Shown: positions 1 through 64,000 of the stretch, in pieces
Position numbering within the stretch: the stretch's first letter is position 1
How the letters are laid out: each line of letters opens with the position of its first letter
From: Bryobacterales bacterium
GTDB taxonomy: Bacteria; Acidobacteriota; Terriglobia; Bryobacterales; UBA6623
DNA: 64,000 bases
Direction of reading: 5' to 3'
Assembly: GCA_965216215.1 (NCBI GenBank)
Contig: CBDCFO010000006.1
Span: 89,870-153,869, forward strand
Made by a program: the position numbers and the translations under genes
Notes under the pieces: generated by a model
What the model was told of the DNA's origin: nothing
What the model saw: the letters and a program-made list of their open reading frames with translations, nothing else
Database searches by the model: none

Positions 1-684
<684 letters not shown>

Positions 685-988
685 TCATCCCCCGGCCTTG
701 GCTTCTCGTCAATCCGGGCCTCGCGCCCAACCTTTCGTCCAGGCCTCGGGGGGATGGTTGCGGCGGGCCGACCAAGCTCATTTCCGATTCCTCGAATCCA
801 GCCCGAAACGGTCCGACCCGCCGCCCGACCCGGGGGTCTGCAGGCCCCCGGGTCGGCCCTCGCCCCCCGCTAAGCCGCAGGGGGTGCGGATGGCTCCCCG
901 GCCATCCAACGGAGCTGGACGCCGGGCTTCGCAACCCAGTCCAGAGTAGTCAAAGACTAGGTCCACGGCGCACCCTGACCAACATAGA

Positions 989-2388
989 AGCCTGAAGGAT
1001 CGGGGAGTGGGCATGCTGGGAATTGACTATCCAAGTGCAAAACACCAGCAAGCTGAACCTGCAACAGATCCAGCAGTTTCTCCACTCCAGCGAGGAGATT
1101 CGATTCAAAGGCAAAGGGCGGGCCGAGATCTACACGTGGGTGGCGCGCACGCTTCGCCAGCACGGCTACAGCCGCCAGAACCGCGCCGACAAAGGGCTGC
1201 TGCGGCAGTATCTGGTCAAGATGACCGGACTGAGCCGGGCGCAAATCACGCGGCTGATCCAGCAGTACCGGCAGGGCGGAGAACTCCAACCCGCCCGCTA
1301 CCGGCGGCAGCGCTTTGCCCGCAAGTACACGCCCGCCGACGTCGAACTGCTGGCGGCGGTGGACGAGGCCCACGAAACCCTCAGCGGCCCGGCCACGCGC
1401 AAGATCCTCGAGCGGGAATACCAGCAGTACCAGCAGCGCGAATACGAGCGGCTGGCGGGGATCTCGGTGGCCCAGATCTATCGCCTGCGGCGGCGCAGAG
1501 CCTACCGCCAGCGGCGGCTGCATTTCACCAAGACCCGGCCCACGGCGGTGTCGATCGGCGAGCGGCGCCGGCCCGACCCGCAAGGCCAACCCGGCTTTCT
1601 GCGAGTGGATACGGTGCATCAAGGGGCTCGCGATGGCGTCAAGGGCGTCTACCACATCAATGCCGTGGATGAAGTCACCCAGTGGCAAGTGGTCGGCGCC
1701 ACGCCCGCGATCAGTGAAGCCTGGCTGGAGCCGTTGCTGAAAGCCATGATCGAGCAGTTTCCCTTTCGTATCCGCGGCTTCCATTCCGACAACGGCTTGG
1801 TGGAATCGAAAAACGGCGCGGTGATCCGCAAACACATGGGATATACGTACATCGCGGCGCCGCACGCGGGGCGCATCCAGCGCTTCTACCAACAGCACTT
1901 CAATCCCTATTTGAACTTCCACCGGCCCTGCGGACAGCCCGAGATCAAGACCGACGCCAAAGGCAAGCAGAAGCGGGTGTACCGCCACTACCAGACGCCT
2001 TGGGAATCTTTCGAGAAGTTGCCCGAGGCCGCCAGCTATCTCAAGCCAGGGCAGAGGCTGGAGGCTCTGGGCCGCATTGCCCAGGCCGAAAGCGACACGG
2101 CGGCGGCCCGCCGGATGCAGCGAGCCAAGCAGAAGCTGTTTGCCAGTTTCCGTTCCGCGAACACGCCGTGCTGAACAGCAGGAAGAGGGCTGTGGAAATG
2201 ACGGACGATGGAAAACGAGGAAAACCAAAACCAGGTTTCCCTTCGTTTCCCACCGCCCTTGGAAATCGCTCCGCGATTCCCACAATCCCACAACCCCGAC
2301 GACGATTCTCTCCTTGCCAAAACTCAAAATCAAAAAGCCCGAAAGGAGCCCCAGCGACTCAAAAAGCCCCAACCCCCGTCTTCAGGCT
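989..2388 (+). mobile_element. Candidate ~1.4-kb IS element bounded by imperfect inverted repeats and carrying the 1023-2174 transposase
   Basis: Left AGCCTGAAGGATCGGGGAGTGGG (from 989) versus the reverse complement of the right end, AGCCTGAAGACGGGGGTTGGGG (ending 2388). The first 9 bp are identical and both are followed by a G-rich tail. No target duplication could be identified. Confidence 0.45.
1023..2174 (+). CDS. DDE (rve/integrase-core) transposase, probably defective through an in-frame internal deletion
   Basis: 383-aa ORF with an N-terminal HTH-like region and an rve core (GFLRVDTVHQG..., FHSDNG, ESKNGAVIRKHMGY). FHSDNG is followed directly by LVESKNG, so the roughly 35-45 aa normally separating the second Asp from the catalytic Glu appear to be missing. 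TTG start. Confidence 0.85.
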   Translation: MTIQVQNTSKLNLQQIQQFLHSSEEIRFKGKGRAEIYTWVARTLRQHGYSRQNRADKGLLRQYLVKMTGLSRAQITRLIQQYRQGGELQPARYRRQRFARKYTPADVELLAAVDEAHETLSGPATRKILEREYQQYQQREYERLAGISVAQIYRLRRRRAYRQRRLHFTKTRPTAVSIGERRRPDPQGQPGFLRVDTVHQGARDGVKGVYHINAVDEVTQWQVVGATPAISEAWLEPLLKAMIEQFPFRIRGFHSDNGLVESKNGAVIRKHMGYTYIAAPHAGRIQRFYQQHFNPYLNFHRPCGQPEIKTDAKGKQKRVYRHYQTPWESFEKLPEAASYLKPGQRLEALGRIAQAESDTAAARRMQRAKQKLFASFRSANTPC

Positions 2389-2525
2389 CATCCTTCGATG
2401 AGAAAATGCTCCGGCGGGCCCCGACTGCCTCCGAAACGGCCTCTATGCGGCCGCTGCCATCGTGGACGCGCGGGGGAGGTAACCCAGATCCTCCCGGGTA
2501 CGTCCGAACCGACATTGGAGACATA

Positions 2526-2951
2526 ATGTTCGGACGCGACAGCACAGACAGGAAAGAGCACCTCAAAGACCCCTACCCGGGGCTGTTCCAGAACCCGCCC
2601 CTGCTGTATCCGGAATTCGATGTCGACAAGCGCTTGCCCCTGGTCCGCTACCGGATCCTGGTCGACGGCGAGCAGGACGCGGCGGGCGAGTTCCATTGCG
2701 ACCACCTGTCCGCCCTCAGCACCGCCACCGGTATGCTTCACGCGGGGCGGTACGCACCGTTGGGCAAGCGCCTGGCTGAGGTCGAAGTCTGCGATGCGGA
2801 CGGAAACCCGCTCGGCCGCGACAAGCAGGTCCGCACCAGGGTGGCCGGCCAGAAGACGGTCCAGTGGCAAAGTTCGCTCGACCGCGTCGAGCGATCCTAC
2901 CGGACCGCGGCCACGGTTCGGGCGCTGGGTCCCCCCGCGTCGAGCCGCTAG
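2526..2951 (+). CDS. Hypothetical protein (141 aa)
   Basis: ATG at 2526 preceded by GGAG 6 nt upstream. The upstream part of track ORF 2208-2951 lies inside the IS right end and is not credible. No recognisable domain. The stop overlaps the convergent pentapeptide gene stop (CTAG). Confidence 0.5.
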   Translation: MFGRDSTDRKEHLKDPYPGLFQNPPLLYPEFDVDKRLPLVRYRILVDGEQDAAGEFHCDHLSALSTATGMLHAGRYAPLGKRLAEVEVCDADGNPLGRDKQVRTRVAGQKTVQWQSSLDRVERSYRTAATVRALGPPASSR

Positions 2952-3931
2952 CGCTCCAGCCCGGGCAGCATCCTGGCCCGCTCGGGCAGCTTCGCCGATC
3001 GCGGCAGCTTCGCGCCGTCACGGCTGGCCCCTTCGAGCTTCGCCCCCTCCATCCGCGCCCCGGAGAGCCGGCTGCCAGCCAGGTTGGACTCGCGCAGGTC
3101 CGCGCCGGTCAGGTCCGGCCCCCGCCGCCCGGGCGCTTTGGCACCCGCGAGCACCACCCCTCGCGCCCGGATCTCGCGCATGTCCGTGTTTTCCAGGTTG
3201 GCGTGGTGCAGGTTGGCGCCCGCCGCGTTGGCGCGCGTCATGCGCGCGTTGGTGAGATCGGCCTGCCCGAGGTTGGTGCCGCGCACCGAGGCGTCCTCGA
3301 GCACGGCGCTGCGCAGGTCCGCATGGCGCAGGTCCGTCCGCTGGCCTCCGCTCTGCTGGAAGAGCGCCTCGGAGAAGTCCGTCCCGACGGCCCGGATGCC
3401 GTACATCCGCGCCCCGTCGAACCCCGCCGCACGGCCGTCAGCCCCGCTGAAGTCGGCCGCTCCCAAGTCGGCGTTGGAGAAGTCGGCGTGCGACATCCGC
3501 ACATCGGTGAACCGCGCGCCATAGGCGACGGCTTCGCAGAGCGACGCCCTATGAAGATCTGCCCCGTCAAGACGGGCGTCGACCAGCCTGGCACCGTCCA
3601 GATTGGCACCTTCGAGCCGCGTGCCGCGCAACCGCGCGTCCGTCAGGTTCGCTCCCCGCAGGTCGGCCTGCCAGAGGTCCGCGCTTTCGAGCTGTGCCCC
3701 GGCGAGCCGGGCGCCACGCAGGTCAGCGCCTCGAAGGTTCAGGTTCGACAGGTTCAGCCGCTCGAGGTTGAAACCCCGCAGGTCCGCCTTGCGGCCGTCC
3801 TCCCCGCCGGTTTTGAGCCAGACCTGGTGGTCGGCGACGATCTTGCGCAGCTCCTCCGCGCGCTTGGCGTCGACGATCTTCTCCGCGACGATGTCGGCGA
3901 ACTGCTGCAGCGCCCGCTCCTCTCCCGGCAT
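2948..3931 (-). CDS. Pentapeptide-repeat protein, last gene of the T4SS operon
   Basis: About 270 aa of tandem A(D/N)LxX pentapeptides (ADLRGFNLERLNLSNLNLRGADLRGARLAGAQLESADLWQADLRGANL...). GGAGG SD upstream of ATG 3931, 9 nt after the virB11 stop. Confidence 0.9.
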   Translation of the reverse strand: MPGEERALQQFADIVAEKIVDAKRAEELRKIVADHQVWLKTGGEDGRKADLRGFNLERLNLSNLNLRGADLRGARLAGAQLESADLWQADLRGANLTDARLRGTRLEGANLDGARLVDARLDGADLHRASLCEAVAYGARFTDVRMSHADFSNADLGAADFSGADGRAAGFDGARMYGIRAVGTDFSEALFQQSGGQRTDLRHADLRSAVLEDASVRGTNLGQADLTNARMTRANAAGANLHHANLENTDMREIRARGVVLAGAKAPGRRGPDLTGADLRESNLAGSRLSGARMEGAKLEGASRDGAKLPRSAKLPERARMLPGLER

Positions 3932-3940
3932 GGCCGTCCA

Positions 3941-4945
3941 TCACCTCCCGGGCCGCGGCCAGAAGCGCCGCGTTTCCCAGCCGTCCCCCTGCGCCCTCAG
4001 GACGTGCACGGCCGAGGACACCCCGCGCCGCCCGTCCCGCCGCTCGACATGCACCACGAAATCGATCGCCTGGGCGACCTGCATGCACAGCACGGGCCAG
4101 GAGATTCCCTCGCTCCCCTGCAGGGCGCAGGAGGCGAGCCGCACCAGCGCGCTCTCGGCGTCGTTGGAGTGGATCGTGCTCAACGACCCCCCGTGGCCCG
4201 TGTTCAGCGCCTGGATCAGGTCCGCGGCCTCGCCCCCGCGCACCTCGCCCAGGATCAGGCGGTCCGGCCGGTGCCGCAGCGAGGCCCTGACCAGGTCCCG
4301 GATGGACAGCCCGGACCCGGTCAGCTCGCGCGCCTCCATCTGCAGCAGGTTCGATGCCTGGAGCTGGATCTCCGTGGTGTCCTCGATCACGAGGATCCGC
4401 TCGTCGTCCGGGATGACTCCGGCGAGCGCCTGCAGCAGCGTGGTCTTGCCGCTCCCCGTCCCGCCGGCAATCAGGATGTTGCGTCGCGCGCGGAGGTGCT
4501 CGGCAGCCTCCGCGTAGACGGCCGCCGGCAGGGACCCGGCCGCGACCAGGTCCTCGGCGCTGAACTGCCGCCCCCCGAAACGGCGGATGGTGATGGCCGC
4601 GTGCTGCACGACGGGAGGCAGCGCGATGGCGACGCGCGAGCCGTCGTCCAGCCGGGCGTCGACGATCGGGACCTTCTCGCCGGCCTCCAGGCCGAGCGGT
4701 CGCGCGATATGGATCGCGGCCGCGTAGATGTCCCCGACCGTCAGCCCGGCGGCCGCGACCTCGACCGGCTGGCCCCCGTCGCGCTCGACGAAGTACTTGC
4801 CGGGCCCGTTGATCATGAGCTCGCTGACGGTCTCGTCCTGGAATGCCTCCCGTACCACCTCGGGCAGCAGGGACATGACGCGGTCAAGCGCCGGCATCAG
4901 GGCCACCCGCCGCGGGCGTCCCGCGGCCTTCGCGTTGCAGTGCAA
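3941..4945 (-). CDS. virB11: VirB11/TrbB-type T4SS traffic ATPase
   Basis: Walker A GGTGSGKTT, Walker B ILVIEDTTE, RHRPDRLILGEVRGGEA and NTGHGGSLSTIHSN motifs. TTG start abuts the virD4 stop. An alternative ATG is at 4897. Confidence 0.9.
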   Translation of the reverse strand: MHCNAKAAGRPRRVALMPALDRVMSLLPEVVREAFQDETVSELMINGPGKYFVERDGGQPVEVAAAGLTVGDIYAAAIHIARPLGLEAGEKVPIVDARLDDGSRVAIALPPVVQHAAITIRRFGGRQFSAEDLVAAGSLPAAVYAEAAEHLRARRNILIAGGTGSGKTTLLQALAGVIPDDERILVIEDTTEIQLQASNLLQMEARELTGSGLSIRDLVRASLRHRPDRLILGEVRGGEAADLIQALNTGHGGSLSTIHSNDAESALVRLASCALQGSEGISWPVLCMQVAQAIDFVVHVERRDGRRGVSSAVHVLRAQGDGWETRRFWPRPGR

Positions 4946-6979
4946 TCATCCGTTCTCTCCTTTCGCGCCCAGCGCGCCCTCGCGAAGCGCCTGCCAGTAG
5001 GGCTTGTCCGCCGGCAGGAAATAGGGCTTCAGATACACCCGCCTGGCGGCCATCGCGTTGCAGCCGTCGAACGGGATCACGATTGCCTGGCAGGTGCCGA
5101 GCGCTTCGAAGTCGTTGGGGTGGAACCGGGGCTCGCGGCGGCCCTGGTAGGACCTGCCGGCGCCCATGCTGGCACGGGCGCCCCCGGCCTTGCCGCTCAG
5201 CAGCGAGACGCCCGCCTGCGAGGTGTTCTCGCTGAAGTTGTAGCTGGCCTTCAGGCGTTCCACGGTGCCGCACATCTCGGATGCGGCCTTGGAGGTGTCA
5301 GGGTCGGCCGAGGTCAGGAATACCCGCGTCCGGAACGACTGCAGCAGCGTCTTCCACGCGTCGCCCCGCGTCGCGCTCTTCAGGGAAGAGATCGACTGCG
5401 TGGCCACGATCGGCACCACCCGCGACTGGCGTGTCAGGGGGAACGCCTTCTCGTCGCCTTGCGGCTCGTCCTCGCCGACCGTCGCGAACGACTGGTACTC
5501 GTCGCAGACGAAGACAGCCGGCCGCCAGTAGCGGTCCGGCTGGGCGGCCATGTCGGCGGGCCGCCGCAGGGCCGCCTGCAGCCAGGCCCCCTTGAGCATG
5601 ACGCCGACCGCGCGAGCCAGTGCGGGGCTCGTCCCGGCCGGCATGTTCAGGCAGAGCACCGTGCCGTTCTCGATCAGCTCGCGCAGCCGGGGCAGCGGCT
5701 GCAGCAGCGCGGGGACGACCCCGCTGAACGTCGCCCCTTCCTCCGGGACCTCGCCGGCGGCCGGCGGGCCGGGACAGAACACTCGGGCGACCTCCGGCTG
5801 GTCGAAGATCCCCAGGAACGACGAGATGCCCTCCACGACCGACGTCCGCAGCTTGCCGTCGAGCTTCCGCCAGTCCTTCTCGAGCCACAGCTCGAACGCG
5901 GCAAGGCGCCCCTCGGCGTCGGCAGCGACAGGCGGACTGGAGGGCCGCTCGCGCTTCGCCGCGATGCCGGCCTCCTCGAGGGTGTCGAGCAGGCCGCGCG
6001 TCATGGCCGCGGAGAGACTGTCCCCCTCGCGGGCCCAGGGTCCGAACCGCTGAAGGGCGGCAACCCGCGGAGCGAAGTCCTCCGCCCGGACCGTCACGCG
6101 CATGGCCGGCTCGTCCCGCACGTCGGCGCACGCCTGCACCAGGCGGCTGCTCAGCAGGCCGCTGTCGATCGCGCACCGGTACAGGTCGCGGAGCGTCACC
6201 CAGCGGCTGCTGTGGATGCGGTGCAGCTCGATCAGGTTCCGCAGCAGATTGGTCGAGGCCTGCTGCCAGAACGGCTCCTTGCCCTTGCCGAAGAGCTGGT
6301 TGAGCAGCGAGCTCAGCTGGTACGCCAGCGAATAGGAATCGACCTCGGGCGCGTCGAGCGGGTTCCACTGCCACCGGCCGCCGATGCCGATCTCGGCGTA
6401 GTCGCCCTCCCGCTGGCAGGCCTTGAGAATGGCGCGGACGTGGTGGCAGAAGTCGCCCTTGACCTCGAGCACCAGACCGCTCGCCCGCTTGTCCGGATCG
6501 GCGGCCTGCCAGCTGAAGAGCTGCGCGACGAACGGCCGCATGCAGGCGGCCGTCTTGCCGGAGCCCGTGGCCCCGAAAATAGCGGTCCCGGTGAAGAGGC
6601 CCGCAGCGGGGACCGTCAGCCATGTCGGCCGCTCGACCTCGACGGGATCCACCGGGTGGTGCTGCTCTCCGATGACGATGGCGGGCTCGGCCTCCCGGCC
6701 GCTGAGCGGCCACTCGGGGAGCGTGCCGCGGACAGCGGCGGGGCTGCCGCGCGGCCCCCACACATCCCAGGCCGACAAGGCGAAAGAGCCGGCGACGCCG
6801 ACGCCGGCCGCCGGCCAGGCCCAGCCCCACAGCCAGAACGCCCAGTACAGCGCCGGATCGTAGACCGCGACCAGGTCCAGCGCAGGCGCCTCCCCGGGAG
6901 CGGGCCAGGGCCAGAAGCGCCAGCGCGCCAGGACAGCCACCGCGCCGAAGGCCGCCCAGGCCAGCGCTCGCGGCGTCAT
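4946..6979 (-). CDS. virD4: VirD4/TraG-type type IV coupling protein
   Basis: N-terminal TM segments, Walker A FGATGSGKTAAC, VFVCDEYQSF Walker B and a TraG/TraD-like C-terminal region (VPIVATQSISSLKS). I chose the start at ATG 6979 (MTPRALAW...). The track ORF extends to 7237 through a lower-GC, repeat-rich non-coding stretch. Confidence 0.85.
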   Translation of the reverse strand: MTPRALAWAAFGAVAVLARWRFWPWPAPGEAPALDLVAVYDPALYWAFWLWGWAWPAAGVGVAGSFALSAWDVWGPRGSPAAVRGTLPEWPLSGREAEPAIVIGEQHHPVDPVEVERPTWLTVPAAGLFTGTAIFGATGSGKTAACMRPFVAQLFSWQAADPDKRASGLVLEVKGDFCHHVRAILKACQREGDYAEIGIGGRWQWNPLDAPEVDSYSLAYQLSSLLNQLFGKGKEPFWQQASTNLLRNLIELHRIHSSRWVTLRDLYRCAIDSGLLSSRLVQACADVRDEPAMRVTVRAEDFAPRVAALQRFGPWAREGDSLSAAMTRGLLDTLEEAGIAAKRERPSSPPVAADAEGRLAAFELWLEKDWRKLDGKLRTSVVEGISSFLGIFDQPEVARVFCPGPPAAGEVPEEGATFSGVVPALLQPLPRLRELIENGTVLCLNMPAGTSPALARAVGVMLKGAWLQAALRRPADMAAQPDRYWRPAVFVCDEYQSFATVGEDEPQGDEKAFPLTRQSRVVPIVATQSISSLKSATRGDAWKTLLQSFRTRVFLTSADPDTSKAASEMCGTVERLKASYNFSENTSQAGVSLLSGKAGGARASMGAGRSYQGRREPRFHPNDFEALGTCQAIVIPFDGCNAMAARRVYLKPYFLPADKPYWQALREGALGAKGENG

Positions 6980-7027
6980 CGCGAAGCCCCCGGGGCGTAG
7001 CGGCCGCCTTCCCGCAGGGATGAATTC

Positions 7028-7114
7028 GTAGGAGCGACCCCCGGACGCGGGATCATGTAACGCAGTGAGGATCCCGTGGTAGTCCGCAGGGCCCGAAAGG
7101 GGGGTCGCTCCTAC
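7028..7114. repeat. Nested inverted repeat, candidate oriT or regulatory structure
   Basis: Outer 15-bp perfect IR GTAGGAGCGACCCCC (7028-7042) / GGGGGTCGCTCCTAC (7100-7114). Inner 7-bp IR CGGGATC (7048-7054) / GATCCCG (7070-7076) whose loop contains ATGTAACG. GATGTAACG recurs at about 7198 and 7221. Confidence 0.85.
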
Positions 7115-7275
7115 CATTCTCGAACCCCTTCGACTGCCGCCAAACGGCGGTGCCCTCCACGGAAGCCTTTTGTCCACAAGCAGTTGCACCGACCATGGAT
7201 GTAACGTCGTCGTGCCAGTCGATGTAACGCGCACCAAATGTCCCCGTTACAGGGCGAACTGCCACGACACTCACC

Positions 7276-8220
7276 TCAGCGCCCCGTCGGCCCCAACCCG
7301 GCCAGCAGCGCGTGAACCTCGTCCGGACGGACCCTGTCCTGGCGCCCGCGGCCAGAAATCTCGCGCTTCCGCTGCAACTCGGCGACCCGCTTGATCGCGC
7401 CGTTCAGCCCGCCCCACTTCGACATTGCGACATCGTCGAGCGCAGCCAGGGCTCGTTCGGCGACCTTCAGTTCCTCGAGTAGGGCATTACTCATCCGCGC
7501 TGCAGGCCCCTGAATCCCGCGCTCTTTCCACCTGGTCAGGACACGCGCGGCACCCGTCACGCGCTCACCGGACGCACTTACCGCAACCACCTCCACGCGC
7601 ACGCCGCGCTCGGCAAGCGCGGACCACAGGGAGGCGTGCTCCGCACCCCAGGAGAGCAGCTCGTCATGCGTCTCGCCTCCCGTGTCGACATAAACGAACC
7701 GAGCGATGCCATCCCCGAACGCGACGGGCATTTTCCACCCGAACGGGCGCACGGTCCGTCCCCCTTTCGGCGATCCATAGATGCGTCTCGGGAACGCCTT
7801 GCGTTCGATTCCAAGAGCTTCGAATGCCGCCACTTTCTCTTGTTCGGTGGGCAGCCAGGAACGATTGAGATCGCCGAGCACGCAGTCCAGTGACAGCAGG
7901 CGGCGGAGCACCGTGTCCGCTGCGGCGTCCTTGCGGTGCCGGATGTGCTCGGCGCCGAGGACTCGGTAGACAGCGCGGGCATACAGCCTGCAGACCCGTC
8001 CGAGACCAGGCGAATCGCATTCCACCGCGATTCCGTTTTGCAGCAGGGAATCGACAAGTCGATGCGCTGGCACCCTCGAACGGACGCCACGGAACCGCCC
8101 GTACTGCGAGCGCAGGAAGACGCCGCTGTGCAGCGCGACCAGCGCGATCCACTCCGCCTCCCTGGGCTTGAAGCCGAGTTCCTCGACGGCCTTCTCGCGG
8201 CCCTGCAGATGCGCGATCAC
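7276..8220 (-). CDS. Hypothetical protein (314 aa), replication-relaxation-like (tentative)
   Basis: GTG start at 8220 overlaps the upstream stop (GTGA). The sequence VIAHLQGREKAVEELGFKPREAEWIALVALHSGVFLRSQY...RRLLSLDCVLGD...FVYVDTGGETHDEL is protein-like. The first ~290 aa of track ORF 7276-9090 are an R/G/P-rich out-of-frame artefact. Confidence 0.6.
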   Translation of the reverse strand: MIAHLQGREKAVEELGFKPREAEWIALVALHSGVFLRSQYGRFRGVRSRVPAHRLVDSLLQNGIAVECDSPGLGRVCRLYARAVYRVLGAEHIRHRKDAAADTVLRRLLSLDCVLGDLNRSWLPTEQEKVAAFEALGIERKAFPRRIYGSPKGGRTVRPFGWKMPVAFGDGIARFVYVDTGGETHDELLSWGAEHASLWSALAERGVRVEVVAVSASGERVTGAARVLTRWKERGIQGPAARMSNALLEELKVAERALAALDDVAMSKWGGLNGAIKRVAELQRKREISGRGRQDRVRPDEVHALLAGLGPTGR

Positions 8221-9083
8221 AGCTCGAGCAGCCCTCCGTCGCCGCCGCGTCCGCCACCACCTCCGCCGCCTCCGCGGCCCTCGAGGGCCGCCAGGTCGAG
8301 CTTGCGCCGCGCGCGCCCGTCCGCGGCGTGCATGCGGAACCCCGCCGCGAGCTTCGCGGAGATCTCCTTGGCGCGATAGTGTCCGGTCGCGACCTCGACG
8401 TTGACGCGCCCCCCGCGGCCCTCCGCGTCGACGTACTCGATCTGCAGGTCCGGATAGATCACCTTGCCGTCCACGACCGGCACCCCCAGCGCCTTGGCCG
8501 CCGCCTGCTTGACCCGCTCGGCGGCCTCGCGCCCGGACCGGGCGCGGGCCTTCTCCGCGGCCTTGGCGACCGCCGACTTGAGTTCGGAGTCGCAGCGGAT
8601 CCGCCGCACCGTCGCGCCTTCCCCCTCGAGCTTCCGGCACTCCTCCCGCCCGGCCCGGTAGACCGCGCCCTCGTGCGATGCCTCGCGCGCCTTCACGCGG
8701 CCGCCCCAGTAGCGCTGCCCGGGATCCAGCGGCTCGCGACGCTGGCCGGCGGCCTCGCGCCGGCCGGCCTGGGTGAGGTGCAGGACCTTGAACGGCCGGC
8801 CCTTCGGCCCCCGCGCGGAGAACTCCTCGACCAGGCCGCGCCGCTTGAGCTCGTCGATCCCGCGCCGCGCGGCGTAGGGATGGCCACCGAAGCGCTCGGC
8901 CGCGATGTCCGCCACCGCCGCGCAGCGGTAGATCCCGAGATCCTCCAGGGTCCGCCCCTGGCGCGTGGCGAAGCTGGCGCGCTCGCGTCGCGGGTCGTGT
9001 TCCCGGGGGTGTCCGGTCCGCCCCGGGTTCGCCCGGCCCCGGCCCTGCCGGCGGTCCCGCTCGACCTGCTGCGCCCGGCTCAC
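8217..9083 (-). CDS. wHTH protein (288 aa), replication-relaxation (Replic_Relax)-like, Gly-rich C-terminus
   Basis: GTG 9083 overlaps the trbL stop (GTGA). It has LEDLGIYRCAAVADIAAERFGGHPYAARRGIDELKRRGLVEEF...FKVLHLTQAGR (winged helix) and then YPDLQIEYVD...VNVEVATGHY (PD-ExK-like). It ends in GGGGGGGGRGGDGG. Confidence 0.65.
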   Translation of the reverse strand: MSRAQQVERDRRQGRGRANPGRTGHPREHDPRRERASFATRQGRTLEDLGIYRCAAVADIAAERFGGHPYAARRGIDELKRRGLVEEFSARGPKGRPFKVLHLTQAGRREAAGQRREPLDPGQRYWGGRVKAREASHEGAVYRAGREECRKLEGEGATVRRIRCDSELKSAVAKAAEKARARSGREAAERVKQAAAKALGVPVVDGKVIYPDLQIEYVDAEGRGGRVNVEVATGHYRAKEISAKLAAGFRMHAADGRARRKLDLAALEGRGGGGGGGGRGGDGGLLEL

Positions 9084-9934
9084 CGGCCACCCCGCAGCGC
9101 TGCCGACCCCTTGACCATGACAGCCGCCTTGCCGGCCGTCGCGGTGGCCGCCAGCGCTCCCAGCATGCCGCCTCCGCTGACGCTGCCGGAGACCAGGCCG
9201 GACGCCAGTTCCGGGATCTTGAACGTGGCCAGGATCCCGGCCAGGGCGAGCGCGATATACGACACGATCCACATCAGCGCCGCGCCGAGGGCGGACAGGT
9301 CGGGCGTGAGCGACTCCCAGATGCCGTCGCTGGCCGCTCGCACCGCTGCCAGGAAGACGCGCAGGACGCAGGCGGCGACCGCCGAGTACAGCGAGTACGT
9401 CAGCAGCGTCCGCAGCCACCCCCAGAAGAGGAAAGCGAGCGGCTCGAAGAGCAGGAACGGCACGAAGATCGGCCCGAGGGCGACGGCCACCGCGATCGCG
9501 AACTGGGCCCAGATCACCTGGGCGTAGCTCAACAGCACCAGCAGCAGCGAGACGATCGCCATGAACACCGCCAGGACCGCCAGCACGGCGCCGGCGATCA
9601 GGTTGCCGCCCATCGCCCCTATGTTGAATATCCAGAAGATGCCCCAGTCGCTCGCCGACGCGATCGCTTCGGTGAACGCCCGCGTGACGAACCCCCCGAG
9701 CCACCTCCAGGTCGACGAGTAGCTGTCGCGGGTAACCGTGTCGGCGACCCACGAGCCCATGCCCACGATCGCCTCCGGCAAGGTCAGCCCGCCCACGGGC
9801 ATCGGCGTGTCGTAGTAGAACAGGATCGTCCGCGGGACCATGATGGCCGTCACCAGCCGCACGATATCCCAGCCCGAAAAGCCGCCGCCGGAGAAGGCGA
9901 TCCGCACCCCGGTCCAGACGATGACGATCGCCGC
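9080..9934 (-). pseudogene. trbL: trbL/virB6 C-terminal fragment (disrupted by transposon insertion)
   Basis: Polytopic membrane protein (…IVIVWTGVRIAFSGGGFSGWDIVRLVTAIMV...LGPIFVPFLLFEPLAFLFWGWLRTLLTYSLYSAVAACV...). The frame stays open upstream to 9934 and then enters the transposon end. The track lists only 9080-9907, from an internal GTG. Confidence 0.8.
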
Positions 9935-10221
9935 GTGTTGTTTCCCACAACGATTCGTTGAATCGTCACGATCTTGAATCGGATTGTCTCGTGGCGGATC
10001 GGGTGGGAAAGCGGGTCAATCTGGTACGGAGAGCCGTGTCGTAGGGCGAGAGCGGCGGTCGCGAAGCTGACCAGGCCGGGGCTCAAAGGGAGGCACTGAT
10101 CGCCGTCAGGGGCGGCGTGTGCCGTGGATGGCGGCCGGGGTGCGGATCACGCAGGAACCGGGCCGGCCGCACTGCGATTGCGTTCAGCGAGCCGGCCCGG
10201 TTGAATAGGGTGGCCCGCGCG

Positions 10222-10878
10222 ATGGCAACTCGCCGGGCCGTGGGCGGCGTTATCCAGTTTCTGTACGGCACGGACCTCACCGCCGAGGACTACGTTAAGC
10301 GCCAGGCGTGGTGGGATGCAAGCCCGCCCGAGTGTCCCTACCATCCGCAGGGCGGCTGCGGACTGGTGCCGCACGGGACCTATGGTCGCAAAACCCCGAC
10401 CGGCACGCGGGTGCGGCGGTTCCTGTGCCCGGGATCGGGGCGGACGGTCAGCATGCTGCCGCGCTGCCTGGCGGCGCACTGGTCCGGGACGGTGGCGGAA
10501 GTCGAGCGGGTCGTGCGGGAGGCGGGCAAGGCGCAGAGCCTGGAAGAGGCGGCGAACCGGCTGCGCACGGACCACGTCAGCCTGGCCTCGGCGCTGCGCT
10601 GGGTGCGGCGGCGCGTACAGGCTGTGCGGGCGTTCCTGACGGTAGTGCGCACGATCTGTCCGGAGCGTTTCGGGCAGCTGGAGCCGAGCCTGGAGGCGTT
10701 CGGGGCCACGCTGGGCAGCGCGGCGGTCCTGCCGCGCCTGCGGGTGGTCGCGGAGCAGCGGCTGGGGTCGCTGCCGGCCCCGGTCGGCTTCTTCCGCCAG
10801 TGGCGCAAGGCGGGAATTCGCGGCCCGGCCCACGCCCCACACGCGCATGGTCTGGACCCCCCGCCGCCGACCGCCTAG
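10222..10878 (+). CDS. Hypothetical Cys/His-rich protein (218 aa), transposon gene 1
   Basis: ATG 10222 (MATRRAVGGVIQFLYG...). It has a CPYHPQGGCGLVPHG...RRFLCPGSG putative zinc-ribbon-like segment followed by a helical region. No confident family. Confidence 0.55.
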   Translation: MATRRAVGGVIQFLYGTDLTAEDYVKRQAWWDASPPECPYHPQGGCGLVPHGTYGRKTPTGTRVRRFLCPGSGRTVSMLPRCLAAHWSGTVAEVERVVREAGKAQSLEEAANRLRTDHVSLASALRWVRRRVQAVRAFLTVVRTICPERFGQLEPSLEAFGATLGSAAVLPRLRVVAEQRLGSLPAPVGFFRQWRKAGIRGPAHAPHAHGLDPPPPTA

Positions 10879-10924
10879 CTTGGGGGAACAGGCCGTCCGG
10901 CCACCCTTGCCAGGAGCGATTGCC

Positions 10925-12280
10925 ATGCCCGACATCGAAAACGACCCCCGCCGCGAAGTAGCCCTGTTCCGCTACGGCGTCATTGCGGAACTGCTGTGCC
11001 TGCCCGCCGGGTCGCCCGAGCGCTGGGCGGCCATGCGGGCCAAGGCCGCGCTCGCCCACGCCATTCCCGGCAGCTACCGCACCCGCGTCGCCGTCGAAAC
11101 CATGCGCGACTGGATCGCGCACTACGAGCGAGGCGGCTTCGAAGCGCTCTATCCCAAGCTCCGCGCGGACCGCGGCCGGACGCGGCAGCTGCCGCCCGCA
11201 GTCGCCGAGTTGCTGGTCGGCATCAAGGAGCGCCAGCCGCATCTGTCCGTCCGCGAGGTCATCCTCCAGGCCCGCGCCAGCGTCCCCCGCGAGGTGCTGC
11301 TGGCACCGTCCAGCGTCAACCGCCTGCTCCACCGCGAGGGGCTGATGGAGCGCGCCGACGAGCAGCCCGAGCCCAAGGACCGGCGCCGCTTCGCCTACCG
11401 CCTGGCCTCCGAATTGTGGATGAGCGATGTCATGCACGGCCCCCCGGTCGGCAGCGACAGCGGCGACCGCCGCCGCCGCGCCAAATCCTACTTGATCGCC
11501 TTCATTGATGACGCCACCCGCCTCGTGCCCCACGCCGCCTTCACCCTCTCCGAGAATGCCGCCACGTTCCTGCCCGTCTTCAAGCAGGCCCTCCTCAAGC
11601 GCGGCCTGCCGACTCGCTTGTATGTCGATAACGGCAGCAATTACCGCTGCCAGCACCTGGCCGTGATCTGCGCCACGCTCGGCATCAATTTGATCCATGC
11701 GACCGCTTACCAGCCTCAGGGGAAAGGCAAGATCGAAAGATTTTTCCGCACCTGCAGAGCGCAGCTGCTGCCCGCCTTGGGTGTTGACGACACCCGCAGC
11801 CTCGACGCGCTCAACGCCCGCCTCGCCGCCTGGATCGAGGGCGAGTACCATCTCAGCCCCCACCGCGGCCTCGACGGCAGGACCCCGCTCGAGAGCTGGT
11901 CCCGCAGCGCCTCCAGCGTCCGCCTGGTCGGACCGGAAACCGATCTCGACACGCTTTTCCGCTTCCGCCTCAAGCGCCGCGTCAGCAAGGACCGCACCGT
12001 CAGCCTGCTCGGCACCCTCTACGAGGTCGATGCCGCGCTCGTCGGCGAGAACATCCTCCTGCTGCACGACCCCTCCGTGCCGCGCTCGCGGCCCATCCCG
12101 GTGCTGCATGCGGGCCGCCAGGCCGGCCAGGCGACCCTCCTCGACGCGTATGCCAACACCCGCGTCAAACGCACCCGCGCGACGAACCGCCCCGACCAAG
12201 CCGTCGATCCCGCGCCCGCGCCGCAGCCCTCCCCCCTGCGCCTGCGCGCACTCCGCGCCCCCTGCCAGGAGCACGACTGA
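10925..12280 (+). CDS. DDE transposase, TnsB/MuA/TniA-like (HTH + rve core + Mu-transposase-C-like tail)
   Basis: AGGAG SD before ATG 10925. Candidate DDE triad in YLIAFIDDATR, LYVDNGSNY and QPQGKGKIERFF. The C-terminal DRTVSLLGTLYEVD... resembles the Mu transposase C-terminal barrel. Confidence 0.85.
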   Translation: MPDIENDPRREVALFRYGVIAELLCLPAGSPERWAAMRAKAALAHAIPGSYRTRVAVETMRDWIAHYERGGFEALYPKLRADRGRTRQLPPAVAELLVGIKERQPHLSVREVILQARASVPREVLLAPSSVNRLLHREGLMERADEQPEPKDRRRFAYRLASELWMSDVMHGPPVGSDSGDRRRRAKSYLIAFIDDATRLVPHAAFTLSENAATFLPVFKQALLKRGLPTRLYVDNGSNYRCQHLAVICATLGINLIHATAYQPQGKGKIERFFRTCRAQLLPALGVDDTRSLDALNARLAAWIEGEYHLSPHRGLDGRTPLESWSRSASSVRLVGPETDLDTLFRFRLKRRVSKDRTVSLLGTLYEVDAALVGENILLLHDPSVPRSRPIPVLHAGRQAGQATLLDAYANTRVKRTRATNRPDQAVDPAPAPQPSPLRLRALRAPCQEHD

Positions 12281-13080
12281 TGTACCTGTCCCACTTCGCC
12301 CTCTCCCGCTTCCCCTTCGAGCATGCCGCCCACCCCGACGAGCTGTTCGCCTCCCGCGCCGCCAGCGAGACCGAGACGCGCCTCCAGCATCTGCTCGAAC
12401 TGCGCGGCATCGGCCTGCTCACCGGCGAGGTCGGCTGCGGCAAGACCAGCGTCTGCCGCCGCGTCACCGCCGCCTTGCATCCCGGCCTGCACCGCGTCTA
12501 TTACGTGGCGCTTTCGACCGGATCCGTGCTCGACACCTACCAGGCGATCGCCTGGGAGCTCGGCCTCGCCAGCGTGCGCACCCGCGCCGCCGCCTACCGC
12601 GAGATCCGCACCGAGCTCTCGCGCCTCGTCCGCGAGTGCAAGCAACTCCCCGTGCTCGTCATCGACGAGGCGCACCACCTGCGCAACGACGTGCTCGAGG
12701 ATTTGCGCTTGCTCACCAATTTCCAGATGGACTCCGAGCACCGCCTGTGCCTGCTGCTCGTCGGCCTCACCGAGCTGCGCCGCCGCCTCTCCATGGCCGT
12801 CCACGAATCCCTCGCCCAGCGGCTCGTCGTGCGCCAGCACCTGGCCGGCCTCGACCGCGACGAGCTCGAGCCCTATCTCGCCCACCGCCTCGGCCTGGCC
12901 GGCTGCCAGCTCCCGCTGTTCGCGCCGCCCGCCCAAGAGGCCCTCTTCCAGGTCTCCCGCGGCCTGCCCCGGCAGGTCAACCGCTACGCCCACTACGCCC
13001 TCGTCGCGGCCGCCCTCGACAACGCTCGCACCGTCTCCGGCGAGCATCTCGAGCGCAGTTGCCAGGAGCTGGCCAAGTGA
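12280..13080 (+). CDS. AAA_22 / ExeA / TniB-like ATPase (266 aa)
   Basis: Walker A LLTGEVGCGKTS, Walker B PVLVIDEAHHL and the ExeA-like N-terminus MYLSHFALSRFPF. The start overlaps the transposase stop (TGATG). Confidence 0.85.
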   Translation: MYLSHFALSRFPFEHAAHPDELFASRAASETETRLQHLLELRGIGLLTGEVGCGKTSVCRRVTAALHPGLHRVYYVALSTGSVLDTYQAIAWELGLASVRTRAAAYREIRTELSRLVRECKQLPVLVIDEAHHLRNDVLEDLRLLTNFQMDSEHRLCLLLVGLTELRRRLSMAVHESLAQRLVVRQHLAGLDRDELEPYLAHRLGLAGCQLPLFAPPAQEALFQVSRGLPRQVNRYAHYALVAAALDNARTVSGEHLERSCQELAK

Positions 13081-13997
13081 GCCCCGCGACCGCCACGCCG
13101 CGCTGGACCGCCCGCGCCGACGGCGTCCGCGCGGCCCCGCTCGAACCGCTCGCCGTCCAGCTCGGCTACCGCCCCGACCCGCGCAACCCGGCCCGCTGGA
13201 AACGCCCTGGCTCGGTCCTCAGCATCACCGGCACGCGCTTCTTCGACCACCACCGCGGCGGCGGCGGCGGCGGTGCCATCGACCTCGTCATGCACGCCCG
13301 CGGCTGCCGCTTCCGCGCGGCCGTCGAGTTCCTCGAAAGCTGCCTCGGCCGCCGCCCCGCCCCCGCCGCGCCGCCGCCGGCCAGCCCGTCCGCGCCCCCA
13401 GCCACGCTCGCCAACTTGCAGCTCCCGCCCCGCGACGACCGCCTCTGGCCGCCCGTGCGCGACTTCCTCGTCACCGCCCGCCGCCTCGATCCCGGCCTGC
13501 TCGACCTCTGCCGTCAGGATGGCCTGCTCTACGCCGATCACCGCCGCAACGCCGTCTTCCTCTGCCATGACCCCCGGCGCCAGCCGACCGGTGCCGAGAT
13601 CGTCGGCACCCGCCCCGCTCCCGACGGCCGCACCTTCAAGGGCATGGCTCCCGGCTCCCGCAAGGCCCGCGGCGGCTTCTGGCTGCCCGCGCCCACTGCC
13701 GAGCTCGACGCGCTCTTGCTCGTCGAGAGTGCCCTCGACGCCCTCTCGGCGGTCCGCCTGCTGGCTCCCTCCCTGCCGCCCGACACGCTCGTCGCCTCCA
13801 CCGCCGGCCTTGTCTCCGCTCTCCCCCGCTGGCTGCAAGCCTTCCACGCTCCCCGCACCATCTGCGCCTACGATGCCGACCCTGCCGGCGACCAAGCCGC
13901 CGCCGCCCTCCGCCGCCACACTGCCAACTGCACGCGCCTCCGGCCTGTCGGCGCCAAGGACTGGAACGACTTGCTACGCCGTGCCCCCAGACGCTAG
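13077..13997 (+). CDS. DUF3991 + Toprim domain protein (306 aa)
   Basis: GTG 13077 overlaps the ATPase stop (GTGA). FFDHHRGGGGGGAIDLVMHARGCRFRAAVEFLE is DUF3991-like. LLLVESALDALS ... ICAYDADPAGDQAA is a Toprim E...DxD signature. The upstream part of track ORF 11697-13997 is an artefact. Confidence 0.75.
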   Translation: MSPATATPRWTARADGVRAAPLEPLAVQLGYRPDPRNPARWKRPGSVLSITGTRFFDHHRGGGGGGAIDLVMHARGCRFRAAVEFLESCLGRRPAPAAPPPASPSAPPATLANLQLPPRDDRLWPPVRDFLVTARRLDPGLLDLCRQDGLLYADHRRNAVFLCHDPRRQPTGAEIVGTRPAPDGRTFKGMAPGSRKARGGFWLPAPTAELDALLLVESALDALSAVRLLAPSLPPDTLVASTAGLVSALPRWLQAFHAPRTICAYDADPAGDQAAAALRRHTANCTRLRPVGAKDWNDLLRRAPRR

Positions 13998-14224
13998 CCC
14001 CTCCTCCGCACCGCGATCAACTGCAACATCGCCAGCCCTCGACCCGGCCGCAACACCCCGCCTCTCTCTGCTACTAGAAAACCCCGCCGCCGACCCCCTC
14101 CTCTCACGCGCACCCAACACTCCCCTCAACTCCTTCCTGCAGTAGCGAATCTACTTGAAAAATCTCCGCTTCAACTGCAGAAATAGCGTGGGATTCGCCT
14201 AGCGAAATAGCTTGGGAAACAACA

Positions 14225-14374
14225 CGCGAGGCCCTCCCACATCTGCTCTCCCGCGCCCAGCAGGGGCGCGGCGATGTCGGCCAGCAGGTCCTCCGTCAGG
14301 CTGTCCAGCATGGCCTTGATCGCCCCGGGGTCGTTCGAGTGGATCTGCTGGGCCCGGGTAAGGTCGACCTGCAT
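14225..14374 (-). pseudogene. trbL: trbL/virB6 N-terminal fragment (50 codons) cut by the transposon
   Basis: ATG 14374 gives MQVDLTRAQQIHSNDPGAIKAMLDSLTEDLLADIAAPLLGAGEQMWEGLA. Reading then enters the transposon right end (CCFPSYF...stop at 14171). Confidence 0.75.
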
Positions 14375-14410
14375 TGCGCTGCTCCGCTTGCCTCGAAGGC
14401 GCCTTCCCCG

Positions 14411-15313
14411 CTAGTAGACCGGCAGCTGCGGCGCGGTGAAGGCGTCGTCGGCCCCCGCCGCGTCGTAGCGGGCCATGATCGCGGCGGTGCCGTTGAACGC
14501 CGCCTCGACCCCGGCCACTGCCGCGGCCTGGTGCGCGGCGACGGCCTCGCGCTGGGCGGCCGCTTCCTCGACCGCCAGCTCCTCTTGCAGCGCCGCGAGC
14601 TGCAGCTGCGCCGCCAGCAGGTCGCCGCCGGCCGCGGCGGCGCTGATCTGCTTTTGCTGCAGCGCCGTGGCCGAGACTCCCGGGTCGGCGGCGATGCCCT
14701 CCAGTCTCTGCCGGATGTCCGCAAGCAGTTGCGCGTTGCGCTCGGCCGCCGCGGCCCGCGCGCTCGTGATGGCGTCGAGCCTCGCGATCACATCGGCGCG
14801 CTCCTGCGCTACCCGCGCGCCGATGTCAGCCCGCGTTTCCGCGGGCGGAGCCACCACCGGACTGCCGATCGGAGTCGTCACGGGCGCCGCCGCCCAGGCG
14901 CCGCGGATGTCCGCTTCGGTCGGCAGCGGGGCCAGCAGGCCCGAGGCCAGCTGCGCCGCGCGGGTGCGGACCTGGCCGGCCCGCGTGATCCAGCCCTGGA
15001 CCTGGCCCGGGGCGCCCAGCACGGTGGCTGCGGGGAACATCTGGTTCCAGTTCGCGAGGGCGCCGATGCGCCCCTCGGCGAACAGGAAGGCCTGGGTCAG
15101 CTGCGAATCCAGGGTGTTGATCATGGTCGTGGTGTTGGTGATCAGCGACGCGATGCCCGCGAGCTGGGCGTTGGAAGTGATCGCGTGATGGACGCGCTGC
15201 CCGAAAGCGGCGATGTCGAAGGTGGGGAAGCCCGCGCTGGCGCTGGCCGCCAGCAGTAGGGCGGCCGCGAACGCGCTTGCCAGAGTGCGGCGCTTGCGCC
15301 TGGATTTGGTCAT
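14411..15313 (-). CDS. TrbJ/VirB5-like secreted coiled-coil T4SS protein (300 aa)
   Basis: ATG 15313 with GGAGGA SD, overlapping the virB10 stop (ATGA). Signal peptide MTKSRRKRRTLASAFAAALLLAASASA, then FPTFDIAAFGQRVHHAITSNAQL... and Ala/Gln-rich coiled coil. Position upstream of trbL fits TrbJ. Confidence 0.65.
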   Translation of the reverse strand: MTKSRRKRRTLASAFAAALLLAASASAGFPTFDIAAFGQRVHHAITSNAQLAGIASLITNTTTMINTLDSQLTQAFLFAEGRIGALANWNQMFPAATVLGAPGQVQGWITRAGQVRTRAAQLASGLLAPLPTEADIRGAWAAAPVTTPIGSPVVAPPAETRADIGARVAQERADVIARLDAITSARAAAAERNAQLLADIRQRLEGIAADPGVSATALQQKQISAAAAGGDLLAAQLQLAALQEELAVEEAAAQREAVAAHQAAAVAGVEAAFNGTAAIMARYDAAGADDAFTAPQLPVY

Positions 15314-16581
15314 GGTGTCCTCCTGGAAGTGGAATGCAACTGGAACGCAGGGCGCGGCACCAGCGCGTCGGAAGTGAAGATGACGCGCAGCCTCTGCCCG
15401 GCGCGGATGGTGACTGTCGGCAGCCTGTTCAGGTACCGGTCGAGGATCGTCTCGCCGGCACGGCCCATGCCGGTGCCGGCCCCGGCCCGCGCGCCTTCGC
15501 TGCCGCCCGCGTAGGGCTGGGAGCCGCGCAGCGTGAGTCCGGAGATCACGCCCACGGCGCCGGCCGCCCCGATCGTGGACAGGTAGTGCCGGTTCACGCG
15601 GTCCTGCAGCCCGGACGCCCCGGACTGGTCCAGCCCCCCGAACTCGAGACGGATGTAGCGCCCGTCCGGGAACACGAGGCGGTGGAACGAGACCGCCAGG
15701 CGCGCCTGCTGCCAGTCCCCGACGGCCTCGGCGCGGCCGATCGCGCGGGTGCCGCGAGGGATCAGGATACGCTGGCGGTCCCGGGACCACAGGGGGGCGG
15801 AGACGATGGCAAGCGCGGGACCGGGGAAGTCGCCCCGGAGCTGGGTGGCCAGGACCGCCTCGAGGATCTGGCCCTCGAAGATCCGCTCCCAGCCCGGAGG
15901 GTCGTCCGGCTGCGTCGGTGGCGTCGGAGTCCCGTCGGCCGGCTCGGGCACGCCGGCCTCGCCCGCCAGCCCCTGCAGTTCGGCAAGCTCGCCGGGACCG
16001 GCAACTGCGGCCGGGGCGGGCGCCGTCCTCGCAGCTGCCGGCATGCCCGCCTCCGCGGCGGGGACCCCGGCCGGATCCGCCGCCGGTCGCAGGGAGAACG
16101 CCACCACCGGCGAGGAGAGGGCCTCGTGCTCCCGCCGGATCCGGGCCAGCCGCAGCTCCTCCCTGAGCTGCCGCTCGGGGGTGTCCGGCTCCGGACCGCT
16201 GCCGGGCGAGAGGCCCGGCACGGGCCCCTGCGCGCCGGCCGCCGGCCGCCCGGGCAGGCCTCCGGCGGCAGTGGCCGCCTGCAGGCGCGCCGTTTCGTCT
16301 GCGTTGCGCGCCGCCTGCAGCCGGGCGGCCTGGTCCCTGAGCCGCGCGATGGCCGCCGAGGTCGGCGACACGACCGCCGCGCCCCCCACGGCCTGCTCGT
16401 TGATCGCCGTGTCGGCGGCGGTTTCCCCGGCAGCGCCGGCCTCGCCCTCCTCGTCGCTCGATGGCGAGGTGAGGATGACCAGGGCCATGATCACGGCCCC
16501 GCCAATGATCCCGACCTTGTTGATCACCCCCTTCGGCAGCGTGCCGAGGGGATTGCGCGGCCGCCGGATCCAGCCGCTCAT
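15310..16581 (-). CDS. virB10: VirB10/TrbI (423 aa)
   Basis: ATG 16581 overlaps the virB9 stop (ATGA). N-terminal TM helix, Pro/Ala-rich linker and a TrbI barrel (ILEAVLATQLRGDFPGPALAIVSAPLWSRDRQRILIPRGTRAIG...LVFPDGRYI). Confidence 0.85.
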   Translation of the reverse strand: MSGWIRRPRNPLGTLPKGVINKVGIIGGAVIMALVILTSPSSDEEGEAGAAGETAADTAINEQAVGGAAVVSPTSAAIARLRDQAARLQAARNADETARLQAATAAGGLPGRPAAGAQGPVPGLSPGSGPEPDTPERQLREELRLARIRREHEALSSPVVAFSLRPAADPAGVPAAEAGMPAAARTAPAPAAVAGPGELAELQGLAGEAGVPEPADGTPTPPTQPDDPPGWERIFEGQILEAVLATQLRGDFPGPALAIVSAPLWSRDRQRILIPRGTRAIGRAEAVGDWQQARLAVSFHRLVFPDGRYIRLEFGGLDQSGASGLQDRVNRHYLSTIGAAGAVGVISGLTLRGSQPYAGGSEGARAGAGTGMGRAGETILDRYLNRLPTVTIRAGQRLRVIFTSDALVPRPAFQLHSTSRRTP

Positions 16582-17411
16582 AGCAGCCCCTTGGCCGGCA
16601 GGTAGACCCAGTCCGCCCGCTGTTTTCCGATCTGCAGCCAGCCGTCCCGCAGGACTCGCTGGGCGACGTACAGGCCGTCCGCGGTGAGCTCGTACTCGAC
16701 CAGGCTCGGCTTGCCGTCGCGGGACTCGTAGATCGCCGGCGACTCCGGCGCCGTGCTGCGCAGGTAGGTGTGCCGGCCGTCGTTCCACATCGCCACGACG
16801 CTGAAGGGGTCCCGGCGGGCCTTGGCGTCGAGCCTGTACTCGAACTTCATGGCCCCCGGGTACGCCGACCGGAAGGCCTCCACCTGCTCCTCGATCGTCC
16901 GCTCCGCCGCGGCCCGCGCCCTGGAGGCGTCCTCGATGGCTTCCCGGGCCGCGGCCTCGTAGCCCGCGACCTCGGACGCGGCGACGAAGGCCGGCTGGTG
17001 GACGGGCGAGCCGATCTTGCCCCCGCCGGGATCGGCGGGCTCGCCGACCTCGACGTGCACCACCAGGTCCGGCTCGCCGCCGCCCTCCCGGCACAGGAAC
17101 GAGTAAATGTTACCGCTGCGCGTGACGAGGGCGACATTCGTTTTCTCGCCCTTTGCCTGGGGCTTGAGGTAGGCGATGTTCGCCTCCCCCTTGAGCTGCC
17201 AGAACTCGGTGTCCCCGGCGACGAAGTCGGCGATGAGCTCGTTCGCAGGCAGCGCGATGACCGTGGTGTGCCGCACGGCCGCGCGGATCTCAATGATTTC
17301 GTCGAGCGAGTCCAGCCGCACCCTCCGCGCCTCGGCGCCTCCCGCGACCTGGATCGCGGCCAGCGCCAAGACGGCCGCGAGAACAACTTTCTGCGTCGGA
17401 ACTTTCGTCAT
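16578..17411 (-). CDS. virB9: VirB9/TrbG-like outer-membrane core protein (277 aa)
   Basis: Signal peptide MTKVPTQKVVLAAVLALAAIQVAGGA. N-domain (VRHTTVIALPANELIADFVAGDTEFWQLKGEANIAYLKPQ...) and C-domain (FSVVAMWNDGRHTYLRS...). The start, set by counting 277 residues back from the stop, overlaps the virB4 stop. Confidence 0.8.
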   Translation of the reverse strand: MTKVPTQKVVLAAVLALAAIQVAGGAEARRVRLDSLDEIIEIRAAVRHTTVIALPANELIADFVAGDTEFWQLKGEANIAYLKPQAKGEKTNVALVTRSGNIYSFLCREGGGEPDLVVHVEVGEPADPGGGKIGSPVHQPAFVAASEVAGYEAAAREAIEDASRARAAAERTIEEQVEAFRSAYPGAMKFEYRLDAKARRDPFSVVAMWNDGRHTYLRSTAPESPAIYESRDGKPSLVEYELTADGLYVAQRVLRDGWLQIGKQRADWVYLPAKGLL

Positions 17412-19837
17412 TTTCGGTACTCCCCCATGGCGAGCCGGTCGAGGGCTCCGGACAGCCCGTGCTCCGCGATCGCCCGCGCCCGCTTCGCGGCATCCCGCGC
17501 CGAGCTCGTGTACAGCCAGTACGAGCGCCGGTCGACGTGCAGCCGCAGCACCTCGGCCTCGCCGGTCCGGCGCAGGTAGATCTCCTCCTTCGGGACCAGC
17601 CCGCGGATCTGGTCCACCTCCGCTCGCGTCAGCTGGAAGGTTTCCGCCAGGTCCTGCGGAAACTCCGGGTTGGCCAGGAACAGCCGCGTGGGCGTCGCTT
17701 CCAGCAGGCCCCTGGCCGTGTCCGCCCGGGACAGGTCCGCCCCGGACTGCGTGGCGAGCAGCAGCGCCGCGTTCTTCTTCCGCCAGGTCTTGGCAGCCTC
17801 CGCGAGATACGCGCTGACGGTCGAGTCCTTGAGGAATTTCCAGGCCTCGTCGACGACGGCGATCTTCACGCGCCCCAGGTCGGACGGGTCGTCGATTTCG
17901 TGCCGCATCTTCTCCAGGTAGTAGCCCAGCGCCGCCTCGACCAGGTCGTCGTGCTGGGCGGCGCTGGCCAGGTCGACGACCTGCCACTCGCCCCAGGCGT
18001 CCTCCGCGCCCGCGACGGGCGGGTTGTCGAACACCGCGCCCCAGGTGCCGCTGCCGACCCACCGCGACATCGCCGGCTTCATGCGGTTGAGCAGCGAGCC
18101 CGCCAGCGACCCCAGCCTGCGCTCCGGCAGCGGGAACCGGTACAGGTCCTCCACCAGCTTGCGGATCTCGGTGGTGTCCCCGCCCGACGTCTCGTACCCG
18201 CCCAGCTCGAGCAGCCGCCGCACCCAGCCGGCGAGGAACTGGAAGGTACGCTCTCCCGGCGGCAGCGAGAACGGCCGCACCCGCGTTGGCGCGTGCGGGT
18301 CGGGCGAGAGCTGCAGGTAGTCCCCGCCCAGCAGCTGCGTCAGCGGCCGGTAGGATCCGCCCAGGTCGAGGATGAACACGCGCGGCCCGTACTTCACCGC
18401 CGAAACCAGCAGGAAGTTCAGCAGGAAGCTCTTGCCCGATCCGGTCTGGCCCAGGATCAGGGTGTGCCCGATGTCGCCGCCGCCGCCGCCGAACAGGTCG
18501 TAGTGGTAGGGCGTGCCCTCGCGGGTCTCGAGCACGCACAGGCATTCCTCGTCCAGGTGGCCGCTGCGCGGCGAGCCCAGCGTCGGCCCGCACAGCGGGG
18601 CCAGCGCCGCCGCGACGCCGGCGGAGACGAGCAGCGGGCGCGGCTGGTTCGCCCACGCCGCCCCGGGCAGCCGCGCGAAGTAGGCTGCCAGCTGCCCGTA
18701 GCTCTCGCGAATAGCCTTGGCGTCGCAGGACGCGAAGATGCGCCGCACCGCGGCATCGTGCCGCTCGATCTCCTCGAGCGGGCCGTGCAAGGTCAGGCCC
18801 AGCGCGAGTTCCCCGTAGGGCATGCCGTCGGCCTCGAGCTCGGCCTGCGCCAGGCCCAGCCGCGCCGCTTCCGTGTCGGCCGCCTCGTCGAGCATGGCGG
18901 AGGTGGTCCCCGCCGTGTCCTGCGCGTGGGCCATCATGCCGAAGCGCTTGGCGAAGAAGAATTTCCGGGCGGTGGCGATGCGCGACCGCGCCTTGTCCGT
19001 GGGGAGCCTGCGGAACTCCCACGACACGGTCATCGTGGCCGGCAGCTGCAGCAGCTCGCGCAGCTGGTCGGCCGCCGCCTCGGAGGGCGGCTCGACCAGC
19101 GAATAGACCAGCGCGTCCTCGCCGTCGATCCGCACCTGCCGGCGCTCCGCCTCGATCTCGGACTGGGCCAGGCGCCAGTGCAGCCCCGAGCCCCGCGCGA
19201 CGGGCGCCGCCGTGCCGGGACGGTTGACCAGCTCGCTCAGGATCCGGGTGGCCTCGTCGGGCCCGAGGATCCGGATCGGCGTCAGGTCCTCGACCAGCCG
19301 GCAGTACGCGTCGACGTCCTGCCGCAGCCGCACGCAGGCGTCCTCGAGGTTGCTGCGGATCCAGGCCGTCCGGCGGTCCGGCTGCAGCAGGGCCTGGATG
19401 CGTTCGAGCCAGGCCGGCGCGCCGTTGGCCGAGGGGGCGGGCTTGAGGCGCGGGTCCCGTGTCCAGGCGATGCAGATTTCGAGCTGGGAGAGCCGCCTGT
19501 GCAGGTGTGCAGCCCGCGCCCGCGCCGACTCGCCGGCGATTCCCTCCTCGCCCGCTGCTGCCGCCGGCAGGGGCCGTCGCAGAACGAACAGCGACAGGCG
19601 CGTGCGCTCGTCCAGCTGGCCCAGCCCCCGCACCCACCGCTCCACGACGGCGGAGATCTGCGCGTGACCCAGGCCGGCGGTGGGACAGGGCGTGAGCCGC
19701 CCCATCGTGACCAGCTCGGCCCGCCGGGTCAGGCAGGTGCGGCCGTCCTCGAGCCAGCCGAAGTAGGGGATCTCCGCCTCGAGCGATCCCGCTTCCTCGC
19801 GCGCTTTCCGGAACGCTGCCGCCGCCGAGCCCGGCAT
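17408..19837 (-). CDS. virB4: VirB4/TrbE ATPase (809 aa)
   Basis: Walker A LILGQTGSGKSFLLN and Walker B IAVVDEAWKFL, with size and position typical of VirB4. Confidence 0.92.
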   Translation of the reverse strand: MPGSAAAAFRKAREEAGSLEAEIPYFGWLEDGRTCLTRRAELVTMGRLTPCPTAGLGHAQISAVVERWVRGLGQLDERTRLSLFVLRRPLPAAAAGEEGIAGESARARAAHLHRRLSQLEICIAWTRDPRLKPAPSANGAPAWLERIQALLQPDRRTAWIRSNLEDACVRLRQDVDAYCRLVEDLTPIRILGPDEATRILSELVNRPGTAAPVARGSGLHWRLAQSEIEAERRQVRIDGEDALVYSLVEPPSEAAADQLRELLQLPATMTVSWEFRRLPTDKARSRIATARKFFFAKRFGMMAHAQDTAGTTSAMLDEAADTEAARLGLAQAELEADGMPYGELALGLTLHGPLEEIERHDAAVRRIFASCDAKAIRESYGQLAAYFARLPGAAWANQPRPLLVSAGVAAALAPLCGPTLGSPRSGHLDEECLCVLETREGTPYHYDLFGGGGGDIGHTLILGQTGSGKSFLLNFLLVSAVKYGPRVFILDLGGSYRPLTQLLGGDYLQLSPDPHAPTRVRPFSLPPGERTFQFLAGWVRRLLELGGYETSGGDTTEIRKLVEDLYRFPLPERRLGSLAGSLLNRMKPAMSRWVGSGTWGAVFDNPPVAGAEDAWGEWQVVDLASAAQHDDLVEAALGYYLEKMRHEIDDPSDLGRVKIAVVDEAWKFLKDSTVSAYLAEAAKTWRKKNAALLLATQSGADLSRADTARGLLEATPTRLFLANPEFPQDLAETFQLTRAEVDQIRGLVPKEEIYLRRTGEAEVLRLHVDRRSYWLYTSSARDAAKRARAIAEHGLSGALDRLAMGEYRK

Positions 19838-20133
19838 CAGACCAGGTCAACCTCGGTCCTCCGACCCGCCTTGCCCGGGTCGTAGCGCGGCTTGTACCGC
19901 TGGGCGACCTTGATGATGCGCAGCATGGCGGGATCCTCCCGGCAGGCGGCCACGCCGAGGGCGTACCCCGCGGCCCCCACGACCGTCCCGAACGCGAGGC
20001 TGTAGGTGGCCGTGTACAGGGCGTACGCCAGGATGCCGTTGAGGATGAACCAGGTGCGCTCGCAGCCGGCGATCATGAGCGGCCGGTTGAGGGCCTGGGA
20101 GGCAACCCACTTCCTGCGCCGGTCGTGGTCCAT
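19837..20133 (-). CDS. virB3: VirB3/TrbD (98 aa)
   Basis: MDHDRRRKWVASQALNRPLMIAGCERTWFILNGILAYAL... is the typical VirB3 motif and two-TM topology. The start overlaps the virB2 stop (TGATG) and the stop overlaps the virB4 start. Confidence 0.8.
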   Translation of the reverse strand: MDHDRRRKWVASQALNRPLMIAGCERTWFILNGILAYALYTATYSLAFGTVVGAAGYALGVAACREDPAMLRIIKVAQRYKPRYDPGKAGRRTEVDLV

Positions 20134-20405
20134 CAGGTCGTCAGCCAGGTCAGCCAGCCGGCTGCGCCGATGGCCATGGACAGGCCGAACAGCACGCCGG
20201 CCAGGGCCTTCTTGCCCCCGGGCTCCCCGAAGGCGAACATGAGGCCGGTGACGACGATCGCGACCAGGCTGAGCCCGCGGCCGATGGGACCGGTGAACGC
20301 TGTCGATATGTTGTTGATGGCGTTCTCCCAGGGATTCGCCGCCGCCGCGAACGCCGTGACCGCGGTGACGGCCAGGAGGGCGGGGATTCGCAGGGCGCGC
20401 GCCAT
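20133..20405 (-). CDS. virB2: VirB2/TrbC-type pilin precursor (90 aa)
   Basis: MARALRIPALLAVTAVTAFAAAANPW... is a long signal peptide followed by two hydrophobic helices (GLSLVAIVVTGLMFAF, LAGVLFGLSMAIGAAGWL). The start is uncertain (alternatives at 20432 and 20483). Confidence 0.75.
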   Translation of the reverse strand: MARALRIPALLAVTAVTAFAAAANPWENAINNISTAFTGPIGRGLSLVAIVVTGLMFAFGEPGGKKALAGVLFGLSMAIGAAGWLTWLTT

Positions 20406-20479
20406 GGGATGAGAGATTCGAGGTCTCGGCATACGGCGATGGTCGCGCCCGAACCGCACTCGTGCAAGGCCGCGGCGGA

Positions 20480-20644
20480 TCACCCGAGCGGGATCGATCC
20501 CGGCTGCCGCAGCAGCGCCAGGACATTGAGAAGGGTCTCGATCGCCGCGCCGCTGGGATCGGCCAGAGCGAGGATGTCCGGCCAGGGGTTGTCGTTCCGG
20601 ACAGGGCTCTCTCCCGGCGCAACGCGCCGCCCGCTGTGGTCCAT
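20480..20644 (-). CDS. Possible small protein (54 aa) at the head of the T4SS operon
   Basis: MDHSGRRVAPGESPVRNDNPWPDILALADPSGAAIETLLNVLALLRQPGSIPLG with GC3-rich codons. No SD and no recognisable family. Confidence 0.3.
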   Translation of the reverse strand: MDHSGRRVAPGESPVRNDNPWPDILALADPSGAAIETLLNVLALLRQPGSIPLG

Positions 20645-20730
20645 TGAGGCCCCGGCTCGCTCCCGGCGGCCCCTGACGGAAGGAGAGAGACCCAAGGGCC
20701 TCGAATCGTGCTGTCGATCCCGCACGCGCA

Positions 20731-20790
20731 TCCTACAGGTAAAAACTACAGATCATATAGGTGCTACAGGACGTATATATTGTGCGGGCG
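20731..20790. promoter_or_regulatory. AT-rich stretch with three CTACAG repeats (candidate DNA-unwinding element and/or T4SS operon promoter region)
   Basis: CCTACAGGTAAAAACTACAGATCATATAGGTGCTACAGGACGTATATATTGTG is the most AT-rich stretch I noticed in the island. It directly abuts the iterons. Confidence 0.4.
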
Positions 20791-20897
20791 CGACCATTTC
20801 AGCGGAGAGCCGCGACCGTTTCAGCGGAGCGGTGTGACCATTTCAGCGGAGCGGTGCGACCGTTTCAGCGCAGGAAAGTAGCGCGACCGTTTCAGCG
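20791..20897. repeat. Five direct iteron-like repeats (candidate oriV)
   Basis: (C/T)GACC(A/G)TTTCAGCG cores at 20791, 20813, 20835, 20857 and 20884. The first four are spaced exactly 22 bp apart. The last overlaps the repA stop codon. Confidence 0.8.
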
Positions 20898-22052
20898 CAA
20901 GGATTGGGTCGGGGCCTTGGCGGGGAACGGCCGTACGTTCGCGTTGACTCGCTCCAGCCAGCTGAGGACCGACGGTGCGCAGGGGCGGAGGAGGAGTCCC
21001 CGCTCCCTGGGTTCGGCCTCGACGCCCGGCCAGAGTTTCTGGACGGCGGCGACGCTTCGGCGAAACTTCGCCCGGAAGTCCCGGGCGTGCTTATAGCTCG
21101 CTCCGAATTGGCGCTCGAGGGGGCGCCACGGAATCAACGTCTCCTCCTGGACGGTTGCTACTCGGTAGGTCAGCCACATGTAGGTGTCGAGCGCCAGGGG
21201 AGACCGCCGGAGGCCGTGGACGATCGCGCCGTCCAGGGGGAGTGACCGACTGCGGGCGAGGTCGAAGAACTGCTCTCCGAGGCGCACCTCGAGGCCCCGG
21301 CCGGCCTCGGCCACCCACTCCTCCACGCACAGGATGTTGTGCCCCGAGTCGCGCTTCCCGTGCTGGACTGAATAGGTAAACGTCGTCCGGCATAGGCGGC
21401 GAAGCTGCTCGCGGGCGCGCGTCGACTCCCCTCGCGGGCCGCCGCTGTCGCCGATGCCCATGAACGCCAGGAATTCGTTTGCCGATTCGCCGACGCAGAT
21501 CGTTCGTCGCTTCTGCAGCAGGGCTCTGGTGGTCAGGTGGATCAGCGCCAGGCGCGGATACACGCCGTAGGGCAGCCCGGACTCCTCCGGGGCGAGCATG
21601 GACAGTCGCTGGTCGCCATTGACCCGGAGGTACTCCGAGCCGGCAACGCGGCGATGGGGGAGGGTCATCGTCGCGAAGAACGCGGGGATGTAGAGCAGCT
21701 TCTGGTTCTGCAGCGGGGGCCCGGAGCGCAGGCGCTGCGGGCTCGTGTTCTTGGGTTTCGGCGGGGTCACGCGGGGGGCGAGGCCGGCGGCGAGCGCACT
21801 GGTCCGGAGAGCGCGGGCCAGTTTGGTCAGCGCGGGACGGCGGGACGCGGAGGCTAAGGCGTGCTGCGATGCGAACTCGAGCACGATCCGGTCGGCTTCG
21901 TCGATTGCCACGGGGCGCAGGGAACCCAGGAAGCGTTCGTCATCGGAGAGTAGCGCTCCCTCCGATCGCAGTGCGTCGAGGGCGTTCAGGTACGCGCCCT
22001 GGGCGGCCGCGCGATCCTTTTGCGCTACTCGCGGCGCGGGTTGCTTGTGCAT
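20892..22052 (-). CDS. repA: Plasmid replication initiator, RepA (RPA, Pfam PF10134-like)
   Basis: 386 aa with ...LPYGVYPRLALIHLTTRALLQKRRTICVGESANEFLAFMGIGDSGGPRGESTRAREQLRRLCRTTF... matching the RPA family as I remember it. AAGAGG SD. Iterons lie immediately 3'. Confidence 0.75.
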   Translation of the reverse strand: MHKQPAPRVAQKDRAAAQGAYLNALDALRSEGALLSDDERFLGSLRPVAIDEADRIVLEFASQHALASASRRPALTKLARALRTSALAAGLAPRVTPPKPKNTSPQRLRSGPPLQNQKLLYIPAFFATMTLPHRRVAGSEYLRVNGDQRLSMLAPEESGLPYGVYPRLALIHLTTRALLQKRRTICVGESANEFLAFMGIGDSGGPRGESTRAREQLRRLCRTTFTYSVQHGKRDSGHNILCVEEWVAEAGRGLEVRLGEQFFDLARSRSLPLDGAIVHGLRRSPLALDTYMWLTYRVATVQEETLIPWRPLERQFGASYKHARDFRAKFRRSVAAVQKLWPGVEAEPRERGLLLRPCAPSVLSWLERVNANVRPFPAKAPTQSLR

Positions 22053-22073
22053 GGCAGCCTCTTTCGCTGCCTG

Positions 22074-22085
22074 GCAACGCGTTGC
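22074..22085. promoter_or_regulatory. Perfect 12-bp palindrome GCAACGCGTTGC in the repA leader (candidate autoregulatory operator)
   Basis: The palindrome lies between a candidate promoter (minus strand TTGTCG-N17-TATAGC, about 22100-22130) and the repA SD. Confidence 0.35.
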
Positions 22086-22184
22086 TCCCGGCCTGACCGG
22101 TAGCCGCTATATGTAGACTGTTGGCACCCGACAATCGCCCGCAGGCTGCGACCCGGACGGGGAAGCTGCCTGCAGCCACTTGGA

Positions 22185-23987
22185 CTAGGCTTCGGTATGT
22201 ACCAGAATCTCGCCGGCGTCGTCGAGGTCGCGAGCTGCTGGTGTGATGATCGTATGCTTTGCTACGTAGATCTTTGCGCCGGTGTGGATCGCCTTGCGCA
22301 TGTCGCCCTCGCAGACAAAGCTCACTGGTCGGATCACGGGTGCCGGTGGCGGTGGATTCTGAGCCGTCGGTTCAGCACGTGCCGTCGGCTGTGGCGGTGT
22401 CGTCGAACTTCTGGCATTCAGGAACCGGTCGACGACGGTAGCTACGGCGGAGTGCCCGCCCGCGGTTTGCGTTGCCGGTCTCGCAGTTTGCACACCGCGT
22501 TGCGCGAGGTACCGATCAACTCGCTCCGATACCCCCGCAGGGTGTCTTGACTCGCTAGCCCCGGCGGAGAAGTCGCGTCCGCTCTTGACCGAAGCAAAAT
22601 ACTTCTTGGCCTCGTCGCTCACGAAGGCCTCTTCCGGGGAGCGGATGTAGCGAGCAATCCGCTTGACGTGCAAGAGGTGCATTGGACCGATGTTGTCACC
22701 TGTTGAATTGCCTGCGATCGCCCCGCAGCCAAGCGTCATCGAGGGGAACACGCCGGTGGTGATGCCCGTCGACCCCTGCGGAGCCGACGTATTGACGAGC
22801 ACCCGGAATGCCGGAGCCCGACGGCCGTACTCCAGAATGTTGGCGTCGTCCTGCGAGTGGATGACGCAGGTGTGACCGCGACCCCCGAAATTCAGGATCG
22901 AGACGCAGGCGTCGACTGCTTGCTCGAAGGTGTCGGTAAAGTAGACCGAGAGAACGGGAGAGAGCTTTTCTGCGGACAGCGGGTGCTCGCGCCCGACGCC
23001 ATTGATCTCAAGCGCCAGGATGCGCGTCTGGACTGGCACTTCGAATCCGGCCAAGCGCCCCAATTCCTGGGGGGACTGACCGACGCAGTCGGCCTGGATG
23101 CGGAAGTCCTCGGTGAAGAGCCTGGCTCCCAGGGCCCGGGCTTGGTCGTCGTTGCAGACGAGAGCGCCGTTCGCTTTGAGCGCGGACCATATCCTGTCGC
23201 GATGTTGCCGGTTCACGACCAGCGTCTGCTCGCTTGAGCACACCGTGCCGAAATCGAAGGACTTTCCGTCCACGATCGATGCCACCGCGGACTCGATGTC
23301 AGCGCTGTCGTCCACCAGGACCGGCACGTTGCCTGCACCTACTCCCAAGGCTGGCTTGCCGCTGGAATATGCTGCCCGAACGATTCCGGCACCGCCCGTT
23401 GACAGGATGATGCCCACGCGCCTATGCCGCATCAATTCGTTTGTGCCGGCAATCGTGGCTTCATCCACGCATTGTACAAGCCCCTTTGGCGCCCCTGCAG
23501 CCTCGGCGGCCTCGGCTAGGAGACGCGCCGATTCGCAGGTGCACCGACGAGCCCGCGGGTGCGGGCTGATCACGATGGCGTTGCCTGCCTTGACGGAGAT
23601 CAGGCACTTGAAGAAAGCAGTCGATGTTGGGTTTGTGGTCGGCAGAACGGCTGCCACGACACCCACTGGCACGCCAATCTCGGTGATGCCGAGTTCGGGC
23701 CGTTCCGCGAGGACTCCGATCGTCTTGAGGGGTGCGATCTTCTGGTGCAGAAGATCCGAATTCAGCAAGTTCTTGGCGATCTTGTCCCGGACGTTTCCGT
23801 AACCGGTTTCTTCAACGGCCAATCTTGCGAGTGGCTCGGCGTGGGCGCGAGCCGTCGCCGCCATGCTCGCTACGATCGCGTCAACCTGCTCCTGGGAGAA
23901 GCGTTCGAACGCACGAGACGCCTCGTAGGCTGCCTGAACCTTGGTGCGAACCTCTTGAATGGATCGCAGATCCCGATCTTCAAGCAT
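22185..23987 (-). CDS. CoA-acylating aldehyde dehydrogenase (EutE/PduP class) with a ~155-aa C-terminal extension
   Basis: 600 aa. Catalytic FGTVCSSEQ, and MLEDRDLRSIQEVRTKVQAAYEA... is typical of BMC-type AldDH. The core ends near residue 445, followed by a low-complexity region with two repeated amphipathic motifs and a ~48-aa terminal domain. Confidence 0.9.
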   Translation of the reverse strand: MLEDRDLRSIQEVRTKVQAAYEASRAFERFSQEQVDAIVASMAATARAHAEPLARLAVEETGYGNVRDKIAKNLLNSDLLHQKIAPLKTIGVLAERPELGITEIGVPVGVVAAVLPTTNPTSTAFFKCLISVKAGNAIVISPHPRARRCTCESARLLAEAAEAAGAPKGLVQCVDEATIAGTNELMRHRRVGIILSTGGAGIVRAAYSSGKPALGVGAGNVPVLVDDSADIESAVASIVDGKSFDFGTVCSSEQTLVVNRQHRDRIWSALKANGALVCNDDQARALGARLFTEDFRIQADCVGQSPQELGRLAGFEVPVQTRILALEINGVGREHPLSAEKLSPVLSVYFTDTFEQAVDACVSILNFGGRGHTCVIHSQDDANILEYGRRAPAFRVLVNTSAPQGSTGITTGVFPSMTLGCGAIAGNSTGDNIGPMHLLHVKRIARYIRSPEEAFVSDEAKKYFASVKSGRDFSAGASESRHPAGVSERVDRYLAQRGVQTARPATQTAGGHSAVATVVDRFLNARSSTTPPQPTARAEPTAQNPPPPAPVIRPVSFVCEGDMRKAIHTGAKIYVAKHTIITPAARDLDDAGEILVHTEA

Positions 23988-23996
23988 CGCGGCCAG

Positions 23997-24275
23997 TTAC
24001 GCGTCGGGACCGTCGGGGAGAACCGGTTCGACATCGGGATACGGTGCCGGGATGACGTGGACACTCAGTAGTTCGCCGAGCCGGCGAGCGGCCGCCGCGC
24101 CGGCGTCTGTCGCCGCCTTCACCGCTCCGATATCTCCGCGACAGGTAATGGTCACGTGCCCAGCGCCGATCTGGCGCCTGCCCTCGAGCGTCACGCTCGC
24201 GGCCTTGACCATGGCATCGGAGGCCTCGACCGAAGCGATCAGGCCCTTGGTTTCGATCATGCCCAGAGCCTTCAT
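23997..24275 (-). CDS. BMC-H shell protein (Pfam00936, PduA/EutM/CcmK class)
   Basis: [63 protein letters not shown]... The start is taken at the internal ATG (residue 16 of track ORF 23997-24320). Confidence 0.9.
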
Positions 24276-24456
24276 GCCAGCGGTCGGGAGAACACCCTCC
24301 CTGTCTGTCAACCGTATCACACGGGATCACGCCGCTTCAATCGACCGCTTCGCTTTCCGTCGTCCCTGTTGCAGAGGTCGCGTTCAGCATCTGGGAACGT
24401 CTGCCGCGACTGGAATTCACAGCACGGAGGCGCTCCGAAAGGTACCGGTGGTCAGC

Positions 24457-25620
24457 TTAGTTGGACCGGCTGCCAAACACGATGCAGACCGGTGCGTCGA
24501 TCGAGACACCAGCGGCGGTTGCATGTAGCAAGCCGGTGTCGGGATCGATTCTGAAGACGGAAATATTGTCAGAGTTCTGATTTGCGGCTAGCAAGTAGCT
24601 GCCGGTGGGATCGATGGCGAAATTGCGGGGCCAGCTTCCGTTCGTGAGGACTTGGGCGATCGGCTCGAGCTGCCCGGTCCCTTCGTCCACTGCGAAGATC
24701 GCGATGGAATCGTGGCCGCGATTCGAACCGTAGACGAATCGTCCTGACGGATGGACCTGGATTTCAGCGGTGTAGTTTTCGCCGTCGAATGCAGCGGGCA
24801 GGGTTGAGATAGTCTGGAGCACTTCCAAGGTGCCAGCGTCCGGAACGTAGGCGTACGCTGTCACTGTCGAGGACAGTTCGTTCAGTCCGTAGGCGAAACG
24901 ACCTCCGGGATGTTGGGCGAAATGCCGTGGTCCGGACCCTGGTTCGACTGTCACGTACGGCGGCTCGTGCGGCGTCAGAGACGCTGTTGCCGGGTCAGCC
25001 CTGTAGATCTTGACTTGATCGAGGCCGAGGTCCGAGAAGAACGCGAACCTGCCATCGGGGGAGAAATCGGCGGAATGTGCGTGCGGTTGCTCCTGTCGGC
25101 TATGGACGCTTCTTCCATCGTGTTGGAAGAAGCTCGATGCCGCGCCTAGCGTACCGTCGGGGTTCACCGGAAACGACGCTACACTCCCGCCTTTGTAGTT
25201 GGCGACGATCAGCATTCTGCCGCTCCGGTCGATATTTAGGTGACACGGCCAGCCACCCTTTGAGGAGACCTCGTTTAGCTTTTGGATATCCCCGGAACTT
25301 GGGTCGATGGCGAACGACGAGACCGAGCCGCTGCCGTCGCTGTCGAAATCGTCGGACTCAGTGACCGCGTAAAGATGCTTACCGTCGGGATGGATCGCCA
25401 GGAACGACGGGTCGCGGACATCGGCGACCAAGCCTAGTGGCTTCGCCTGCCCACTCGTCACGTCGAATCTGTACGCATAGATTCCGGCGCTGGTCTCGCG
25501 TGTGTAGGTGCCGACGTACATCAGCATCTCGCTCGTTTCGGACGGACTTGGCATTGGCTCTTGGTTTGCGCAACCCGCCAAGAACAGCGTTGTCAAAGCC
25601 ATTGCGCTGCAGATTCGCAT
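24457..25620 (-). CDS. Lactonase, 7-bladed beta-propeller (6-phosphogluconolactonase-like) lipoprotein
   Basis: Lipobox LFLAGC. YVGTYT...GIYAYRFD...GGWPCHLNIDRSGRMLIVANYKGGSV...GPRHF...SNRGHDSIAIF motifs match the lactonase family. Confidence 0.85.
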   Translation of the reverse strand: MRICSAMALTTLFLAGCANQEPMPSPSETSEMLMYVGTYTRETSAGIYAYRFDVTSGQAKPLGLVADVRDPSFLAIHPDGKHLYAVTESDDFDSDGSGSVSSFAIDPSSGDIQKLNEVSSKGGWPCHLNIDRSGRMLIVANYKGGSVASFPVNPDGTLGAASSFFQHDGRSVHSRQEQPHAHSADFSPDGRFAFFSDLGLDQVKIYRADPATASLTPHEPPYVTVEPGSGPRHFAQHPGGRFAYGLNELSSTVTAYAYVPDAGTLEVLQTISTLPAAFDGENYTAEIQVHPSGRFVYGSNRGHDSIAIFAVDEGTGQLEPIAQVLTNGSWPRNFAIDPTGSYLLAANQNSDNISVFRIDPDTGLLHATAAGVSIDAPVCIVFGSRSN

Positions 25621-25752
25621 GTTCCCTAATCAGAACCTGTCAAGAGGCGCGAAATCAAGCTCGGAACACACTGGGCAACGGTCCTCTCCCACTCGGGAGA
25701 CCGATCAAGCCAAACTAGGGCAGGCTAGCGAACCACCGGGCCCGTTGGAGCG

Positions 25753-29308
<3,556 letters not shown>

Positions 29309-29317
29309 AGGTGGCAG

Positions 29318-29593
29318 ATGGGACCCGTGGCAGAAGCCGTTTTCGTCTGGTTTCCGACAATTGGCGCTGCGGCCTTCGTGGTCTGGTTTGCATTGCGCTG
29401 CTATCTGGAAGGGGTTCCGCCCATGCAGATACTGATCGATCGCCGGTTTCTCATGGTTGTCGTATACACCGGAGCACTCTTGGCGATCTACCTCTCTTCA
29501 GTTTGGTTTTTCTCGATGGGGGTGCGGCGATTCGTCCCGGAGGAGCCCAACGTCACCACGAGCAGGGGACCTGTTGACGAGCGCCCCGTGTAA
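29318..29593 (+). CDS. Small membrane protein (91 aa)
   Basis: Two hydrophobic helices. Starts 10 nt after ligA. No known family. Confidence 0.5.
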   Translation: MGPVAEAVFVWFPTIGAAAFVVWFALRCYLEGVPPMQILIDRRFLMVVVYTGALLAIYLSSVWFFSMGVRRFVPEEPNVTTSRGPVDERPV

Positions 29594-29661
29594 CTTAGGG
29601 GAGCGGACTCAACTCGCTCAGACCGCGGATACGGATGTGTGATTCTGCGGCGGGCGTGCTG

Positions 29662-30306
29662 CTACTGGTACCGCCGATGGACCGCCATAAGCCGTCCTTG
29701 GATGGCGACCTGCTCAGCGGGCACGATGATGGGATCCATCGTGGCGTTGGCGGGCTGGAGCCGCACCACACTACCCTCGCGGTAGAAGCGCTTCAATGTT
29801 GTCTCCGTGCCATCCACTAGGGCCACGACGATCTCACCGTTCTGTGCTCGGTTCGTCTTTTCGATCAGCACATAGTCCCCGTCTAGGATGTGGTCATCGA
29901 CCATCGACTGCCCGCTGACTTGCAACGCGAAGACCTTGTCCGAGGTCAGCAGGGGCGCGAATGACAGGTTTTCGCTCTCCTCGAACGTCTCAAGGGGTTG
30001 CCCGGCGGCGATCGTGCCTACCAGTGGAGTCGCTAGGTCGTCGCTCCGGTGGAAGGAGACGAGCTTGCGCCGATTGTTCTGCAACTCCTCGTAGTACTTG
30101 GCCGTGATCTCCAACGCCCGGCTGCGGTTGAAGCCCCGCTTCAGGTAGCCCTTCTCTTCAAGCACCTTGAGATGTTTGTGCACGGTCGCGACGGATGCCA
30201 GGTTCATGTTCTGCGCGATTTCCTCGAAGCTCGGGCTGTAGTGGTTCTCGGCGATGAACTCGGCCAGGAACTCCAGCACCTCTTTTTGGCGTTTGGTGAG
30301 AAACAT
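29662..30306 (-). CDS. lexA: LexA repressor
   Basis: MFLTKRQKEVLEFL... wHTH, cleavage site IAAGQP, and catalytic Ser (VSGQSM) and Lys (TLKRF). Confidence 0.95.
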   Translation of the reverse strand: MFLTKRQKEVLEFLAEFIAENHYSPSFEEIAQNMNLASVATVHKHLKVLEEKGYLKRGFNRSRALEITAKYYEELQNNRRKLVSFHRSDDLATPLVGTIAAGQPLETFEESENLSFAPLLTSDKVFALQVSGQSMVDDHILDGDYVLIEKTNRAQNGEIVVALVDGTETTLKRFYREGSVVRLQPANATMDPIIVPAEQVAIQGRLMAVHRRYQ

Positions 30307-30685
30307 GGTTGCCCCTTTCTTCGCTCTTAGTTTGGCAGGTAACCCGTCAATGCACAAGTGATTTGCGAGAAACTCTTGTCAATACTTCTTCTTATCTTCT
30401 CGGAATTAGCACTCTACGGCCGCTTGTTGGATGATTCCCGGCTCAGGGTGGCGCGCCGTGTCGTTATGGGCCCGCCGTTCGGACGGCTGCTGCGCAACAG
30501 GGAAGCGGGACGGGTCAGCACCGACGACCCGCGCGTGTCCAGTGTGCCCGGCCTGCCTCAATCCCAAGGGCCTTGGTCATCTGGAGGCACCGTGGAAGAC
30601 TTGGCTGCTCCCAAGCCAAGGCGCCCGGGCGGTGCTTTGCCGGAACCTGGCAGGACGCTCGAATCCCCCGCTAGAATCGATGTGT

Positions 30686-31855
30686 ATGGACCTTGGCTTG
30701 ATCCGGGAGCAATTGCGAGCGGAGGCATTGGATGGGTGGCTCCTGTTCGACCACCATGTTCGAGATCCAATCGCTTACCGTGTGCTGGGTCTTGATGCAA
30801 GCGGGCATGTTTCACGCCGCTGGTACTACTGGATTCCGGCCAACGGCGATCCATCCAAGCTCGTCCATGCCATAGAGGATGCGAGGCTCGACAGTCTCCC
30901 GGGTGCCAAGGCGGTCTATTCGAGCTGGCAGTCTCAGCACGAGCAGTTGCGAGTGATCCTAGCCGGCGCGACTCGCGTTGCCATGCAGTACTCACCCAAC
31001 TGCATGATTCCGGCGGTGTCGCTTGTTGACGCCGGAACCATCGACCTGGTCCGCTCCCTTGGTGTCGAGGTCGTCTCGTCGGCCTCGCTCGTCCAGTACT
31101 TCGAGGCGCGCTGGTCGGCATCGCAGTGTCAATCCCATTTGGACGCCGGGAAGCGCGTGGACGGCGTGCTGCGCGAGGCCTTCCAGAGGATTCGCCGAGA
31201 TATCGATTCCGACGGCGAGAGCTCCGAGCTCGGAATCGCCCAGCTCATCGCCGGCCGGTTTCGCGAAGAGGGCATGATTGCCGAGGACGGGCCCATCGTT
31301 GCCGTCAACTCCAACAGCGGCGATCCGCACTACGCTCCGGATGCGCAACGGTCCATGCCGATCAGGCAAGGGGACTTTGTGCTGATCGACTTGTGGGCCA
31401 AACTCGATTTGCCCGGTTCGGTTTACTACGACATCACTTGGACCGGGTTTTGCGGCGACTGCCCGCCCGTCCCCATTCAGCGAGTCTTCGAGATCGTCAC
31501 AGGCGCCCGCGACCGGGCCCTAGCTGCCGTGGATAGCGCGGTGCGCCATGGCAGTGTTATTCGCGGATGGGAAGTTGACGACGTGGCACGTGGCCATATC
31601 GCCGCGGCAGGCTACGCCCAAGCCTTTGTCCACCGGACGGGCCATTCGATCGGTGAGGAAGTCCATGGGAACGGTGCAAATATTGACAACTTGGAGATGC
31701 GCGATGATCGGCCCATCATCGCCTCGACCTGCTTCTCCATCGAACCCGGAATTTACCTGCCGGAGTTCGGTGTGCGATCTGAGCTGGATTGCTATGTAGA
31801 CGCTCAAGGAGCGAAGGCAACCGGGGCGGTCCAGACCGAAATCGTGAGAATCTGA
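30686..31855 (+). CDS. M24-family Xaa-Pro aminopeptidase
   Basis: Creatinase-like N-domain plus the pita-bread fold metal ligands (VLIDLWA..., HRTGHSIG, FSIEPG). The start is ATG 30686 or 30680. The upstream part of the track ORF is not credible. Confidence 0.85.
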   Translation: MDLGLIREQLRAEALDGWLLFDHHVRDPIAYRVLGLDASGHVSRRWYYWIPANGDPSKLVHAIEDARLDSLPGAKAVYSSWQSQHEQLRVILAGATRVAMQYSPNCMIPAVSLVDAGTIDLVRSLGVEVVSSASLVQYFEARWSASQCQSHLDAGKRVDGVLREAFQRIRRDIDSDGESSELGIAQLIAGRFREEGMIAEDGPIVAVNSNSGDPHYAPDAQRSMPIRQGDFVLIDLWAKLDLPGSVYYDITWTGFCGDCPPVPIQRVFEIVTGARDRALAAVDSAVRHGSVIRGWEVDDVARGHIAAAGYAQAFVHRTGHSIGEEVHGNGANIDNLEMRDDRPIIASTCFSIEPGIYLPEFGVRSELDCYVDAQGAKATGAVQTEIVRI

Positions 31856-31867
31856 TTCTCGTCGAGG

Positions 31868-33031
31868 CTATTCTGCGCCGGTGCTCACCCAGTTTCCGCT
31901 TCCGCCAGACTCAATCACCGCGTCGCAAACCCTTTGCGTTTGCAAGGCGCAGGCGAAATCGGGCTGAGTGAGTTCGCCCGACTCGACTCCGGCAACAAAA
32001 TCGGCGAGGGCGTTAAGGAACGTATGCTCGTAGCCGATGCATGTTCCCGGCACCCAGTACTTGTCCATGTACGGGTGTTCCGAATTCGTCACATGGATCT
32101 TACGCCACCCCGTCAAATGGTCTTCGACTTTCTTGCCGGATTGCATCTGCGCGTATTCGAAGAAGTGCAGGTACTCGGGGGCCTCCAGGTCAAAGAACAC
32201 GGAGCCGTCGGCCCCGTTCAACTCGAACGTGTTGTAGTTCTTCCTCCCGCGGGCGTACCGGCTGGACTCGAACGTCCCCATGGACCCGTTGGCGAATTCA
32301 GCTAGGAACATGCAGGCGTCATCGATGCCGACCGGCTGAACTTGGCCCGTGTCGGCATGCAGCCGCTCGGTCACGAAGGTTCTCGTGCTGGCGACCACTC
32401 GCTCGATGGGGCCATTGAGCCACATCGCGGTGTCGATGGAGTGCGCCAGCAGGTCGCCTGTCACTCCGGAGCCTGCAACGTCAATGTCGAGCCGCCAAGT
32501 CCCGGGTCCGCCTTGAGGCACGTCCTCCGCAATCGTCCAGTCCTGAAGGTAGGTCGCCCGGTAGTGGAACGCCTTGCCAATCCTCCCTTCGTCGATGATC
32601 TGCTTTGCCAGCGCGATCGACGGCACACGGCGGTAGTTGTACCAGACCATGTTCGGCACGCCGGCCTTTTCGACTGCTTCGAGCATCGCTTCGGCTTCAG
32701 CGACGTTCATCGCCAACGGTTTTTCGCAGCAAATCATCTTGCCCGCCTCGGCAGCGGCCAGGACGATGTCAAGGTGCATGTGGTTCGGGGCGCAAACGTC
32801 GATCAAGTCAACGTCGTCGGCCGTGGCTACTCGGCGCCAGTCGGTTTCGACGCGTTCGTATCCCCAGTTGTCGGCAAATGCCTGGGCCTTTTTTCGGTTC
32901 CGGGCGGCTACGGCCTTCAGGACGGGGCGGTGCTCAACGGGAAAGAAGTCGTTGAGGCGCTTGTACGCGTTCGAATGAGCGCGGCCCATAAAGCCGTAGC
33001 CGATCATTCCAATTCGGAGTTCTTTGGCCAT
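31868..33031 (-). CDS. Gfo/Idh/MocA-family oxidoreductase
   Basis: IGMIGYGFMGRAHSNAY Rossmann motif, EKPLA motif and a typical C-terminal domain. Confidence 0.9.
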   Translation of the reverse strand: MAKELRIGMIGYGFMGRAHSNAYKRLNDFFPVEHRPVLKAVAARNRKKAQAFADNWGYERVETDWRRVATADDVDLIDVCAPNHMHLDIVLAAAEAGKMICCEKPLAMNVAEAEAMLEAVEKAGVPNMVWYNYRRVPSIALAKQIIDEGRIGKAFHYRATYLQDWTIAEDVPQGGPGTWRLDIDVAGSGVTGDLLAHSIDTAMWLNGPIERVVASTRTFVTERLHADTGQVQPVGIDDACMFLAEFANGSMGTFESSRYARGRKNYNTFELNGADGSVFFDLEAPEYLHFFEYAQMQSGKKVEDHLTGWRKIHVTNSEHPYMDKYWVPGTCIGYEHTFLNALADFVAGVESGELTQPDFACALQTQRVCDAVIESGGSGNWVSTGAE

Positions 33032-33142
33032 GATGTGGGTTTCCTTCGATTCACGTAGCCTACCTGCGGGGCGAACCGAGCGTCAACCGGACCGCTCGCC
33101 ACGCCGCCTGTAGCCACTCTAGGGATTCTGGCACACTGAGAT

Positions 33143-33964
33143 TTGCCGTCCTGCACGCTTGAGACCTTGAACCCGGAAGCCGATGCCGCTTCGGCTCGTG
33201 TCGTCTTGTTCGACTTTGACGGAACGTTGTCGCTGATCCGGGCCGGGTGGTTCGAGGTGATGGTGCCGATGATGGTCGAGGGGCTTGCTTCCCTTGGCAC
33301 GGGTGAGTCCGAGGCGGACTTGACCGCGATCGTCGAGGAGTACGTGGGGAGATTGACGGGCCGCCAAACGATCTACCAGATGATCGAGTACGCCGATCAG
33401 CTCCGTCAAAGGGGTGGCAGCCCGAAGGACCCCATCGAGTACAAGCACGCGTACTTGGACCTGCTCATGGAGAAGATTCGGCATCGCAGGGACGCGCTGC
33501 GGGCGGGGAGCGTGGACCCTGACGAAATGATGGTGCCCGGTAGCCGGCGCCTGCTTGACGGACTCAGGGACCGCGGCTTGATGTTGTACCTTGCCAGCGG
33601 GACGGATCAGCCGTTCATGCGGGAGGAGGCCCAGTTGCTGGGGATCGATTCCTACTTTCAAGGCGGCATGTTCGGTGCGCTTGATGACTACGAGAACTTC
33701 TCCAAGAAAATCCTTGTCGAGCGTATCATTCGAGAGAGCGACTACGAGGGTGGTGAATTCCTCGGATTTGGCGATGGCTATGTTGAGATCGAGGCGGTCA
33801 AGACGGTTGGCGGCCGCGCAGTGGGGGCAGCGACCGACGAACCGGACTGCGTCGAGACAGATCCCGTCAAGCGCGCCCGCCTTGTCGCGGTCGGGGCCGA
33901 TTGGATCGTGCCTAATTTCAACGCCCACAATGAACTGATGGCGGCGCTGTTTCCGCAAGCCTGA
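33143..33964 (+). CDS. HAD-superfamily hydrolase/phosphatase
   Basis: Motif I VVLFDFDGTL, plus ASGT and GDGYVE motifs. TTG start as given in the track. Confidence 0.8.
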   Translation: MPSCTLETLNPEADAASARVVLFDFDGTLSLIRAGWFEVMVPMMVEGLASLGTGESEADLTAIVEEYVGRLTGRQTIYQMIEYADQLRQRGGSPKDPIEYKHAYLDLLMEKIRHRRDALRAGSVDPDEMMVPGSRRLLDGLRDRGLMLYLASGTDQPFMREEAQLLGIDSYFQGGMFGALDDYENFSKKILVERIIRESDYEGGEFLGFGDGYVEIEAVKTVGGRAVGAATDEPDCVETDPVKRARLVAVGADWIVPNFNAHNELMAALFPQA

Positions 33965-33996
33965 CTGCTTGGTGCCAAAACGAGCCGACTAGAGAA

Positions 33997-34992
33997 GTGC
34001 GACCAGTGAAATCGAAATATCCCATCTTCGACCGATCCCAACTATCCGTCCGCCCCTTGGCAGAGCGCGACCACGACATGGATCTGGGCTATCTGCTGCC
34101 ACTGGATCAGCCAGTCGGGGAGGATGCCGAACACTTGCGGCAATCGCTGGAGTTGGTTGCATCGAAGCTCGACGCCAGCGGAACGAGCGCCCGGATTCTG
34201 ATGATGGGGGCGCATGTCATCAAGGCGGGAGTATCCCGGCACGTGATCGACTTGCTGCGACGGGGCGTGTTCACGCATGTGGCCATGAACGGAGCGGGTG
34301 GTATCCACGACTTCGAGCTGGCTCGAATCGGTGCGACCACCGAGAGCGTTGCCCGGTACATCCGTACGGGGGAGTTCGGCTTATGGGACGACACCGGCAT
34401 CCTCAATGACTGGGCAGTCGACGCGGCGCACCAAGGCCTTGGTTTAGGAGAGAACTTCGGACGCAGGATCTCCGAGGAGCGCTTTCCGCACCGAGACGTC
34501 AGCATTCTGGCGAACGCTTACGAGCTTGATATCCCGGTGACCCTGCATGTGGGTATCGGGTACGACATCACGCACGAGCATCCCAACTGCAACGGTGCTG
34601 CTTACGGCGAGGCGAGCTATCGAGACTTCCTGATATACACCAAGGCAGTCGAAGGATTGGAAGCCGGCGTCATGGTGAGTCTCGGCTCCGCAATCATGGG
34701 TCCGGAAGTCTATCTCAAGGCCCTGTCGATGGCCCGCAACATCGCGCATCAAGAAGGGCGTCGGATCGCCAGTTTCATGACCGCTGTATTCGATTTGGTG
34801 CCGATCCAAGGCGACGTTCACCACGAACTGCCCAAGTCGGATCCGGGATATTACTTTCGGCCGCACAAGACCATCCTTGTTCGCACAGTTGCCGATGGCG
34901 GCGAGAGCCTCTATGTCTGCGGTGACCACCGGGTGACCGTTCCGGCCCTGCGGCGGGCCGTGTTGGAGCGAGTGCCGCAGCCCGCCGGATGA
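33997..34992 (+). CDS. Deoxyhypusine-synthase-family protein
   Basis: ILMMGAHVIKAGVSRHVIDLLRRGVFTHVAMNGAGGIHDFELA and later HVGIGYDITHEHP resemble the bacterial DHS-like family. This is a recollection-based match. Confidence 0.6.
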   Translation: MRPVKSKYPIFDRSQLSVRPLAERDHDMDLGYLLPLDQPVGEDAEHLRQSLELVASKLDASGTSARILMMGAHVIKAGVSRHVIDLLRRGVFTHVAMNGAGGIHDFELARIGATTESVARYIRTGEFGLWDDTGILNDWAVDAAHQGLGLGENFGRRISEERFPHRDVSILANAYELDIPVTLHVGIGYDITHEHPNCNGAAYGEASYRDFLIYTKAVEGLEAGVMVSLGSAIMGPEVYLKALSMARNIAHQEGRRIASFMTAVFDLVPIQGDVHHELPKSDPGYYFRPHKTILVRTVADGGESLYVCGDHRVTVPALRRAVLERVPQPAG

Positions 34993-35984
34993 CTTGCGCC
35001 GAAGTGCTTTCGGGCGCTGGTCATGCCCGGGTGCTTGTCGTCGGAGACATTTGCCTCGATCGCTGGTGCCGCTACGATCCGTCTCTGTCAGAGGCGTCCC
35101 GCGAGACCGGGATACCCCGCTGTGCCGTAACGTCAACTACGGTCAGCCCGGGAGCCGGAGGGACTGTCGCGGTGAACCTAGCGGCACTGGGCGCGAAGAG
35201 AGTGAGCGTGCTAGGCGTCATCGGGAGGGACGGCTTCGGCCACGAATTGCGATCTGCGCTGTCAGCTCGCGGTATAGAGACCGACCTGCTGATCGAAACC
35301 GAGGCTGTTCGGACATTCACCTACACCAAGCTCGTCAACGCGGAGACAGGCGTCGAGGACTTGCCGAGAATCGACTTTGTCAACACCGGCCCGTTGGAGG
35401 CGGCCGTCCAAGAGGAGGTTTCAACACGCTTCCGTCGGTCCATTGCCGCGTTCGACGCAGTGGTGGTTGCCGACCAAGCCGAGACCGAGCACGGTGGCGT
35501 TGTAACTCCGAACATCCGCAATGCGCTTTCCGAGGCGGCGCGGACCGACCGCAGCAAGGTCTTCGTTGCCGACTCCCGGAAGCGGGTCCAGCACTTCAGG
35601 CACATGATCGCGACTCCGAACAAGTCCGAAGCGGACGAGGCGTGCCGCCAGGAGTTCGGCTCGGTCGACTACCGGCAACTGCACCGAATGATTGCCGGGA
35701 CCGCTCTAGTGGTGACCATGGGACAGGAGGGTGCCTGGTTGGTGGACGATGATGCGCCGCGCCTGATCGGATCGTGTCCTGGGGCGGAGCCGGTTGACCC
35801 GTGCGGAGCCGGAGACAGTCTCTCAGCTGGCTTGGCACTAGCTGTCGCTGTCGGTGCCGATGTCGAATTCGCGCTGCGGTTTGGGATAATCGTGGCGGGC
35901 GTCACGGTCGGGAAACCCGGCACAGGAGCTGCGACTCCAAGCGAAGTGCTGGCAATGGCCGAATCCATGGAGACGAGAGGCTAG
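34989..35984 (+). CDS. PfkB-family sugar kinase (HldE/RfaE domain-I-like)
   Basis: VLVVGDICLDRWCRY...SPGAGGTVAVNLAALGA...DPCGAGDSLSAG. The start overlaps the upstream stop (ATGA). Confidence 0.8.
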   Translation: MTCAEVLSGAGHARVLVVGDICLDRWCRYDPSLSEASRETGIPRCAVTSTTVSPGAGGTVAVNLAALGAKRVSVLGVIGRDGFGHELRSALSARGIETDLLIETEAVRTFTYTKLVNAETGVEDLPRIDFVNTGPLEAAVQEEVSTRFRRSIAAFDAVVVADQAETEHGGVVTPNIRNALSEAARTDRSKVFVADSRKRVQHFRHMIATPNKSEADEACRQEFGSVDYRQLHRMIAGTALVVTMGQEGAWLVDDDAPRLIGSCPGAEPVDPCGAGDSLSAGLALAVAVGADVEFALRFGIIVAGVTVGKPGTGAATPSEVLAMAESMETRG

Positions 35985-35987
35985 AGC

Positions 35988-36545
35988 TTGACGTTTGCGA
36001 GCGACTACAAACAGCGATTGCTGACTGCTTTGGATACGATCGACATGGATCGTGTCGAGGCTCTCATCGATATCTTAAGAGCAGCGCGAGACGAGGGCCG
36101 CCAAATCTTTGTCTTCGGCAACGGCGGCAGTGCCGCAACGGCAAATCACTTTGCCTGTGACATTGTCAAGGGTGCCAGCTATGGGAGAGACAAGCGCTTT
36201 AGAATCCTGTCCCTCAGCGAGCAGATCCCGACGCTGACAGCGTACTCGAACGACGTTGGCTATGAGGCGGTCTTCGTGGAGCCGCTCAAGAATTTCGCTC
36301 GGGCCGGCGATGTCGTGATGGCCATCAGCGGCAGTGGCAACTCGGAGAATGTCGTGCGGGCGATCGACTATGCCAATTCGATCGACTGCTATACCGTCGG
36401 GCTTAGCGGCATGACTGGCGGGCGCTTGCGCCCCAGCGTGGACCTAAGCGTTCACGTTCCCGAGGGGCACATGGGTCGAGTAGAGGATGCTCATTTCTTC
36501 GTGTGCCATATGGTTTGCTACCACTTCATGGACACGGAGCAGTAG
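35988..36545 (+). CDS. SIS-domain phosphoheptose-isomerase-like protein (GmhA-like)
   Basis: IFVFGNGGSAATANHFACDIVK...MAISGSGNSENV. TTG start as given in the track. Confidence 0.8.
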   Translation: MTFASDYKQRLLTALDTIDMDRVEALIDILRAARDEGRQIFVFGNGGSAATANHFACDIVKGASYGRDKRFRILSLSEQIPTLTAYSNDVGYEAVFVEPLKNFARAGDVVMAISGSGNSENVVRAIDYANSIDCYTVGLSGMTGGRLRPSVDLSVHVPEGHMGRVEDAHFFVCHMVCYHFMDTEQ

Positions 36546-36654
36546 TCCTGAGTTCCCGACCCGAGCCATCCAGGGGCCAAAACCGATTAGCTTGGGCAAT
36601 TGGTGCCCGCCAGTAGCCGCTTCAGCTCTCGAGACGGGCCTTGCGGTAGGTCTT

Positions 36655-37476
36655 CTATAGCGGGAACCGCCCGAGTCGCGGCAACCCCCCGCCATTTCTT
36701 CTGTCGTTTCGGTCGCGGTCAGGGCCTTGCCCGTAGTTGCCGCCCGGGCGCGCAGCAGGATTTAACCCCTGGAGTTCGTCTTCCGTGAAATGCAAATCCT
36801 GTTCCAAGAGCATTTCGAGATGGGTGCCCCGATCCAGCACGGCGTCGGGCCCCCGGGTCAGGAGCACAGAGGTAATGCCTGCTGCCGCTCCAGCGGCCGC
36901 CCCAATGCCCAGCCCTGCGCCTGTTCGTCCAGTCACCGCACCCGCGAGGGTGCCGATCGATGCGCCGGCCGAGGTCGTTCTTGCGACATTCCCGGCATCT
37001 TCGCCCTTCGTGCCCTCGGACTTGACAGTGCCGACTTCGCGGTCGAAGTCGCCCGGCGAACGCCCGTCGAGGATTCCCGGTCGTCCAAGGAGACTGCGGA
37101 TCACACCGTTTGGCAGGATCAGCTGCTCAAGGCGCACATCCAGCACGCCGCGCCCTTTCACGCGACCGGGGCGCTTGGAGCGAACTACCGTGCCAGAAAC
37201 GTGGGTACCGGCCGGGATCAAGACGCGTTCGCCGATCACTACAGGGTAGACGCTCATCAGATAGACCGGATCGCCAGTCTGAGACTGCTTGGAACTAACG
37301 CTGTTAACCATCACAAGAGGCACATTCGTTCCGGCAGGGACCACCAGGGTGCCCTCAGTGGAGGCCGCGTCGGCGGGAGAATCGGCCTGAGTGGCGGAGG
37401 TGTCGTCAGCGTCCGCCGAGAAGGCCGTGCTTGCAAGGAGCGCAGCCGCTGCAGCGACTAGCAAGATGCGTTTCAT
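36655..37476 (-). CDS. Secreted protein with a TrbI/VirB10-like beta-barrel segment and Gly-zipper tail (tentative)
   Basis: Signal peptide MKRILLVAAAAALLAS. VVPAGTNVPLVMVNSVSS...VLIPAGTHVSGTVV...LILPNGV parallels the VirB10 barrel pattern. Then GAGLGIGAAAGAAAG. Confidence 0.6.
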   Translation of the reverse strand: MKRILLVAAAAALLASTAFSADADDTSATQADSPADAASTEGTLVVPAGTNVPLVMVNSVSSKQSQTGDPVYLMSVYPVVIGERVLIPAGTHVSGTVVRSKRPGRVKGRGVLDVRLEQLILPNGVIRSLLGRPGILDGRSPGDFDREVGTVKSEGTKGEDAGNVARTTSAGASIGTLAGAVTGRTGAGLGIGAAAGAAAGITSVLLTRGPDAVLDRGTHLEMLLEQDLHFTEDELQGLNPAARPGGNYGQGPDRDRNDRRNGGGLPRLGRFPL

Positions 37477-37786
37477 TTCGTCTCCTTCGAACAATCCGTC
37501 TCCAATCGGCCCATTTAGCTACCGTTGCAAGCGGAATGCTTAATCAGTGTAACGGCTGGAACGGCAGTTCGGTTTCAGCAGAGCTTGCCTGACCATTGCT
37601 TGGCATCGGGCCAGGTCGGGCACCTGTCTCGCGCATTTTGCCCGGACCCAACCTGCGGGCCCCCGTCCGTGGTCAAGCAAGTAGAGTCGATTCCAAAAGT
37701 AATCCAACTGGTAGAATGAGTTTGGTCAATTGTTGAGCTGTCGCGGTGCGCACCACTCCCGCGCTTCCAGCTAGCCGTTGAGCTTT

Positions 37787-38122
37787 ATGCCCCTTTACGA
37801 ATACGAGTGCTCCAAGTGTGGGGGCCGCTTCGAGCTCATCCAAAAATTCTCGGATGATCCCGTACGAGTCCATAGCGAGGGAGCCAATTCGCCTTGCGAC
37901 GGATCCGTCCGCAAGCTGCTGGCTGCTCCCGCATTTCAGTTCAAGGGCTCCGGTTGGTATGTCACAGACTATGGGAAGGGTGGCAAGAAGCCACCCACCG
38001 AGAGCGGTGAGTCGGGCGAAAAGAAACCCTCGAAGGCCTCGGGTACCGCTGCCGAGTCCAGCTCTTCGCAGCCAAGCGAGAAGGCGTCGAACTCGAGCAA
38101 GGGCTCTTCCGGCTCCTCCTGA
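37787..38122 (+). CDS. FmdB-family zinc-ribbon protein with Ser/Lys-rich tail
   Basis: MPLYEYECSKCGGRFE...C is the CxxC_CxxC_SSSS signature. Confidence 0.85.
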   Translation: MPLYEYECSKCGGRFELIQKFSDDPVRVHSEGANSPCDGSVRKLLAAPAFQFKGSGWYVTDYGKGGKKPPTESGESGEKKPSKASGTAAESSSSQPSEKASNSSKGSSGSS

Positions 38123-38145
38123 CTAACAGGGCAGGCTGCTCAGTG

Positions 38146-40152
38146 TCACCGAGGAAGGGCGAACGCTTGCAGGGCGTCGGTGAATTCGTGGCTGAGCTTG
38201 TTGCCCCCTCCGGCGGCGATCACGACGAACTGTCGTCCGGATTCTGGACCCAGATAGGTCATCGGGTTAGCGTGGCCGCTGCCTGCGAGTTCCGCCTCCC
38301 ACAAGATCTTGCCCGTCTCTGAGTCGAAGGCGCGGAATCTTCGATCGTTGCTGGCTCCGATGAATACGAGATCGCCCGCCGTTGCAATCGGGCCTCCCAT
38401 GTTGATCGTGCCGGTCGGAGGCACGCCGCGAGCGGTCAGCTCGGGGATTTCTCCGAGCGGCACTTGCCAGTCGTATTCGCCGGTCCACAGGTCAATCGAG
38501 CTCAGGACACCCCAAGGCGGTTGCTGGCATGGCCACAGCTTTTCCGGATCCCAGAACTTGTTCTGCCGCACGTCGATCCTCTTGCGGCGGTAAGTCACGT
38601 TGCGGCCGAGACCCTCGCGCGTCACCAGTTCCCTCCCAACAGCTTGGCCGGGATCGCTGGCGCTGCGGGCCTCCATCACCACGATGTCAGCTAGATTGGT
38701 GCCATTGACGAAGAACCGTCCCCGGGGGTCGTAGCAGGCACCGCCCCACTCGCCTCCGCCTTGATTGGACGGGAAGATAATGACTCCGTCTTCGGTCCCG
38801 GGGTGGTAGAGCGGAGCGATTCGATAGCGACTCGCGAGCCCTTTCGCCCAAGCGTTATGCTCCGGGGTCACTGTAGACAGTTCGTCCGCAGTCATCGACT
38901 GCCGCACGAACGGTGCCGGCTTGCTCGGAATGGGCTGGGTTAACGCCGGGTATTCGCCTGGGGCGCAGTCTTGGGGCACCGGTCGCTCCTTGATGTCGAA
39001 CAGGGGTGCGCCAGTCTCGCGGTTCAGCACGTACACGAAGCCCTGCTTGCTAACTTGCGCGACCGCAGGGATCCTTTTCGCCAACCGGTGCGCCGTCTCC
39101 GGGTCTACCACGTCGTCGCTGCCGGGTCTTGCATGTTGTGGAAAGGGATAGTCGCGCGCCGGTCCCGCCTGTGCGCGGCCCGTGAGGTCGAACAGAACCG
39201 GCTGGGCGCAAAGGTCGTAGTCCCAGATGTCGTGGTGAGTGGCTTGGAAATGCCACTGACACTCGCCGGTCGAAGCATCCAGCGCGAGCAGACAGTTCGC
39301 GTAGAGATTGTCGCCCAAGCGATCGCCACCGTAGTAATCGTAGGTTGGCGAATCGGTTGGCACGTACAGCAAGCCGCGTTCCGTATCGACGCTCAGCGGG
39401 GGCCAGGCCACGCCCCCCTTTCTGCCTTTCCAGGAGTCGCGGTTCCAGGTCGCCTTCGCATGCTCGTCGTCCGGCGGCACTTTGTGCCGGGTCCAGGCAA
39501 GCTGCCCGGTGCGCACATCGAAGGCTCGCAGGGTCGGCGCGTTGCCCCCGATGATGGCCAAGTCCTCGAAGATCGTGGGTGGGGATGTCAGCCGCACTCC
39601 CACATCGACCGTGCCGCCGTCGCCAAATCCCGCGCAGGGCTTGCCGGTGGCCGCGTCCAAGGCTATCAGCCGCCCGTCAAGCGTACCGTGCAATAGCCGC
39701 CGGTCCGAACCGTGCCGCCACAGACTCGCTCCGCGGTTCGCCCACAAGTTGTATCTACGGGAGAGGTCCAGGCCGGGGTCAAACGCCCACCGCTCCACTC
39801 CCGTCTCTGGGTCGAGCGCCAGCACGCGGTTGTGAGGCGTTGTGACGAACAACGTTCCGTCGGCCATGAGCGGCGTGCATTCGTACGCCGTGCGGGTTGG
39901 GTTCGCCGAACCGTCGCTGATCTCTCCGCAGTGGTGCGTCCAGGCCAGTTCCAAGCTCCCGACGCTGTCCCGATTGATTTGATTGAGCGCACTGAATCGA
40001 GCTCCGCCCGGATCGTGGCCCCATTCGGGCCATGCCCCGGCATCAGTGCCGGGCTCCGATTCAAGCGGAGATTTGCAAGACGGCAACGATCCTGCCGCCA
40101 GCGCGCCCCCTACACGGCGACTGAAAGAACGTCTGGTCAGCAGGTCGGCCAC
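38146..40152 (-). CDS. PQQ-dependent dehydrogenase (beta-propeller), Tat-signal
   Basis: Repeated W-containing PQQ propeller motifs. GTG 40152 gives (M)ADLLTRRSFSRRVGGALAAG, a twin-arginine signal. The track start at 40338 would overlap folE by more than 130 nt. Confidence 0.8.
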   Translation of the reverse strand: MADLLTRRSFSRRVGGALAAGSLPSCKSPLESEPGTDAGAWPEWGHDPGGARFSALNQINRDSVGSLELAWTHHCGEISDGSANPTRTAYECTPLMADGTLFVTTPHNRVLALDPETGVERWAFDPGLDLSRRYNLWANRGASLWRHGSDRRLLHGTLDGRLIALDAATGKPCAGFGDGGTVDVGVRLTSPPTIFEDLAIIGGNAPTLRAFDVRTGQLAWTRHKVPPDDEHAKATWNRDSWKGRKGGVAWPPLSVDTERGLLYVPTDSPTYDYYGGDRLGDNLYANCLLALDASTGECQWHFQATHHDIWDYDLCAQPVLFDLTGRAQAGPARDYPFPQHARPGSDDVVDPETAHRLAKRIPAVAQVSKQGFVYVLNRETGAPLFDIKERPVPQDCAPGEYPALTQPIPSKPAPFVRQSMTADELSTVTPEHNAWAKGLASRYRIAPLYHPGTEDGVIIFPSNQGGGEWGGACYDPRGRFFVNGTNLADIVVMEARSASDPGQAVGRELVTREGLGRNVTYRRKRIDVRQNKFWDPEKLWPCQQPPWGVLSSIDLWTGEYDWQVPLGEIPELTARGVPPTGTINMGGPIATAGDLVFIGASNDRRFRAFDSETGKILWEAELAGSGHANPMTYLGPESGRQFVVIAAGGGNKLSHEFTDALQAFALPR

Positions 40153-40205
40153 GGGGACAATTCTCGCCCATTCCGTCGTGCGGTGCGTGGCATCGCCGCG
40201 TCGGG

Positions 40206-40835
40206 CTACCGCCGTGCGCCCGTCCCGACGAGCGACAGGAATTCTTCCCGCGTCTTGGGATTGTCCCGGAAAACTCCCAGCATGGCGCTTGTAATCGTAG
40301 AGGAATGTTGCTTCTCCACGCCGCGCATCATCATGCACAAGTGCTGGGCCTCACAGATCACGCCGACGCCAGCAGGGTTGATTGCTCGTTGGATGGTATC
40401 CGCAATCTGCTGGGTGAGCCGTTCCTGGATTTGCAAGCGCCGCGCGAAGATATCGACCATGCGGGCCGTCTTGCTCAGTCCGATGACTTTCTTGTTCGGT
40501 ATGTAAGCGATATGCAGCGTCCCGAAGAACGGCAGCAGGTGGTGCTCGCAAAGCGAAAACACCTCAATGTCCTTGACGATGACCATTTCGTCGTAGGTTA
40601 CGTCGAACAGTGCTGACTGCAATACCTCCTCGGGGTCTTGCTCGTAGCCGCAAGTGAGTTCGCGAAGCGCCTTGGCGACCCGGTAAGGGGTGTCCCTCAG
40701 GCCGTCGCGGCTCGTGTCCTCGCCCAGATGGGTCAGAAGGTCATGAACCAGTGGCTGTAGTGGTTCGAGGGGCTTGCCCTCGCCGATTTCCGCTTCGATC
40801 TCTTCGAGCAGTTCGGTGGTGTTCAGTGCAGTCAT
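40206..40835 (-). CDS. folE: GTP cyclohydrolase I
   Basis: ...[21 protein letters not shown]...QERLTQQIA...[15 protein letters not shown] 40835 overlaps the upstream stop (ATGA). Confidence 0.95.
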
Positions 40836-41275
40836 TGGGTCTTGGGTGATCCTCCGGGCGGCAGCCGGAAGCTGTTGCGCGGCGTCTCCTCGAGACGCAG
40901 GTCTGCTAGCCGAGCCGTCTGGCCCGTGAAGTGCTCGTGCCATGCTTCGCGAAGCCAAGTTTCCACGACGAGGAGCAGGTTCTCTGACGTCGGGACGCAA
41001 GCCCGGAACTCCGGGATTTCAGTGTTTAGATGGGTGTGCTCGATGCGGCCAAGGACCGCCCCCGCGACCCAGCCGTCAAGCGCCTCACGCGGCAAGAGCA
41101 TGCCCGTGAGCGGGTCGGGGTCCCCTTGGACGCTGACTTCGAGATAGTAGTTGTGGCCGTGGCCGAAGGAGTTCGAGCATTTCCCGAAGACCTCCCGGTT
41201 GCGCTCCTCGCTGTACGATGCCGCCCGTAGCTGGTGGGAGGCGGAGAAGCGGTAGCGGCGTGTCAAAGTCGTCAC
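40832..41275 (-). CDS. queD: 6-carboxytetrahydropterin synthase / PTPS (QueD-type, catalytic Cys present)
   Basis: FSASHQL...[17 protein letters not shown]. Confidence 0.85.
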
Positions 41276-41691
41276 GGTGCCGGCGTCTCGCTGTATTCCA
41301 CGAACAGATCGTCGCTCTCGTGGAGCCTGATAGAGTGCAGAGCGGGGCCCAGCTGTCCGATAGGATCCTTGAGCCTTCGCCAGATGTCCCGGGCGACATT
41401 CTCCGCAGTCGGTACGATTTCATCGAACGGCGGCACTTCGTGGTTGAGAAACCGGTGATCGTACACGTCCAGCACGTTTTCTCGAATGATCTCTTTGAGC
41501 GCCTTCAGGTCAAGGACCATGCCGTGAATCGGATCGACATCACCGCGGACCGTGACTTCGACAACGTAGTTGTGCCCGTGCCCGAGTGGACGGCTTTCCC
41601 TGCCATACAGCCGCTCGTTCTCCTCGCTGGAGAGCCGCGGGTCGGCACACACATGCGATGCCGAGAACTCGGCTTTGCGGGTGATCAGCAT
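41272..41691 (-). CDS. PTPS/QueD paralog with Glu in place of the catalytic Cys (PTPS-III-like)
   Basis: FSASHVC...YGRESRPLGHGHNYVVEV aligns with [11 protein letters not shown] of the neighbouring paralog. Confidence 0.75.
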   Translation of the reverse strand: MLITRKAEFSASHVCADPRLSSEENERLYGRESRPLGHGHNYVVEVTVRGDVDPIHGMVLDLKALKEIIRENVLDVYDHRFLNHEVPPFDEIVPTAENVARDIWRRLKDPIGQLGPALHSIRLHESDDLFVEYSETPAP

Positions 41692-41750
41692 CGCTCGGGG
41701 CTTGGTGCTCTCTCCGCTCGGCGGGTACAGTGAAAGCGTAAGCTTCGATT

Positions 41751-42272
41751 ATGGCACGCATCGGCAGGGAAACAGTCGTTTACGGTCTCGCGCTTGCCTT
41801 GGTCTGCGTCATGGTCTATCGCGTCCAAGGCTATCTGCGCGTCTATGACGTGCAGCCGAGCGACCGAGCGCCGAGATTCAGCCTGGTCGGCGATCAAGGC
41901 ACGGGGGTGAGCCTGGAGGACTATGAAGGGAAGGTCGTCCTGTTGAATTTCTGGGCTACTTGGTGTCCTCCCTGCGTGCAGGAGATGCCATCTTTGAACA
42001 ATGCCTACGAGCGTTTCAGGGACGATGGATTCGTCGTTCTCGGAATCAGCGTCGATGAGGACGAGGACGAGTATCACAGCTTCTTGCGGGACTCGGGAGT
42101 GACGTTCCCGACTGTTCGCGATCCTGACCGCACCGTCAGCACCCGCTATGGGACGATGAAGTATCCGGAATCGTATCTGATCTCCCGGGACGGAAGAGTT
42201 CTGCGCAAGTATGTCGGGCCCGAGAATTGGGGGCGCCCCGAGATTTCCAACTACCTGCGTTCAGTTCTCTGA
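41751..42272 (+). CDS. TlpA/ResA-like thiol-disulfide oxidoreductase
   Basis: N-terminal TM anchor and FWATWCPPC thioredoxin motif. Confidence 0.9.
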   Translation: MARIGRETVVYGLALALVCVMVYRVQGYLRVYDVQPSDRAPRFSLVGDQGTGVSLEDYEGKVVLLNFWATWCPPCVQEMPSLNNAYERFRDDGFVVLGISVDEDEDEYHSFLRDSGVTFPTVRDPDRTVSTRYGTMKYPESYLISRDGRVLRKYVGPENWGRPEISNYLRSVL

Positions 42273-42333
42273 CCGTTTCGTGCTGATCGCTTGACGAGCC
42301 CGCTATCCGGATCCAGAATATGGGAGAGACTTC

Positions 42334-42735
42334 ATGGCATTGCGTTTATTCCTGGCGCTCGCGATCACAGCCTTGGGCTTGAATGCGCAGCAAAAGACAG
42401 TCAGTTCCAGCACCCGCCCTGGCGTCAATGACAACGCAGACGGTGCCCTTGAAGGGACCCGGCCTGAGAAAGTGCTGCAAATCGTCAAGTCGAAAGGGGC
42501 CGTTACCAGCGTGGACTTGGAGAAGCGGACGGTAGCGCTCGCGCTGGACAAGGGCGGGCCAATTGAACTGGCGTTCTCGCAGCCAACCGGCCGCGAGCAA
42601 ATCAAGTACGGCAAGAAGGCTTCCAAGCGGCTGGGAGTGAACCGCCTGCGGCTCGAGGAGCTCCGCGAAGGATCGAAGGTCCGCGTGCAGTACTACCCGT
42701 TGCTAAGCCAGCTTCTGGAAATTGTCGTGAACTAG
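42334..42735 (+). CDS. Secreted hypothetical protein (133 aa)
   Basis: Signal peptide MALRLFLALAITALGLNAQQ. No known family. Confidence 0.55.
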   Translation: MALRLFLALAITALGLNAQQKTVSSSTRPGVNDNADGALEGTRPEKVLQIVKSKGAVTSVDLEKRTVALALDKGGPIELAFSQPTGREQIKYGKKASKRLGVNRLRLEELREGSKVRVQYYPLLSQLLEIVVN

Positions 42736-43217
42736 GCTGCCGGGGCTGCGTCGCCCAGTTGCTGGGAGAGGTAGATGCCCAGGCCCATGTCGTCGATCAT
42801 CTGGTGTTGGGACTCCAGCCAATCGACATGCTCTTCCTCGTCCTTGAGAATCGTCTCGAAGAGATCGCGTGACGCGTTGTCTCCCTCCGCTACCGCGTCC
42901 TTGATCGCGACATTGAGGACGCTCACGGCTTCGCACTCGAGATTTAAATCGTTGGTCAGTTGTTCCTTCACGTTCTGCCCGACCTGGAGGGGGCTCAGCT
43001 CACCCATCCCCGGAACGCCCTCAAGAAACAGGATGCGCTCGATCAGCACCTCGGCGTGCTTCATTTCGCCGAATGCCTGCATTTTGATGAGTCCGCCAAG
43101 CTTCGTGTAACCCCAGTTGTCGCACATCTCGGCATGCACGATGTACTGGTGAATCGCGGTGAATTCGCCCTTCAGGACAACATTCAAGTGACCGATGATT
43201 TTGGAGCTACCCTTCAT
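42732..43217 (-). CDS. bfr: Bacterioferritin
   Basis: MKGSSKIIGHLNVVLKGEFTAIHQYIVHAEMC...FGEMKHAEVLIERILFLEG... ferroxidase ligands and heme Met. Confidence 0.93.
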   Translation of the reverse strand: MKGSSKIIGHLNVVLKGEFTAIHQYIVHAEMCDNWGYTKLGGLIKMQAFGEMKHAEVLIERILFLEGVPGMGELSPLQVGQNVKEQLTNDLNLECEAVSVLNVAIKDAVAEGDNASRDLFETILKDEEEHVDWLESQHQMIDDMGLGIYLSQQLGDAAPAA

Positions 43218-43342
43218 GGCTTCATGCTAGCAGACACCGCCGTGGCTGCCGTCCACGGCGGTCGCGATCGAATCGCTGCTTCGGTGACGTGCCGGTCCCA
43301 GCTCCGCAATGGACCCAAGACGCCTTCCGGATGTCGAGGCGT

Positions 43343-43370
43343 TTGGATTGCGCTTCCAACCTGATAGAAT
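43343..43370 (+). promoter_or_regulatory. Candidate sigma-70 promoter for the 43411 gene
   Basis: TTGGAT (43343-43348), 16-nt spacer, TAGAAT (43365-43370). AAAGGAG SD lies before ATG 43411. Confidence 0.35.
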
Positions 43371-43410
43371 TGCAGTGTCTTTCGAGGCGCAAAGGAGCCT
43401 ATCCCAGATC

Positions 43411-44250
43411 ATGACCTCTCCAACTCGACGTTCGTTCCTCGGGGCGGCTGCCGCCCTTCCAGCGGTCGCTGCCGCGTCGAACCACCCCGCTGCCGGCGCA
43501 CATCACTGGACCGATCTCAAGCTCGCCGTCGCGACGTACTCGTTACGCAAGTTCAGCCGATCGGCCGCGATCGACATCATTCGAGGCCTCGGAATCAAGT
43601 ACGTGAACGTGAAGTCATTCCATATGCCGTACTATCTTTCCGCTCGCGACATGAAGGCTGCCCGGGCCGAGTTCGAGAGGGCTGGGCTTGAGATCGTCGC
43701 AGGCGGGAACATTTCCTTGAAGAGCGACGACCCCGCTGAGCTTGAGCCCTACTTCAAGTACGCCGTGGCGGCTGGAATGCCAGTCATGGTGTGCGCACCG
43801 ACGCACTCCAATCTCGGCCAAATCGAGAAGCTGGCGATCAAGTATGACCGCAAGATGGCAATCCACAATCACGGTCCGGAAGACAACTTCTTTCCAGCTC
43901 CGAGTGATGTGATGAAGCGCGTCAAGGACATGGACCCGCGGATGGGGCTGTGTGTGGACATCGGGCACACGGTGCGCACCGGGGCCGATATTCTGGAAGA
44001 AATTGACGGCGGTTGGGATCGCGTTTACGATTTTCACGTCAAGGATCTGACAGACTTCACCGACAAGGATAGCCGTGTTGATGTCGGGGACGGAAAGATG
44101 CCGATCGCGGATATCTTCACGATGCTGAAGAAGCGCAAGTACGAAGGTGTCGTCGGGCTGGAATACGAAGTCACTGCCGACCACCCGCAACTCGGCATGG
44201 CCAAGTCATTCTCGTACATGCGGGGCGTGCTCGACGGTTTGGCTTCGTAG
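43411..44250 (+). CDS. Xylose-isomerase-like TIM-barrel sugar phosphate isomerase/epimerase, Tat signal
   Basis: MTSPTRRSFLGAAAALPAVAA is a twin-arginine signal. AP_endonuc_2-like motifs (IHNHG, VDIGH, HVKD). Confidence 0.85.
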   Translation: MTSPTRRSFLGAAAALPAVAAASNHPAAGAHHWTDLKLAVATYSLRKFSRSAAIDIIRGLGIKYVNVKSFHMPYYLSARDMKAARAEFERAGLEIVAGGNISLKSDDPAELEPYFKYAVAAGMPVMVCAPTHSNLGQIEKLAIKYDRKMAIHNHGPEDNFFPAPSDVMKRVKDMDPRMGLCVDIGHTVRTGADILEEIDGGWDRVYDFHVKDLTDFTDKDSRVDVGDGKMPIADIFTMLKKRKYEGVVGLEYEVTADHPQLGMAKSFSYMRGVLDGLAS

Positions 44251-44291
44251 CCGGGTCTGCCCGTCCATCCGGGCCTTGCGCCCGACCGTGA

Positions 44292-45581
44292 TCATTCTGG
44301 GCGCGCCGCCGCGTAAGCTTCGTCGAGAAGCTCGACGACATGCATTACCGGTAACGGGCGGGCCAAGTGCCGCGTGCCGGCCTTCAATTGCAGCATGCAC
44401 CCCGGATTCGCGGTCACGATGGTGTCGGCGTGTGTCGATTCCACCATGCGCATCTTCTCCTCGAGCAGAGCCATGGACATATCCGTGTGCTCGATGTTGT
44501 AAACCCCGGCAGAGCCACAGCAGATTTCGCTGAACGGAAGCTCGCGCAGCGTGACACCCGGGATCGCACGGATCACCTCGCGGGGCGCGCCGCTGATCTT
44601 CTGACCGTGTAGCAGGTGACACGAATCCTGGTACGTCACGGTTCGATCCACCCTGCCGAATTCAGTGTTGAGCGGGATCGAAGCCAGGAACTCGCTCACG
44701 TCGCGCATCTTGCCAGCGAATGCTGCGGCTCTGTCGTGCCATTCGGGATCATGCTCGAATAGGTCGGCGTACTCCTTCAGCACGGAGCCGCAGCCGGCTG
44801 TGTTTGTGATGATCGCGTCGTACTGGCCGGACTCCAAGGCAATGATGTTCTTCCTTGCCTGCTCGCGTCCAAGCGCCCGCAAGCCGGCATGTACGTGGAG
44901 GGCGCCGCAGCATTCTTGCTCCGCAGGGACGGTGACTTCGCAACCGTTCTTGCACAGCACACGGACTGTGGCCTCGTTCAAGCGGCTAAAGAATACGTTC
45001 TGCATGCATCCGGCCATCAGTGCGACGCGGAACTTCGTCTCCCCGTCCGCCGGAAACACTTTGCCTAGGCTGGAAAAGAAGAATGGTGCTTGGGCCTCTG
45101 GCGCGAGGCGGGCAATCACGCCCAGGCGGCCGAGACTGTCGAGAAAGCCGGTCGACTGCATCATGCTCGCCAAGCCGCTGCGCTGGTAGAACAGCAGCCC
45201 GATGCCAGCAGCCTTTAGCAGCAGCGGGCTGCGCAAGACCATGCTGTAGACCAGCCAGCGCAGCAAGCGGTGTGGAAGGGGCCGTCGAATGGAATTCTCG
45301 ATTTGCGCTAGGGCGCCTTCGATCAACCGGCCGTATTGCACTCCTGACGGACAGGCTGTTTCGCATGCCCGGCAGGCGAGGCACAGCTCGATGTGTTCGA
45401 CATAGTCGTCCGAGATTTCGATCCTGCCTTCAGAGACCTCGACCATCTGGTAGATCCGGCCCCTTGGGGAATCCATTTCGACGCCGAGTTCGCGATAGGT
45501 TGGACAGGCGTTCAAGCAGAGGCCGCAATGGACGCACTTCCGCAAGTCGGATTCCTGCGGTGTGTCTACCGGAACTGCCAT
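44292..45581 (-). CDS. (Fe-S)-binding protein, GlcF / heterodisulfide-reductase-like (2x4Fe-4S + CCG domains)
   Basis: CVHCGLCLNACPTY...SPRGRI...CLACRACETACP. C-terminal CCG motifs (CCGA, CCGSAG). Confidence 0.85.
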   Translation of the reverse strand: MAVPVDTPQESDLRKCVHCGLCLNACPTYRELGVEMDSPRGRIYQMVEVSEGRIEISDDYVEHIELCLACRACETACPSGVQYGRLIEGALAQIENSIRRPLPHRLLRWLVYSMVLRSPLLLKAAGIGLLFYQRSGLASMMQSTGFLDSLGRLGVIARLAPEAQAPFFFSSLGKVFPADGETKFRVALMAGCMQNVFFSRLNEATVRVLCKNGCEVTVPAEQECCGALHVHAGLRALGREQARKNIIALESGQYDAIITNTAGCGSVLKEYADLFEHDPEWHDRAAAFAGKMRDVSEFLASIPLNTEFGRVDRTVTYQDSCHLLHGQKISGAPREVIRAIPGVTLRELPFSEICCGSAGVYNIEHTDMSMALLEEKMRMVESTHADTIVTANPGCMLQLKAGTRHLARPLPVMHVVELLDEAYAAARPE

Positions 45582-45651
45582 GGAGAACTTCAGGGGCGGA
45601 GCCAGAGCCTTTCGATCTGAGTCAGAGTCGGCGGCCCTCTCCAGAGCGCCT

Positions 45652-47109
45652 CTAGGCGAGGATTTCCCTATGGACGAGCCCGGCTACGTCGGTCAAGCGG
45701 AAGTCGCGGCCCGAAAACTGATACGTCAGCTTCTCGTGATCCATGCCCAGAAGGTGCAGCACTGTGGCATGGAAGTCATGGATGTGCATGCGGTTGACCT
45801 CGGCGTGGTATCCGATCTCGTCCGTTGCTCCGTATTGGAATCCTTTCTTCACTCCCGCGCCCGCCATCCAGAGGGTATAGCCGTACGGATTGTGGTCCCG
45901 CCCGTCACCACCCTGGCTCACTGGAGTCCTGCCGAATTCTCCCGCCCAGATTACCAGCGTCTCATCAAGCATGCCGCGAGCCTTCAGGTCTTTCAACAGT
46001 CCTGCAATCGGCTTGTCCACTTCTGCCGCGTTCTTGTTATGCCGGTTGAACAGTTCGGAGTGCTGGTCCCACTTGTACGAATGCGTGCACTGCACGAAGC
46101 GCACATCGCGCTCGCTCAGGCGACGCGCAAGCAAGCATTGCCAGCCGAAATCGGCGGTAGTGGGATTGTCCAAGCCGTATAGCTTGCGGGTAGCTTCGGA
46201 CTCCTTTTCGACTTCGAAGGCTTCCGGTGCCTTCACTTGCATGCGGAACGCCAGTTCGAACGATTGGATGCGGGCCTCCAGACGCGGGTCGAACTTGCGT
46301 ATCTCGGCGTGCCGCCGATTGACGTTTCGCAGCATGTCCAGTTCGTAGCGTTGCTGTTCCTGCGACAGGCCTTTGTTGGAAAGGTATTCGATGGGTTCGC
46401 CCTGCACATCGGAGACATTGAGTCCGGCGTGGCCGATGGGCGTGCCTTGGAACGAACCCGGCAGGAACGCTGAGGACCAGTTCTTCGCTCCGCCATGGGA
46501 GAGGGCTGGCTTGATGGTGATGTAGCCGGGCAGGTTCTGGTTTTCCGTCCCCAAGCCGTAAACCACCCACGATCCCAGGCTGGGCCGCGTGAAAGTGCTG
46601 GTTCCGGTGAAGGTCTGCAGTAGGGCGGCACCGTGATCCACGCCTTCGCCGACCATCGAATGCACAAAGCACATGTCATCGACGCACTCGCGCACGTTAG
46701 GGAAAAGGTCGCTGACTAGAATCCCGCTCTTGCCTCCGGGCCTGAATTTCCAGAGCGGCTTCATCAGGGGGCCCGCCTCTTCGTCATCGAAGGCTAGCGG
46801 GCGCTTGATCGGCAGCGGGTTGCCGTGATTCTGTTCAAGGTACGGCTTGTATTCAAACGTGTCGACAGACGAGGGCCCGCCATGCATGAACAGGAATATG
46901 ACGTGCTTTGCCTTCGGTTCGAAGTGCGGCGCTCGCACTGCCAATGGGTTGGCGGGATCGAAGTCCACGTTTGCAGCACGAGCCGTATTCCGGTCGAACA
47001 GGCCTCCGAGCGCCATCATTCCGAAGCCGCATGCCGAGTCTCGCAGCATGCCTCGCCGGGTCACGGGCCGGACCGCATTCATGTGGCCGATCATTCGCTC
47101 GTAATCCAT
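45652..47109 (-). CDS. DUF1501 (sulfatase-like) protein, Tat signal
   Basis: TRRGMLRDS Tat motif, FLFMHGGPSSVDTFEYKP, and RDHNPYGYTLWMAGAGVK. Confidence 0.9.
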   Translation of the reverse strand: MDYERMIGHMNAVRPVTRRGMLRDSACGFGMMALGGLFDRNTARAANVDFDPANPLAVRAPHFEPKAKHVIFLFMHGGPSSVDTFEYKPYLEQNHGNPLPIKRPLAFDDEEAGPLMKPLWKFRPGGKSGILVSDLFPNVRECVDDMCFVHSMVGEGVDHGAALLQTFTGTSTFTRPSLGSWVVYGLGTENQNLPGYITIKPALSHGGAKNWSSAFLPGSFQGTPIGHAGLNVSDVQGEPIEYLSNKGLSQEQQRYELDMLRNVNRRHAEIRKFDPRLEARIQSFELAFRMQVKAPEAFEVEKESEATRKLYGLDNPTTADFGWQCLLARRLSERDVRFVQCTHSYKWDQHSELFNRHNKNAAEVDKPIAGLLKDLKARGMLDETLVIWAGEFGRTPVSQGGDGRDHNPYGYTLWMAGAGVKKGFQYGATDEIGYHAEVNRMHIHDFHATVLHLLGMDHEKLTYQFSGRDFRLTDVAGLVHREILA

Positions 47110-47157
47110 TGTTTTTCCTGCGATTCTCCGACACCCACTGGTTGTCCGCGTTAGCCC

Positions 47158-49983
47158 TCAGTCCACGTAGATGAAGTCGTTGGATGCCAGCAAGATCCGG
47201 CAATAGCTCTGCCACGCGTCTTGCGGTGTGGCATCCTCGAATCGCGACGAGAATCCCCCGACATAGGAGAGGCCTTGGTCCAGTTCTCCCGCGTCCGGCT
47301 TGCGGTTCAGCACTCTCAGGTAGGCATCCCGCACGCGTTCTACATCGGTCCATCCCTGCTCATCAAGCAACTGGCTGGCTAGGTTGCCGGCGCGCGCCGA
47401 CACGAAGTCGCTGTTCATCATGAACAGGGCCTGCGGAGCGACGTTGGTGACTGGGCGCTTGCCCAGCGATGTCACTGCATCTCCGAAATCGAAGAGATTG
47501 AGCAGGGTTGGGAGGTTCGCCCGTCGAAGCGGTAGATACACCATGCGCCTCGTCGATGTCGTTGGGTCGATGCTCAGGCGCGCGTTCGAGTTCTCGCCGT
47601 CCGTTCCGAAGCCCGACTGCAAGCTGCCACCCATGGTGTAGTCGATCGACTTGTCGATTGCCAGCATGCCGTCCCGCAATTCCTCGATGTCGAGCCGGCG
47701 GCGGCTGAAGCGCGAAAGCCACTGGTTCGAAGGGTCGGCTTGCACCGCAGCCTCGCTCGCTACACTGCTCATGCGGTAGGCGCTCGACAGCATGATGCGC
47801 CGGTGCATGTCCTTGATCGACCAGCCTCCCTCGACGAAACGGGTAGCGAGCCAGTCGAGCAGTTCGGGGTGCGTCGGAGGCGTGCCAAGCTTGCCGAAAT
47901 TGCTCGGCGTGCGCACAATGCCTTCGTCGAAGTGTTTCTGCCAGATCCGGTTGACCATCACCCGTGCGGTGAGCGGATTGGTCGGCGCGGCGATCCAATT
48001 GGCAAGCTCCAGTCTCCCGCTCCCCGAGGTGACGGGTTCCTGCGCGAAGCCGGCGATGATCGCCGGAAAAACTCTCGGAGCCAGCTCGCCTTCGGCACTG
48101 TAGTCCCCGCGAATGAAAACCCTCTGGTCGACAGGCTCGCCGTCCTCTACAGCGTTGGCCATCGGGGGCTCCGGTATGGCGTTGCTCTTGAGCTCTTTCA
48201 AATCCGCCTTCAACCGCGCGATTGTCTCGAGCGTCTCCGGCTGTAGAATGCGTTCGCGCGTCTCGCCTTCGAACCGCAGGGGTGCTTCCTTGGCGTGGTA
48301 CACGTCGAAGAAAAAGCGGTTCCGCCCGGGCTCGAAGCGAGGTTTGGGCTGTGGCGGCATGTTGCCGTCCTTGATCCGGGCGATGGTATTCTCTCGCCAG
48401 CGCCGGATCGTGTGGTGCCAGGCCTCGAGGGTCTGGCTGAATTGGCGCTCGTAGGCAGCGGCTACCTGTTCGCGCTGCGCTGGCATGGCCTCTCTCCACT
48501 CGGCCAACTGCACTCGCGGGGTTTCGCTCGGCTTGAGATAGGCGATCCATTTCTCCAGCTGGGGTTGGTTGAGGTTGCGGGCAGCGGCCAGCGCGCTCGC
48601 GTTGGCGCCATCCTCGTAGGCCTCGCGCGCTGCAAGCATGTACTCGTCGATCCGGTCTGCGATCGAGTCGATGTAGCGCTCGATCTCTTCGTCGGCCATG
48701 CTGTCTAGCTCGATCTGCTTGTTCTTGATGAGATCCTGTTGCGCCTCGTAGCGCTCGAACTCCTCCTGCGCGACGAGTGGCTTCAAGAGCATTCGCGAAA
48801 CGTGCGACTCGGGGTCTCGGAAGCTGCGCGTCGAGGCGAAGATACCGGACAGCGCGTAGTAATCTTTGGTAAGGATCGGGTCGAACTTATGGTCATGGCA
48901 CCGAGCGCAGGCGATCGTCAGGCCGAGCATAGACTTTGAAACGACCTCAATCTGCTCGTCGTAGACGTCGTACAGCATGCGCTTCTTGTCCTGTTGCGCG
49001 ATGGCCTTGGGCCCAAGCGCGAGGAATCCTGTGGCGACAATGCCGCGATGATTCACTGGGCTGGATCCCTCGGCAGGGAGCAGGTCGCCGGCGATTTGCT
49101 CACGTATGAACTGGTCGTACGGCATGTCGTCGTTGAATGCCTGAATCACGTAATCGCGGTATTTCCATGCGTAGGGATAGCGGTGATCCTCGTCGTTTCC
49201 TGTCGAGTCCGCGTAGCGCGCGACATCCAGCCAGTGGCGGCCCCAGCGCTCTCCGTAGAGCGGGGACGACAGCAGCCGCTCCACAACCCTATCGAACGCC
49301 TTAGGCGACTGGTCTGCAAGAAAGGCTTTCGCTTCCCGCGGAGTGGGCGGCACCCCTGTCAGGTCGAACGTCGCGCGCCTTAGCCATGTCAGCCTGTCGG
49401 CCGGCGGGACCGGAGCCAATCCCTGCTCCTCCATCTTGGCCAGGACGAACAAGTCGATAGAGTTGGTGGCCCAGCCGCGATCACGCACTTCGGGAATACC
49501 GGGGTCCGAGACCGGCTGGAACGCCCAGAAGTTCTTCTGCTCCTCTGTGAAGGTGCCCAACTGATGCTCCGGGATCAGCGCTTCCCGCTGTTCGGCTCCC
49601 GGCCAAGGGGCCCCTTGACTAACCCAGTTCGCCAAGATTGCAATCTCGGCAGGCGGGAGCTTTCCGCTCGGAGGCATTTTGATGCGCCCTTCGTAGCGGA
49701 TGATTGCCAGCAAGCGGCTTGATTCTGGTTCTTCAGGCGAAATCAGGGCGGCTTCGTCCCGCGCCTTGACAAAACCTTCGACTCCGGACAGGTCAATATT
49801 GCCACTCTTTAGCTGCGTGTTGTGGCAAACTTGACACTTTGCAGCAAGGACCGGTCTCACATGCTCTTCGAAGTAGTCCGTTCCCTCTTGCTCCGCGAGA
49901 GCAGGCAATGTCGTCAAGAATACCGTCAGGAAGCCTGCCAGCGCGACTCGGAAGTGCCGCTTCTTTCTAGTCTTGATCGCCAT
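47158..49983 (-). CDS. PSCyt/DUF1549/DUF1553 protein (planctomycete-type cytochrome-c-domain protein)
   Basis: Signal peptide, CQVCHN heme motif, DUF1549 (…RRATFDLTGVPPT…), CARCHDHKFDP and a DUF1553 tail. Paired with DUF1501 as usual. Confidence 0.9.
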   Translation of the reverse strand: MAIKTRKKRHFRVALAGFLTVFLTTLPALAEQEGTDYFEEHVRPVLAAKCQVCHNTQLKSGNIDLSGVEGFVKARDEAALISPEEPESSRLLAIIRYEGRIKMPPSGKLPPAEIAILANWVSQGAPWPGAEQREALIPEHQLGTFTEEQKNFWAFQPVSDPGIPEVRDRGWATNSIDLFVLAKMEEQGLAPVPPADRLTWLRRATFDLTGVPPTPREAKAFLADQSPKAFDRVVERLLSSPLYGERWGRHWLDVARYADSTGNDEDHRYPYAWKYRDYVIQAFNDDMPYDQFIREQIAGDLLPAEGSSPVNHRGIVATGFLALGPKAIAQQDKKRMLYDVYDEQIEVVSKSMLGLTIACARCHDHKFDPILTKDYYALSGIFASTRSFRDPESHVSRMLLKPLVAQEEFERYEAQQDLIKNKQIELDSMADEEIERYIDSIADRIDEYMLAAREAYEDGANASALAAARNLNQPQLEKWIAYLKPSETPRVQLAEWREAMPAQREQVAAAYERQFSQTLEAWHHTIRRWRENTIARIKDGNMPPQPKPRFEPGRNRFFFDVYHAKEAPLRFEGETRERILQPETLETIARLKADLKELKSNAIPEPPMANAVEDGEPVDQRVFIRGDYSAEGELAPRVFPAIIAGFAQEPVTSGSGRLELANWIAAPTNPLTARVMVNRIWQKHFDEGIVRTPSNFGKLGTPPTHPELLDWLATRFVEGGWSIKDMHRRIMLSSAYRMSSVASEAAVQADPSNQWLSRFSRRRLDIEELRDGMLAIDKSIDYTMGGSLQSGFGTDGENSNARLSIDPTTSTRRMVYLPLRRANLPTLLNLFDFGDAVTSLGKRPVTNVAPQALFMMNSDFVSARAGNLASQLLDEQGWTDVERVRDAYLRVLNRKPDAGELDQGLSYVGGFSSRFEDATPQDAWQSYCRILLASNDFIYVD

Positions 49984-50071
49984 TGGCCTGTATCAATCAC
50001 TATAGCGAACCACCCTATTCCACCTGCGGGGCTACGGGCGTTCCCCGGAGGTCTCTAGGCGGGCGCATTGG

Positions 50072-51304
50072 TTGAGATCAGGCCAGGTAGAGGTGGCGGC
50101 CGGTGCGGCCGTCGGGGGAGACCTAGTCGCGGTTGGTAGTGAGTTCGAGGCAGCTCCCGGCTTTGCGCCGGACGGCGAGCAGGTCGTCGTGGGCCCGGCC
50201 GGTCTCGGCAACACGATCGTGCCAACCCTTCGGTGGATTTCCGAAGGCTTGCTGATGGGGCGACCGATTGTACCGACGTTGGGCTGGGTCTGGGTGGTCG
50301 TCGCGCTGCTCGCGGCGGTGTACTTCGCTATCAATCTCATATTCGAGCGCCCGGTGCGGGCTTGTTCCGAATTTCTCGAGCAGAAGCCTCTGACCGCCGG
50401 CCTCACCGGCGTGTTAGCCCTAGTGCTGGTCACGCCCGTCTCCTTGCTCCTCGCGCTTTCGCTTGTCGGCGCGCCGCTCATTCCGTTTCTGTGGTTCGCC
50501 CTGCTTCTGGCCGGCGTTTTCGGGCGGGTTAGCGTTGCTCGCTGGCTGGGATGCAGGATGGTGGCCGAAGAGCCCCCCGGCGGCACTTGGCCGTCTTCTC
50601 GCTCGCTCCTTCTCGGCCTGGCCGTGATCTGCGTTGCATACATGATTCCAGTTATTGGACTCGTGGCGTGGTTCTCGATGGGGATTCTCGGACTCGGCGC
50701 GGTCACGGCCACGGCCGTCGCCGGCCTACGACGGGAATACCCGTCGTCCGCGCGACCTGCTGTCTCGGTACCTGCGTCGAAGAGGGTCAAGCCGGACGAG
50801 TGTTCCGCAGCCGCTCCCGCCGGTTCCTACCAAGTCGCGAGCTTCCTGCCCAGGCTCGGTGCGGTTCTCCTCGACATGATTCTGGTGACCCTTTGCACGG
50901 TGCCATTCGACATTGATGTGGAACTGGTCATCGTGATATTCCTGGCCTACCATGTGGCGTTTTGGGCGTGGAAGTCCACGACAGTGGGGGGCATTGTTTG
51001 CCAACTTCGGGTCGTGCGGTCGGATGGCGCACCGCGGACATTTGCCGACGCGCTCGTTCGCGGGCTTGCCAGCATCTTCTCGGCTGCGGTCGTGGGGCTG
51101 GGTTGGTTCTGGGCGCTGTGGGATCCGTCGCGCCAGTCGTGGCACGACAAGATCGCCAAGACCTACGTCGTGCGTGCGCAAGACCAGTCAATGCCTCCTG
51201 CGGAACCGGAGCCCGGTACTAGTGACCCGTTCGAGGCACCGTCGGAAACCGACGCCCTGCCTGCCGCCGATGTCCCGCAAGAGCCTCAGCGCAAAGATCA
51301 GTAG
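50072..51304 (+). CDS. Polytopic membrane protein with C-terminal RDD domain
   Basis: RDD-family segment (LPRLGAVLLDMILV...WHDKIAKTYVV). The start is uncertain (TTG 50072 or ATG 50255). Confidence 0.7.
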   Translation: MRSGQVEVAAGAAVGGDLVAVGSEFEAAPGFAPDGEQVVVGPAGLGNTIVPTLRWISEGLLMGRPIVPTLGWVWVVVALLAAVYFAINLIFERPVRACSEFLEQKPLTAGLTGVLALVLVTPVSLLLALSLVGAPLIPFLWFALLLAGVFGRVSVARWLGCRMVAEEPPGGTWPSSRSLLLGLAVICVAYMIPVIGLVAWFSMGILGLGAVTATAVAGLRREYPSSARPAVSVPASKRVKPDECSAAAPAGSYQVASFLPRLGAVLLDMILVTLCTVPFDIDVELVIVIFLAYHVAFWAWKSTTVGGIVCQLRVVRSDGAPRTFADALVRGLASIFSAAVVGLGWFWALWDPSRQSWHDKIAKTYVVRAQDQSMPPAEPEPGTSDPFEAPSETDALPAADVPQEPQRKDQ

Positions 51305-51357
51305 CGACGGCGAGTCATTCCCGCCCAAGCCACCCGGCTGATAGCTGTCGGACCCGT

Positions 51358-52794
51358 CTAAGGGGCAGGGGTCAGGAGACCTCGGATTACCGCCCACCCA
51401 AGGGGCCTGAGCCTAGTCGTCGCCTTGGTCCCGGATTGGAACTGCTCTGCGCTTTGCCGCAAGCGAGTGACGACTTCGGGATGCGACCCTGCGAGATCGA
51501 TCTCTTCCATCGGGTCTCGATCCAGGCGGTAAAGCCTGGGAGGGTCGATGCTGCGTGACTTGCGGGGGCGTCCCTGAGGGCCGATTGCTCGCTCCGTCAA
51601 ATGCAGTTTCCAGTTCTCGGACCGCACTGCGCTCACCTCGTTGCGGTGGCTGAAGAAAAACTCACGCTGAGGTGGCTGGGACTCCCCGAGCAGCAGCGGC
51701 AGGATGTCCGTGCCGTCGTACTCTCGCCCCTCGGGCAAGGCGGCACCCGCCAGCCCGCTTATGGTTGGAAAGAGGTCGAGGAGGGACGCTGCCCCGGCGC
51801 GTGCAACGCCGGACGGAAGGCGTCCAGGAGCCCAAGCAATCAACGGGACCCTCAGGCCGCCTTCCCAAGTTGTGCCTTTGAATCCTCGTAACCCTCCCGT
51901 CGAACCCCCTCTCGTTGACGCGTCCCCGAGCCAGGGCCCGTTGTCGCTCGTGAAGAACACATAGGTGTCTTCAGCCACGCCGGCCTTCCGAAGCTCTGCC
52001 ATCAGGTGCCCGATGCTCGCGTCCAATTCCTCGACCACGTCCCCGTATGGCCCGCGCTGAGACCGCCCGGTGAATTCCGGTGATGCGGCCAAGGGGATGT
52101 GCGGCATTGTGTAGGCGAGGTACAGGAAGAAAGGTGCATCGCGCTCGCGGTGGAGGAATTGAATCGCCCGGTGGGTGTACCGTCTCGTGAGCAGTCCCGT
52201 GTTTGCCGGTGACTCGATGGACCGGCTTCCGTCGAAGAGTTCGATTCGCGGCCAGTTGAAACGCTCCAGCCACACCATGTTGTTGCTGTACAGCACGCCG
52301 AAGAACTCATCGAAGCCGTGGTGTGGAGGACGGTGTTGCTTGCGGCCCCCCAAATGCCACTTGCCGACGCAGGCTGTCACGTACCCCAGGCCCTTGAGGT
52401 GCTCGGCCAGGGTTATCTCCTCGGCGGGCAGTCCTTGCACCTCCTTGGGTATGAACACGCGTGTCACCCCCGTGCGCAGCGGGTGGCGCCCGGTCAGCAG
52501 AGCGGCACGGGCGGGCGAGCAGGTTGGAGCCGGTGTGTAGAATTCTTCCAGTCGCACGCCTTCGGCCGCCAAGCGGTCGAGTGCGGGAGTGCGAATCTCG
52601 GTGCTGCCGTAACTACCTATGTCGCCGATGCCCAGATCGTCGGTGACGATCACGATGAAATTGGGCGCGCACAGAATCCTGGCGGGACCGATCGCAGCGA
52701 CAAGACCTAGCGCGGCCGCGAGACACTGTAGTTGCCTTGATCCCATCCGCGCCGACCGGACCGCTCGCTTGGATGCTTGATCGACGGAGGCCAT
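51358..52794 (-). CDS. Arylsulfatase (formylglycine-dependent)
   Basis: IVTDDLGIGD...PTCSPARAALLTGR (CxPxR). Signal peptide. An alternative start is at 52746. Confidence 0.88.
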   Translation of the reverse strand: MASVDQASKRAVRSARMGSRQLQCLAAALGLVAAIGPARILCAPNFIVIVTDDLGIGDIGSYGSTEIRTPALDRLAAEGVRLEEFYTPAPTCSPARAALLTGRHPLRTGVTRVFIPKEVQGLPAEEITLAEHLKGLGYVTACVGKWHLGGRKQHRPPHHGFDEFFGVLYSNNMVWLERFNWPRIELFDGSRSIESPANTGLLTRRYTHRAIQFLHRERDAPFFLYLAYTMPHIPLAASPEFTGRSQRGPYGDVVEELDASIGHLMAELRKAGVAEDTYVFFTSDNGPWLGDASTRGGSTGGLRGFKGTTWEGGLRVPLIAWAPGRLPSGVARAGAASLLDLFPTISGLAGAALPEGREYDGTDILPLLLGESQPPQREFFFSHRNEVSAVRSENWKLHLTERAIGPQGRPRKSRSIDPPRLYRLDRDPMEEIDLAGSHPEVVTRLRQSAEQFQSGTKATTRLRPLGWAVIRGLLTPAP

Positions 52795-52798
52795 CCCG

Positions 52799-54052
52799 TC
52801 ATTCGCGGAAATCGCGGAATCGCTTGGCCTTGGCCTGCCAGCGCGGCAGGCTGTCGCGCGGAACGCTGCGGACCCTGACACGCACTCCAAACGAATTTCG
52901 GACATCCTCGGCAATTGTCCGGCAAGCCGAAGGTGTCCCCTCGACCTCGACCTCGACTTCGTCCATGGCATTCTCGCGCGTCACGGTGATGCGGAACTCG
53001 GTTGCGCCCGTCTCGCGCCGCACTGCCTCCTCGATCGCGGACGGGTGCAGGTTCACCCCCCGGATTAGCATCATGTGGTCGGCGCGGCCCAGAATGCCGC
53101 CCTCCAGCAGGAGTCCCTCAGGGACGCGCTTGGGACGAACCAAGTCGCCCGTCCGGTAGCGGATCACCGGATTTCCTAGCCGTCCGAGGTTCGTCATCAC
53201 GAGTTCGCCTGTTTGTCCCTCGGCAACGGGCTGGTCATCGCCCACCCCGAGCACTTCTGCGATGAACTCGCGTTCATTGACGAATACCCCCCGGCCATGG
53301 GGGCAGGGGATGCCGTATGCGCCGACCTCGCTGGCCCCGGCGTGATCAAATACATCCGCTTTCCATGCCTCGGCGATCCGCCCTCGGACGACGGGCAGGC
53401 TGCCGCCTGGCTCGCCCGCGAGAATCACGCTTCGAATCGAGGATCCCGCGATGTCGATTCCTTCGTGCTCGGCGGTTTCCGCCATGCGCAACGCGTAGGA
53501 CGGCGTGCTGAAGAGCAAGGTACAGGCGGTCTCCTGAAGCAGCCTCAGGCGGCGCGCCGTGCTGGCGCCTCCGCCAGGGACTGTGAGCAGGTTCCGGCGA
53601 ACAACCGCGTCGTGCGCTGACCAGAAGCCGATGAACGGTGCGTACGAGAACGCGAAGAATGCCCGGTCGTCGTTGCTGACGCCACAGGAGTCCAAGACGC
53701 CATCCCAGCAGTCGCACCACCATTCCCAGCTCTCCGGTGTGTCCAACACCGGCAAGGGCTTGCCAATCGTCCCCGAAGTCTGGTGAATCCGGGCGTAGAA
53801 TTCAAACGGATACGTCAGGTTTGTGCCGAACGGCGGGTTTTCCTGCAGGTCCCGCGAGAGATCCTGGTTCGACGTAAGCGGCAGGTTCCGGAAGGCCTCG
53901 GAATCGACTGGAGCAGCGGACTTACCCAACCGCCGCTGCCAGAACGAGTTGCTCGCAATGACTTCCTCAAGCATGCTCCCGAACCGGGCCAGCCGATCCC
54001 AGCGGTGGAGATCGGCCTCGCCAGCGAGGCCGTTTGTCGGGCCTTGCTGCAT
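52799..54052 (-). CDS. Phenylacetate-CoA-ligase / F390-synthetase-like adenylating enzyme
   Basis: HQTSGTIGKPL P-loop, ILAGEPGG, YRTGD and LIRGVNLHP motifs. ATG 54052 shares one nt with the feoB stop. Confidence 0.8.
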   Translation of the reverse strand: MQQGPTNGLAGEADLHRWDRLARFGSMLEEVIASNSFWQRRLGKSAAPVDSEAFRNLPLTSNQDLSRDLQENPPFGTNLTYPFEFYARIHQTSGTIGKPLPVLDTPESWEWWCDCWDGVLDSCGVSNDDRAFFAFSYAPFIGFWSAHDAVVRRNLLTVPGGGASTARRLRLLQETACTLLFSTPSYALRMAETAEHEGIDIAGSSIRSVILAGEPGGSLPVVRGRIAEAWKADVFDHAGASEVGAYGIPCPHGRGVFVNEREFIAEVLGVGDDQPVAEGQTGELVMTNLGRLGNPVIRYRTGDLVRPKRVPEGLLLEGGILGRADHMMLIRGVNLHPSAIEEAVRRETGATEFRITVTRENAMDEVEVEVEGTPSACRTIAEDVRNSFGVRVRVRSVPRDSLPRWQAKAKRFRDFRE

Positions 54053-55437
54053 TAGAGGAGCAGCCGGCTCGCCTGCGCGGTGAGGAAGCAAACAGTGAAG
54101 GCGATCACCAGTGGCATCAGCCCCCCGAGAGTAGTCCACTTGACGCTCCGGGTCTCTTTCCAAATGGTGAGGATGGTGGTTGCACAGGGGTTATGAAGTA
54201 ACGAAAACAGCATTAGGTTGACGGCCGTGAGCATTGTCCAGCCGTGCTGGTCCACAAGCACGACCTGAATTTGATCGTAGGCTGTGACATCCATCATCAT
54301 ACTGGCACCGAGGTAGCACATCAGCATCGTCGGCACGACGATTTCGTTCGCCGGGATCGCGATGATGTATGCCAGCAGGATGACCCCGTCCAGCCCGATG
54401 GCCTGTCCGACCGGCCCCAGTGCTTCGATAGCGTGGGTTGCTAGGCTTTGGTCACCGGCGTGGACGTTTGCCAGAATCCATATCACGGCCCCAGCAGGCG
54501 CGGCTGTCAGCATGGCCCGACCCAGCACGAATATCGTGCGGTCGATGAGCGAAGTGTACAGGATTCGCAACACGCTCGGACGCCGGTAGGGAGGCAGCTC
54601 CAGCGTGAATGCCGATGCCTCGCCCGCGAGCACAGTGCGCGATAGCGCCCACGAGACGGCCAAGGTGAATCCGACCCCCAGCAGGACTACCGCGACTACC
54701 GCGCCGGCTGCGGCCAAGGATGCCAAAGCTGGTGGGAACGCCGCGGCGACGAAGATAACCGCGAGCATGATCAGGGTCGGAAAGCGGCCGTTGCAAGGGA
54801 CGAAATTGTTTGTCAGGATGGCGATCAGCCGCTCGCGCGGAGAGTCGATGATACGGGTCGAGGTGATGGCGGCGGCGTTGCAGCCGAAGCCCATCGCCAT
54901 GGTCAGGGCTTGCTTGCCGTGCGCTCCGGCCTTGCGGAAGAGCCAGTCCAGGTTGAATGCAACCCGCGGGAGGTAGCCCAGGTCTTCCAAAATAGTGAAG
55001 GCGGGGAAGAATACCGCCATGGGTGGCAGCATGACGCTGACGACCCACGCAAGGCCCCTGAAGACGCCGTGCCAGACCAGCCCGGTCAGCCACCAGGGGG
55101 CACCGAGGTCCTCGAACCAACCCGCCGCTACGCTCTCGAACCCGAAGAACGCGTTTGCGAGCATCTGGGACGGGACATTGGCGGCTTGGATCGTTATCCA
55201 AAACACCACGCCTAGCAGGAGCATCATTAGCGGCAGTCCGAGCCACCGAGAGGTGAGAAGCCGATCAATTCGCTGGTCGAAGTCCCACTTGCCCGCCCCC
55301 GTCTCGCGAACCGAGCGCGACACGAGTTGCTCGGCATGCTCGTAAGCTGCAGTCACCATCCGGTCGCGGAACCCGCCGCCCAGGTCTCGGCGCAGCTGGT
55401 CGCTCAGGTCTAGAACCGATTGGGCGGAGGGAGGCAT
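54052..55437 (-). CDS. feoB: FeoB membrane (gate/permease) portion, encoded separately
   Basis: TSRWLGLPLMMLLLGVVFWI... multi-pass region typical of the FeoB C-terminal two thirds. Confidence 0.85.
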   Translation of the reverse strand: MPPSAQSVLDLSDQLRRDLGGGFRDRMVTAAYEHAEQLVSRSVRETGAGKWDFDQRIDRLLTSRWLGLPLMMLLLGVVFWITIQAANVPSQMLANAFFGFESVAAGWFEDLGAPWWLTGLVWHGVFRGLAWVVSVMLPPMAVFFPAFTILEDLGYLPRVAFNLDWLFRKAGAHGKQALTMAMGFGCNAAAITSTRIIDSPRERLIAILTNNFVPCNGRFPTLIMLAVIFVAAAFPPALASLAAAGAVVAVVLLGVGFTLAVSWALSRTVLAGEASAFTLELPPYRRPSVLRILYTSLIDRTIFVLGRAMLTAAPAGAVIWILANVHAGDQSLATHAIEALGPVGQAIGLDGVILLAYIIAIPANEIVVPTMLMCYLGASMMMDVTAYDQIQVVLVDQHGWTMLTAVNLMLFSLLHNPCATTILTIWKETRSVKWTTLGGLMPLVIAFTVCFLTAQASRLLL

Positions 55438-55441
55438 CGTT

Positions 55442-56260
55442 CTACAGGTTGCCTGAGATCGCTGTGATTCGGCTGGGTCGGGAAAGCGCGGGCTGTCTTT
55501 GCCGGCTCGCCATCTCCGTCAGTTCGCCGGAAAGCAGCGCTTCGCGGACCCTGTGGTCGCCGTCAAGCAGGCGTAGGGCGACCCAGCGGGCGTTCGGCAC
55601 GCCGGGTGCGAGATCCTCGATCAGGGGCACGAGGCTTTCGACCGCCTCTTTGACCTGCGGTGGGGGCTCTACGCGGAGTGGCGCAGTTCTAGTCTCGCCG
55701 CTGATCACGTCGGCAACCGTCGAAACAAGATCCCGCATGCCTTGCTTTTTGGGGGCCACGGTCGGGACGACCGGAACCCCGAGATCGCGGGACAGGCTCC
55801 TGACGTCTACGTCCAGCCCCTTGCGAGCCGCTTCGTCCATCAGGTTGACGCACACGACCGCACGTTCGGTGATCTCCAAGACCTGCAGCACTAGGTTGAG
55901 ATTGCGTTCGAGGGCAGTCGCATCGGTGACGACGACCGTACAGTCGGGCTGGCCGAACAGCAAGAAGTTGCGGCTGATCTCCTCGTCCTCAGAGGCCGAC
56001 AGCAGCGAGTATGTTCCAGGCAGGTCCACCAGCTTGAAGCGTTTGCCTCCGAAAGCGAAGGCGCCTTCTGCTCGTGTGACCGTCTTGCCGCTCCAATTGC
56101 CAACGTGCTGCCGCAATCCTGTCAGGGCATTGAATACAGATGACTTGCCCGTGTTCGGGTTGCCGGCCAGCGCGACGACATGATCGCAACGGCCGATGTC
56201 GACGCCCATCGCAGCGAGCTGCGCATGTTCGGGGCAGGTCCCGCAATCATGGGCGATCAC
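55442..56260 (-). CDS. feoB: FeoB N-terminal GTPase (G-domain plus helical domain), encoded separately
   Basis: G1 GNPNTGKSS, G3 DLPGTYS and G4-like NLMD. It ends 4 nt before the membrane ORF, in a different frame. Confidence 0.85.
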   Translation of the reverse strand: MIAHDCGTCPEHAQLAAMGVDIGRCDHVVALAGNPNTGKSSVFNALTGLRQHVGNWSGKTVTRAEGAFAFGGKRFKLVDLPGTYSLLSASEDEEISRNFLLFGQPDCTVVVTDATALERNLNLVLQVLEITERAVVCVNLMDEAARKGLDVDVRSLSRDLGVPVVPTVAPKKQGMRDLVSTVADVISGETRTAPLRVEPPPQVKEAVESLVPLIEDLAPGVPNARWVALRLLDGDHRVREALLSGELTEMASRQRQPALSRPSRITAISGNL

Positions 56261-57291
56261 GATTGCACCTCGGTCCCGGACCGACCGGCCACTGGACGGA
56301 TCCAGACCTGCTCGGCTTGCTGGTTGCGCAGCGCGACCGTCGTGCCGCGGATGCGAAATGCTCTCGGATCACCGAAGGCGGTTTCGAGGGCCACTTCCAC
56401 GCATGCGCCGGGCGTGAGGCCAAGGTCCAAGAGGCGCCTCCTCGAAAAGCCGACGCAAGCAGGTCCCAATTCGACAACCTCTCCGCGACCACCCAGAGGT
56501 AGATTGGATAGCCGCACCGCATCGGGTGGGGGAAGGTCTTCTTCGCGAACTGCTGAAACCTGCACGTTTGCGGCGACGGCCGGTTCGATGCGGCGCTCGG
56601 ATCCTTCCACTGCGACGACCAACCGCTCCGGTGCCGTCTCGAGGACGCGGATAACTTGTGAGGGACGCAAGCCAGCTGCCAGCACCTGCTGGAAGACCGG
56701 GTCGGGCTCATCCTCTATATGCGCAATCCGAGCTGGCTCTCCGACGGGCCACTCGGTGAGGCTGACAGCGTCGACCGAGGCCAGCCGCCCGTCTGCGCCC
56801 GGAATCGGGTCGCCGTGCGGATCGTGCTGCGGGTGGCCGAGGTGCGCGTCGAGTTTCTCGATCTGGTCGCTGGTGAGGGTGTGCTCGGCGTTTTCGGCAA
56901 CTAGGTGAAGCCGCGCCATCGGCATGTTGGCGTCATCTGATAGGTGGCGCTCCCACAAGCGGTGTGCACGCACAACCTGCAATGCCCTCCGCTCGCCGCC
57001 AGGCGTCAGAGCGATGCCCGCGGATCTGCTGCGGACCCAGCCGGCCTGTTCCATGCGGGTTGCGAGTCGGAGCGTGGCCGGGGCCGACATTCCGAGAGCG
57101 CCGGCGAGTGACTCCAAGCTAGCGAGCTTCGAGCGGTGCTGCCAAGCCAGGATGTGCTTCAACGCGTCTTCGGATCTCGCGCGCTCGCGGTCGTCGCGGA
57201 GTTTCCGCCACAGGGCCACGAGTCCGAAGCGAGGTGCCGCCAGCGCAACTGCGCCCAAAGCGAGGCCCAGCACTAAGCCGACAGTGCTCAT
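56257..57291 (-). CDS. Membrane-anchored DtxR-like regulator fused to two FeoA (SH3-like) domains
   Basis: N-terminal TM helix (VGLVLGLALGAVALAAP), DtxR wHTH plus dimerisation region (HRLWERHL...HPQHDPHGDPIP), then two FeoA-like segments. The stop overlaps the feoB-G start. Confidence 0.75.
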   Translation of the reverse strand: MSTVGLVLGLALGAVALAAPRFGLVALWRKLRDDRERARSEDALKHILAWQHRSKLASLESLAGALGMSAPATLRLATRMEQAGWVRSRSAGIALTPGGERRALQVVRAHRLWERHLSDDANMPMARLHLVAENAEHTLTSDQIEKLDAHLGHPQHDPHGDPIPGADGRLASVDAVSLTEWPVGEPARIAHIEDEPDPVFQQVLAAGLRPSQVIRVLETAPERLVVAVEGSERRIEPAVAANVQVSAVREEDLPPPDAVRLSNLPLGGRGEVVELGPACVGFSRRRLLDLGLTPGACVEVALETAFGDPRAFRIRGTTVALRNQQAEQVWIRPVAGRSGTEVQS

Positions 57292-57968
57292 GTGCCGGCC
57301 TCCTCGGGGATTCGCACCCGGATCGCAGCTGCAAGGCGAGGTCCGAACGCGTGCACCTCCGGCGATGCTTCGACTCGGATCATCAACGGTCCGTCGAATG
57401 GGCCCCGCTCTACCAACTCGATGCGGACGTCGGGCTTGATGCCGATTTCCGACAGGTACAGCAGCATTTCCGAGTCCTGGTCGGATACCCGCGATACGAC
57501 GGCTCCGGTGCCCGCCGCCAATTGCACTAGGCCCCTGTCCGTGCGACTTGGCAGCGAGCCGTCCCGGCGCGGAATCGGGTGGCCGTGAGGGTCGAACTCG
57601 GGATCGCCCAGCGCCGCCGCGATCCGGTCCTCCAGTGTCTCGGAAATGCAGTGCTCCAGCTTCTCGGCCTCTGCATGCACCTCGTGCCAGCTGTAGCCCA
57701 AGGTCGTATGCAAGAAGAGTTCAATCAACCTGTGGTGCCGAATCACTTCCAGCGCCCTGGAGCGGCCCACGGACGTCAGTCGTGCCCCATGGTGTTTTTG
57801 ATATTCGACCATCGGCGGATCGGCCTCGGAGAGCTTCCGGAGCATGCCAGTCACGGAAGCGGGCGCTACTGATAGCTTCTCGGCCAGTGCGACTGTCGAT
57901 GCCCGTTCGTGTTCTGCGGCTAATTGAAAGATTGCCTTCAAGTAGTCGTCGATCGCCTCACTGCCCAT
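57288..57968 (-). CDS. DtxR/IdeR-family metal-dependent repressor
   Basis: IDDYLKAIFQL...VTGMLRKL...HHRLIELFL...HAEAEKLEH...DPHGHPIP plus a C-terminal SH3-like domain. Confidence 0.9.
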   Translation of the reverse strand: MGSEAIDDYLKAIFQLAAEHERASTVALAEKLSVAPASVTGMLRKLSEADPPMVEYQKHHGARLTSVGRSRALEVIRHHRLIELFLHTTLGYSWHEVHAEAEKLEHCISETLEDRIAAALGDPEFDPHGHPIPRRDGSLPSRTDRGLVQLAAGTGAVVSRVSDQDSEMLLYLSEIGIKPDVRIELVERGPFDGPLMIRVEASPEVHAFGPRLAAAIRVRIPEEAGT

Positions 57969-57986
57969 ATTTAGGCCTACCTAAAT
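57969..57986 (-). promoter_or_regulatory. Candidate DtxR/IdeR-type operator abutting the dtxR-like start codon
   Basis: ATTTAGG-CCTA-CCTAAAT is a 7-bp inverted repeat. On the minus strand it reads TTAGGTAGGCCTAAAT immediately followed by ATG. Confidence 0.4.
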
Positions 57987-58252
57987 TTAGTTTACGGGTC
58001 CCCCAAATCCGTGTCAAGCGCACCGAATGCGTGGGGGTTGCCCTCGCCTGACCGAATAGTGCCCAATCGCAGGCCGGACTAGGGTTGGTAGTCCGCGGGA
58101 AGCCGGGGCAAGCTACGGGCTCCGAAGCCAGGCGGGTGGGGCATTCTCAAGATCTCCGGCCGGGCCCCGCAGGGCGATCCTCCGTCTCCGCTTGACTCGT
58201 GGTCTGCTGCCGGCCCTCAGCTTCGAACTGGCGGCACGGCCACGGTCCGCAG

Positions 58253-58825
58253 TCACGGATCCGACGCCAGGAAACTGCTCGATGCCTGCCGAAACGCATG
58301 GAACGGAGCGTTTCCGAAGAGCACGAACGTGACCCGACTGAGTTGCGTTTCGGGACCCCTGAGAAACTCTGCAACCGTGCGGACAGCGATATCGGCCGCT
58401 GGGCCGATGGGATAGCCATAGACCCCCGTGCTGATTGCAGGAAGCGTCAGCGATCTGGCCCCAAGCTCGTCCGCGAGTTCCATGCAGCGCCGATAGCACG
58501 CGGCGAGAGTCTCGGCCTCCCCTTGCGTTCCATCCTGGTAAATGGGGCCTACGGCATGCAGAACCCACTGGGCCGGTAGATTCCCTGCGCCCGTGGCTAC
58601 GGCGTCGCCCGCAGCGCATTTCCCGATCCTTCGGCGGATAGCGTCGAGTTCGCGCATGATTGCTGGCCCGCCTGCGCGATGAATCGCGCCGTCCACTCCG
58701 CCCCCGCCTCGCAATCCGGAGTTGGCAGCGTTTCCGATCGCGTCAGCCGGGATCTTTGTGATGTCCCCGGACAGCAGTGCGAGCGTCCTGTCGCCGATGG
58801 CGACCTCGAGCGAATCTCTGGGCAT
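58253..58825 (-). CDS. Macro-domain protein (O-acetyl-ADP-ribose deacetylase-like)
   Basis: GDITKIPADAIGNAANSGLRGGGGVDGAIHRAGG...LPAISTGVYGYP. Confidence 0.9.
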   Translation of the reverse strand: MPRDSLEVAIGDRTLALLSGDITKIPADAIGNAANSGLRGGGGVDGAIHRAGGPAIMRELDAIRRRIGKCAAGDAVATGAGNLPAQWVLHAVGPIYQDGTQGEAETLAACYRRCMELADELGARSLTLPAISTGVYGYPIGPAADIAVRTVAEFLRGPETQLSRVTFVLFGNAPFHAFRQASSSFLASDP

Positions 58826-58883
58826 CTTACGAACCTCCCGGCCAGTGTATTCGCAGCTCCGAAGTTCTACAATAGTCCAAGTC

Positions 58884-59159
58884 ATGCCCGAGCGGATGGT
58901 CCAATGCGTCAAGCTCAACAAGAAGCTTCCCGGTCTCGACGAGGTTCCCTTTGATACGGACCTTGGAAAGAAGATCTACGACAACGTCTCCAAGATTGCT
59001 TGGGCTCAGTGGGCGGAGCATTTGAAGATGCTCATCAACGAGTACCGCCTCAATCCTGCGACCCTGCAAGCGCAGGAACTGATCATTCAGCAGATGGATG
59101 CATACTTCTTCGGCGATGGCGCTGCGCCGCCGCCCGAGTACGTGGCGCCCGGTTCATGA
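58884..59159 (+). CDS. yggX: Fe(2+)-trafficking / oxidative-damage protection protein YggX
   Basis: VQCVKLNKKLPGLDEVPF...GKKIYDNVSKIAWAQWAEHLKMLINEYRLN closely parallels E. coli YggX. Confidence 0.9.
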   Translation: MPERMVQCVKLNKKLPGLDEVPFDTDLGKKIYDNVSKIAWAQWAEHLKMLINEYRLNPATLQAQELIIQQMDAYFFGDGAAPPPEYVAPGS

Positions 59160-59683
59160 AGCGCGCGGCACTTCTGCTTCTTTTCCTAGCCGGCGTCTGG
59201 AGCGGCTCCACGGTCTTCATGTGGCAGGTCGCGATCCAGAATTTCGCTGTTGCCGAGAGCGTGTCCGCTTCGAGCAACAAGGGCTTGAGTGACGCCGTGC
59301 AAGGGCTCTCCGACGAGGGCTTGCTAAGCGCACTCCGCTATCAGGCTTCCGAAGTCAACCGGCTTTTCTTTCGGGGCTGGGGATGGGTGCAGCTTCCAAT
59401 CGCTGCCCTCGCGCTGTTCCTGACGAGGGTGGCCCGGTGCGGGACCGTCGCGTTGGTCATGGCAGGCCTGATGCTCCTCATCTGTATTGGGCTTGCGGCG
59501 TATGTCGTCCCCGAGACCGTGCGTCTCGGGCGTTTGATTGACTTCGGAGCGGAATCTTCGCTCCCGGACGTACCCAGCGCCTTTTGGGCTCTCCACCACA
59601 CCTACACGGCGCTGGACATGCTGAAGTTCGTGATGGGGTTGAGCTTGGCCGGCCTAGCTTGGCGCCACGCAAGCGTTAGCTGA
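59156..59683 (+). CDS. Membrane protein (175 aa, 4 TM)
   Basis: ATG overlaps the yggX stop (ATGA). Hydrophobic helices. No confident family. Confidence 0.6.
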   Translation: MKRAALLLLFLAGVWSGSTVFMWQVAIQNFAVAESVSASSNKGLSDAVQGLSDEGLLSALRYQASEVNRLFFRGWGWVQLPIAALALFLTRVARCGTVALVMAGLMLLICIGLAAYVVPETVRLGRLIDFGAESSLPDVPSAFWALHHTYTALDMLKFVMGLSLAGLAWRHASVS

Positions 59684-59754
59684 TTCTGAGGCCGGTGATC
59701 CTTATTGCCTGCTGGCCTTCGGCTGGCCCGCCTCGGGATGCCATCCTGATGTGA

Positions 59755-61686
59755 ATGCTTGGTCCGATCTGGACTCCCTCTCCGGAGCGGGTCGCCGCAT
59801 CCCGGCTCCAGCAGTTCATAGACCGGGTCGGTGCCTCCGATTTCGACGACCTGCATCGCTGGTCCTTGGATTGTCCGGAGGAGTTCTGGCGGGCCGTTTG
59901 GGACTTTGTCGGGATCCAGGCCAGCCGTGAACCTGCGCGGGTCCTGGATGACGGTGACAAGATGCCCGGGGCGCGCTGGTTTCCCGGAGCCCAGCTGAAT
60001 TTTGCCGAGAACCTCCTGCGCTATCAGGACGGCCGCGAAGCGCTCGTGTGCCTCACTGAGAGCGGCCAGCGGCGCTCGCTGACCTTTTCTGAACTCCGCT
60101 CCGAGGTTGGTGCTCTTGCCGCTGCCCTGGCCGGCGTGGGCGTGGGTCCCGGAGATCGGATCGCGGGTTTCGTAGCGAATTCGACCGAAGCGGTTGTCGC
60201 CATGCTCGCCACGACGAGCTTGGGTGCGGTGTGGTGCTCGTGCTCTCCCGATTTCGGCACCGAGGGCGTCGTCGAGCGTTTCGGGCAGATTCGTCCAAAG
60301 ATCCTGTTCGCAGTAGACGGCTACAGGTACGGGGGGAAGGAATTCGACTGTCGCGCCAAGTTGCGCGACATCGCGTGCCGCCTGGAATCGGTCGAGCTCG
60401 TCGTCGTCGTTCCGTTCTTGCTCGAGCACCTTGACCTGGGAGGCATCCGGCGGTCGGTAACCTACCCCCAATTCTCTGGCCCACCGGCGGAACTACGCTT
60501 TCCGGGCTTCGCGTTCGACCATCCCGCACTCATTCTGCACTCGTCCGGAACAACCGGCGTACCGAAGTGCATTGTGCACGGAGCTGGCGGCACCCTGATC
60601 CAGCACCTAAAGGAACATGTCTTGCACACGGACCTACGACGTGACGACCGCTTCTTCTACTTCACGAGCTGTGGGTGGATGATGTGGAATTGGCTTGTGA
60701 GCGGACTTGCGGTCGGCGCCACGGTCGTTCTATACGACGGGTCTCCCCTCTATCCAGGACCGGAGCGGCTCTTCGATCTGATTCAGGATGAGCACCTATC
60801 CGTTTTTGGCACGAGCGCGAGGTATCTCTCGTTGATTGAGAAGGCCGGGCTTGAGCCGCGAGAGAGCCATCGCCTGGACATTCTGCGAACGATTCTCTCG
60901 ACGGGTTCCCCCCTCGCACCGGAGAGCTTCGATTACGTGTATGGCAAGGTGAAGCGAGACGTGTTCCTGGCCTCCATTTCTGGCGGGACTGACATCGTCT
61001 CCTGTTTCGCCTTGGGCAATCCCGTTGGTCCCGTATACCGGGGTGAGTTGCAGACGGCAGGCCTAGGAATGAGCGTTGAGGTCTTCGGAGACGACGGCGC
61101 TCCGCTCCTTGCCGGAGAGAAGGGCGAGTTGGTCTGCACGCAGCCGTTCCCCTCAATGCCGATCGGTTTTTGGGATGACCCTGACGGAGCCAGGTACCGC
61201 GCGGCCTACTTCGAGCGATTTCCCGGTGCCTGGAAGCATGGCGACTACTGCGAGCGAACCGCTCACGGCGGCATCAGGATCTGGGGCCGTTCCGACACAG
61301 TGCTCAATCCGGGCGGAGTGCTGATCGGGACGGCGGAAATTTACAATGCCATCGAATCCATGTCCGAGGTCGCCGATGCTGTGGCGGTCGGGTGGGAAAC
61401 CGAAGACGACGAGGAAATCGCCTTGTTTGTCCGGCTGTCATCAGACGGGGTGCTTGACAGCGCGCTCGCGAACCGGATCAAGCGCCGGGTTCGGGAGCAT
61501 GCCTCGCCTCGGCATGTTCCCAAGAGAGTGCTCCAAGTCACGGATATTCCCCGAACTCGCAACGGAAAGATCGCCGAACTGGCTGTAAAGTGCGTTCTTC
61601 ACGGCCGCCCAGTAGAGAATCTCGAGGCTCTGGAGAACCCCGCTTCCTTGGATGTCTACCGGGACTTGCGGCGCAACGGTGGATAG
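59755..61686 (+). CDS. Acetoacetate-CoA ligase (acetoacetyl-CoA synthetase)
   Basis: IWTPSPERVAASRLQQF...FWRAVWDF...WFPGAQLNFAENLL...HSSGTTGVPK... is the typical AACS N-terminus and AMP-binding motifs. Confidence 0.92.
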   Translation: MLGPIWTPSPERVAASRLQQFIDRVGASDFDDLHRWSLDCPEEFWRAVWDFVGIQASREPARVLDDGDKMPGARWFPGAQLNFAENLLRYQDGREALVCLTESGQRRSLTFSELRSEVGALAAALAGVGVGPGDRIAGFVANSTEAVVAMLATTSLGAVWCSCSPDFGTEGVVERFGQIRPKILFAVDGYRYGGKEFDCRAKLRDIACRLESVELVVVVPFLLEHLDLGGIRRSVTYPQFSGPPAELRFPGFAFDHPALILHSSGTTGVPKCIVHGAGGTLIQHLKEHVLHTDLRRDDRFFYFTSCGWMMWNWLVSGLAVGATVVLYDGSPLYPGPERLFDLIQDEHLSVFGTSARYLSLIEKAGLEPRESHRLDILRTILSTGSPLAPESFDYVYGKVKRDVFLASISGGTDIVSCFALGNPVGPVYRGELQTAGLGMSVEVFGDDGAPLLAGEKGELVCTQPFPSMPIGFWDDPDGARYRAAYFERFPGAWKHGDYCERTAHGGIRIWGRSDTVLNPGGVLIGTAEIYNAIESMSEVADAVAVGWETEDDEEIALFVRLSSDGVLDSALANRIKRRVREHASPRHVPKRVLQVTDIPRTRNGKIAELAVKCVLHGRPVENLEALENPASLDVYRDLRRNGG

Positions 61687-61722
61687 GACTGGGGATCCCG
61701 GCCGCAACTGCGGTTCGAGTGG

Positions 61723-62882
61723 CTACCGGGGAGGCACATCTACCCAGGCCCCGTCGGTCCTTGCGGACTGCGCGGCTGCAAACACAGCCGCCAGAGTATG
61801 CAGCCCGTCCTCGCCGGTGGGGTAGCTGACTCTCGATATTGCCGCCATTTGACCGGTCCTGGTGGCCCGGATCGCCTCCGCCAGATCTGCATATATGTTG
61901 GCGAACGCCTCCAGCATTCCCTCGGCGTGGCCCACGGTGATGCGGGAGGCCCGGGCCGCTTCGCCGGACAGAGCCGCGTCACCGCGCTCAAGGGTTCTCG
62001 TCGGCTTCCCCAGCGGAGTCCAGTAGAGTTGGTTCGGCTGCTCTTGAGACCAGCGCAGACCGCCCTTTTCCCCGAAAACCCGCAGAGACAGCCCATGTGT
62101 CTGGCCGACTGCCACCGCGCTTGCCCAAAGGCGTCCGACCTCGCCGCCCGAGAACCGAATGGCAACTAGTGCATCGTCCTCCAAGTCGCGTCCAGCGACT
62201 GCCGACACGAAGTCGGCTGACACCCGCGCCACGTCGCTGCCCAGCACGTAGCACGCCATGTGGAGGGCATGCAGGCCCGTGTCTGCAGGGACCGAGCTCA
62301 CGCCAGCCTGCTGCGGGTCATACCGCCAGCGGATTCGAGGATTGGGCCTCGTCAGCGGCATCGGCGTGCGATCCGTTAGCGAATTCGGCCACCACGACCC
62401 GAATCCGACCGAGCTGCCCGGCTTCCGCCATGGCGCGTGCCTGCCGCACCATGGGGTACCCCGTGTATCCGTAGTTGACGGCAAGGATGCGGTTGGCTGC
62501 GCGAGCGGTGGCGACCAAGTCGGTGCCCTCGGCGAGTGTCATGGTCAGTGGCTTCTCGCACAGCACGTCGAAGCCTGCAGCGAGAAACGCACGGGCGATT
62601 TCGTAGTGTGTCGCATTTGGCGTTGCGACTGTCACTAGGTCCAGTCGTTCGTCTGGATCCAGCGCCTGCTCCCTCGCGAGCATCTGCCGCCAGTCTTCCG
62701 TAGGCCCGCTCAGACGCGACACCACGCTGGATGGCGAATGCCCGGCCCCTGTCCGGGTCGATGTCGAGCGCTCCCGCAACGAATTCAAACGCACCGTCGA
62801 GCCCGGCTCCGATCCGGTGGGCGTCGCCGATTTGGCTTCCCTTGCCACCCCCCACCATGCCCCAGCGGAGTCTCCTTGGCAT
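61723..62882 (-). pseudogene. Gfo/Idh/MocA oxidoreductase interrupted by two frameshifts
   Basis: The N-terminus MPRRLRWGMVGGGKGSQIGDAH... is in the frame of ORF 62376-63020. The middle ...DWRQMLAREQALDPDERLDLVTVATPNATHYEIARAFLAAGFDVLCEKPL... is in the frame of ORF 62318-62848. The C-terminus ...WRYDPQQAGVSSVPADTGLHALH... is in the frame of ORF 61723-62484. Confidence 0.75.
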
Positions 62883-62935
62883 TCTGGTGTTTCCTCCCAT
62901 CAATCGCGATGCTCGCCTCGGATGCGGCTGCTCCC

Positions 62936-63622
62936 TCAGCTGGCCGTCAGGATTGAGTCCATCACTAGCACGCCTAGCAGCGTGTACACTATGTCGAATC
63001 CAACTAGGAGGCGCAGCCACGGGCCCGTCTCGGCTACCGCGGACGGATCAAAGATGCCCCATGTCAGGCTCATGCACGCGACGAGCGCAGGGAGGCATAT
63101 AGGAAGCACCAGCAGAGGAAGCATGAGTTCCCGCAAGCGGTTATTTGCCGTAACTGCCCCGAAGGTCGTGCCAACCGCTGCGAAGGACCAACTTCCAAGC
63201 AAGAACACGGGCAGCAGCTGCGGCGCGTGAGGCAGCCAGTCTACATCGAAGAAGATACCGAAGACCGGAATCGAGATCACTTCCACCGCGAAGATCAGCA
63301 CGCAGCTTGATATCGTCTTGCCGAGAAACAGCGCATCTCCCGAAAGGGGGGCCGCTACAAGCGCCGCCAGGCAGTCGTTGGCTGTTTCGCGCGCAAAGCT
63401 GCGATTGAGCACCAGCACTCCCGCAAACAGATAAACCACCCACAAGAGTCCGCCCGAAAGGCTGCGGATTTCGACGTTCGTGTTGGGATCGAACGTGAAG
63501 CTGAACATGAGCAGCACAACCAAGGCAAACGAAATCGCCGCGTTCAGCACTTGGCGGTCGCGAAACTCGCAACGCAGGTCCTTTCCTGCCACTGTCCAAA
63601 CCTGGGCCACGAATTCTTTCAT
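62936..63622 (-). CDS. ccmB: Heme exporter protein CcmB
   Basis: Six-TM CcmB-like sequence (MKEFVAQVWTVAGKDLRCEFRDRQVLNAA...). ATG overlaps the ccmA stop (ATGA). Confidence 0.88.
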   Translation of the reverse strand: MKEFVAQVWTVAGKDLRCEFRDRQVLNAAISFALVVLLMFSFTFDPNTNVEIRSLSGGLLWVVYLFAGVLVLNRSFARETANDCLAALVAAPLSGDALFLGKTISSCVLIFAVEVISIPVFGIFFDVDWLPHAPQLLPVFLLGSWSFAAVGTTFGAVTANNRLRELMLPLLVLPICLPALVACMSLTWGIFDPSAVAETGPWLRLLVGFDIVYTLLGVLVMDSILTAS

Positions 63623-64000
63623 GGCAGCCGCTCGTACAATGACTGCGGCTCGCACCGCAATTCAGCGTCGACGGATCCTCGGTAGGCGACCCGCCCCCTG
63701 TGCAGAAGCGCGACCTCGTCCGCCACGCTGATTGCTTCAGTCAATTGGTGAGAACAAATCACGACCGTGCGTCCGGCGGCCTTCGCCTCCACGATCAGTG
63801 ACGAGAGAAGTTGCGTGGCCCGATCATCCAGTGCTGTCCACGGCTCGTCTAGCAGCAGGATGTGCGGCTCGTGAAGGAAAGCCCTAGCGATGGTCAGTCT
63901 CTGGCGCATCCCCCTGGAGTACTCGGCTGCCCGCGAGTTCCGGAATCGTTCCAAGCCCACCCGCCGGAGCCATCGCTGGACGACCGGCCCTGGATCGCTC
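63619..64000 (-). CDS. ccmA: Heme exporter ATP-binding protein CcmA, N-terminus beyond the window
   Basis: ABC signature YSRGMRQRLTIARAF and Walker B ILLLDEPWTALD. The frame stays open to the window end. Confidence 0.85.
   Translation of the reverse strand, partial: SDPGPVVQRWLRRVGLERFRNSRAAEYSRGMRQRLTIARAFLHEPHILLLDEPWTALDDRATQLLSSLIVEAKAAGRTVVICSHQLTEAISVADEVALLHRGRVAYRGSVDAELRCEPQSLYERLP

Follow-up and report, generated by a model that had tools for sequence, protein, structure and literature searches.

Transposon insertion with a CGCG target-site duplication in a trbL/virB6 gene of a Bryobacterales type IV secretion cluster

Described relatives of the gene and of the element

TrbL/VirB6 is the inner-membrane channel component of the VirB/Trb type IV secretion systems (T4SSs). 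The protein reconstructed here resembles the TrbL/VirB6 family (PF04610) in that it passes the gathering threshold of the Pfam model, has a long hydrophobic core, and is encoded within a T4SS gene cluster, but its gene is interrupted after codon 50 in the window, i.e., in the whole 64-kb stretch of DNA that was analyzed. Close relatives of this TrbL are confined to MAGs of Bryobacterales, Acidobacteriota, and Gemmatimonadota, and we know of no experimental study of any of them.

The interrupting element can be compared with several groups of mobile elements. Classic members of the IS481 family are about 1 kb long and contain one ORF, whereas the element in the window is not a single-ORF insertion sequence: it spans 4.3 kb and carries four co-oriented genes, including one for a dedicated AAA+ ATPase. 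With IS481 it shares the TGT...ACA ends, the rve-type DD35E core, and the variable duplication. The IS481 model of NCBIfam (NF033577) is also the best match of its transposase among the models of insertion sequence families, although the score of 193.7 bits is below the curated cut-off of 224 bits; another difference is the lack of a CTAG target preference. The terminal TGTTG of TnRErm46/ISRe46 is the same as the end of the element (PMC6794481), and duplications of 2–15 bp, mostly 6 bp, are described for the IS481 family (PMC10045372).

The succession of a transposase gene and an ATPase gene (encoding approximately 266 aa here) is shared with Mu (A/B), Tn7 (TnsB/TnsC), Tn5053 (TniA/TniB), and Tn552 (p480/p271), as are the TGT...ACA ends and a modal duplication of 5 bp. 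The best PDB match of the transposase is TnsB (E 4e-6), the sole PDB match of the ATPase is MuB (8xvb, E 4.9e-5), and the PHROG matches of the two proteins are the A and B proteins of transposable phages (PHROG 310, transposase, E 1.6e-42; PHROG 296, “DNA transposition protein,” E 1.1e-22). Unlike the members of this group, the element has a DUF6431-like protein upstream of the pair and, in the subgroup represented in the window, a Toprim protein downstream, and the four proteins of the element have no Pfam or NCBIfam match to a TnsA-like endonuclease, a resolvase, or TniQ/TnsD (TniQ, PF06527). The C-terminal Mu-transposase domain PF09299 is recorded in many relatives of the element but not in the tnpA product of the window. 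Mu and Tn7 are also much larger. The duplication is fixed at 5 bp in Mu, Tn7, and Tn5053, whereas in the studied element it varies between 4 and 7 bp, even among identical copies.

IS21 (IstA/IstB) likewise combines a DDE transposase with an AAA+ ATPase; its ends are TG...CA, and its duplications measure at least 4 bp. Membership in IS21 was rejected for both proteins: the ATPase belongs to AAA_22, PF01695 (IstB_IS21) not being among its matches, and the transposase reaches 33.7 bits with the IS21 model NF033546, whose cut-off is 160 bits.

Reconstruction of the interrupted trbL/virB6 gene

The features of the locus are listed in Table 1. In agreement with the original prediction, the ORF starting at ATG 14374 encodes 50 residues up to ...EQMWEGLA at 14225 and then enters the element, where it is terminated after 17 codons by a stop at 14171. 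The frame of the C-terminal fragment ends at 9080, as had been proposed, but it is not closed at 9934 and stays open for approximately 28 codons within the element. Inspection of the ORF revealed no start codon in this internal part, and the first possible start of the frame is GTG 9907.

Table 1. Coordinates of the interrupted gene, the transposon, and its component features within the window.
Feature	Coordinates	Strand	Description
trbL/virB6 C-terminal fragment	9080..9931	-	Residues 51-333 of the reconstructed protein and stop codon; colinear with intact homologs
Target-site duplication, left copy	9932..9935		CGCG; equals the 4 nt by which the alignment blocks overlap at the empty sites L090-L093
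Transposon	9936..14224	+	4289 bp, 71% G+C; genes opposite to trbL; 100% identical copies in other contexts (L004, L008)
Left terminal inverted repeat	9936..9947	+	TGTTGTTTCCCA
orf1	10222..10878	+	218 aa; Cys/His zinc-ribbon protein, putative divergent DUF6431 member
tnpA	10925..12280	+	451 aa; DDE transposase with HTH_32 domain and rve core; Pfam rve, HTH_32, rve_3
tnpB	12280..13080	+	266 aa; AAA+ ATPase (AAA_22), putative MuB/TniB-like transposase partner
DUF3991 and Toprim gene	13077..13997	+	306 aa; Pfam DUF3991, Toprim_2
Right terminal inverted repeat	14213..14224	+	TGGGAAACAACA
Target-site duplication, right copy	14225..14228		CGCG
trbL/virB6 N-terminal fragment	14225..14374	-	Residues 1-50 (MQVDL...EQMWEGLA); alignable with intact homologs at their N-termini

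Deletion of positions 9936–14224 together with one CGCG (4293 nt) yields a single ORF in which EGLA is joined in frame to AIVIVW. The predicted TrbL/VirB6-like nature of its product was borne out by Pfam, while the length is 333 aa rather than approximately 334 aa. Among the excision models compared, only the one with a 4-bp duplication gives a single trbL ORF; the frame is disrupted by a 16-bp repeat without duplication (as originally stated), by a 2-bp duplication, and by a duplication left in place. The joined protein scores 55.3 bits against the Pfam TrbL model (cut-off 25.9), with profile positions 2–212 of 215 corresponding to residues 51–279, and shares 97% of its residues with an intact homolog of equal length (P0001, 333 aa). 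Its alignment with 27 intact homologs shows neither gaps nor extra residues across the joint, and the adjoining residues G48, L49, and A50 are nearly invariant.

Empty sites were found in four uninterrupted loci from Bryobacterales/Acidobacteriota (L001/L090, L091, L092, and L093). Their alignments to the window break exactly at 9935 and 14225, the alignment blocks of all four overlap by 4 nt, and CGCG occurs in them once; over 68 nt, the L091 site does not differ from the predicted joint. Hence, the trbL/virB6 gene is split by a transposon insertion with exact boundaries and a duplicated CGCG, and the 333-aa TrbL protein is restored exactly in silico. We are highly confident that the locus as a whole is best explained by a transposon insertion at codons 50/51 of trbL/virB6, within a VirB/Trb-type T4SS cluster, that duplicated CGCG; no observation speaks against the insertion as such.

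The type IV secretion cluster

The genes located on the same strand as trbL encode TrbC/VirB2, VirB3, VirB4, CagX/VirB9, TrbI/VirB10, VirD4-like, and T2SSE/VirB11-like proteins. Downstream of trbL, two ORFs without assignment, the VirD4-like gene, and the VirB11-like gene are tightly packed. The name trbJ, given originally to the upstream ORF, was not upheld: searches with this ORF against Pfam, NCBIfam, and PDB sequences gave no match, and the label reflects position only. A lesion of another kind was observed in the homologous cluster of a relative, where a truncated VirD4-like gene adjoins IS elements.

The split gene would give rise to a 67-aa fragment and, at best, to an N-terminally truncated product of 275 aa, and the oppositely transcribed 4.3-kb insert would probably also block expression of the downstream genes, if its presumed polar effect holds. 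Since trbL is split and the downstream genes are likely blocked, this T4SS copy is probably non-functional unless complemented. The inactivity suggested in the original prediction is a reasonable expectation, given the knowledge of VirB6/TrbL from other systems. Complementation in trans by a second cluster could take place, because a close relative (OZ252099.1) has two paralogous T4SS clusters, with TrbL proteins 96–100% identical.

A harmless insertion, with the T4SS sustained by a truncated TrbL translated from GTG 9907 or by a second trbL gene elsewhere, appears unlikely. The 275-aa ORF does retain most of the Pfam TrbL domain, and the paralogous clusters of the close relative are in line with a second gene. 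However, this ORF lacks the first 58 residues, including the nearly invariant W46, G48, L49, A50, W56, and T57, as well as the beginning of the first hydrophobic segment. Moreover, its translation would require a new promoter and ribosome-binding site in or near the transposon end, and none were detected; a sigma-70 scan, which may not suit Acidobacteriota, found no promoter-like sites in or around the element. Finally, there is no second T4SS cluster within the window.

Termini, gene content, and relatives of the transposon

The 12-bp inverted repeats and the flanking CGCG have exactly the coordinates proposed for them in the original prediction. The right repeat is the exact reverse complement of the left one, the 12-mer has only two exact copies in the window, namely the element ends, and the likeness between the ends is confined to these 12 bp. 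A 12-bp inverted repeat by itself has no significance in 64 kb; the ends are significant because of the breakpoints of the empty sites and the other copies that end identically. Repeat contigs in short-read assemblies also start exactly at 9936.

Copies of the element at other loci are 100% (L004, 5-bp duplication) or 99.9% (L002, 6-bp duplication) identical to that in the window, and one more 100% identical copy has a different flank (L008). All of them end on exactly the same bases as the window copy, so that the termini proposed for it stand. Identical copies elsewhere are flanked by GCCGG and CACGGG instead of CGCG, and the duplication is 4, 5, or 6 bp long among copies that are 99.9–100% identical to the window element.

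It is very improbable that the junctions are an assembly artefact, in which a multi-copy repeat was mis-threaded through an intact trbL gene. The element is indeed multi-copy, and short-read assemblies collapse its copies into repeat contigs of approximately 4.3–4.5 kb with mixed flanks, in two of which (L005 and L006) one flank comes from trbL and the other from a different locus. Nevertheless, both trbL junctions recur with 100% identity in separate metagenome assemblies of different samples (the left one in L005, the right one in L006 and L007), and the same 4-bp duplication is present on both flanks and single in the empty sites, which a mis-join would not produce. There is next to no chance that the inverted repeats are 16 bp long (CGCGTGTTGTTTCCCA), with a duplication that is absent or of 2 bp and an excision that would not restore trbL: the palindromic CGCG permits this reading for the window copy alone, but both models break the trbL frame, exactly one CGCG is kept in the empty sites, and the GCCGG and CACGGG flanks of identical copies place CGCG outside the element, so that the other copies and empty sites refute it.

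The inserted transposon with 12-bp repeats and a 4-bp duplication carries four genes. The first, orf1, is called as a 218-aa gene in other assemblies and is kept in all relatives. Its product has no direct Pfam match, even at E 10, and a fold comparison of its model with PDB gave no match, neither to TniQ nor to any other protein. The family profile, however, can be aligned at 94% probability (E 9e-8) with the DUF6431 (PF20020) region of a protein from Geobacillus pGS18 and, less strongly (65% probability), with a Cupriavidus DUF6431 protein; the genes of both likewise precede those of a related transposase and its ATPase. The catalytic triad of the transposase (D168, D235, and E271; DD35E) is intact. 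The stop codon of tnpA is overlapped by tnpB, whose product contains the Walker A motif GEVGCGKTS and the Walker B motif VLVIDEAH and matches AAA_22 (E 1e-25) and, weakly and below the cut-off, TniB (E 4.6e-4). The Toprim protein has E217 and the DxD motifs. Its gene is an accessory one in Bryobacterales subgroups: proteins with 58–72% identity occur in three other subgroups with different ends, and the gene is absent from the relatives of 3.4–3.6 kb.

The window copy shares the termini TGTTGT...ACAACA with each of the 43 related copies, and the TGTTGT terminus is common to eight related element groups. The duplication is 5 bp in 23 of the 43 related copies, 6 bp in seven, 4 bp in five, and 7 bp in three, while the remaining five have no matching flanks. 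The length of 4 bp, real in the window copy, is therefore a minority length in the family (5/43; mode 5 bp). Relatives of the element are multi-copy in many MAGs; a three-gene core is kept in all those examined, and the window element carries four conserved genes. In another Bryobacterales genome, a second, divergent family member was observed 46 bp downstream of the trbL gene of an empty site (L093). The window element is intact, with its DD35E triad and Walker A and B motifs, and identical copies exist at other loci, which implies recent activity.

By analogy with the described systems, the TnsB/MuA- and IS481-like DDE transposase would bind the TGTTGT...ACAACA ends and join the 3' OH groups of the element to staggered positions of the target, and the MuB/TniB-like AAA+ ATPase would capture or activate target DNA. 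Repair of the stagger would then create the duplication, usually of 5 bp in the family and of 4 bp in the window copy. The DUF6431-like zinc-ribbon and Toprim proteins would be conserved accessories. These roles, like the transposition chemistry, are deduced from homology, and orf1 may encode a regulator or a target-choice factor.

A broader proposal is rather doubtful, namely that elements combining DUF6431, a DDE transposase, and a MuB-like ATPase, with or without Toprim, constitute a distinct transposon family, without experimental characterization, between IS481 and the Mu/Tn7 group. In such a family, the zinc-ribbon protein might act in target choice or regulation, and the Toprim protein might replace the function of TnsA or a resolvase (second-strand processing, priming, or cointegrate handling), with conjugative T4SS modules as possibly favored targets.

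For annotation, the two trbL fragments are best recorded as a single gene that a mobile element has disrupted, and the T4SS or conjugative module as one that is probably defective and in decay. The insertion into trbL is routine biology; of greater interest is the little-studied transposon family. Given the exact empty site and several identical copies, the window element is a good reference copy of an under-described, widespread, multi-copy family, which encodes an IS481/TnsB-like transposase together with a MuB-like ATPase and in which the length of the duplication is not fixed.

In-silico excision of the element and the trbL reading frame

The 4289-bp element that interrupts trbL is bounded in the window sequence by TGTTGTTTCCCA (9936-9947) and its exact reverse complement (14213-14224), with CGCG on both sides (9932-9935 and 14225-14228), just as the original prediction described these termini. 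The likeness of the left and right ends is lost beyond 12 bp, and no further exact copies of the terminal 12-mer occur within the window. In 64 kb, an inverted repeat of only 12 bp carries no significance of its own, and the case for a mobile unit is made by the joint in the reading frame, the uninterrupted sites and the other copies.

The minus-strand frame opened by ATG 14374 encodes 50 homologous residues (MQVDL...EQMWEGLA) and, as predicted, then enters the element, where 17 codons are read after EGLA before a stop. The TrbL-like frame ending at 9080 is open up to 9934, as had been noted, yet it continues upstream for a further ~28 codons into the element without a start codon there; the earliest possible start for this C-terminal frame is GTG 9907. 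Four excision models were built and compared for frame. A single ORF was obtained only by the proposed removal of 9936-14224 together with one CGCG (4293 nt), whereas the frame is broken under a 16-bp repeat without duplication (also anticipated), under a 2-bp duplication and when both CGCG copies are kept. The joined protein is TrbL/VirB6-like, as claimed (55.3 bits against Pfam TrbL/VirB6, cut-off 25.9), and comprises 333 rather than ~334 aa. The best of its 305 relatives in the database search, the intact homolog P0001, is 97% identical with 100% query coverage and has the same length. The joint between EGLA and AIVIVW shows no gap and no extra residue against 27 intact homologs (37-97% identity). 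Five positions near it are strictly or almost strictly conserved in this alignment, G48, L49, and A50 before the joint and W56 and T57 after it.

The uninterrupted site was found in related genomes. The contig that encodes P0001 (OZ252099.1, a Bryobacterales MAG; locus L090, also L001) aligns with the window in two blocks, one ending at window position 14225 and the other at 9935, with 4 nt shared between them at the intact locus. The same break points and the same 4-nt overlap were observed for loci L091, L092, and L093, and a single CGCG occupies the site in these four loci and in L094. Across the 68 nt compared, locus L091 does not differ from the predicted excision product. Empty loci of this kind classically prove an insertion that duplicated a 4-bp target site.

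The transposase protein is 100% identical on the 14 contigs read. Copies of the element carry the same ends in different flanks: a 4289-bp copy with 100% identity lies in another context within a 5-bp duplication, GCCGG (L004:2071-6359), a 99.9% identical copy has a 6-bp duplication, CACGGG (L002:4012-8303), and the L008 copy has yet another flank. The L003 copy lacks the first 7 nt. Four short-read repeat contigs (L007-L010) start exactly at the first base of the element, and L007 and L008 each have a length of 4344 nt (4289 + 55). Contigs from other samples (L005, L006, and L007) span one trbL junction, left or right, with 100% identity. The element thus has the limits of a mobile unit, and its insertion in trbL is not an assembly error. 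An exact search for the 30-nt left end gave no match in the GTDB representative genomes; at this level of identity the element is confined to metagenome assemblies. The element is intact and was inserted through a 4-bp staggered cut of the target, and its recent activity is implied. The original prediction of a transposon-split trbL is correct in both its observation and its main interpretation.

The interrupted T4SS cluster

The T4SS genes on the minus strand are arranged in the order RepA_C, VirB2, VirB3, VirB4, VirB9, VirB10, an unassigned 258-aa ORF, trbL, two unassigned ORFs, VirD4-like, and VirB11-like, and the cluster is complete apart from trbL. Those VirB and Trb systems that have been studied need VirB6/TrbL, and the genes downstream of trbL follow one another closely behind 4.3 kb of inserted DNA with opposite transcription; the cluster has thus likely lost its function, a case of ordinary insertional inactivation. 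A second cluster might complement it in trans, since paralogous clusters occur as a pair in a close relative: one Bryobacterales chromosome (OZ252099.1) carries L090 at 4.60 Mb and L092 at 2.47 Mb, with TrbL proteins 100 and 96% identical to P0001, respectively.

At locus L001 of the same genome, where trbL is intact, the VirD4-like protein has 521 aa (L001:13104-18581), vs. 763 aa in the window (4946-7237), and its gene is followed by an IS110 transposase gene and two of the IS1595 type. The IS lesions thus differ between homologous T4SS clusters of different genomes.

Several further ORFs of the region were considered. The ORF upstream of trbL, which had been labeled trbJ, has no match in Pfam (E up to 10), NCBIfam or PDB sequences, and its putative identity as TrbJ/VirB5 reflects position only. 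The 288-aa ORF directly downstream of trbL (8217-9083, minus strand) shows weak, below-threshold matches to Replic_Relax (E 0.016) and PadR (E 0.011), and its product may take part in DNA processing for the conjugative module. The 600-aa ORF adjoining the RepA_C gene (22185-23987, minus strand) matches aldehyde dehydrogenase at residues 11-273 only, corresponding to profile positions 29-292 of 461, and may be a truncated or fused gene. Long antisense ORFs opposite the T4SS genes (up to 1378 aa, e.g., 2864-7000 on the plus strand) are the usual effect of 65-75% G+C and are not genes.

Genes and ends of the element

All four genes of the element lie in the orientation opposite to trbL.

Genes of the element and the ORF upstream of trbL (window coordinates)
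Feature	Position	Strand	Product or features
orf1	10222-10878	+	218 aa; Cys/His motif CPYHPQGGC...HG.Y.R...R..CP
tnpA	10925-12280	+	451 aa; HTH_32 and rve domains
tnpB	12280-13080	+	266 aa; AAA_22 ATPase, Walker A and B motifs
Fourth gene	13077-13997	+	306 aa; DUF3991 and Toprim protein
ORF upstream of trbL	14411-15187	-	Signal-peptide-like N-terminus, Ala/Gln-rich helical region

The catalytic side of the element is represented by tnpA, whose triad (D168, D235, and E271) is intact. Its best curated IS model is IS481 (193.7 bits, below the cut-off of 224), its closest solved structure is TnsB, and it matches PHROG 310, a transposase family of transposable phages. The sole PDB match of tnpB is MuB, and its PHROG match (296) is annotated as "DNA transposition protein." No PDB sequence match was obtained for the Toprim protein. 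The first gene, orf1, has no direct match in Pfam, NCBIfam or PHROGs, and it is conserved among relatives. A Geobacillus pGS18 protein aligns through its DUF6431 region with the orf1 family profile (94% probability); this protein and one from Cupriavidus pBB2 are encoded directly upstream of a related pair of transposase and AAA ATPase. Although the AlphaFold model of orf1 is good (pLDDT 83), Foldseek returned nothing meaningful from the PDB (best E 0.045, TM <0.25), and a role as a TniQ-like target selector is not supported.

Short end-specific repeats are located just inside the terminal 12 bp and may be protein-binding sites. They comprise two copies of TTGAATCG 16 nt apart at the left end (9951-9981), a stretch that also holds the palindrome CGATTCGTTGAATCG, and two copies of GCTATTTC 24 nt apart at the right end (14164-14211). 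The terminal 12/14-mer was also sought inside the element, where further copies might serve as sub-terminal transposase sites, but none was present at up to 4 mismatches. A promoter and terminator scan of the element yielded nothing above chance.

Homology to Mu, Tn7, and IS481 suggests a mechanism in which the TGTTGT ends are paired by the DDE transposase, which joins their 3' OH groups to target DNA; the MuB-like ATPase would bind this DNA and activate the transposase, and repair of the gaps would produce the target duplication. Since no TnsA-like nuclease or resolvase is present in the element, we speculate that its transposition may be replicative or of the copy-out type or, alternatively, that in the larger elements the Toprim protein may supply the missing step.

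A family of related transposons

The scan of species-representative genomes identified 77 related loci. Boundaries were derived from multi-copy loci for 43 copies in eight element groups, with hosts among Bryobacterales, several Gammaproteobacteria, Spirochaetia, and 'Ca. Azophilus'. All 43 copies share the termini TGTTGT...ACAACA. Duplications of 5 bp prevail (23 copies), followed by those of 6 bp (7 copies), 4 bp (5 copies), and 7 bp (3 copies), and matching flanks are absent in the remaining 5 copies; the 4-bp duplication in the window is thus a real but minority outcome. Moreover, copies 99.9-100% identical to the window element have duplications of 4, 5, and 6 bp, and hence the target stagger of the transposase is not fixed. 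IS481 elements have TGT ends, a TGTTG terminus in TnRErm46, and a variable duplication length (PMC6794481, PMC10045372, PMC11406308), features in which the present family partially agrees with them.

The orf1-tnpA-tnpB core (3.4-3.6 kb) is common to all groups, and the Toprim gene is found in four Bryobacterales-type groups with elements of 4.2-4.4 kb. The Toprim proteins are 58-72% identical between groups and diverge in step with the other genes, so this gene is a stable part of the larger elements and not a chance passenger.

A divergent four-gene relative is located 46 bp downstream of the intact trbL in another Bryobacterales MAG (L093:7043-11363, OZ242259.1), with ends TGTTGAATTCC... and ...GGGATTCAACA and identities of 47% (orf1), 52% (tnpA), 62% (tnpB), and 58% (Toprim). 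It is a second, independent insertion of such a transposon beside the same T4SS gene, and its position may reflect either chance or target preference.

No published description of this element type (DUF6431; IS481-like transposase with an AAA+ partner) was found in the literature, and a named ISfinder/TnCentral entry may exist. The transposon is of somewhat more interest than its insertion, as it belongs to a widespread but apparently uncharacterized family. The window element provides a well-bounded reference copy for this family, in which a DUF6431 protein accompanies a DDE transposase and a MuB-like ATPase, a Toprim protein is optional, and the duplications vary in length.

Follow-up and report, generated by a model that had tools for sequence, protein, structure and literature searches.

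A four-gene DDE transposon from a Bryobacterales bacterium encodes a primase-like protein in its transposition operon

Analysis of a 64,000-nucleotide stretch of DNA from a Bryobacterales bacterium (hereafter the window) identified a 4289-bp element, at positions 9936-14224, that is almost certainly an intact, bona fide DDE plus AAA+ transposon. The best overall explanation, to which we assign a probability of about 0.55, is that it is an autonomous and probably still active DDE transposon that primes its own replication and is sister to the Tn552-type modules. How a replisome takes over from a strand-transfer intermediate is, to our knowledge, understood for phage Mu alone, and there solely in E. 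coli; an element of 4.3 kb with a primase of its own beside the AAA+ regulator would open this hand-over to tests with four proteins.

As shown in Table 1, the element comprises four co-oriented genes, encoding a probable, divergent DUF6431-type Cys/His protein (ORF1), a DD(35)E transposase, a MuB-like AAA+ ATPase, and a DUF3991-Toprim protein (ORF4). The exact 12-bp sequence that forms its inverted ends has only two exact occurrences in the 64-kb window. Because identical copies on other contigs stop exactly at the bases corresponding to 9936 and 14224, where their flanks become unrelated, these positions are the true ends. The palindromic CGCG lengthens the inverted repeat to 16 bp at this locus, but comparison with the other copies places the termini at TGTTG...CAACA. 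The element together with one CGCG measures 4293 bp (3 x 1431), and excising this length in silico restored a continuous TrbL/VirB6 reading frame across the two interrupted parts, as expected from a 4-bp but not from a 5-bp duplication. A T4SS operon surrounds the insertion site. The transposase and ATPase genes overlap at TGATG (12278-12282), and the ATPase gene and ORF4 overlap at GTGA (13077-13080). All of the sequence features that an earlier, sequence-only reading had described for this element were found in place, among them the TGT...ACA ends, the translational coupling of the last three genes and the CGCG duplication, which the flanks and the restored trbL frame show to be real at this copy.

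Table 1. Coordinates of the element's features and of its target site (positions in the window).
Feature	Position	Strand	Remarks
Interrupted trbL/virB6, 3' part (target gene, outside element)	9080-9935	-	Pfam TrbL 2.5e-14; reconstruction
Left target-site duplication CGCG, 4 bp	9932-9935	.	Flank comparison; trbL frame restoration
Left terminal inverted repeat TGTTGTTTCCCA	9936-9947	+	TGT = first element bases; same terminus in L005, L007, L008-L013
Left non-coding end	9936-10221	+	AT-richer at tip; presumed transposase-binding sites and operon promoter
ORF1, Cys/His protein, 218 aa	10222-10878	+	Probable divergent DUF6431 homologue, by profile comparison
DDE transposase, 451 aa, identical to P0001	10925-12280	+	HTH, rve DD(35)E core, C-terminal beta-barrel-like tail
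AAA+ ATPase, MuB/TniB-like, 266 aa	12280-13080	+	AAA_22; start overlaps transposase stop
ORF4, putative DnaG/T7-gp4-type mini-primase, 306 aa	13077-13997	+	DUF3991 + Toprim; GTG start overlaps ATPase stop
Conserved 34-bp sub-terminal block TCCTTCCTGCAGTAGCGAATCTACTTGAAAAATC	14131-14164	+	Identical in L014, L015
Right-end 16-bp repeat, two direct copies GTTTCCCAAGCTATTT and GAATCCCACGCTATTT, 24 bp apart	14181-14220	-	
Right terminal inverted repeat, element ending ...GGGAAACAACA	14213-14224	-	
Right target-site duplication CGCG, 4 bp	14225-14228	.	Flank comparison; trbL reconstruction
Interrupted trbL/virB6, 5' part, 50 codons	14225-14374	-	Reconstruction

The transposase matched the Pfam families rve (4.6e-10), HTH_32 and rve_3, and residues D195/D196, D235 and E271 were invariant across 26 relatives, Tn552-like outgroups among them. 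Its best solved relative in a PDB sequence search was ShCAST TnsB (4e-6; TnsB residues 279-451), in an alignment spanning residues 227-384. PF09299 gave no match to the transposase itself; homologues of ~60% identity have precomputed PF09299 matches, and a Cupriavidus relative yielded weak PF09299/Mu-transpos_C matches (5.6e-4 and 4.5e-3). The ATPase carries a Walker A motif (GEVGCGKT) and a Walker B motif (VLVIDEAH), matched AAA_22 at 1e-25 and TniB weakly at 4.6e-4, left the Pfam model IstB_IS21 unmatched, and had MuB (8xvb, 4.9e-5) as its best solved relative. With TnsB and MuB as the best solved relatives, assignment of the element to the Mu/Tn7/Tn5053 superfamily (here Mu/Tn7/Tn5053/Tn552) was upheld. 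AAA+ regulators and the transposase beta-barrel have a general role in transposition (PMC11208146).

When the transposase was compared with the NCBIfam IS models, IS481 scored best, at 193.5 bits over residues 78-350, and the IS21 transposase model reached 33.5 bits against a cut-off of 160. The element could then be an oversized IS481-family IS that moves by copy-out-paste-in through a circular intermediate and carries three passenger or accessory genes. PGAP labels on relatives are generic, and some Geobacillus relatives are named 'IS481 family transposase'; TGT ends and a variable duplication length, which ISfinder describes as typical of IS481, fit the element; and copy-out needs priming too, which is compatible with a primase. 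We nevertheless consider this improbable. The score lies below the curated cut-off of 224, and the transposase has an extra ~100-aa C-terminal domain that shows a Mu-transpos_C signal in relatives and aligns to the TnsB core and beta-barrel. Moreover, IS481 elements are single-gene ISs of about 1 kb without an ATPase, whereas this 4.3-kb element has four genes and its MuB-like ATPase is always coupled. Beyond the DUF6431 clade, the nearest transposase modules by BLAST were Tn552-like (23-30% identity, E 1e-10 to 5e-22).

Tn552 modules, consisting of transposase, ATPase and resolvase, are the closest known to the element; those compared were Staphylococcus Tn552 and modules on Sphingobium, Bacillus, Enterococcus and Listeria plasmids. 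Both encode a DDE transposase, whose C-terminal domain is of Mu type in Tn552 and putatively so in the element, and directly after it a small AAA+ ATPase; both lack TniQ and TnsA, and both depart from a fixed 5-bp duplication (Tn552, studied by Rowland and Dyke, reportedly makes 6-7 bp duplications). However, Tn552-type modules have a serine resolvase (BinL-type) and a res site, whereas the four ORFs here contain no Resolvase domain; the terminal repeats of Tn552 are long, at about 116 bp, compared with 12 bp in the element; and the element, which carries no resistance cargo, flanks its transposase-ATPase pair with a DUF6431-like gene on the upstream side and a primase-like gene on the other. 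Phage Mu resembles the element in its MuB, in TG...CA ends, in the lack of a resolvase, and in the proposed replicative pathway. Unlike Mu, the element is not a phage, its transposase is much smaller and nearer to IS481-type cores, and it encodes the primase-like ORF4, whereas Mu encodes no primase and recruits the host's PriA/DnaB/DnaG. Tn5053/Tn402 (TniA-TniB-TniQ-TniR) and Tn7-like elements (TnsA/B/C/D/E, CASTs) likewise combine a DDE transposase with an AAA+ regulator, and the matches to ShCAST TnsB and TniB are signals of these groups; the element differs in its dispersed insertions and in having no TniQ/TnsD selector, TnsA or resolvase. The absence of TnsA, TniQ and resolvase domains, claimed earlier, was borne out in all four proteins by Pfam and NCBIfam searches and, for ORF1, by a fold search. 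IS21 (IstA/IstB) shares a transposase with an AAA+ helper, translational coupling and variable duplication lengths, but differs in the type of ATPase (AAA_22/MuB-like here), in the low IS21 model score and in lacking the two extra genes.

Identical elements were found in at least 6 different sequence contexts, and 64 further related insertions each had their own direct repeat. TGT(T/A)G...CAACA termini were present in all 12 subfamilies. Among 68 independent insertions from these subfamilies, duplications measured 4 bp in 18, 5 bp in 35, 6 bp in nine, 7 bp in two and 3 bp in one, and three insertions had none (0 bp). The 4-bp duplication, which the sequence-only reading had taken as a distinguishing mark, is therefore not a family trait, since lengths in the census ran from 4 to 7 bp and 5 bp was the commonest; the reading's superfamily assignment, ends and operon membership of the Toprim gene stood. 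That reading had also supposed that CGCG would be coincidental if other copies showed 5 bp; such copies exist, but the 4-bp duplication is genuine and frequent. The fixed 5-bp duplication of Mu, Tn7 and Tn5053 is likewise not the rule here, the length being strict in Mu and variable in this family. Within the 5-bp duplications, C occupied position 2 in 23/34 and G position 4 in 20/34 (background C 36%, G 33%), a Mu-like N-C-N-G-N preference that resembles the Mu target consensus N-Y-S-R-N. Insertion sites were dispersed rather than site-specific, and many lay in conjugative or mobile DNA (trbL here, beside a relaxase in L020, near trbI in L022).

In one Bryobacterales MAG, a single subfamily had at least 24 copies, and relatives reached at least 24 per genome in MAGs of both Bryobacterales and Paracoccaceae, the Bryobacterales copies being mostly chromosomal and dispersed. 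The family is thus very successful and, with dozens of copies per genome, a major force in rearranging the genomes of Bryobacterales (Acidobacteriota) and Paracoccaceae, although it has as yet no name. Among plasmids of Cupriavidus, Pandoraea, Acidithiobacillus and Geobacillus, the DUF6431-DDE-ATPase core of three genes is widespread. In keeping with the earlier remark that this gene combination was not recognizable as a described family, no name was found for it in the literature or among the NCBIfam IS models, ISfinder and TnCentral lying outside the search. On the best reading, this is a widespread family for which we found no description, and a new variant within the Mu/Tn552 kind. It might also serve as a random-insertion tool in phyla that lack genetic tools.

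Several lines of evidence indicate that ORF4, which matched DUF3991 and Toprim_2 in Pfam, very probably has the fold of a primase and that its active site is intact. When its AF2 model (pLDDT 91) was searched with Foldseek, the top matches were Aquifex DnaG (2au3), Twinkle, the E. coli DnaG core and the T7 gp4 primase (E 4e-6 to 1e-3), and the resemblance to the DnaG zinc-binding and RNA-polymerase domains and to the T7 gp4 primase fragment extended over the whole protein, beyond Toprim. The ORF4 family profile matched the E. coli DnaG core at 0.0017, placing E217 and D266xD268 on the Toprim acidic residues (ESAxD, DxD); E217, D221, D266 and D268 were invariant in 38 homologues, and the DUF3991 part aligned to the DnaG N-terminal catalytic subdomain. 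The DUF3991-Toprim architecture thereby gains a DnaG-type primase identity. The N-terminal beta/alpha domain is degenerate zinc-binding-like, and the best structural match, 2au3, includes a zinc-binding domain; no Cys4 or Cys3His set was conserved among the homologues, the invariant residues being F55, D57, H58, G65, G66 and D69. ORF4 also ends ~10 residues past Toprim and so lacks a helicase-binding C-terminal domain. These two absences, which bear on template recognition and on recruitment, count against the self-priming reading.

Toprim domains act as nucleases in OLD-family and related proteins, and ORF4 might instead be a nuclease acting, like TnsA in Tn7, on the 5' (non-transferred) strands, which would give cut-and-paste transposition. 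The element has no other second-strand nuclease, and the ligands of the zinc-binding domain, with which primases recognize their template, are missing from ORF4. We regard this possibility as very improbable, given that the entire fold, including the DUF3991 part, resembles that of primases, that small Toprim nuclease-type structures matched far more weakly in Foldseek (2fcj, E 0.1; JetD, 0.16), that plasmid primases are the nearest relatives of ORF4, and that relatives without ORF4 still transpose.

Outside transposons, ORF4 comes closest to the C-terminal half of a MobV relaxase (pAES1), with 37% identity along its full length, and to stand-alone DUF3991-TOPRIM genes beside T4SS genes. These plasmid primases share with ORF4 the full-length architecture (29-37% identity) and the DnaG-type catalytic core, but ORF4 lies inside a transposition operon to which it is translationally coupled, and its closer relatives occur almost only within such operons. 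The order ORF1-transposase-ATPase-ORF4 was found at 63 of the 78 best genomic ORF4 homologues; those examined among the other 15 were truncated copies or short contigs, and three were second ORF4 matches at the same locus. In 5/6 diverged relatives the ORF4 start still overlaps the ATPase stop by 4 nt, in support of the earlier claim that the Toprim gene belongs to the transposition operon, and ORF4 and transposase identities dropped in parallel.

ORF4 could alternatively be cargo, a plasmid-type primase acquired from a mobilisation module that benefits the replicon carrying it, or the element once it has entered a cell by conjugation, through complementary-strand priming, with ORF1, transposase and ATPase sufficing for transposition. 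This view is favored by the relaxase-fused or T4SS-adjacent relatives, by the position of ORF4 as the last gene of the operon, where passenger genes usually lie, and by the many insertions in conjugative DNA. In addition, a nested sister clade (L016, L108, L109; bootstrap 98) and a distant DUF6431 clade, which have a 64-76-aa ORF in place of ORF4, are likewise multi-copy with the same ends, so a primase is dispensable for transposition in the wider family, a point that also speaks against the self-priming reading. We nonetheless judge it unlikely that ORF4 is cargo. It is the sole gene seen in its slot across transposases down to 49-57% identity, and it co-diverges with them while keeping the overlap. 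The slot in the sister clade is not empty but holds a conserved small ORF, from which we argue that it encodes a transposition factor. Finally, the Bryobacterales copies are mostly chromosomal, and the present insertion destroys a conjugation gene, trbL. That ORF4 acts at the replication or repair step of transposition is put forward tentatively, at slightly less than even odds.

For a transposon that primes its own replication, the following pathway can be proposed, each step being inferred by homology. The transposase would bind the 12-bp termini and sub-terminal repeats, pair the ends and expose CA-3'OH. The MuB-like ATPase would coat target DNA and activate strand transfer through the putative C-terminal beta-barrel of the transposase, as in Mu, Tn7 and IS21, and the ends would attack target DNA at a stagger variable between 4 and 6 bp, with N-C-N-G-N pentamers favored. 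Since the element has no TnsA-like 5'-end nuclease, the product would be a branched Shapiro-type intermediate. The ORF4 primase, made in step with the ATPase by translational coupling, would prime DNA synthesis on this intermediate, so that the element would be copied rather than excised, independently of the host restart primosome. Cointegrates, if any, would be resolved by host recombination because the element has no resolvase. More speculatively, and with the odds against it, the ATPase could also recruit ORF4 to the strand-transfer fork, the small ORF of the sister clade being an alternative adaptor for host factors. On that view no other bacterial DDE transposon would be known to encode a dedicated replication-initiation enzyme.

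ORF1 consists of an N-terminal beta-rich Cys/His domain followed by a helical C-terminal domain. No Pfam family matched it, and PF20020 (DUF6431) remained unmatched even at E 10. However, comparison of the ORF1 family profile with the DUF6431 proteins of the Cupriavidus and Geobacillus elements gave an hhalign probability of 96.4% (E 1.2e-9), with the second CxxC replaced. Judged by this alignment, ORF1 is probably a divergent DUF6431 homologue, which refines the earlier label 'Cys/His protein' and ties a Pfam orphan to DUF6431. Its AF2 model (pLDDT 85) had no significant match among PDB folds, TniQ included (best E 0.16). ORF1 was present at 63/78 related loci. By analogy with IS1 InsA, we propose that this DUF6431-like, Zn-ribbon-type protein may be a sequence-specific DNA-binding cofactor or regulator.

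The left non-coding end contains GATTCG/GAATCG repeats (9951-9981) and an inverted TTTCCCAC at ~10003-10010; a promoter search there detected no sigma-70 consensus. Toward the right end, the 34-bp block is unchanged in L014 and L015 even though their transposases are only 62-70% identical to that of the element. The block is non-coding, given that subfamilies G2 and G4 no longer have the in-frame stop, and it is a putative cis site. GAATCG-type hexamers, whose recurrence near both termini had been pointed out before, are indeed enriched at the element ends: six occurred in the 250 bp of the two ends, compared with one in the 4-kb interior and a window mean of 1.75 per kb.

The four-gene element, consisting of ORF1, a DDE transposase, an AAA+ ATPase and ORF4, is a mobile, intact and multi-copy transposon, and the catalytic residues of its transposase, its ATPase and its primase-like protein are conserved. 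It is bounded by a perfect 12-bp inverted repeat, TGTTGTTTCCCA, with no further occurrence in the 64-kb window, and CGCG was found on both flanks. Because CGCG is palindromic, it allows two parsings, one in which it extends the repeat and one in which it is a duplicated target site. Same-sequence copies in other contigs (L005, L007 and L008-L013) were found to end exactly at TGTTG...CAACA, with unrelated flanking sequences. The alternative of a 16-bp inverted repeat that takes in CGCG, leaving a duplication of 0 or 2 bp, was rejected because these identical copies stop at TGTTG/CAACA. Moreover, the insertion splits a TrbL/VirB6 gene, and excising in silico the 4293 bp (3 x 1431) made up of the element and one CGCG restored the TrbL frame. 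The exact ends of the identical copies and the restored frame together indicate that CGCG is a target duplication. A tblastn search of plasmids with the reconstructed TrbL gave no match and hence no empty site, and frame restoration by explicit codon reading served in its place. Examining the longest ORF across the junction was misleading, given that all frames are open at 70% GC. Megablast of the whole element against the PLSDB plasmids also gave no match.

The interrupted gene belongs to a conjugative T4SS operon that also contains RepA_C, VirB3, VirB4, TrbI, a coupling protein, VirB11 and a pentapeptide-repeat protein. As the insertion lies in trbL of this operon, the host conjugative element has probably been rendered transfer-defective. 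The GC content of the element (71%) is the same as that of its flanks. GC content is 70-72% in the element and in 8 kb on each side, compared with 64.8% over the whole window, so that the rest of the window must be markedly lower in places. Coordinates of all features are collected in the table.

Coordinates of the element, its genes, its surroundings and related features in other loci
Feature	Locus	Position	Strand	Remarks
Element	window	9936-14224		4289 bp
ORF1, 218 aa	window	10222-10878		no Pfam/NCBIfam match
Transposase, 451 aa	window	10925-12280		HTH_32, rve, rve_3 domains
ATPase	window	12280-13080		AAA_22, canonical Walker A and B
ORF4	window	13077-13997		DUF3991 + Toprim_2
34-bp block	window	14131-14164		non-coding
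34-bp block	L014	about 8366-8399		
34-bp block	L015	about 8221-8254		
T4SS operon	window	2948-22052	-	
TrbL, N-terminal part, 50 codons	window	14374-14225	-	joined in frame after deletion
TrbL-domain part	window	9935-9080	-	joined in frame after deletion
ORF in T4SS region	window	7276-9090		no Pfam match
ORF in T4SS region	window	14411-15790		no Pfam match
Small fourth ORF	L016	7146-7373		
Small fourth ORF	L001	6188-6385		
Small fourth ORF	L002	6118-6342		
Small fourth ORF	L003	6125-6322		
Small fourth ORF	L108	5659-5889		
Small fourth ORF	L109	3673-3867		
DruA ORF	L006	4266-5162		
DruA ORF	L014	8442-9005		
DruA ORF	L019	1114-1995		

Target duplications were then compared across the family. 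After the ends had been fixed by multi-copy comparison in 12 subfamilies, 68 independent insertions were scored. Duplications of 3, 4, 5, 6 or 7 bp were found at 1, 18, 35, 9 or 2 insertions, respectively; at the other 3 insertions (0 bp) the flanks do not match, and these are probably recombinants. Because the ends were fixed, each length represents its own alignment register, and the spread is thus real rather than the product of chance extension. The 4-bp duplication that the sequence-only reading had put forward as unusual is therefore genuine here and common in the family, but it does not define the family, whose mode is 5 bp. Among 34 duplications of 5 bp, 23 have C as the second base and 20 have G as the fourth, a symmetric N-C-N-G-N preference that recalls the Mu target consensus, N-Y-S-R-N. 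The 18 insertions with a 4-bp duplication include L039, L044, L054, L059, L063, L067, L079, L092, L095 and L100; in 10 of the 18, the right flank begins with T directly after the duplication (background 16%, binomial P = 1.4e-4). The 4-bp sites also fit N-C-N-G-N if the preceding base is counted as position 1. Two short ENA metagenome contigs (L008 and L009) carry the trbL flank of the window on one side and a different flank on the other, and look like assembly chimeras across two repeat copies; their foreign flanks have CGGGGC in common, and the two contigs together imply a further insertion, flanked by a duplication of 6 bp. ORFs encoding DruA (DUF4338, Druantia-type) are cut by or abut elements in three unrelated loci; either a favoured target or a genomic island common to these loci may account for this.

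The motifs FIDDATR, VDNGSNY and GKIERFF, previously picked out as catalytic, correspond to D195/D196, D235 and E271, the DD(35)E triad of the transposase, which is invariant over 26 relatives including Tn552-like outgroups. The best solved relative of the transposase is TnsB of a type V-K CAST, with an alignment that covers the core and enters the beta-barrel, and that of the ATPase is MuB of phage Mu. After a DUF6431-associated clade, the nearest plasmid relatives of the transposase are 'Mu transposase C-terminal domain' proteins located in resolvase, transposase and AAA ATPase modules, which is the architecture of Tn552; ISNCY/ISKpn21 and IS1202-group transposases come next. Unlike Tn552, the element lacks a resolvase; it likewise contains none of the TniQ, TnsA or resolvase genes of Tn5053 and Tn7, and no IstB-type ATPase as in IS21. 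More broadly, it belongs with transposons whose DDE transposase is under the control of an AAA+ regulator (PMC11208146). It is classified here as a Mu/Tn552-class transposon whose accessory set is new, the surprising part being a putative DnaG-type primase. The gene combination had not been recognised in the sequence-only reading, and the database searches agreed: no NCBIfam IS model claims it, PGAP labels for the relatives are generic ('DDE-type integrase/transposase/recombinase', 'ATP-binding protein', 'DUF6431 domain-containing protein'), and the literature searched neither names nor describes it, ISfinder and TnCentral lying outside the scope of the search.

When a profile of ORF1 built from 35 homologues was compared with the DUF6431 proteins that are encoded at the equivalent place in related plasmid elements, hhalign gave a probability of 96.4% (E 1.2e-9). 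In the AF2 model of ORF1 (pLDDT 85), the N-terminal part is beta-rich and of Cys/His type, and the C-terminal part is helical. A fold search of this model in the PDB returned nothing significant; ORF1 is thus not a recognisable TniQ or TnsA, and a role as an analogue of either was rejected.

ORF4 was modelled with confidence by AF2 from 38 homologues (pLDDT 91). Its best PDB fold matches (E 4e-6 to 1e-3) were all DnaG-type primases, namely the zinc-binding and RNA-polymerase domains of Aquifex DnaG, Twinkle, the E. coli DnaG core and a T7 gp4 primase fragment. The E. coli DnaG core was also found from sequence by the ORF4 family profile (E 0.0017); the ORF4 sequence alone found nothing in the PDB, and matches came only from the profile and the fold search. 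In the alignment with DnaG, the Toprim glutamate is matched by ESAxDA and the DxD motif by CAYDADxAGD, and E217, D221, D266 and D268 are invariant within the ORF4 family. The N-terminal domain resembles a zinc-binding domain with its ligands lost, and the helicase-binding domain is absent. As judged from the family profile and the predicted structure, ORF4 is a primase homologue. That it acts instead as a second-strand nuclease is very unlikely, every one of the best fold matches being a primase. The closest relatives of ORF4 outside transposons (29-37% identity, full length) are plasmid transfer primases. On small plasmids such as pAES1 they form the C-terminal half of a MobV relaxase; others are encoded by stand-alone DUF3991-TOPRIM genes adjoining T4SS genes.

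The exact transposase was found on at least 14 contigs. Scanning GTDB species genomes with the ORF4 alignment yielded 388 relatives; the best 78 of these loci are mostly from Bryobacterales MAGs and also from Paracoccaceae, Rhodobacterales, Rhodospirillales and Chloroflexota MAGs, and one subfamily reaches at least 24 copies in a single MAG. The complete order ORF1-transposase-ATPase-ORF4 was present in 63 of these 78. Those looked at among the remaining 15 were partial copies or short contigs, and in three (L029, L035 and L088) the scored ORF4 was a second ORF4 match in the same locus. Decay was seen in L014 (about 4340-8459), which lacks the left end together with the first third of ORF1 and contains ~200 bp of additional DNA after ORF4, and in L006 (about 5020), which is missing the first 9 bp of the left terminus. 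In another locus (L107, 1133-8422), one element (+, about 2600-6750) lies inside the ATPase gene of a copy in opposite orientation, with AAA_22 fragments on both sides and Toprim and rve genes farther out; this nesting suggests that target immunity is weak or absent, or that the copy hit was already dead.

The transposase family is far larger than the ORF4 set (>4600 clusters at E <1e-20). Elements of ~60% identity (L016-L019, L108 and L109) have the same ends and first three genes, with a 64-76-aa ORF replacing ORF4; the small ORF is also present in plasmid elements of Cupriavidus, Pandoraea and Acidithiobacillus at 38-44% identity, in which the first gene carries the DUF6431 annotation. These small ORFs have no Pfam match; common to them are a motif resembling SDEAA and the C-terminal ending ...(L/D/P)PF. 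Neighbour-joining placed the small-ORF clade (bootstrap 98) next to the Paracoccaceae primase-type clade (bootstrap 91) as its sister, nested inside primase-type diversity, so that the fourth gene must have been exchanged at least two times. The small ORF may be a putative transposition adaptor replaced by the primase. A similar small ORF hidden 3' of ORF4 was considered and rejected: the conserved '...SFLQ*' frame has lost its stop in two subfamilies, so what is conserved there is the DNA rather than a peptide.

Both overlaps described earlier, TGATG and GTGA, are present. Given that the element has no 5'-end nuclease and no resolvase, and that its primase homologue is translationally coupled to the ATPase, the simplest model would be copy-and-paste transposition. 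By homology, the transposase would cleave the 3' ends at CA, the ATPase would capture the target and activate the transposase, and strand transfer would be staggered; as gene content suggests, the element's own primase would then initiate synthesis at the branched intermediate. Copy numbers are very high, which is in line with copy-and-paste without proving it. The main counter-argument to self-priming is that sister elements lack the primase. ORF4 could instead be cargo derived from plasmids, where its closest outside relatives reside; this is a somewhat unlikely alternative, the 4-nt overlap between ATPase stop and ORF4 start being kept in 5 of 6 diverged elements and ORF4 divergence paralleling that of the transposase. 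Copy-out-paste-in transposition of the IS481 type is clearly improbable: IS481 was the top IS-family model for the transposase, at 193.5 versus a curated cut-off of 224 and thus below it, and the element has four genes.

A sigma-70 scan of the element detected no promoter, a terminator scan gave two terminator-like matches, at chance level, and an Rfam scan of the window found nothing. The recurrence of GAATCG-type hexamers at the ends was borne out, with 6 in 250 bp of the ends versus about 0.4 expected. The ends of Mu, Tn7 and Tn552 typically contain several sub-terminal sites, and by analogy the sites of the element may be functional. The right end also carries two direct 16-bp repeats, GTTTCCCAAGCTATTT and GAATCCCACGCTATTT. 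A sub-terminal 34-bp block in the same end, containing TTGAAA and GCGAATC, is 100% conserved between elements although their proteins are only 62-76% identical (transposases 62-70%); it could serve for protein binding or as a promoter directed outward or inward.
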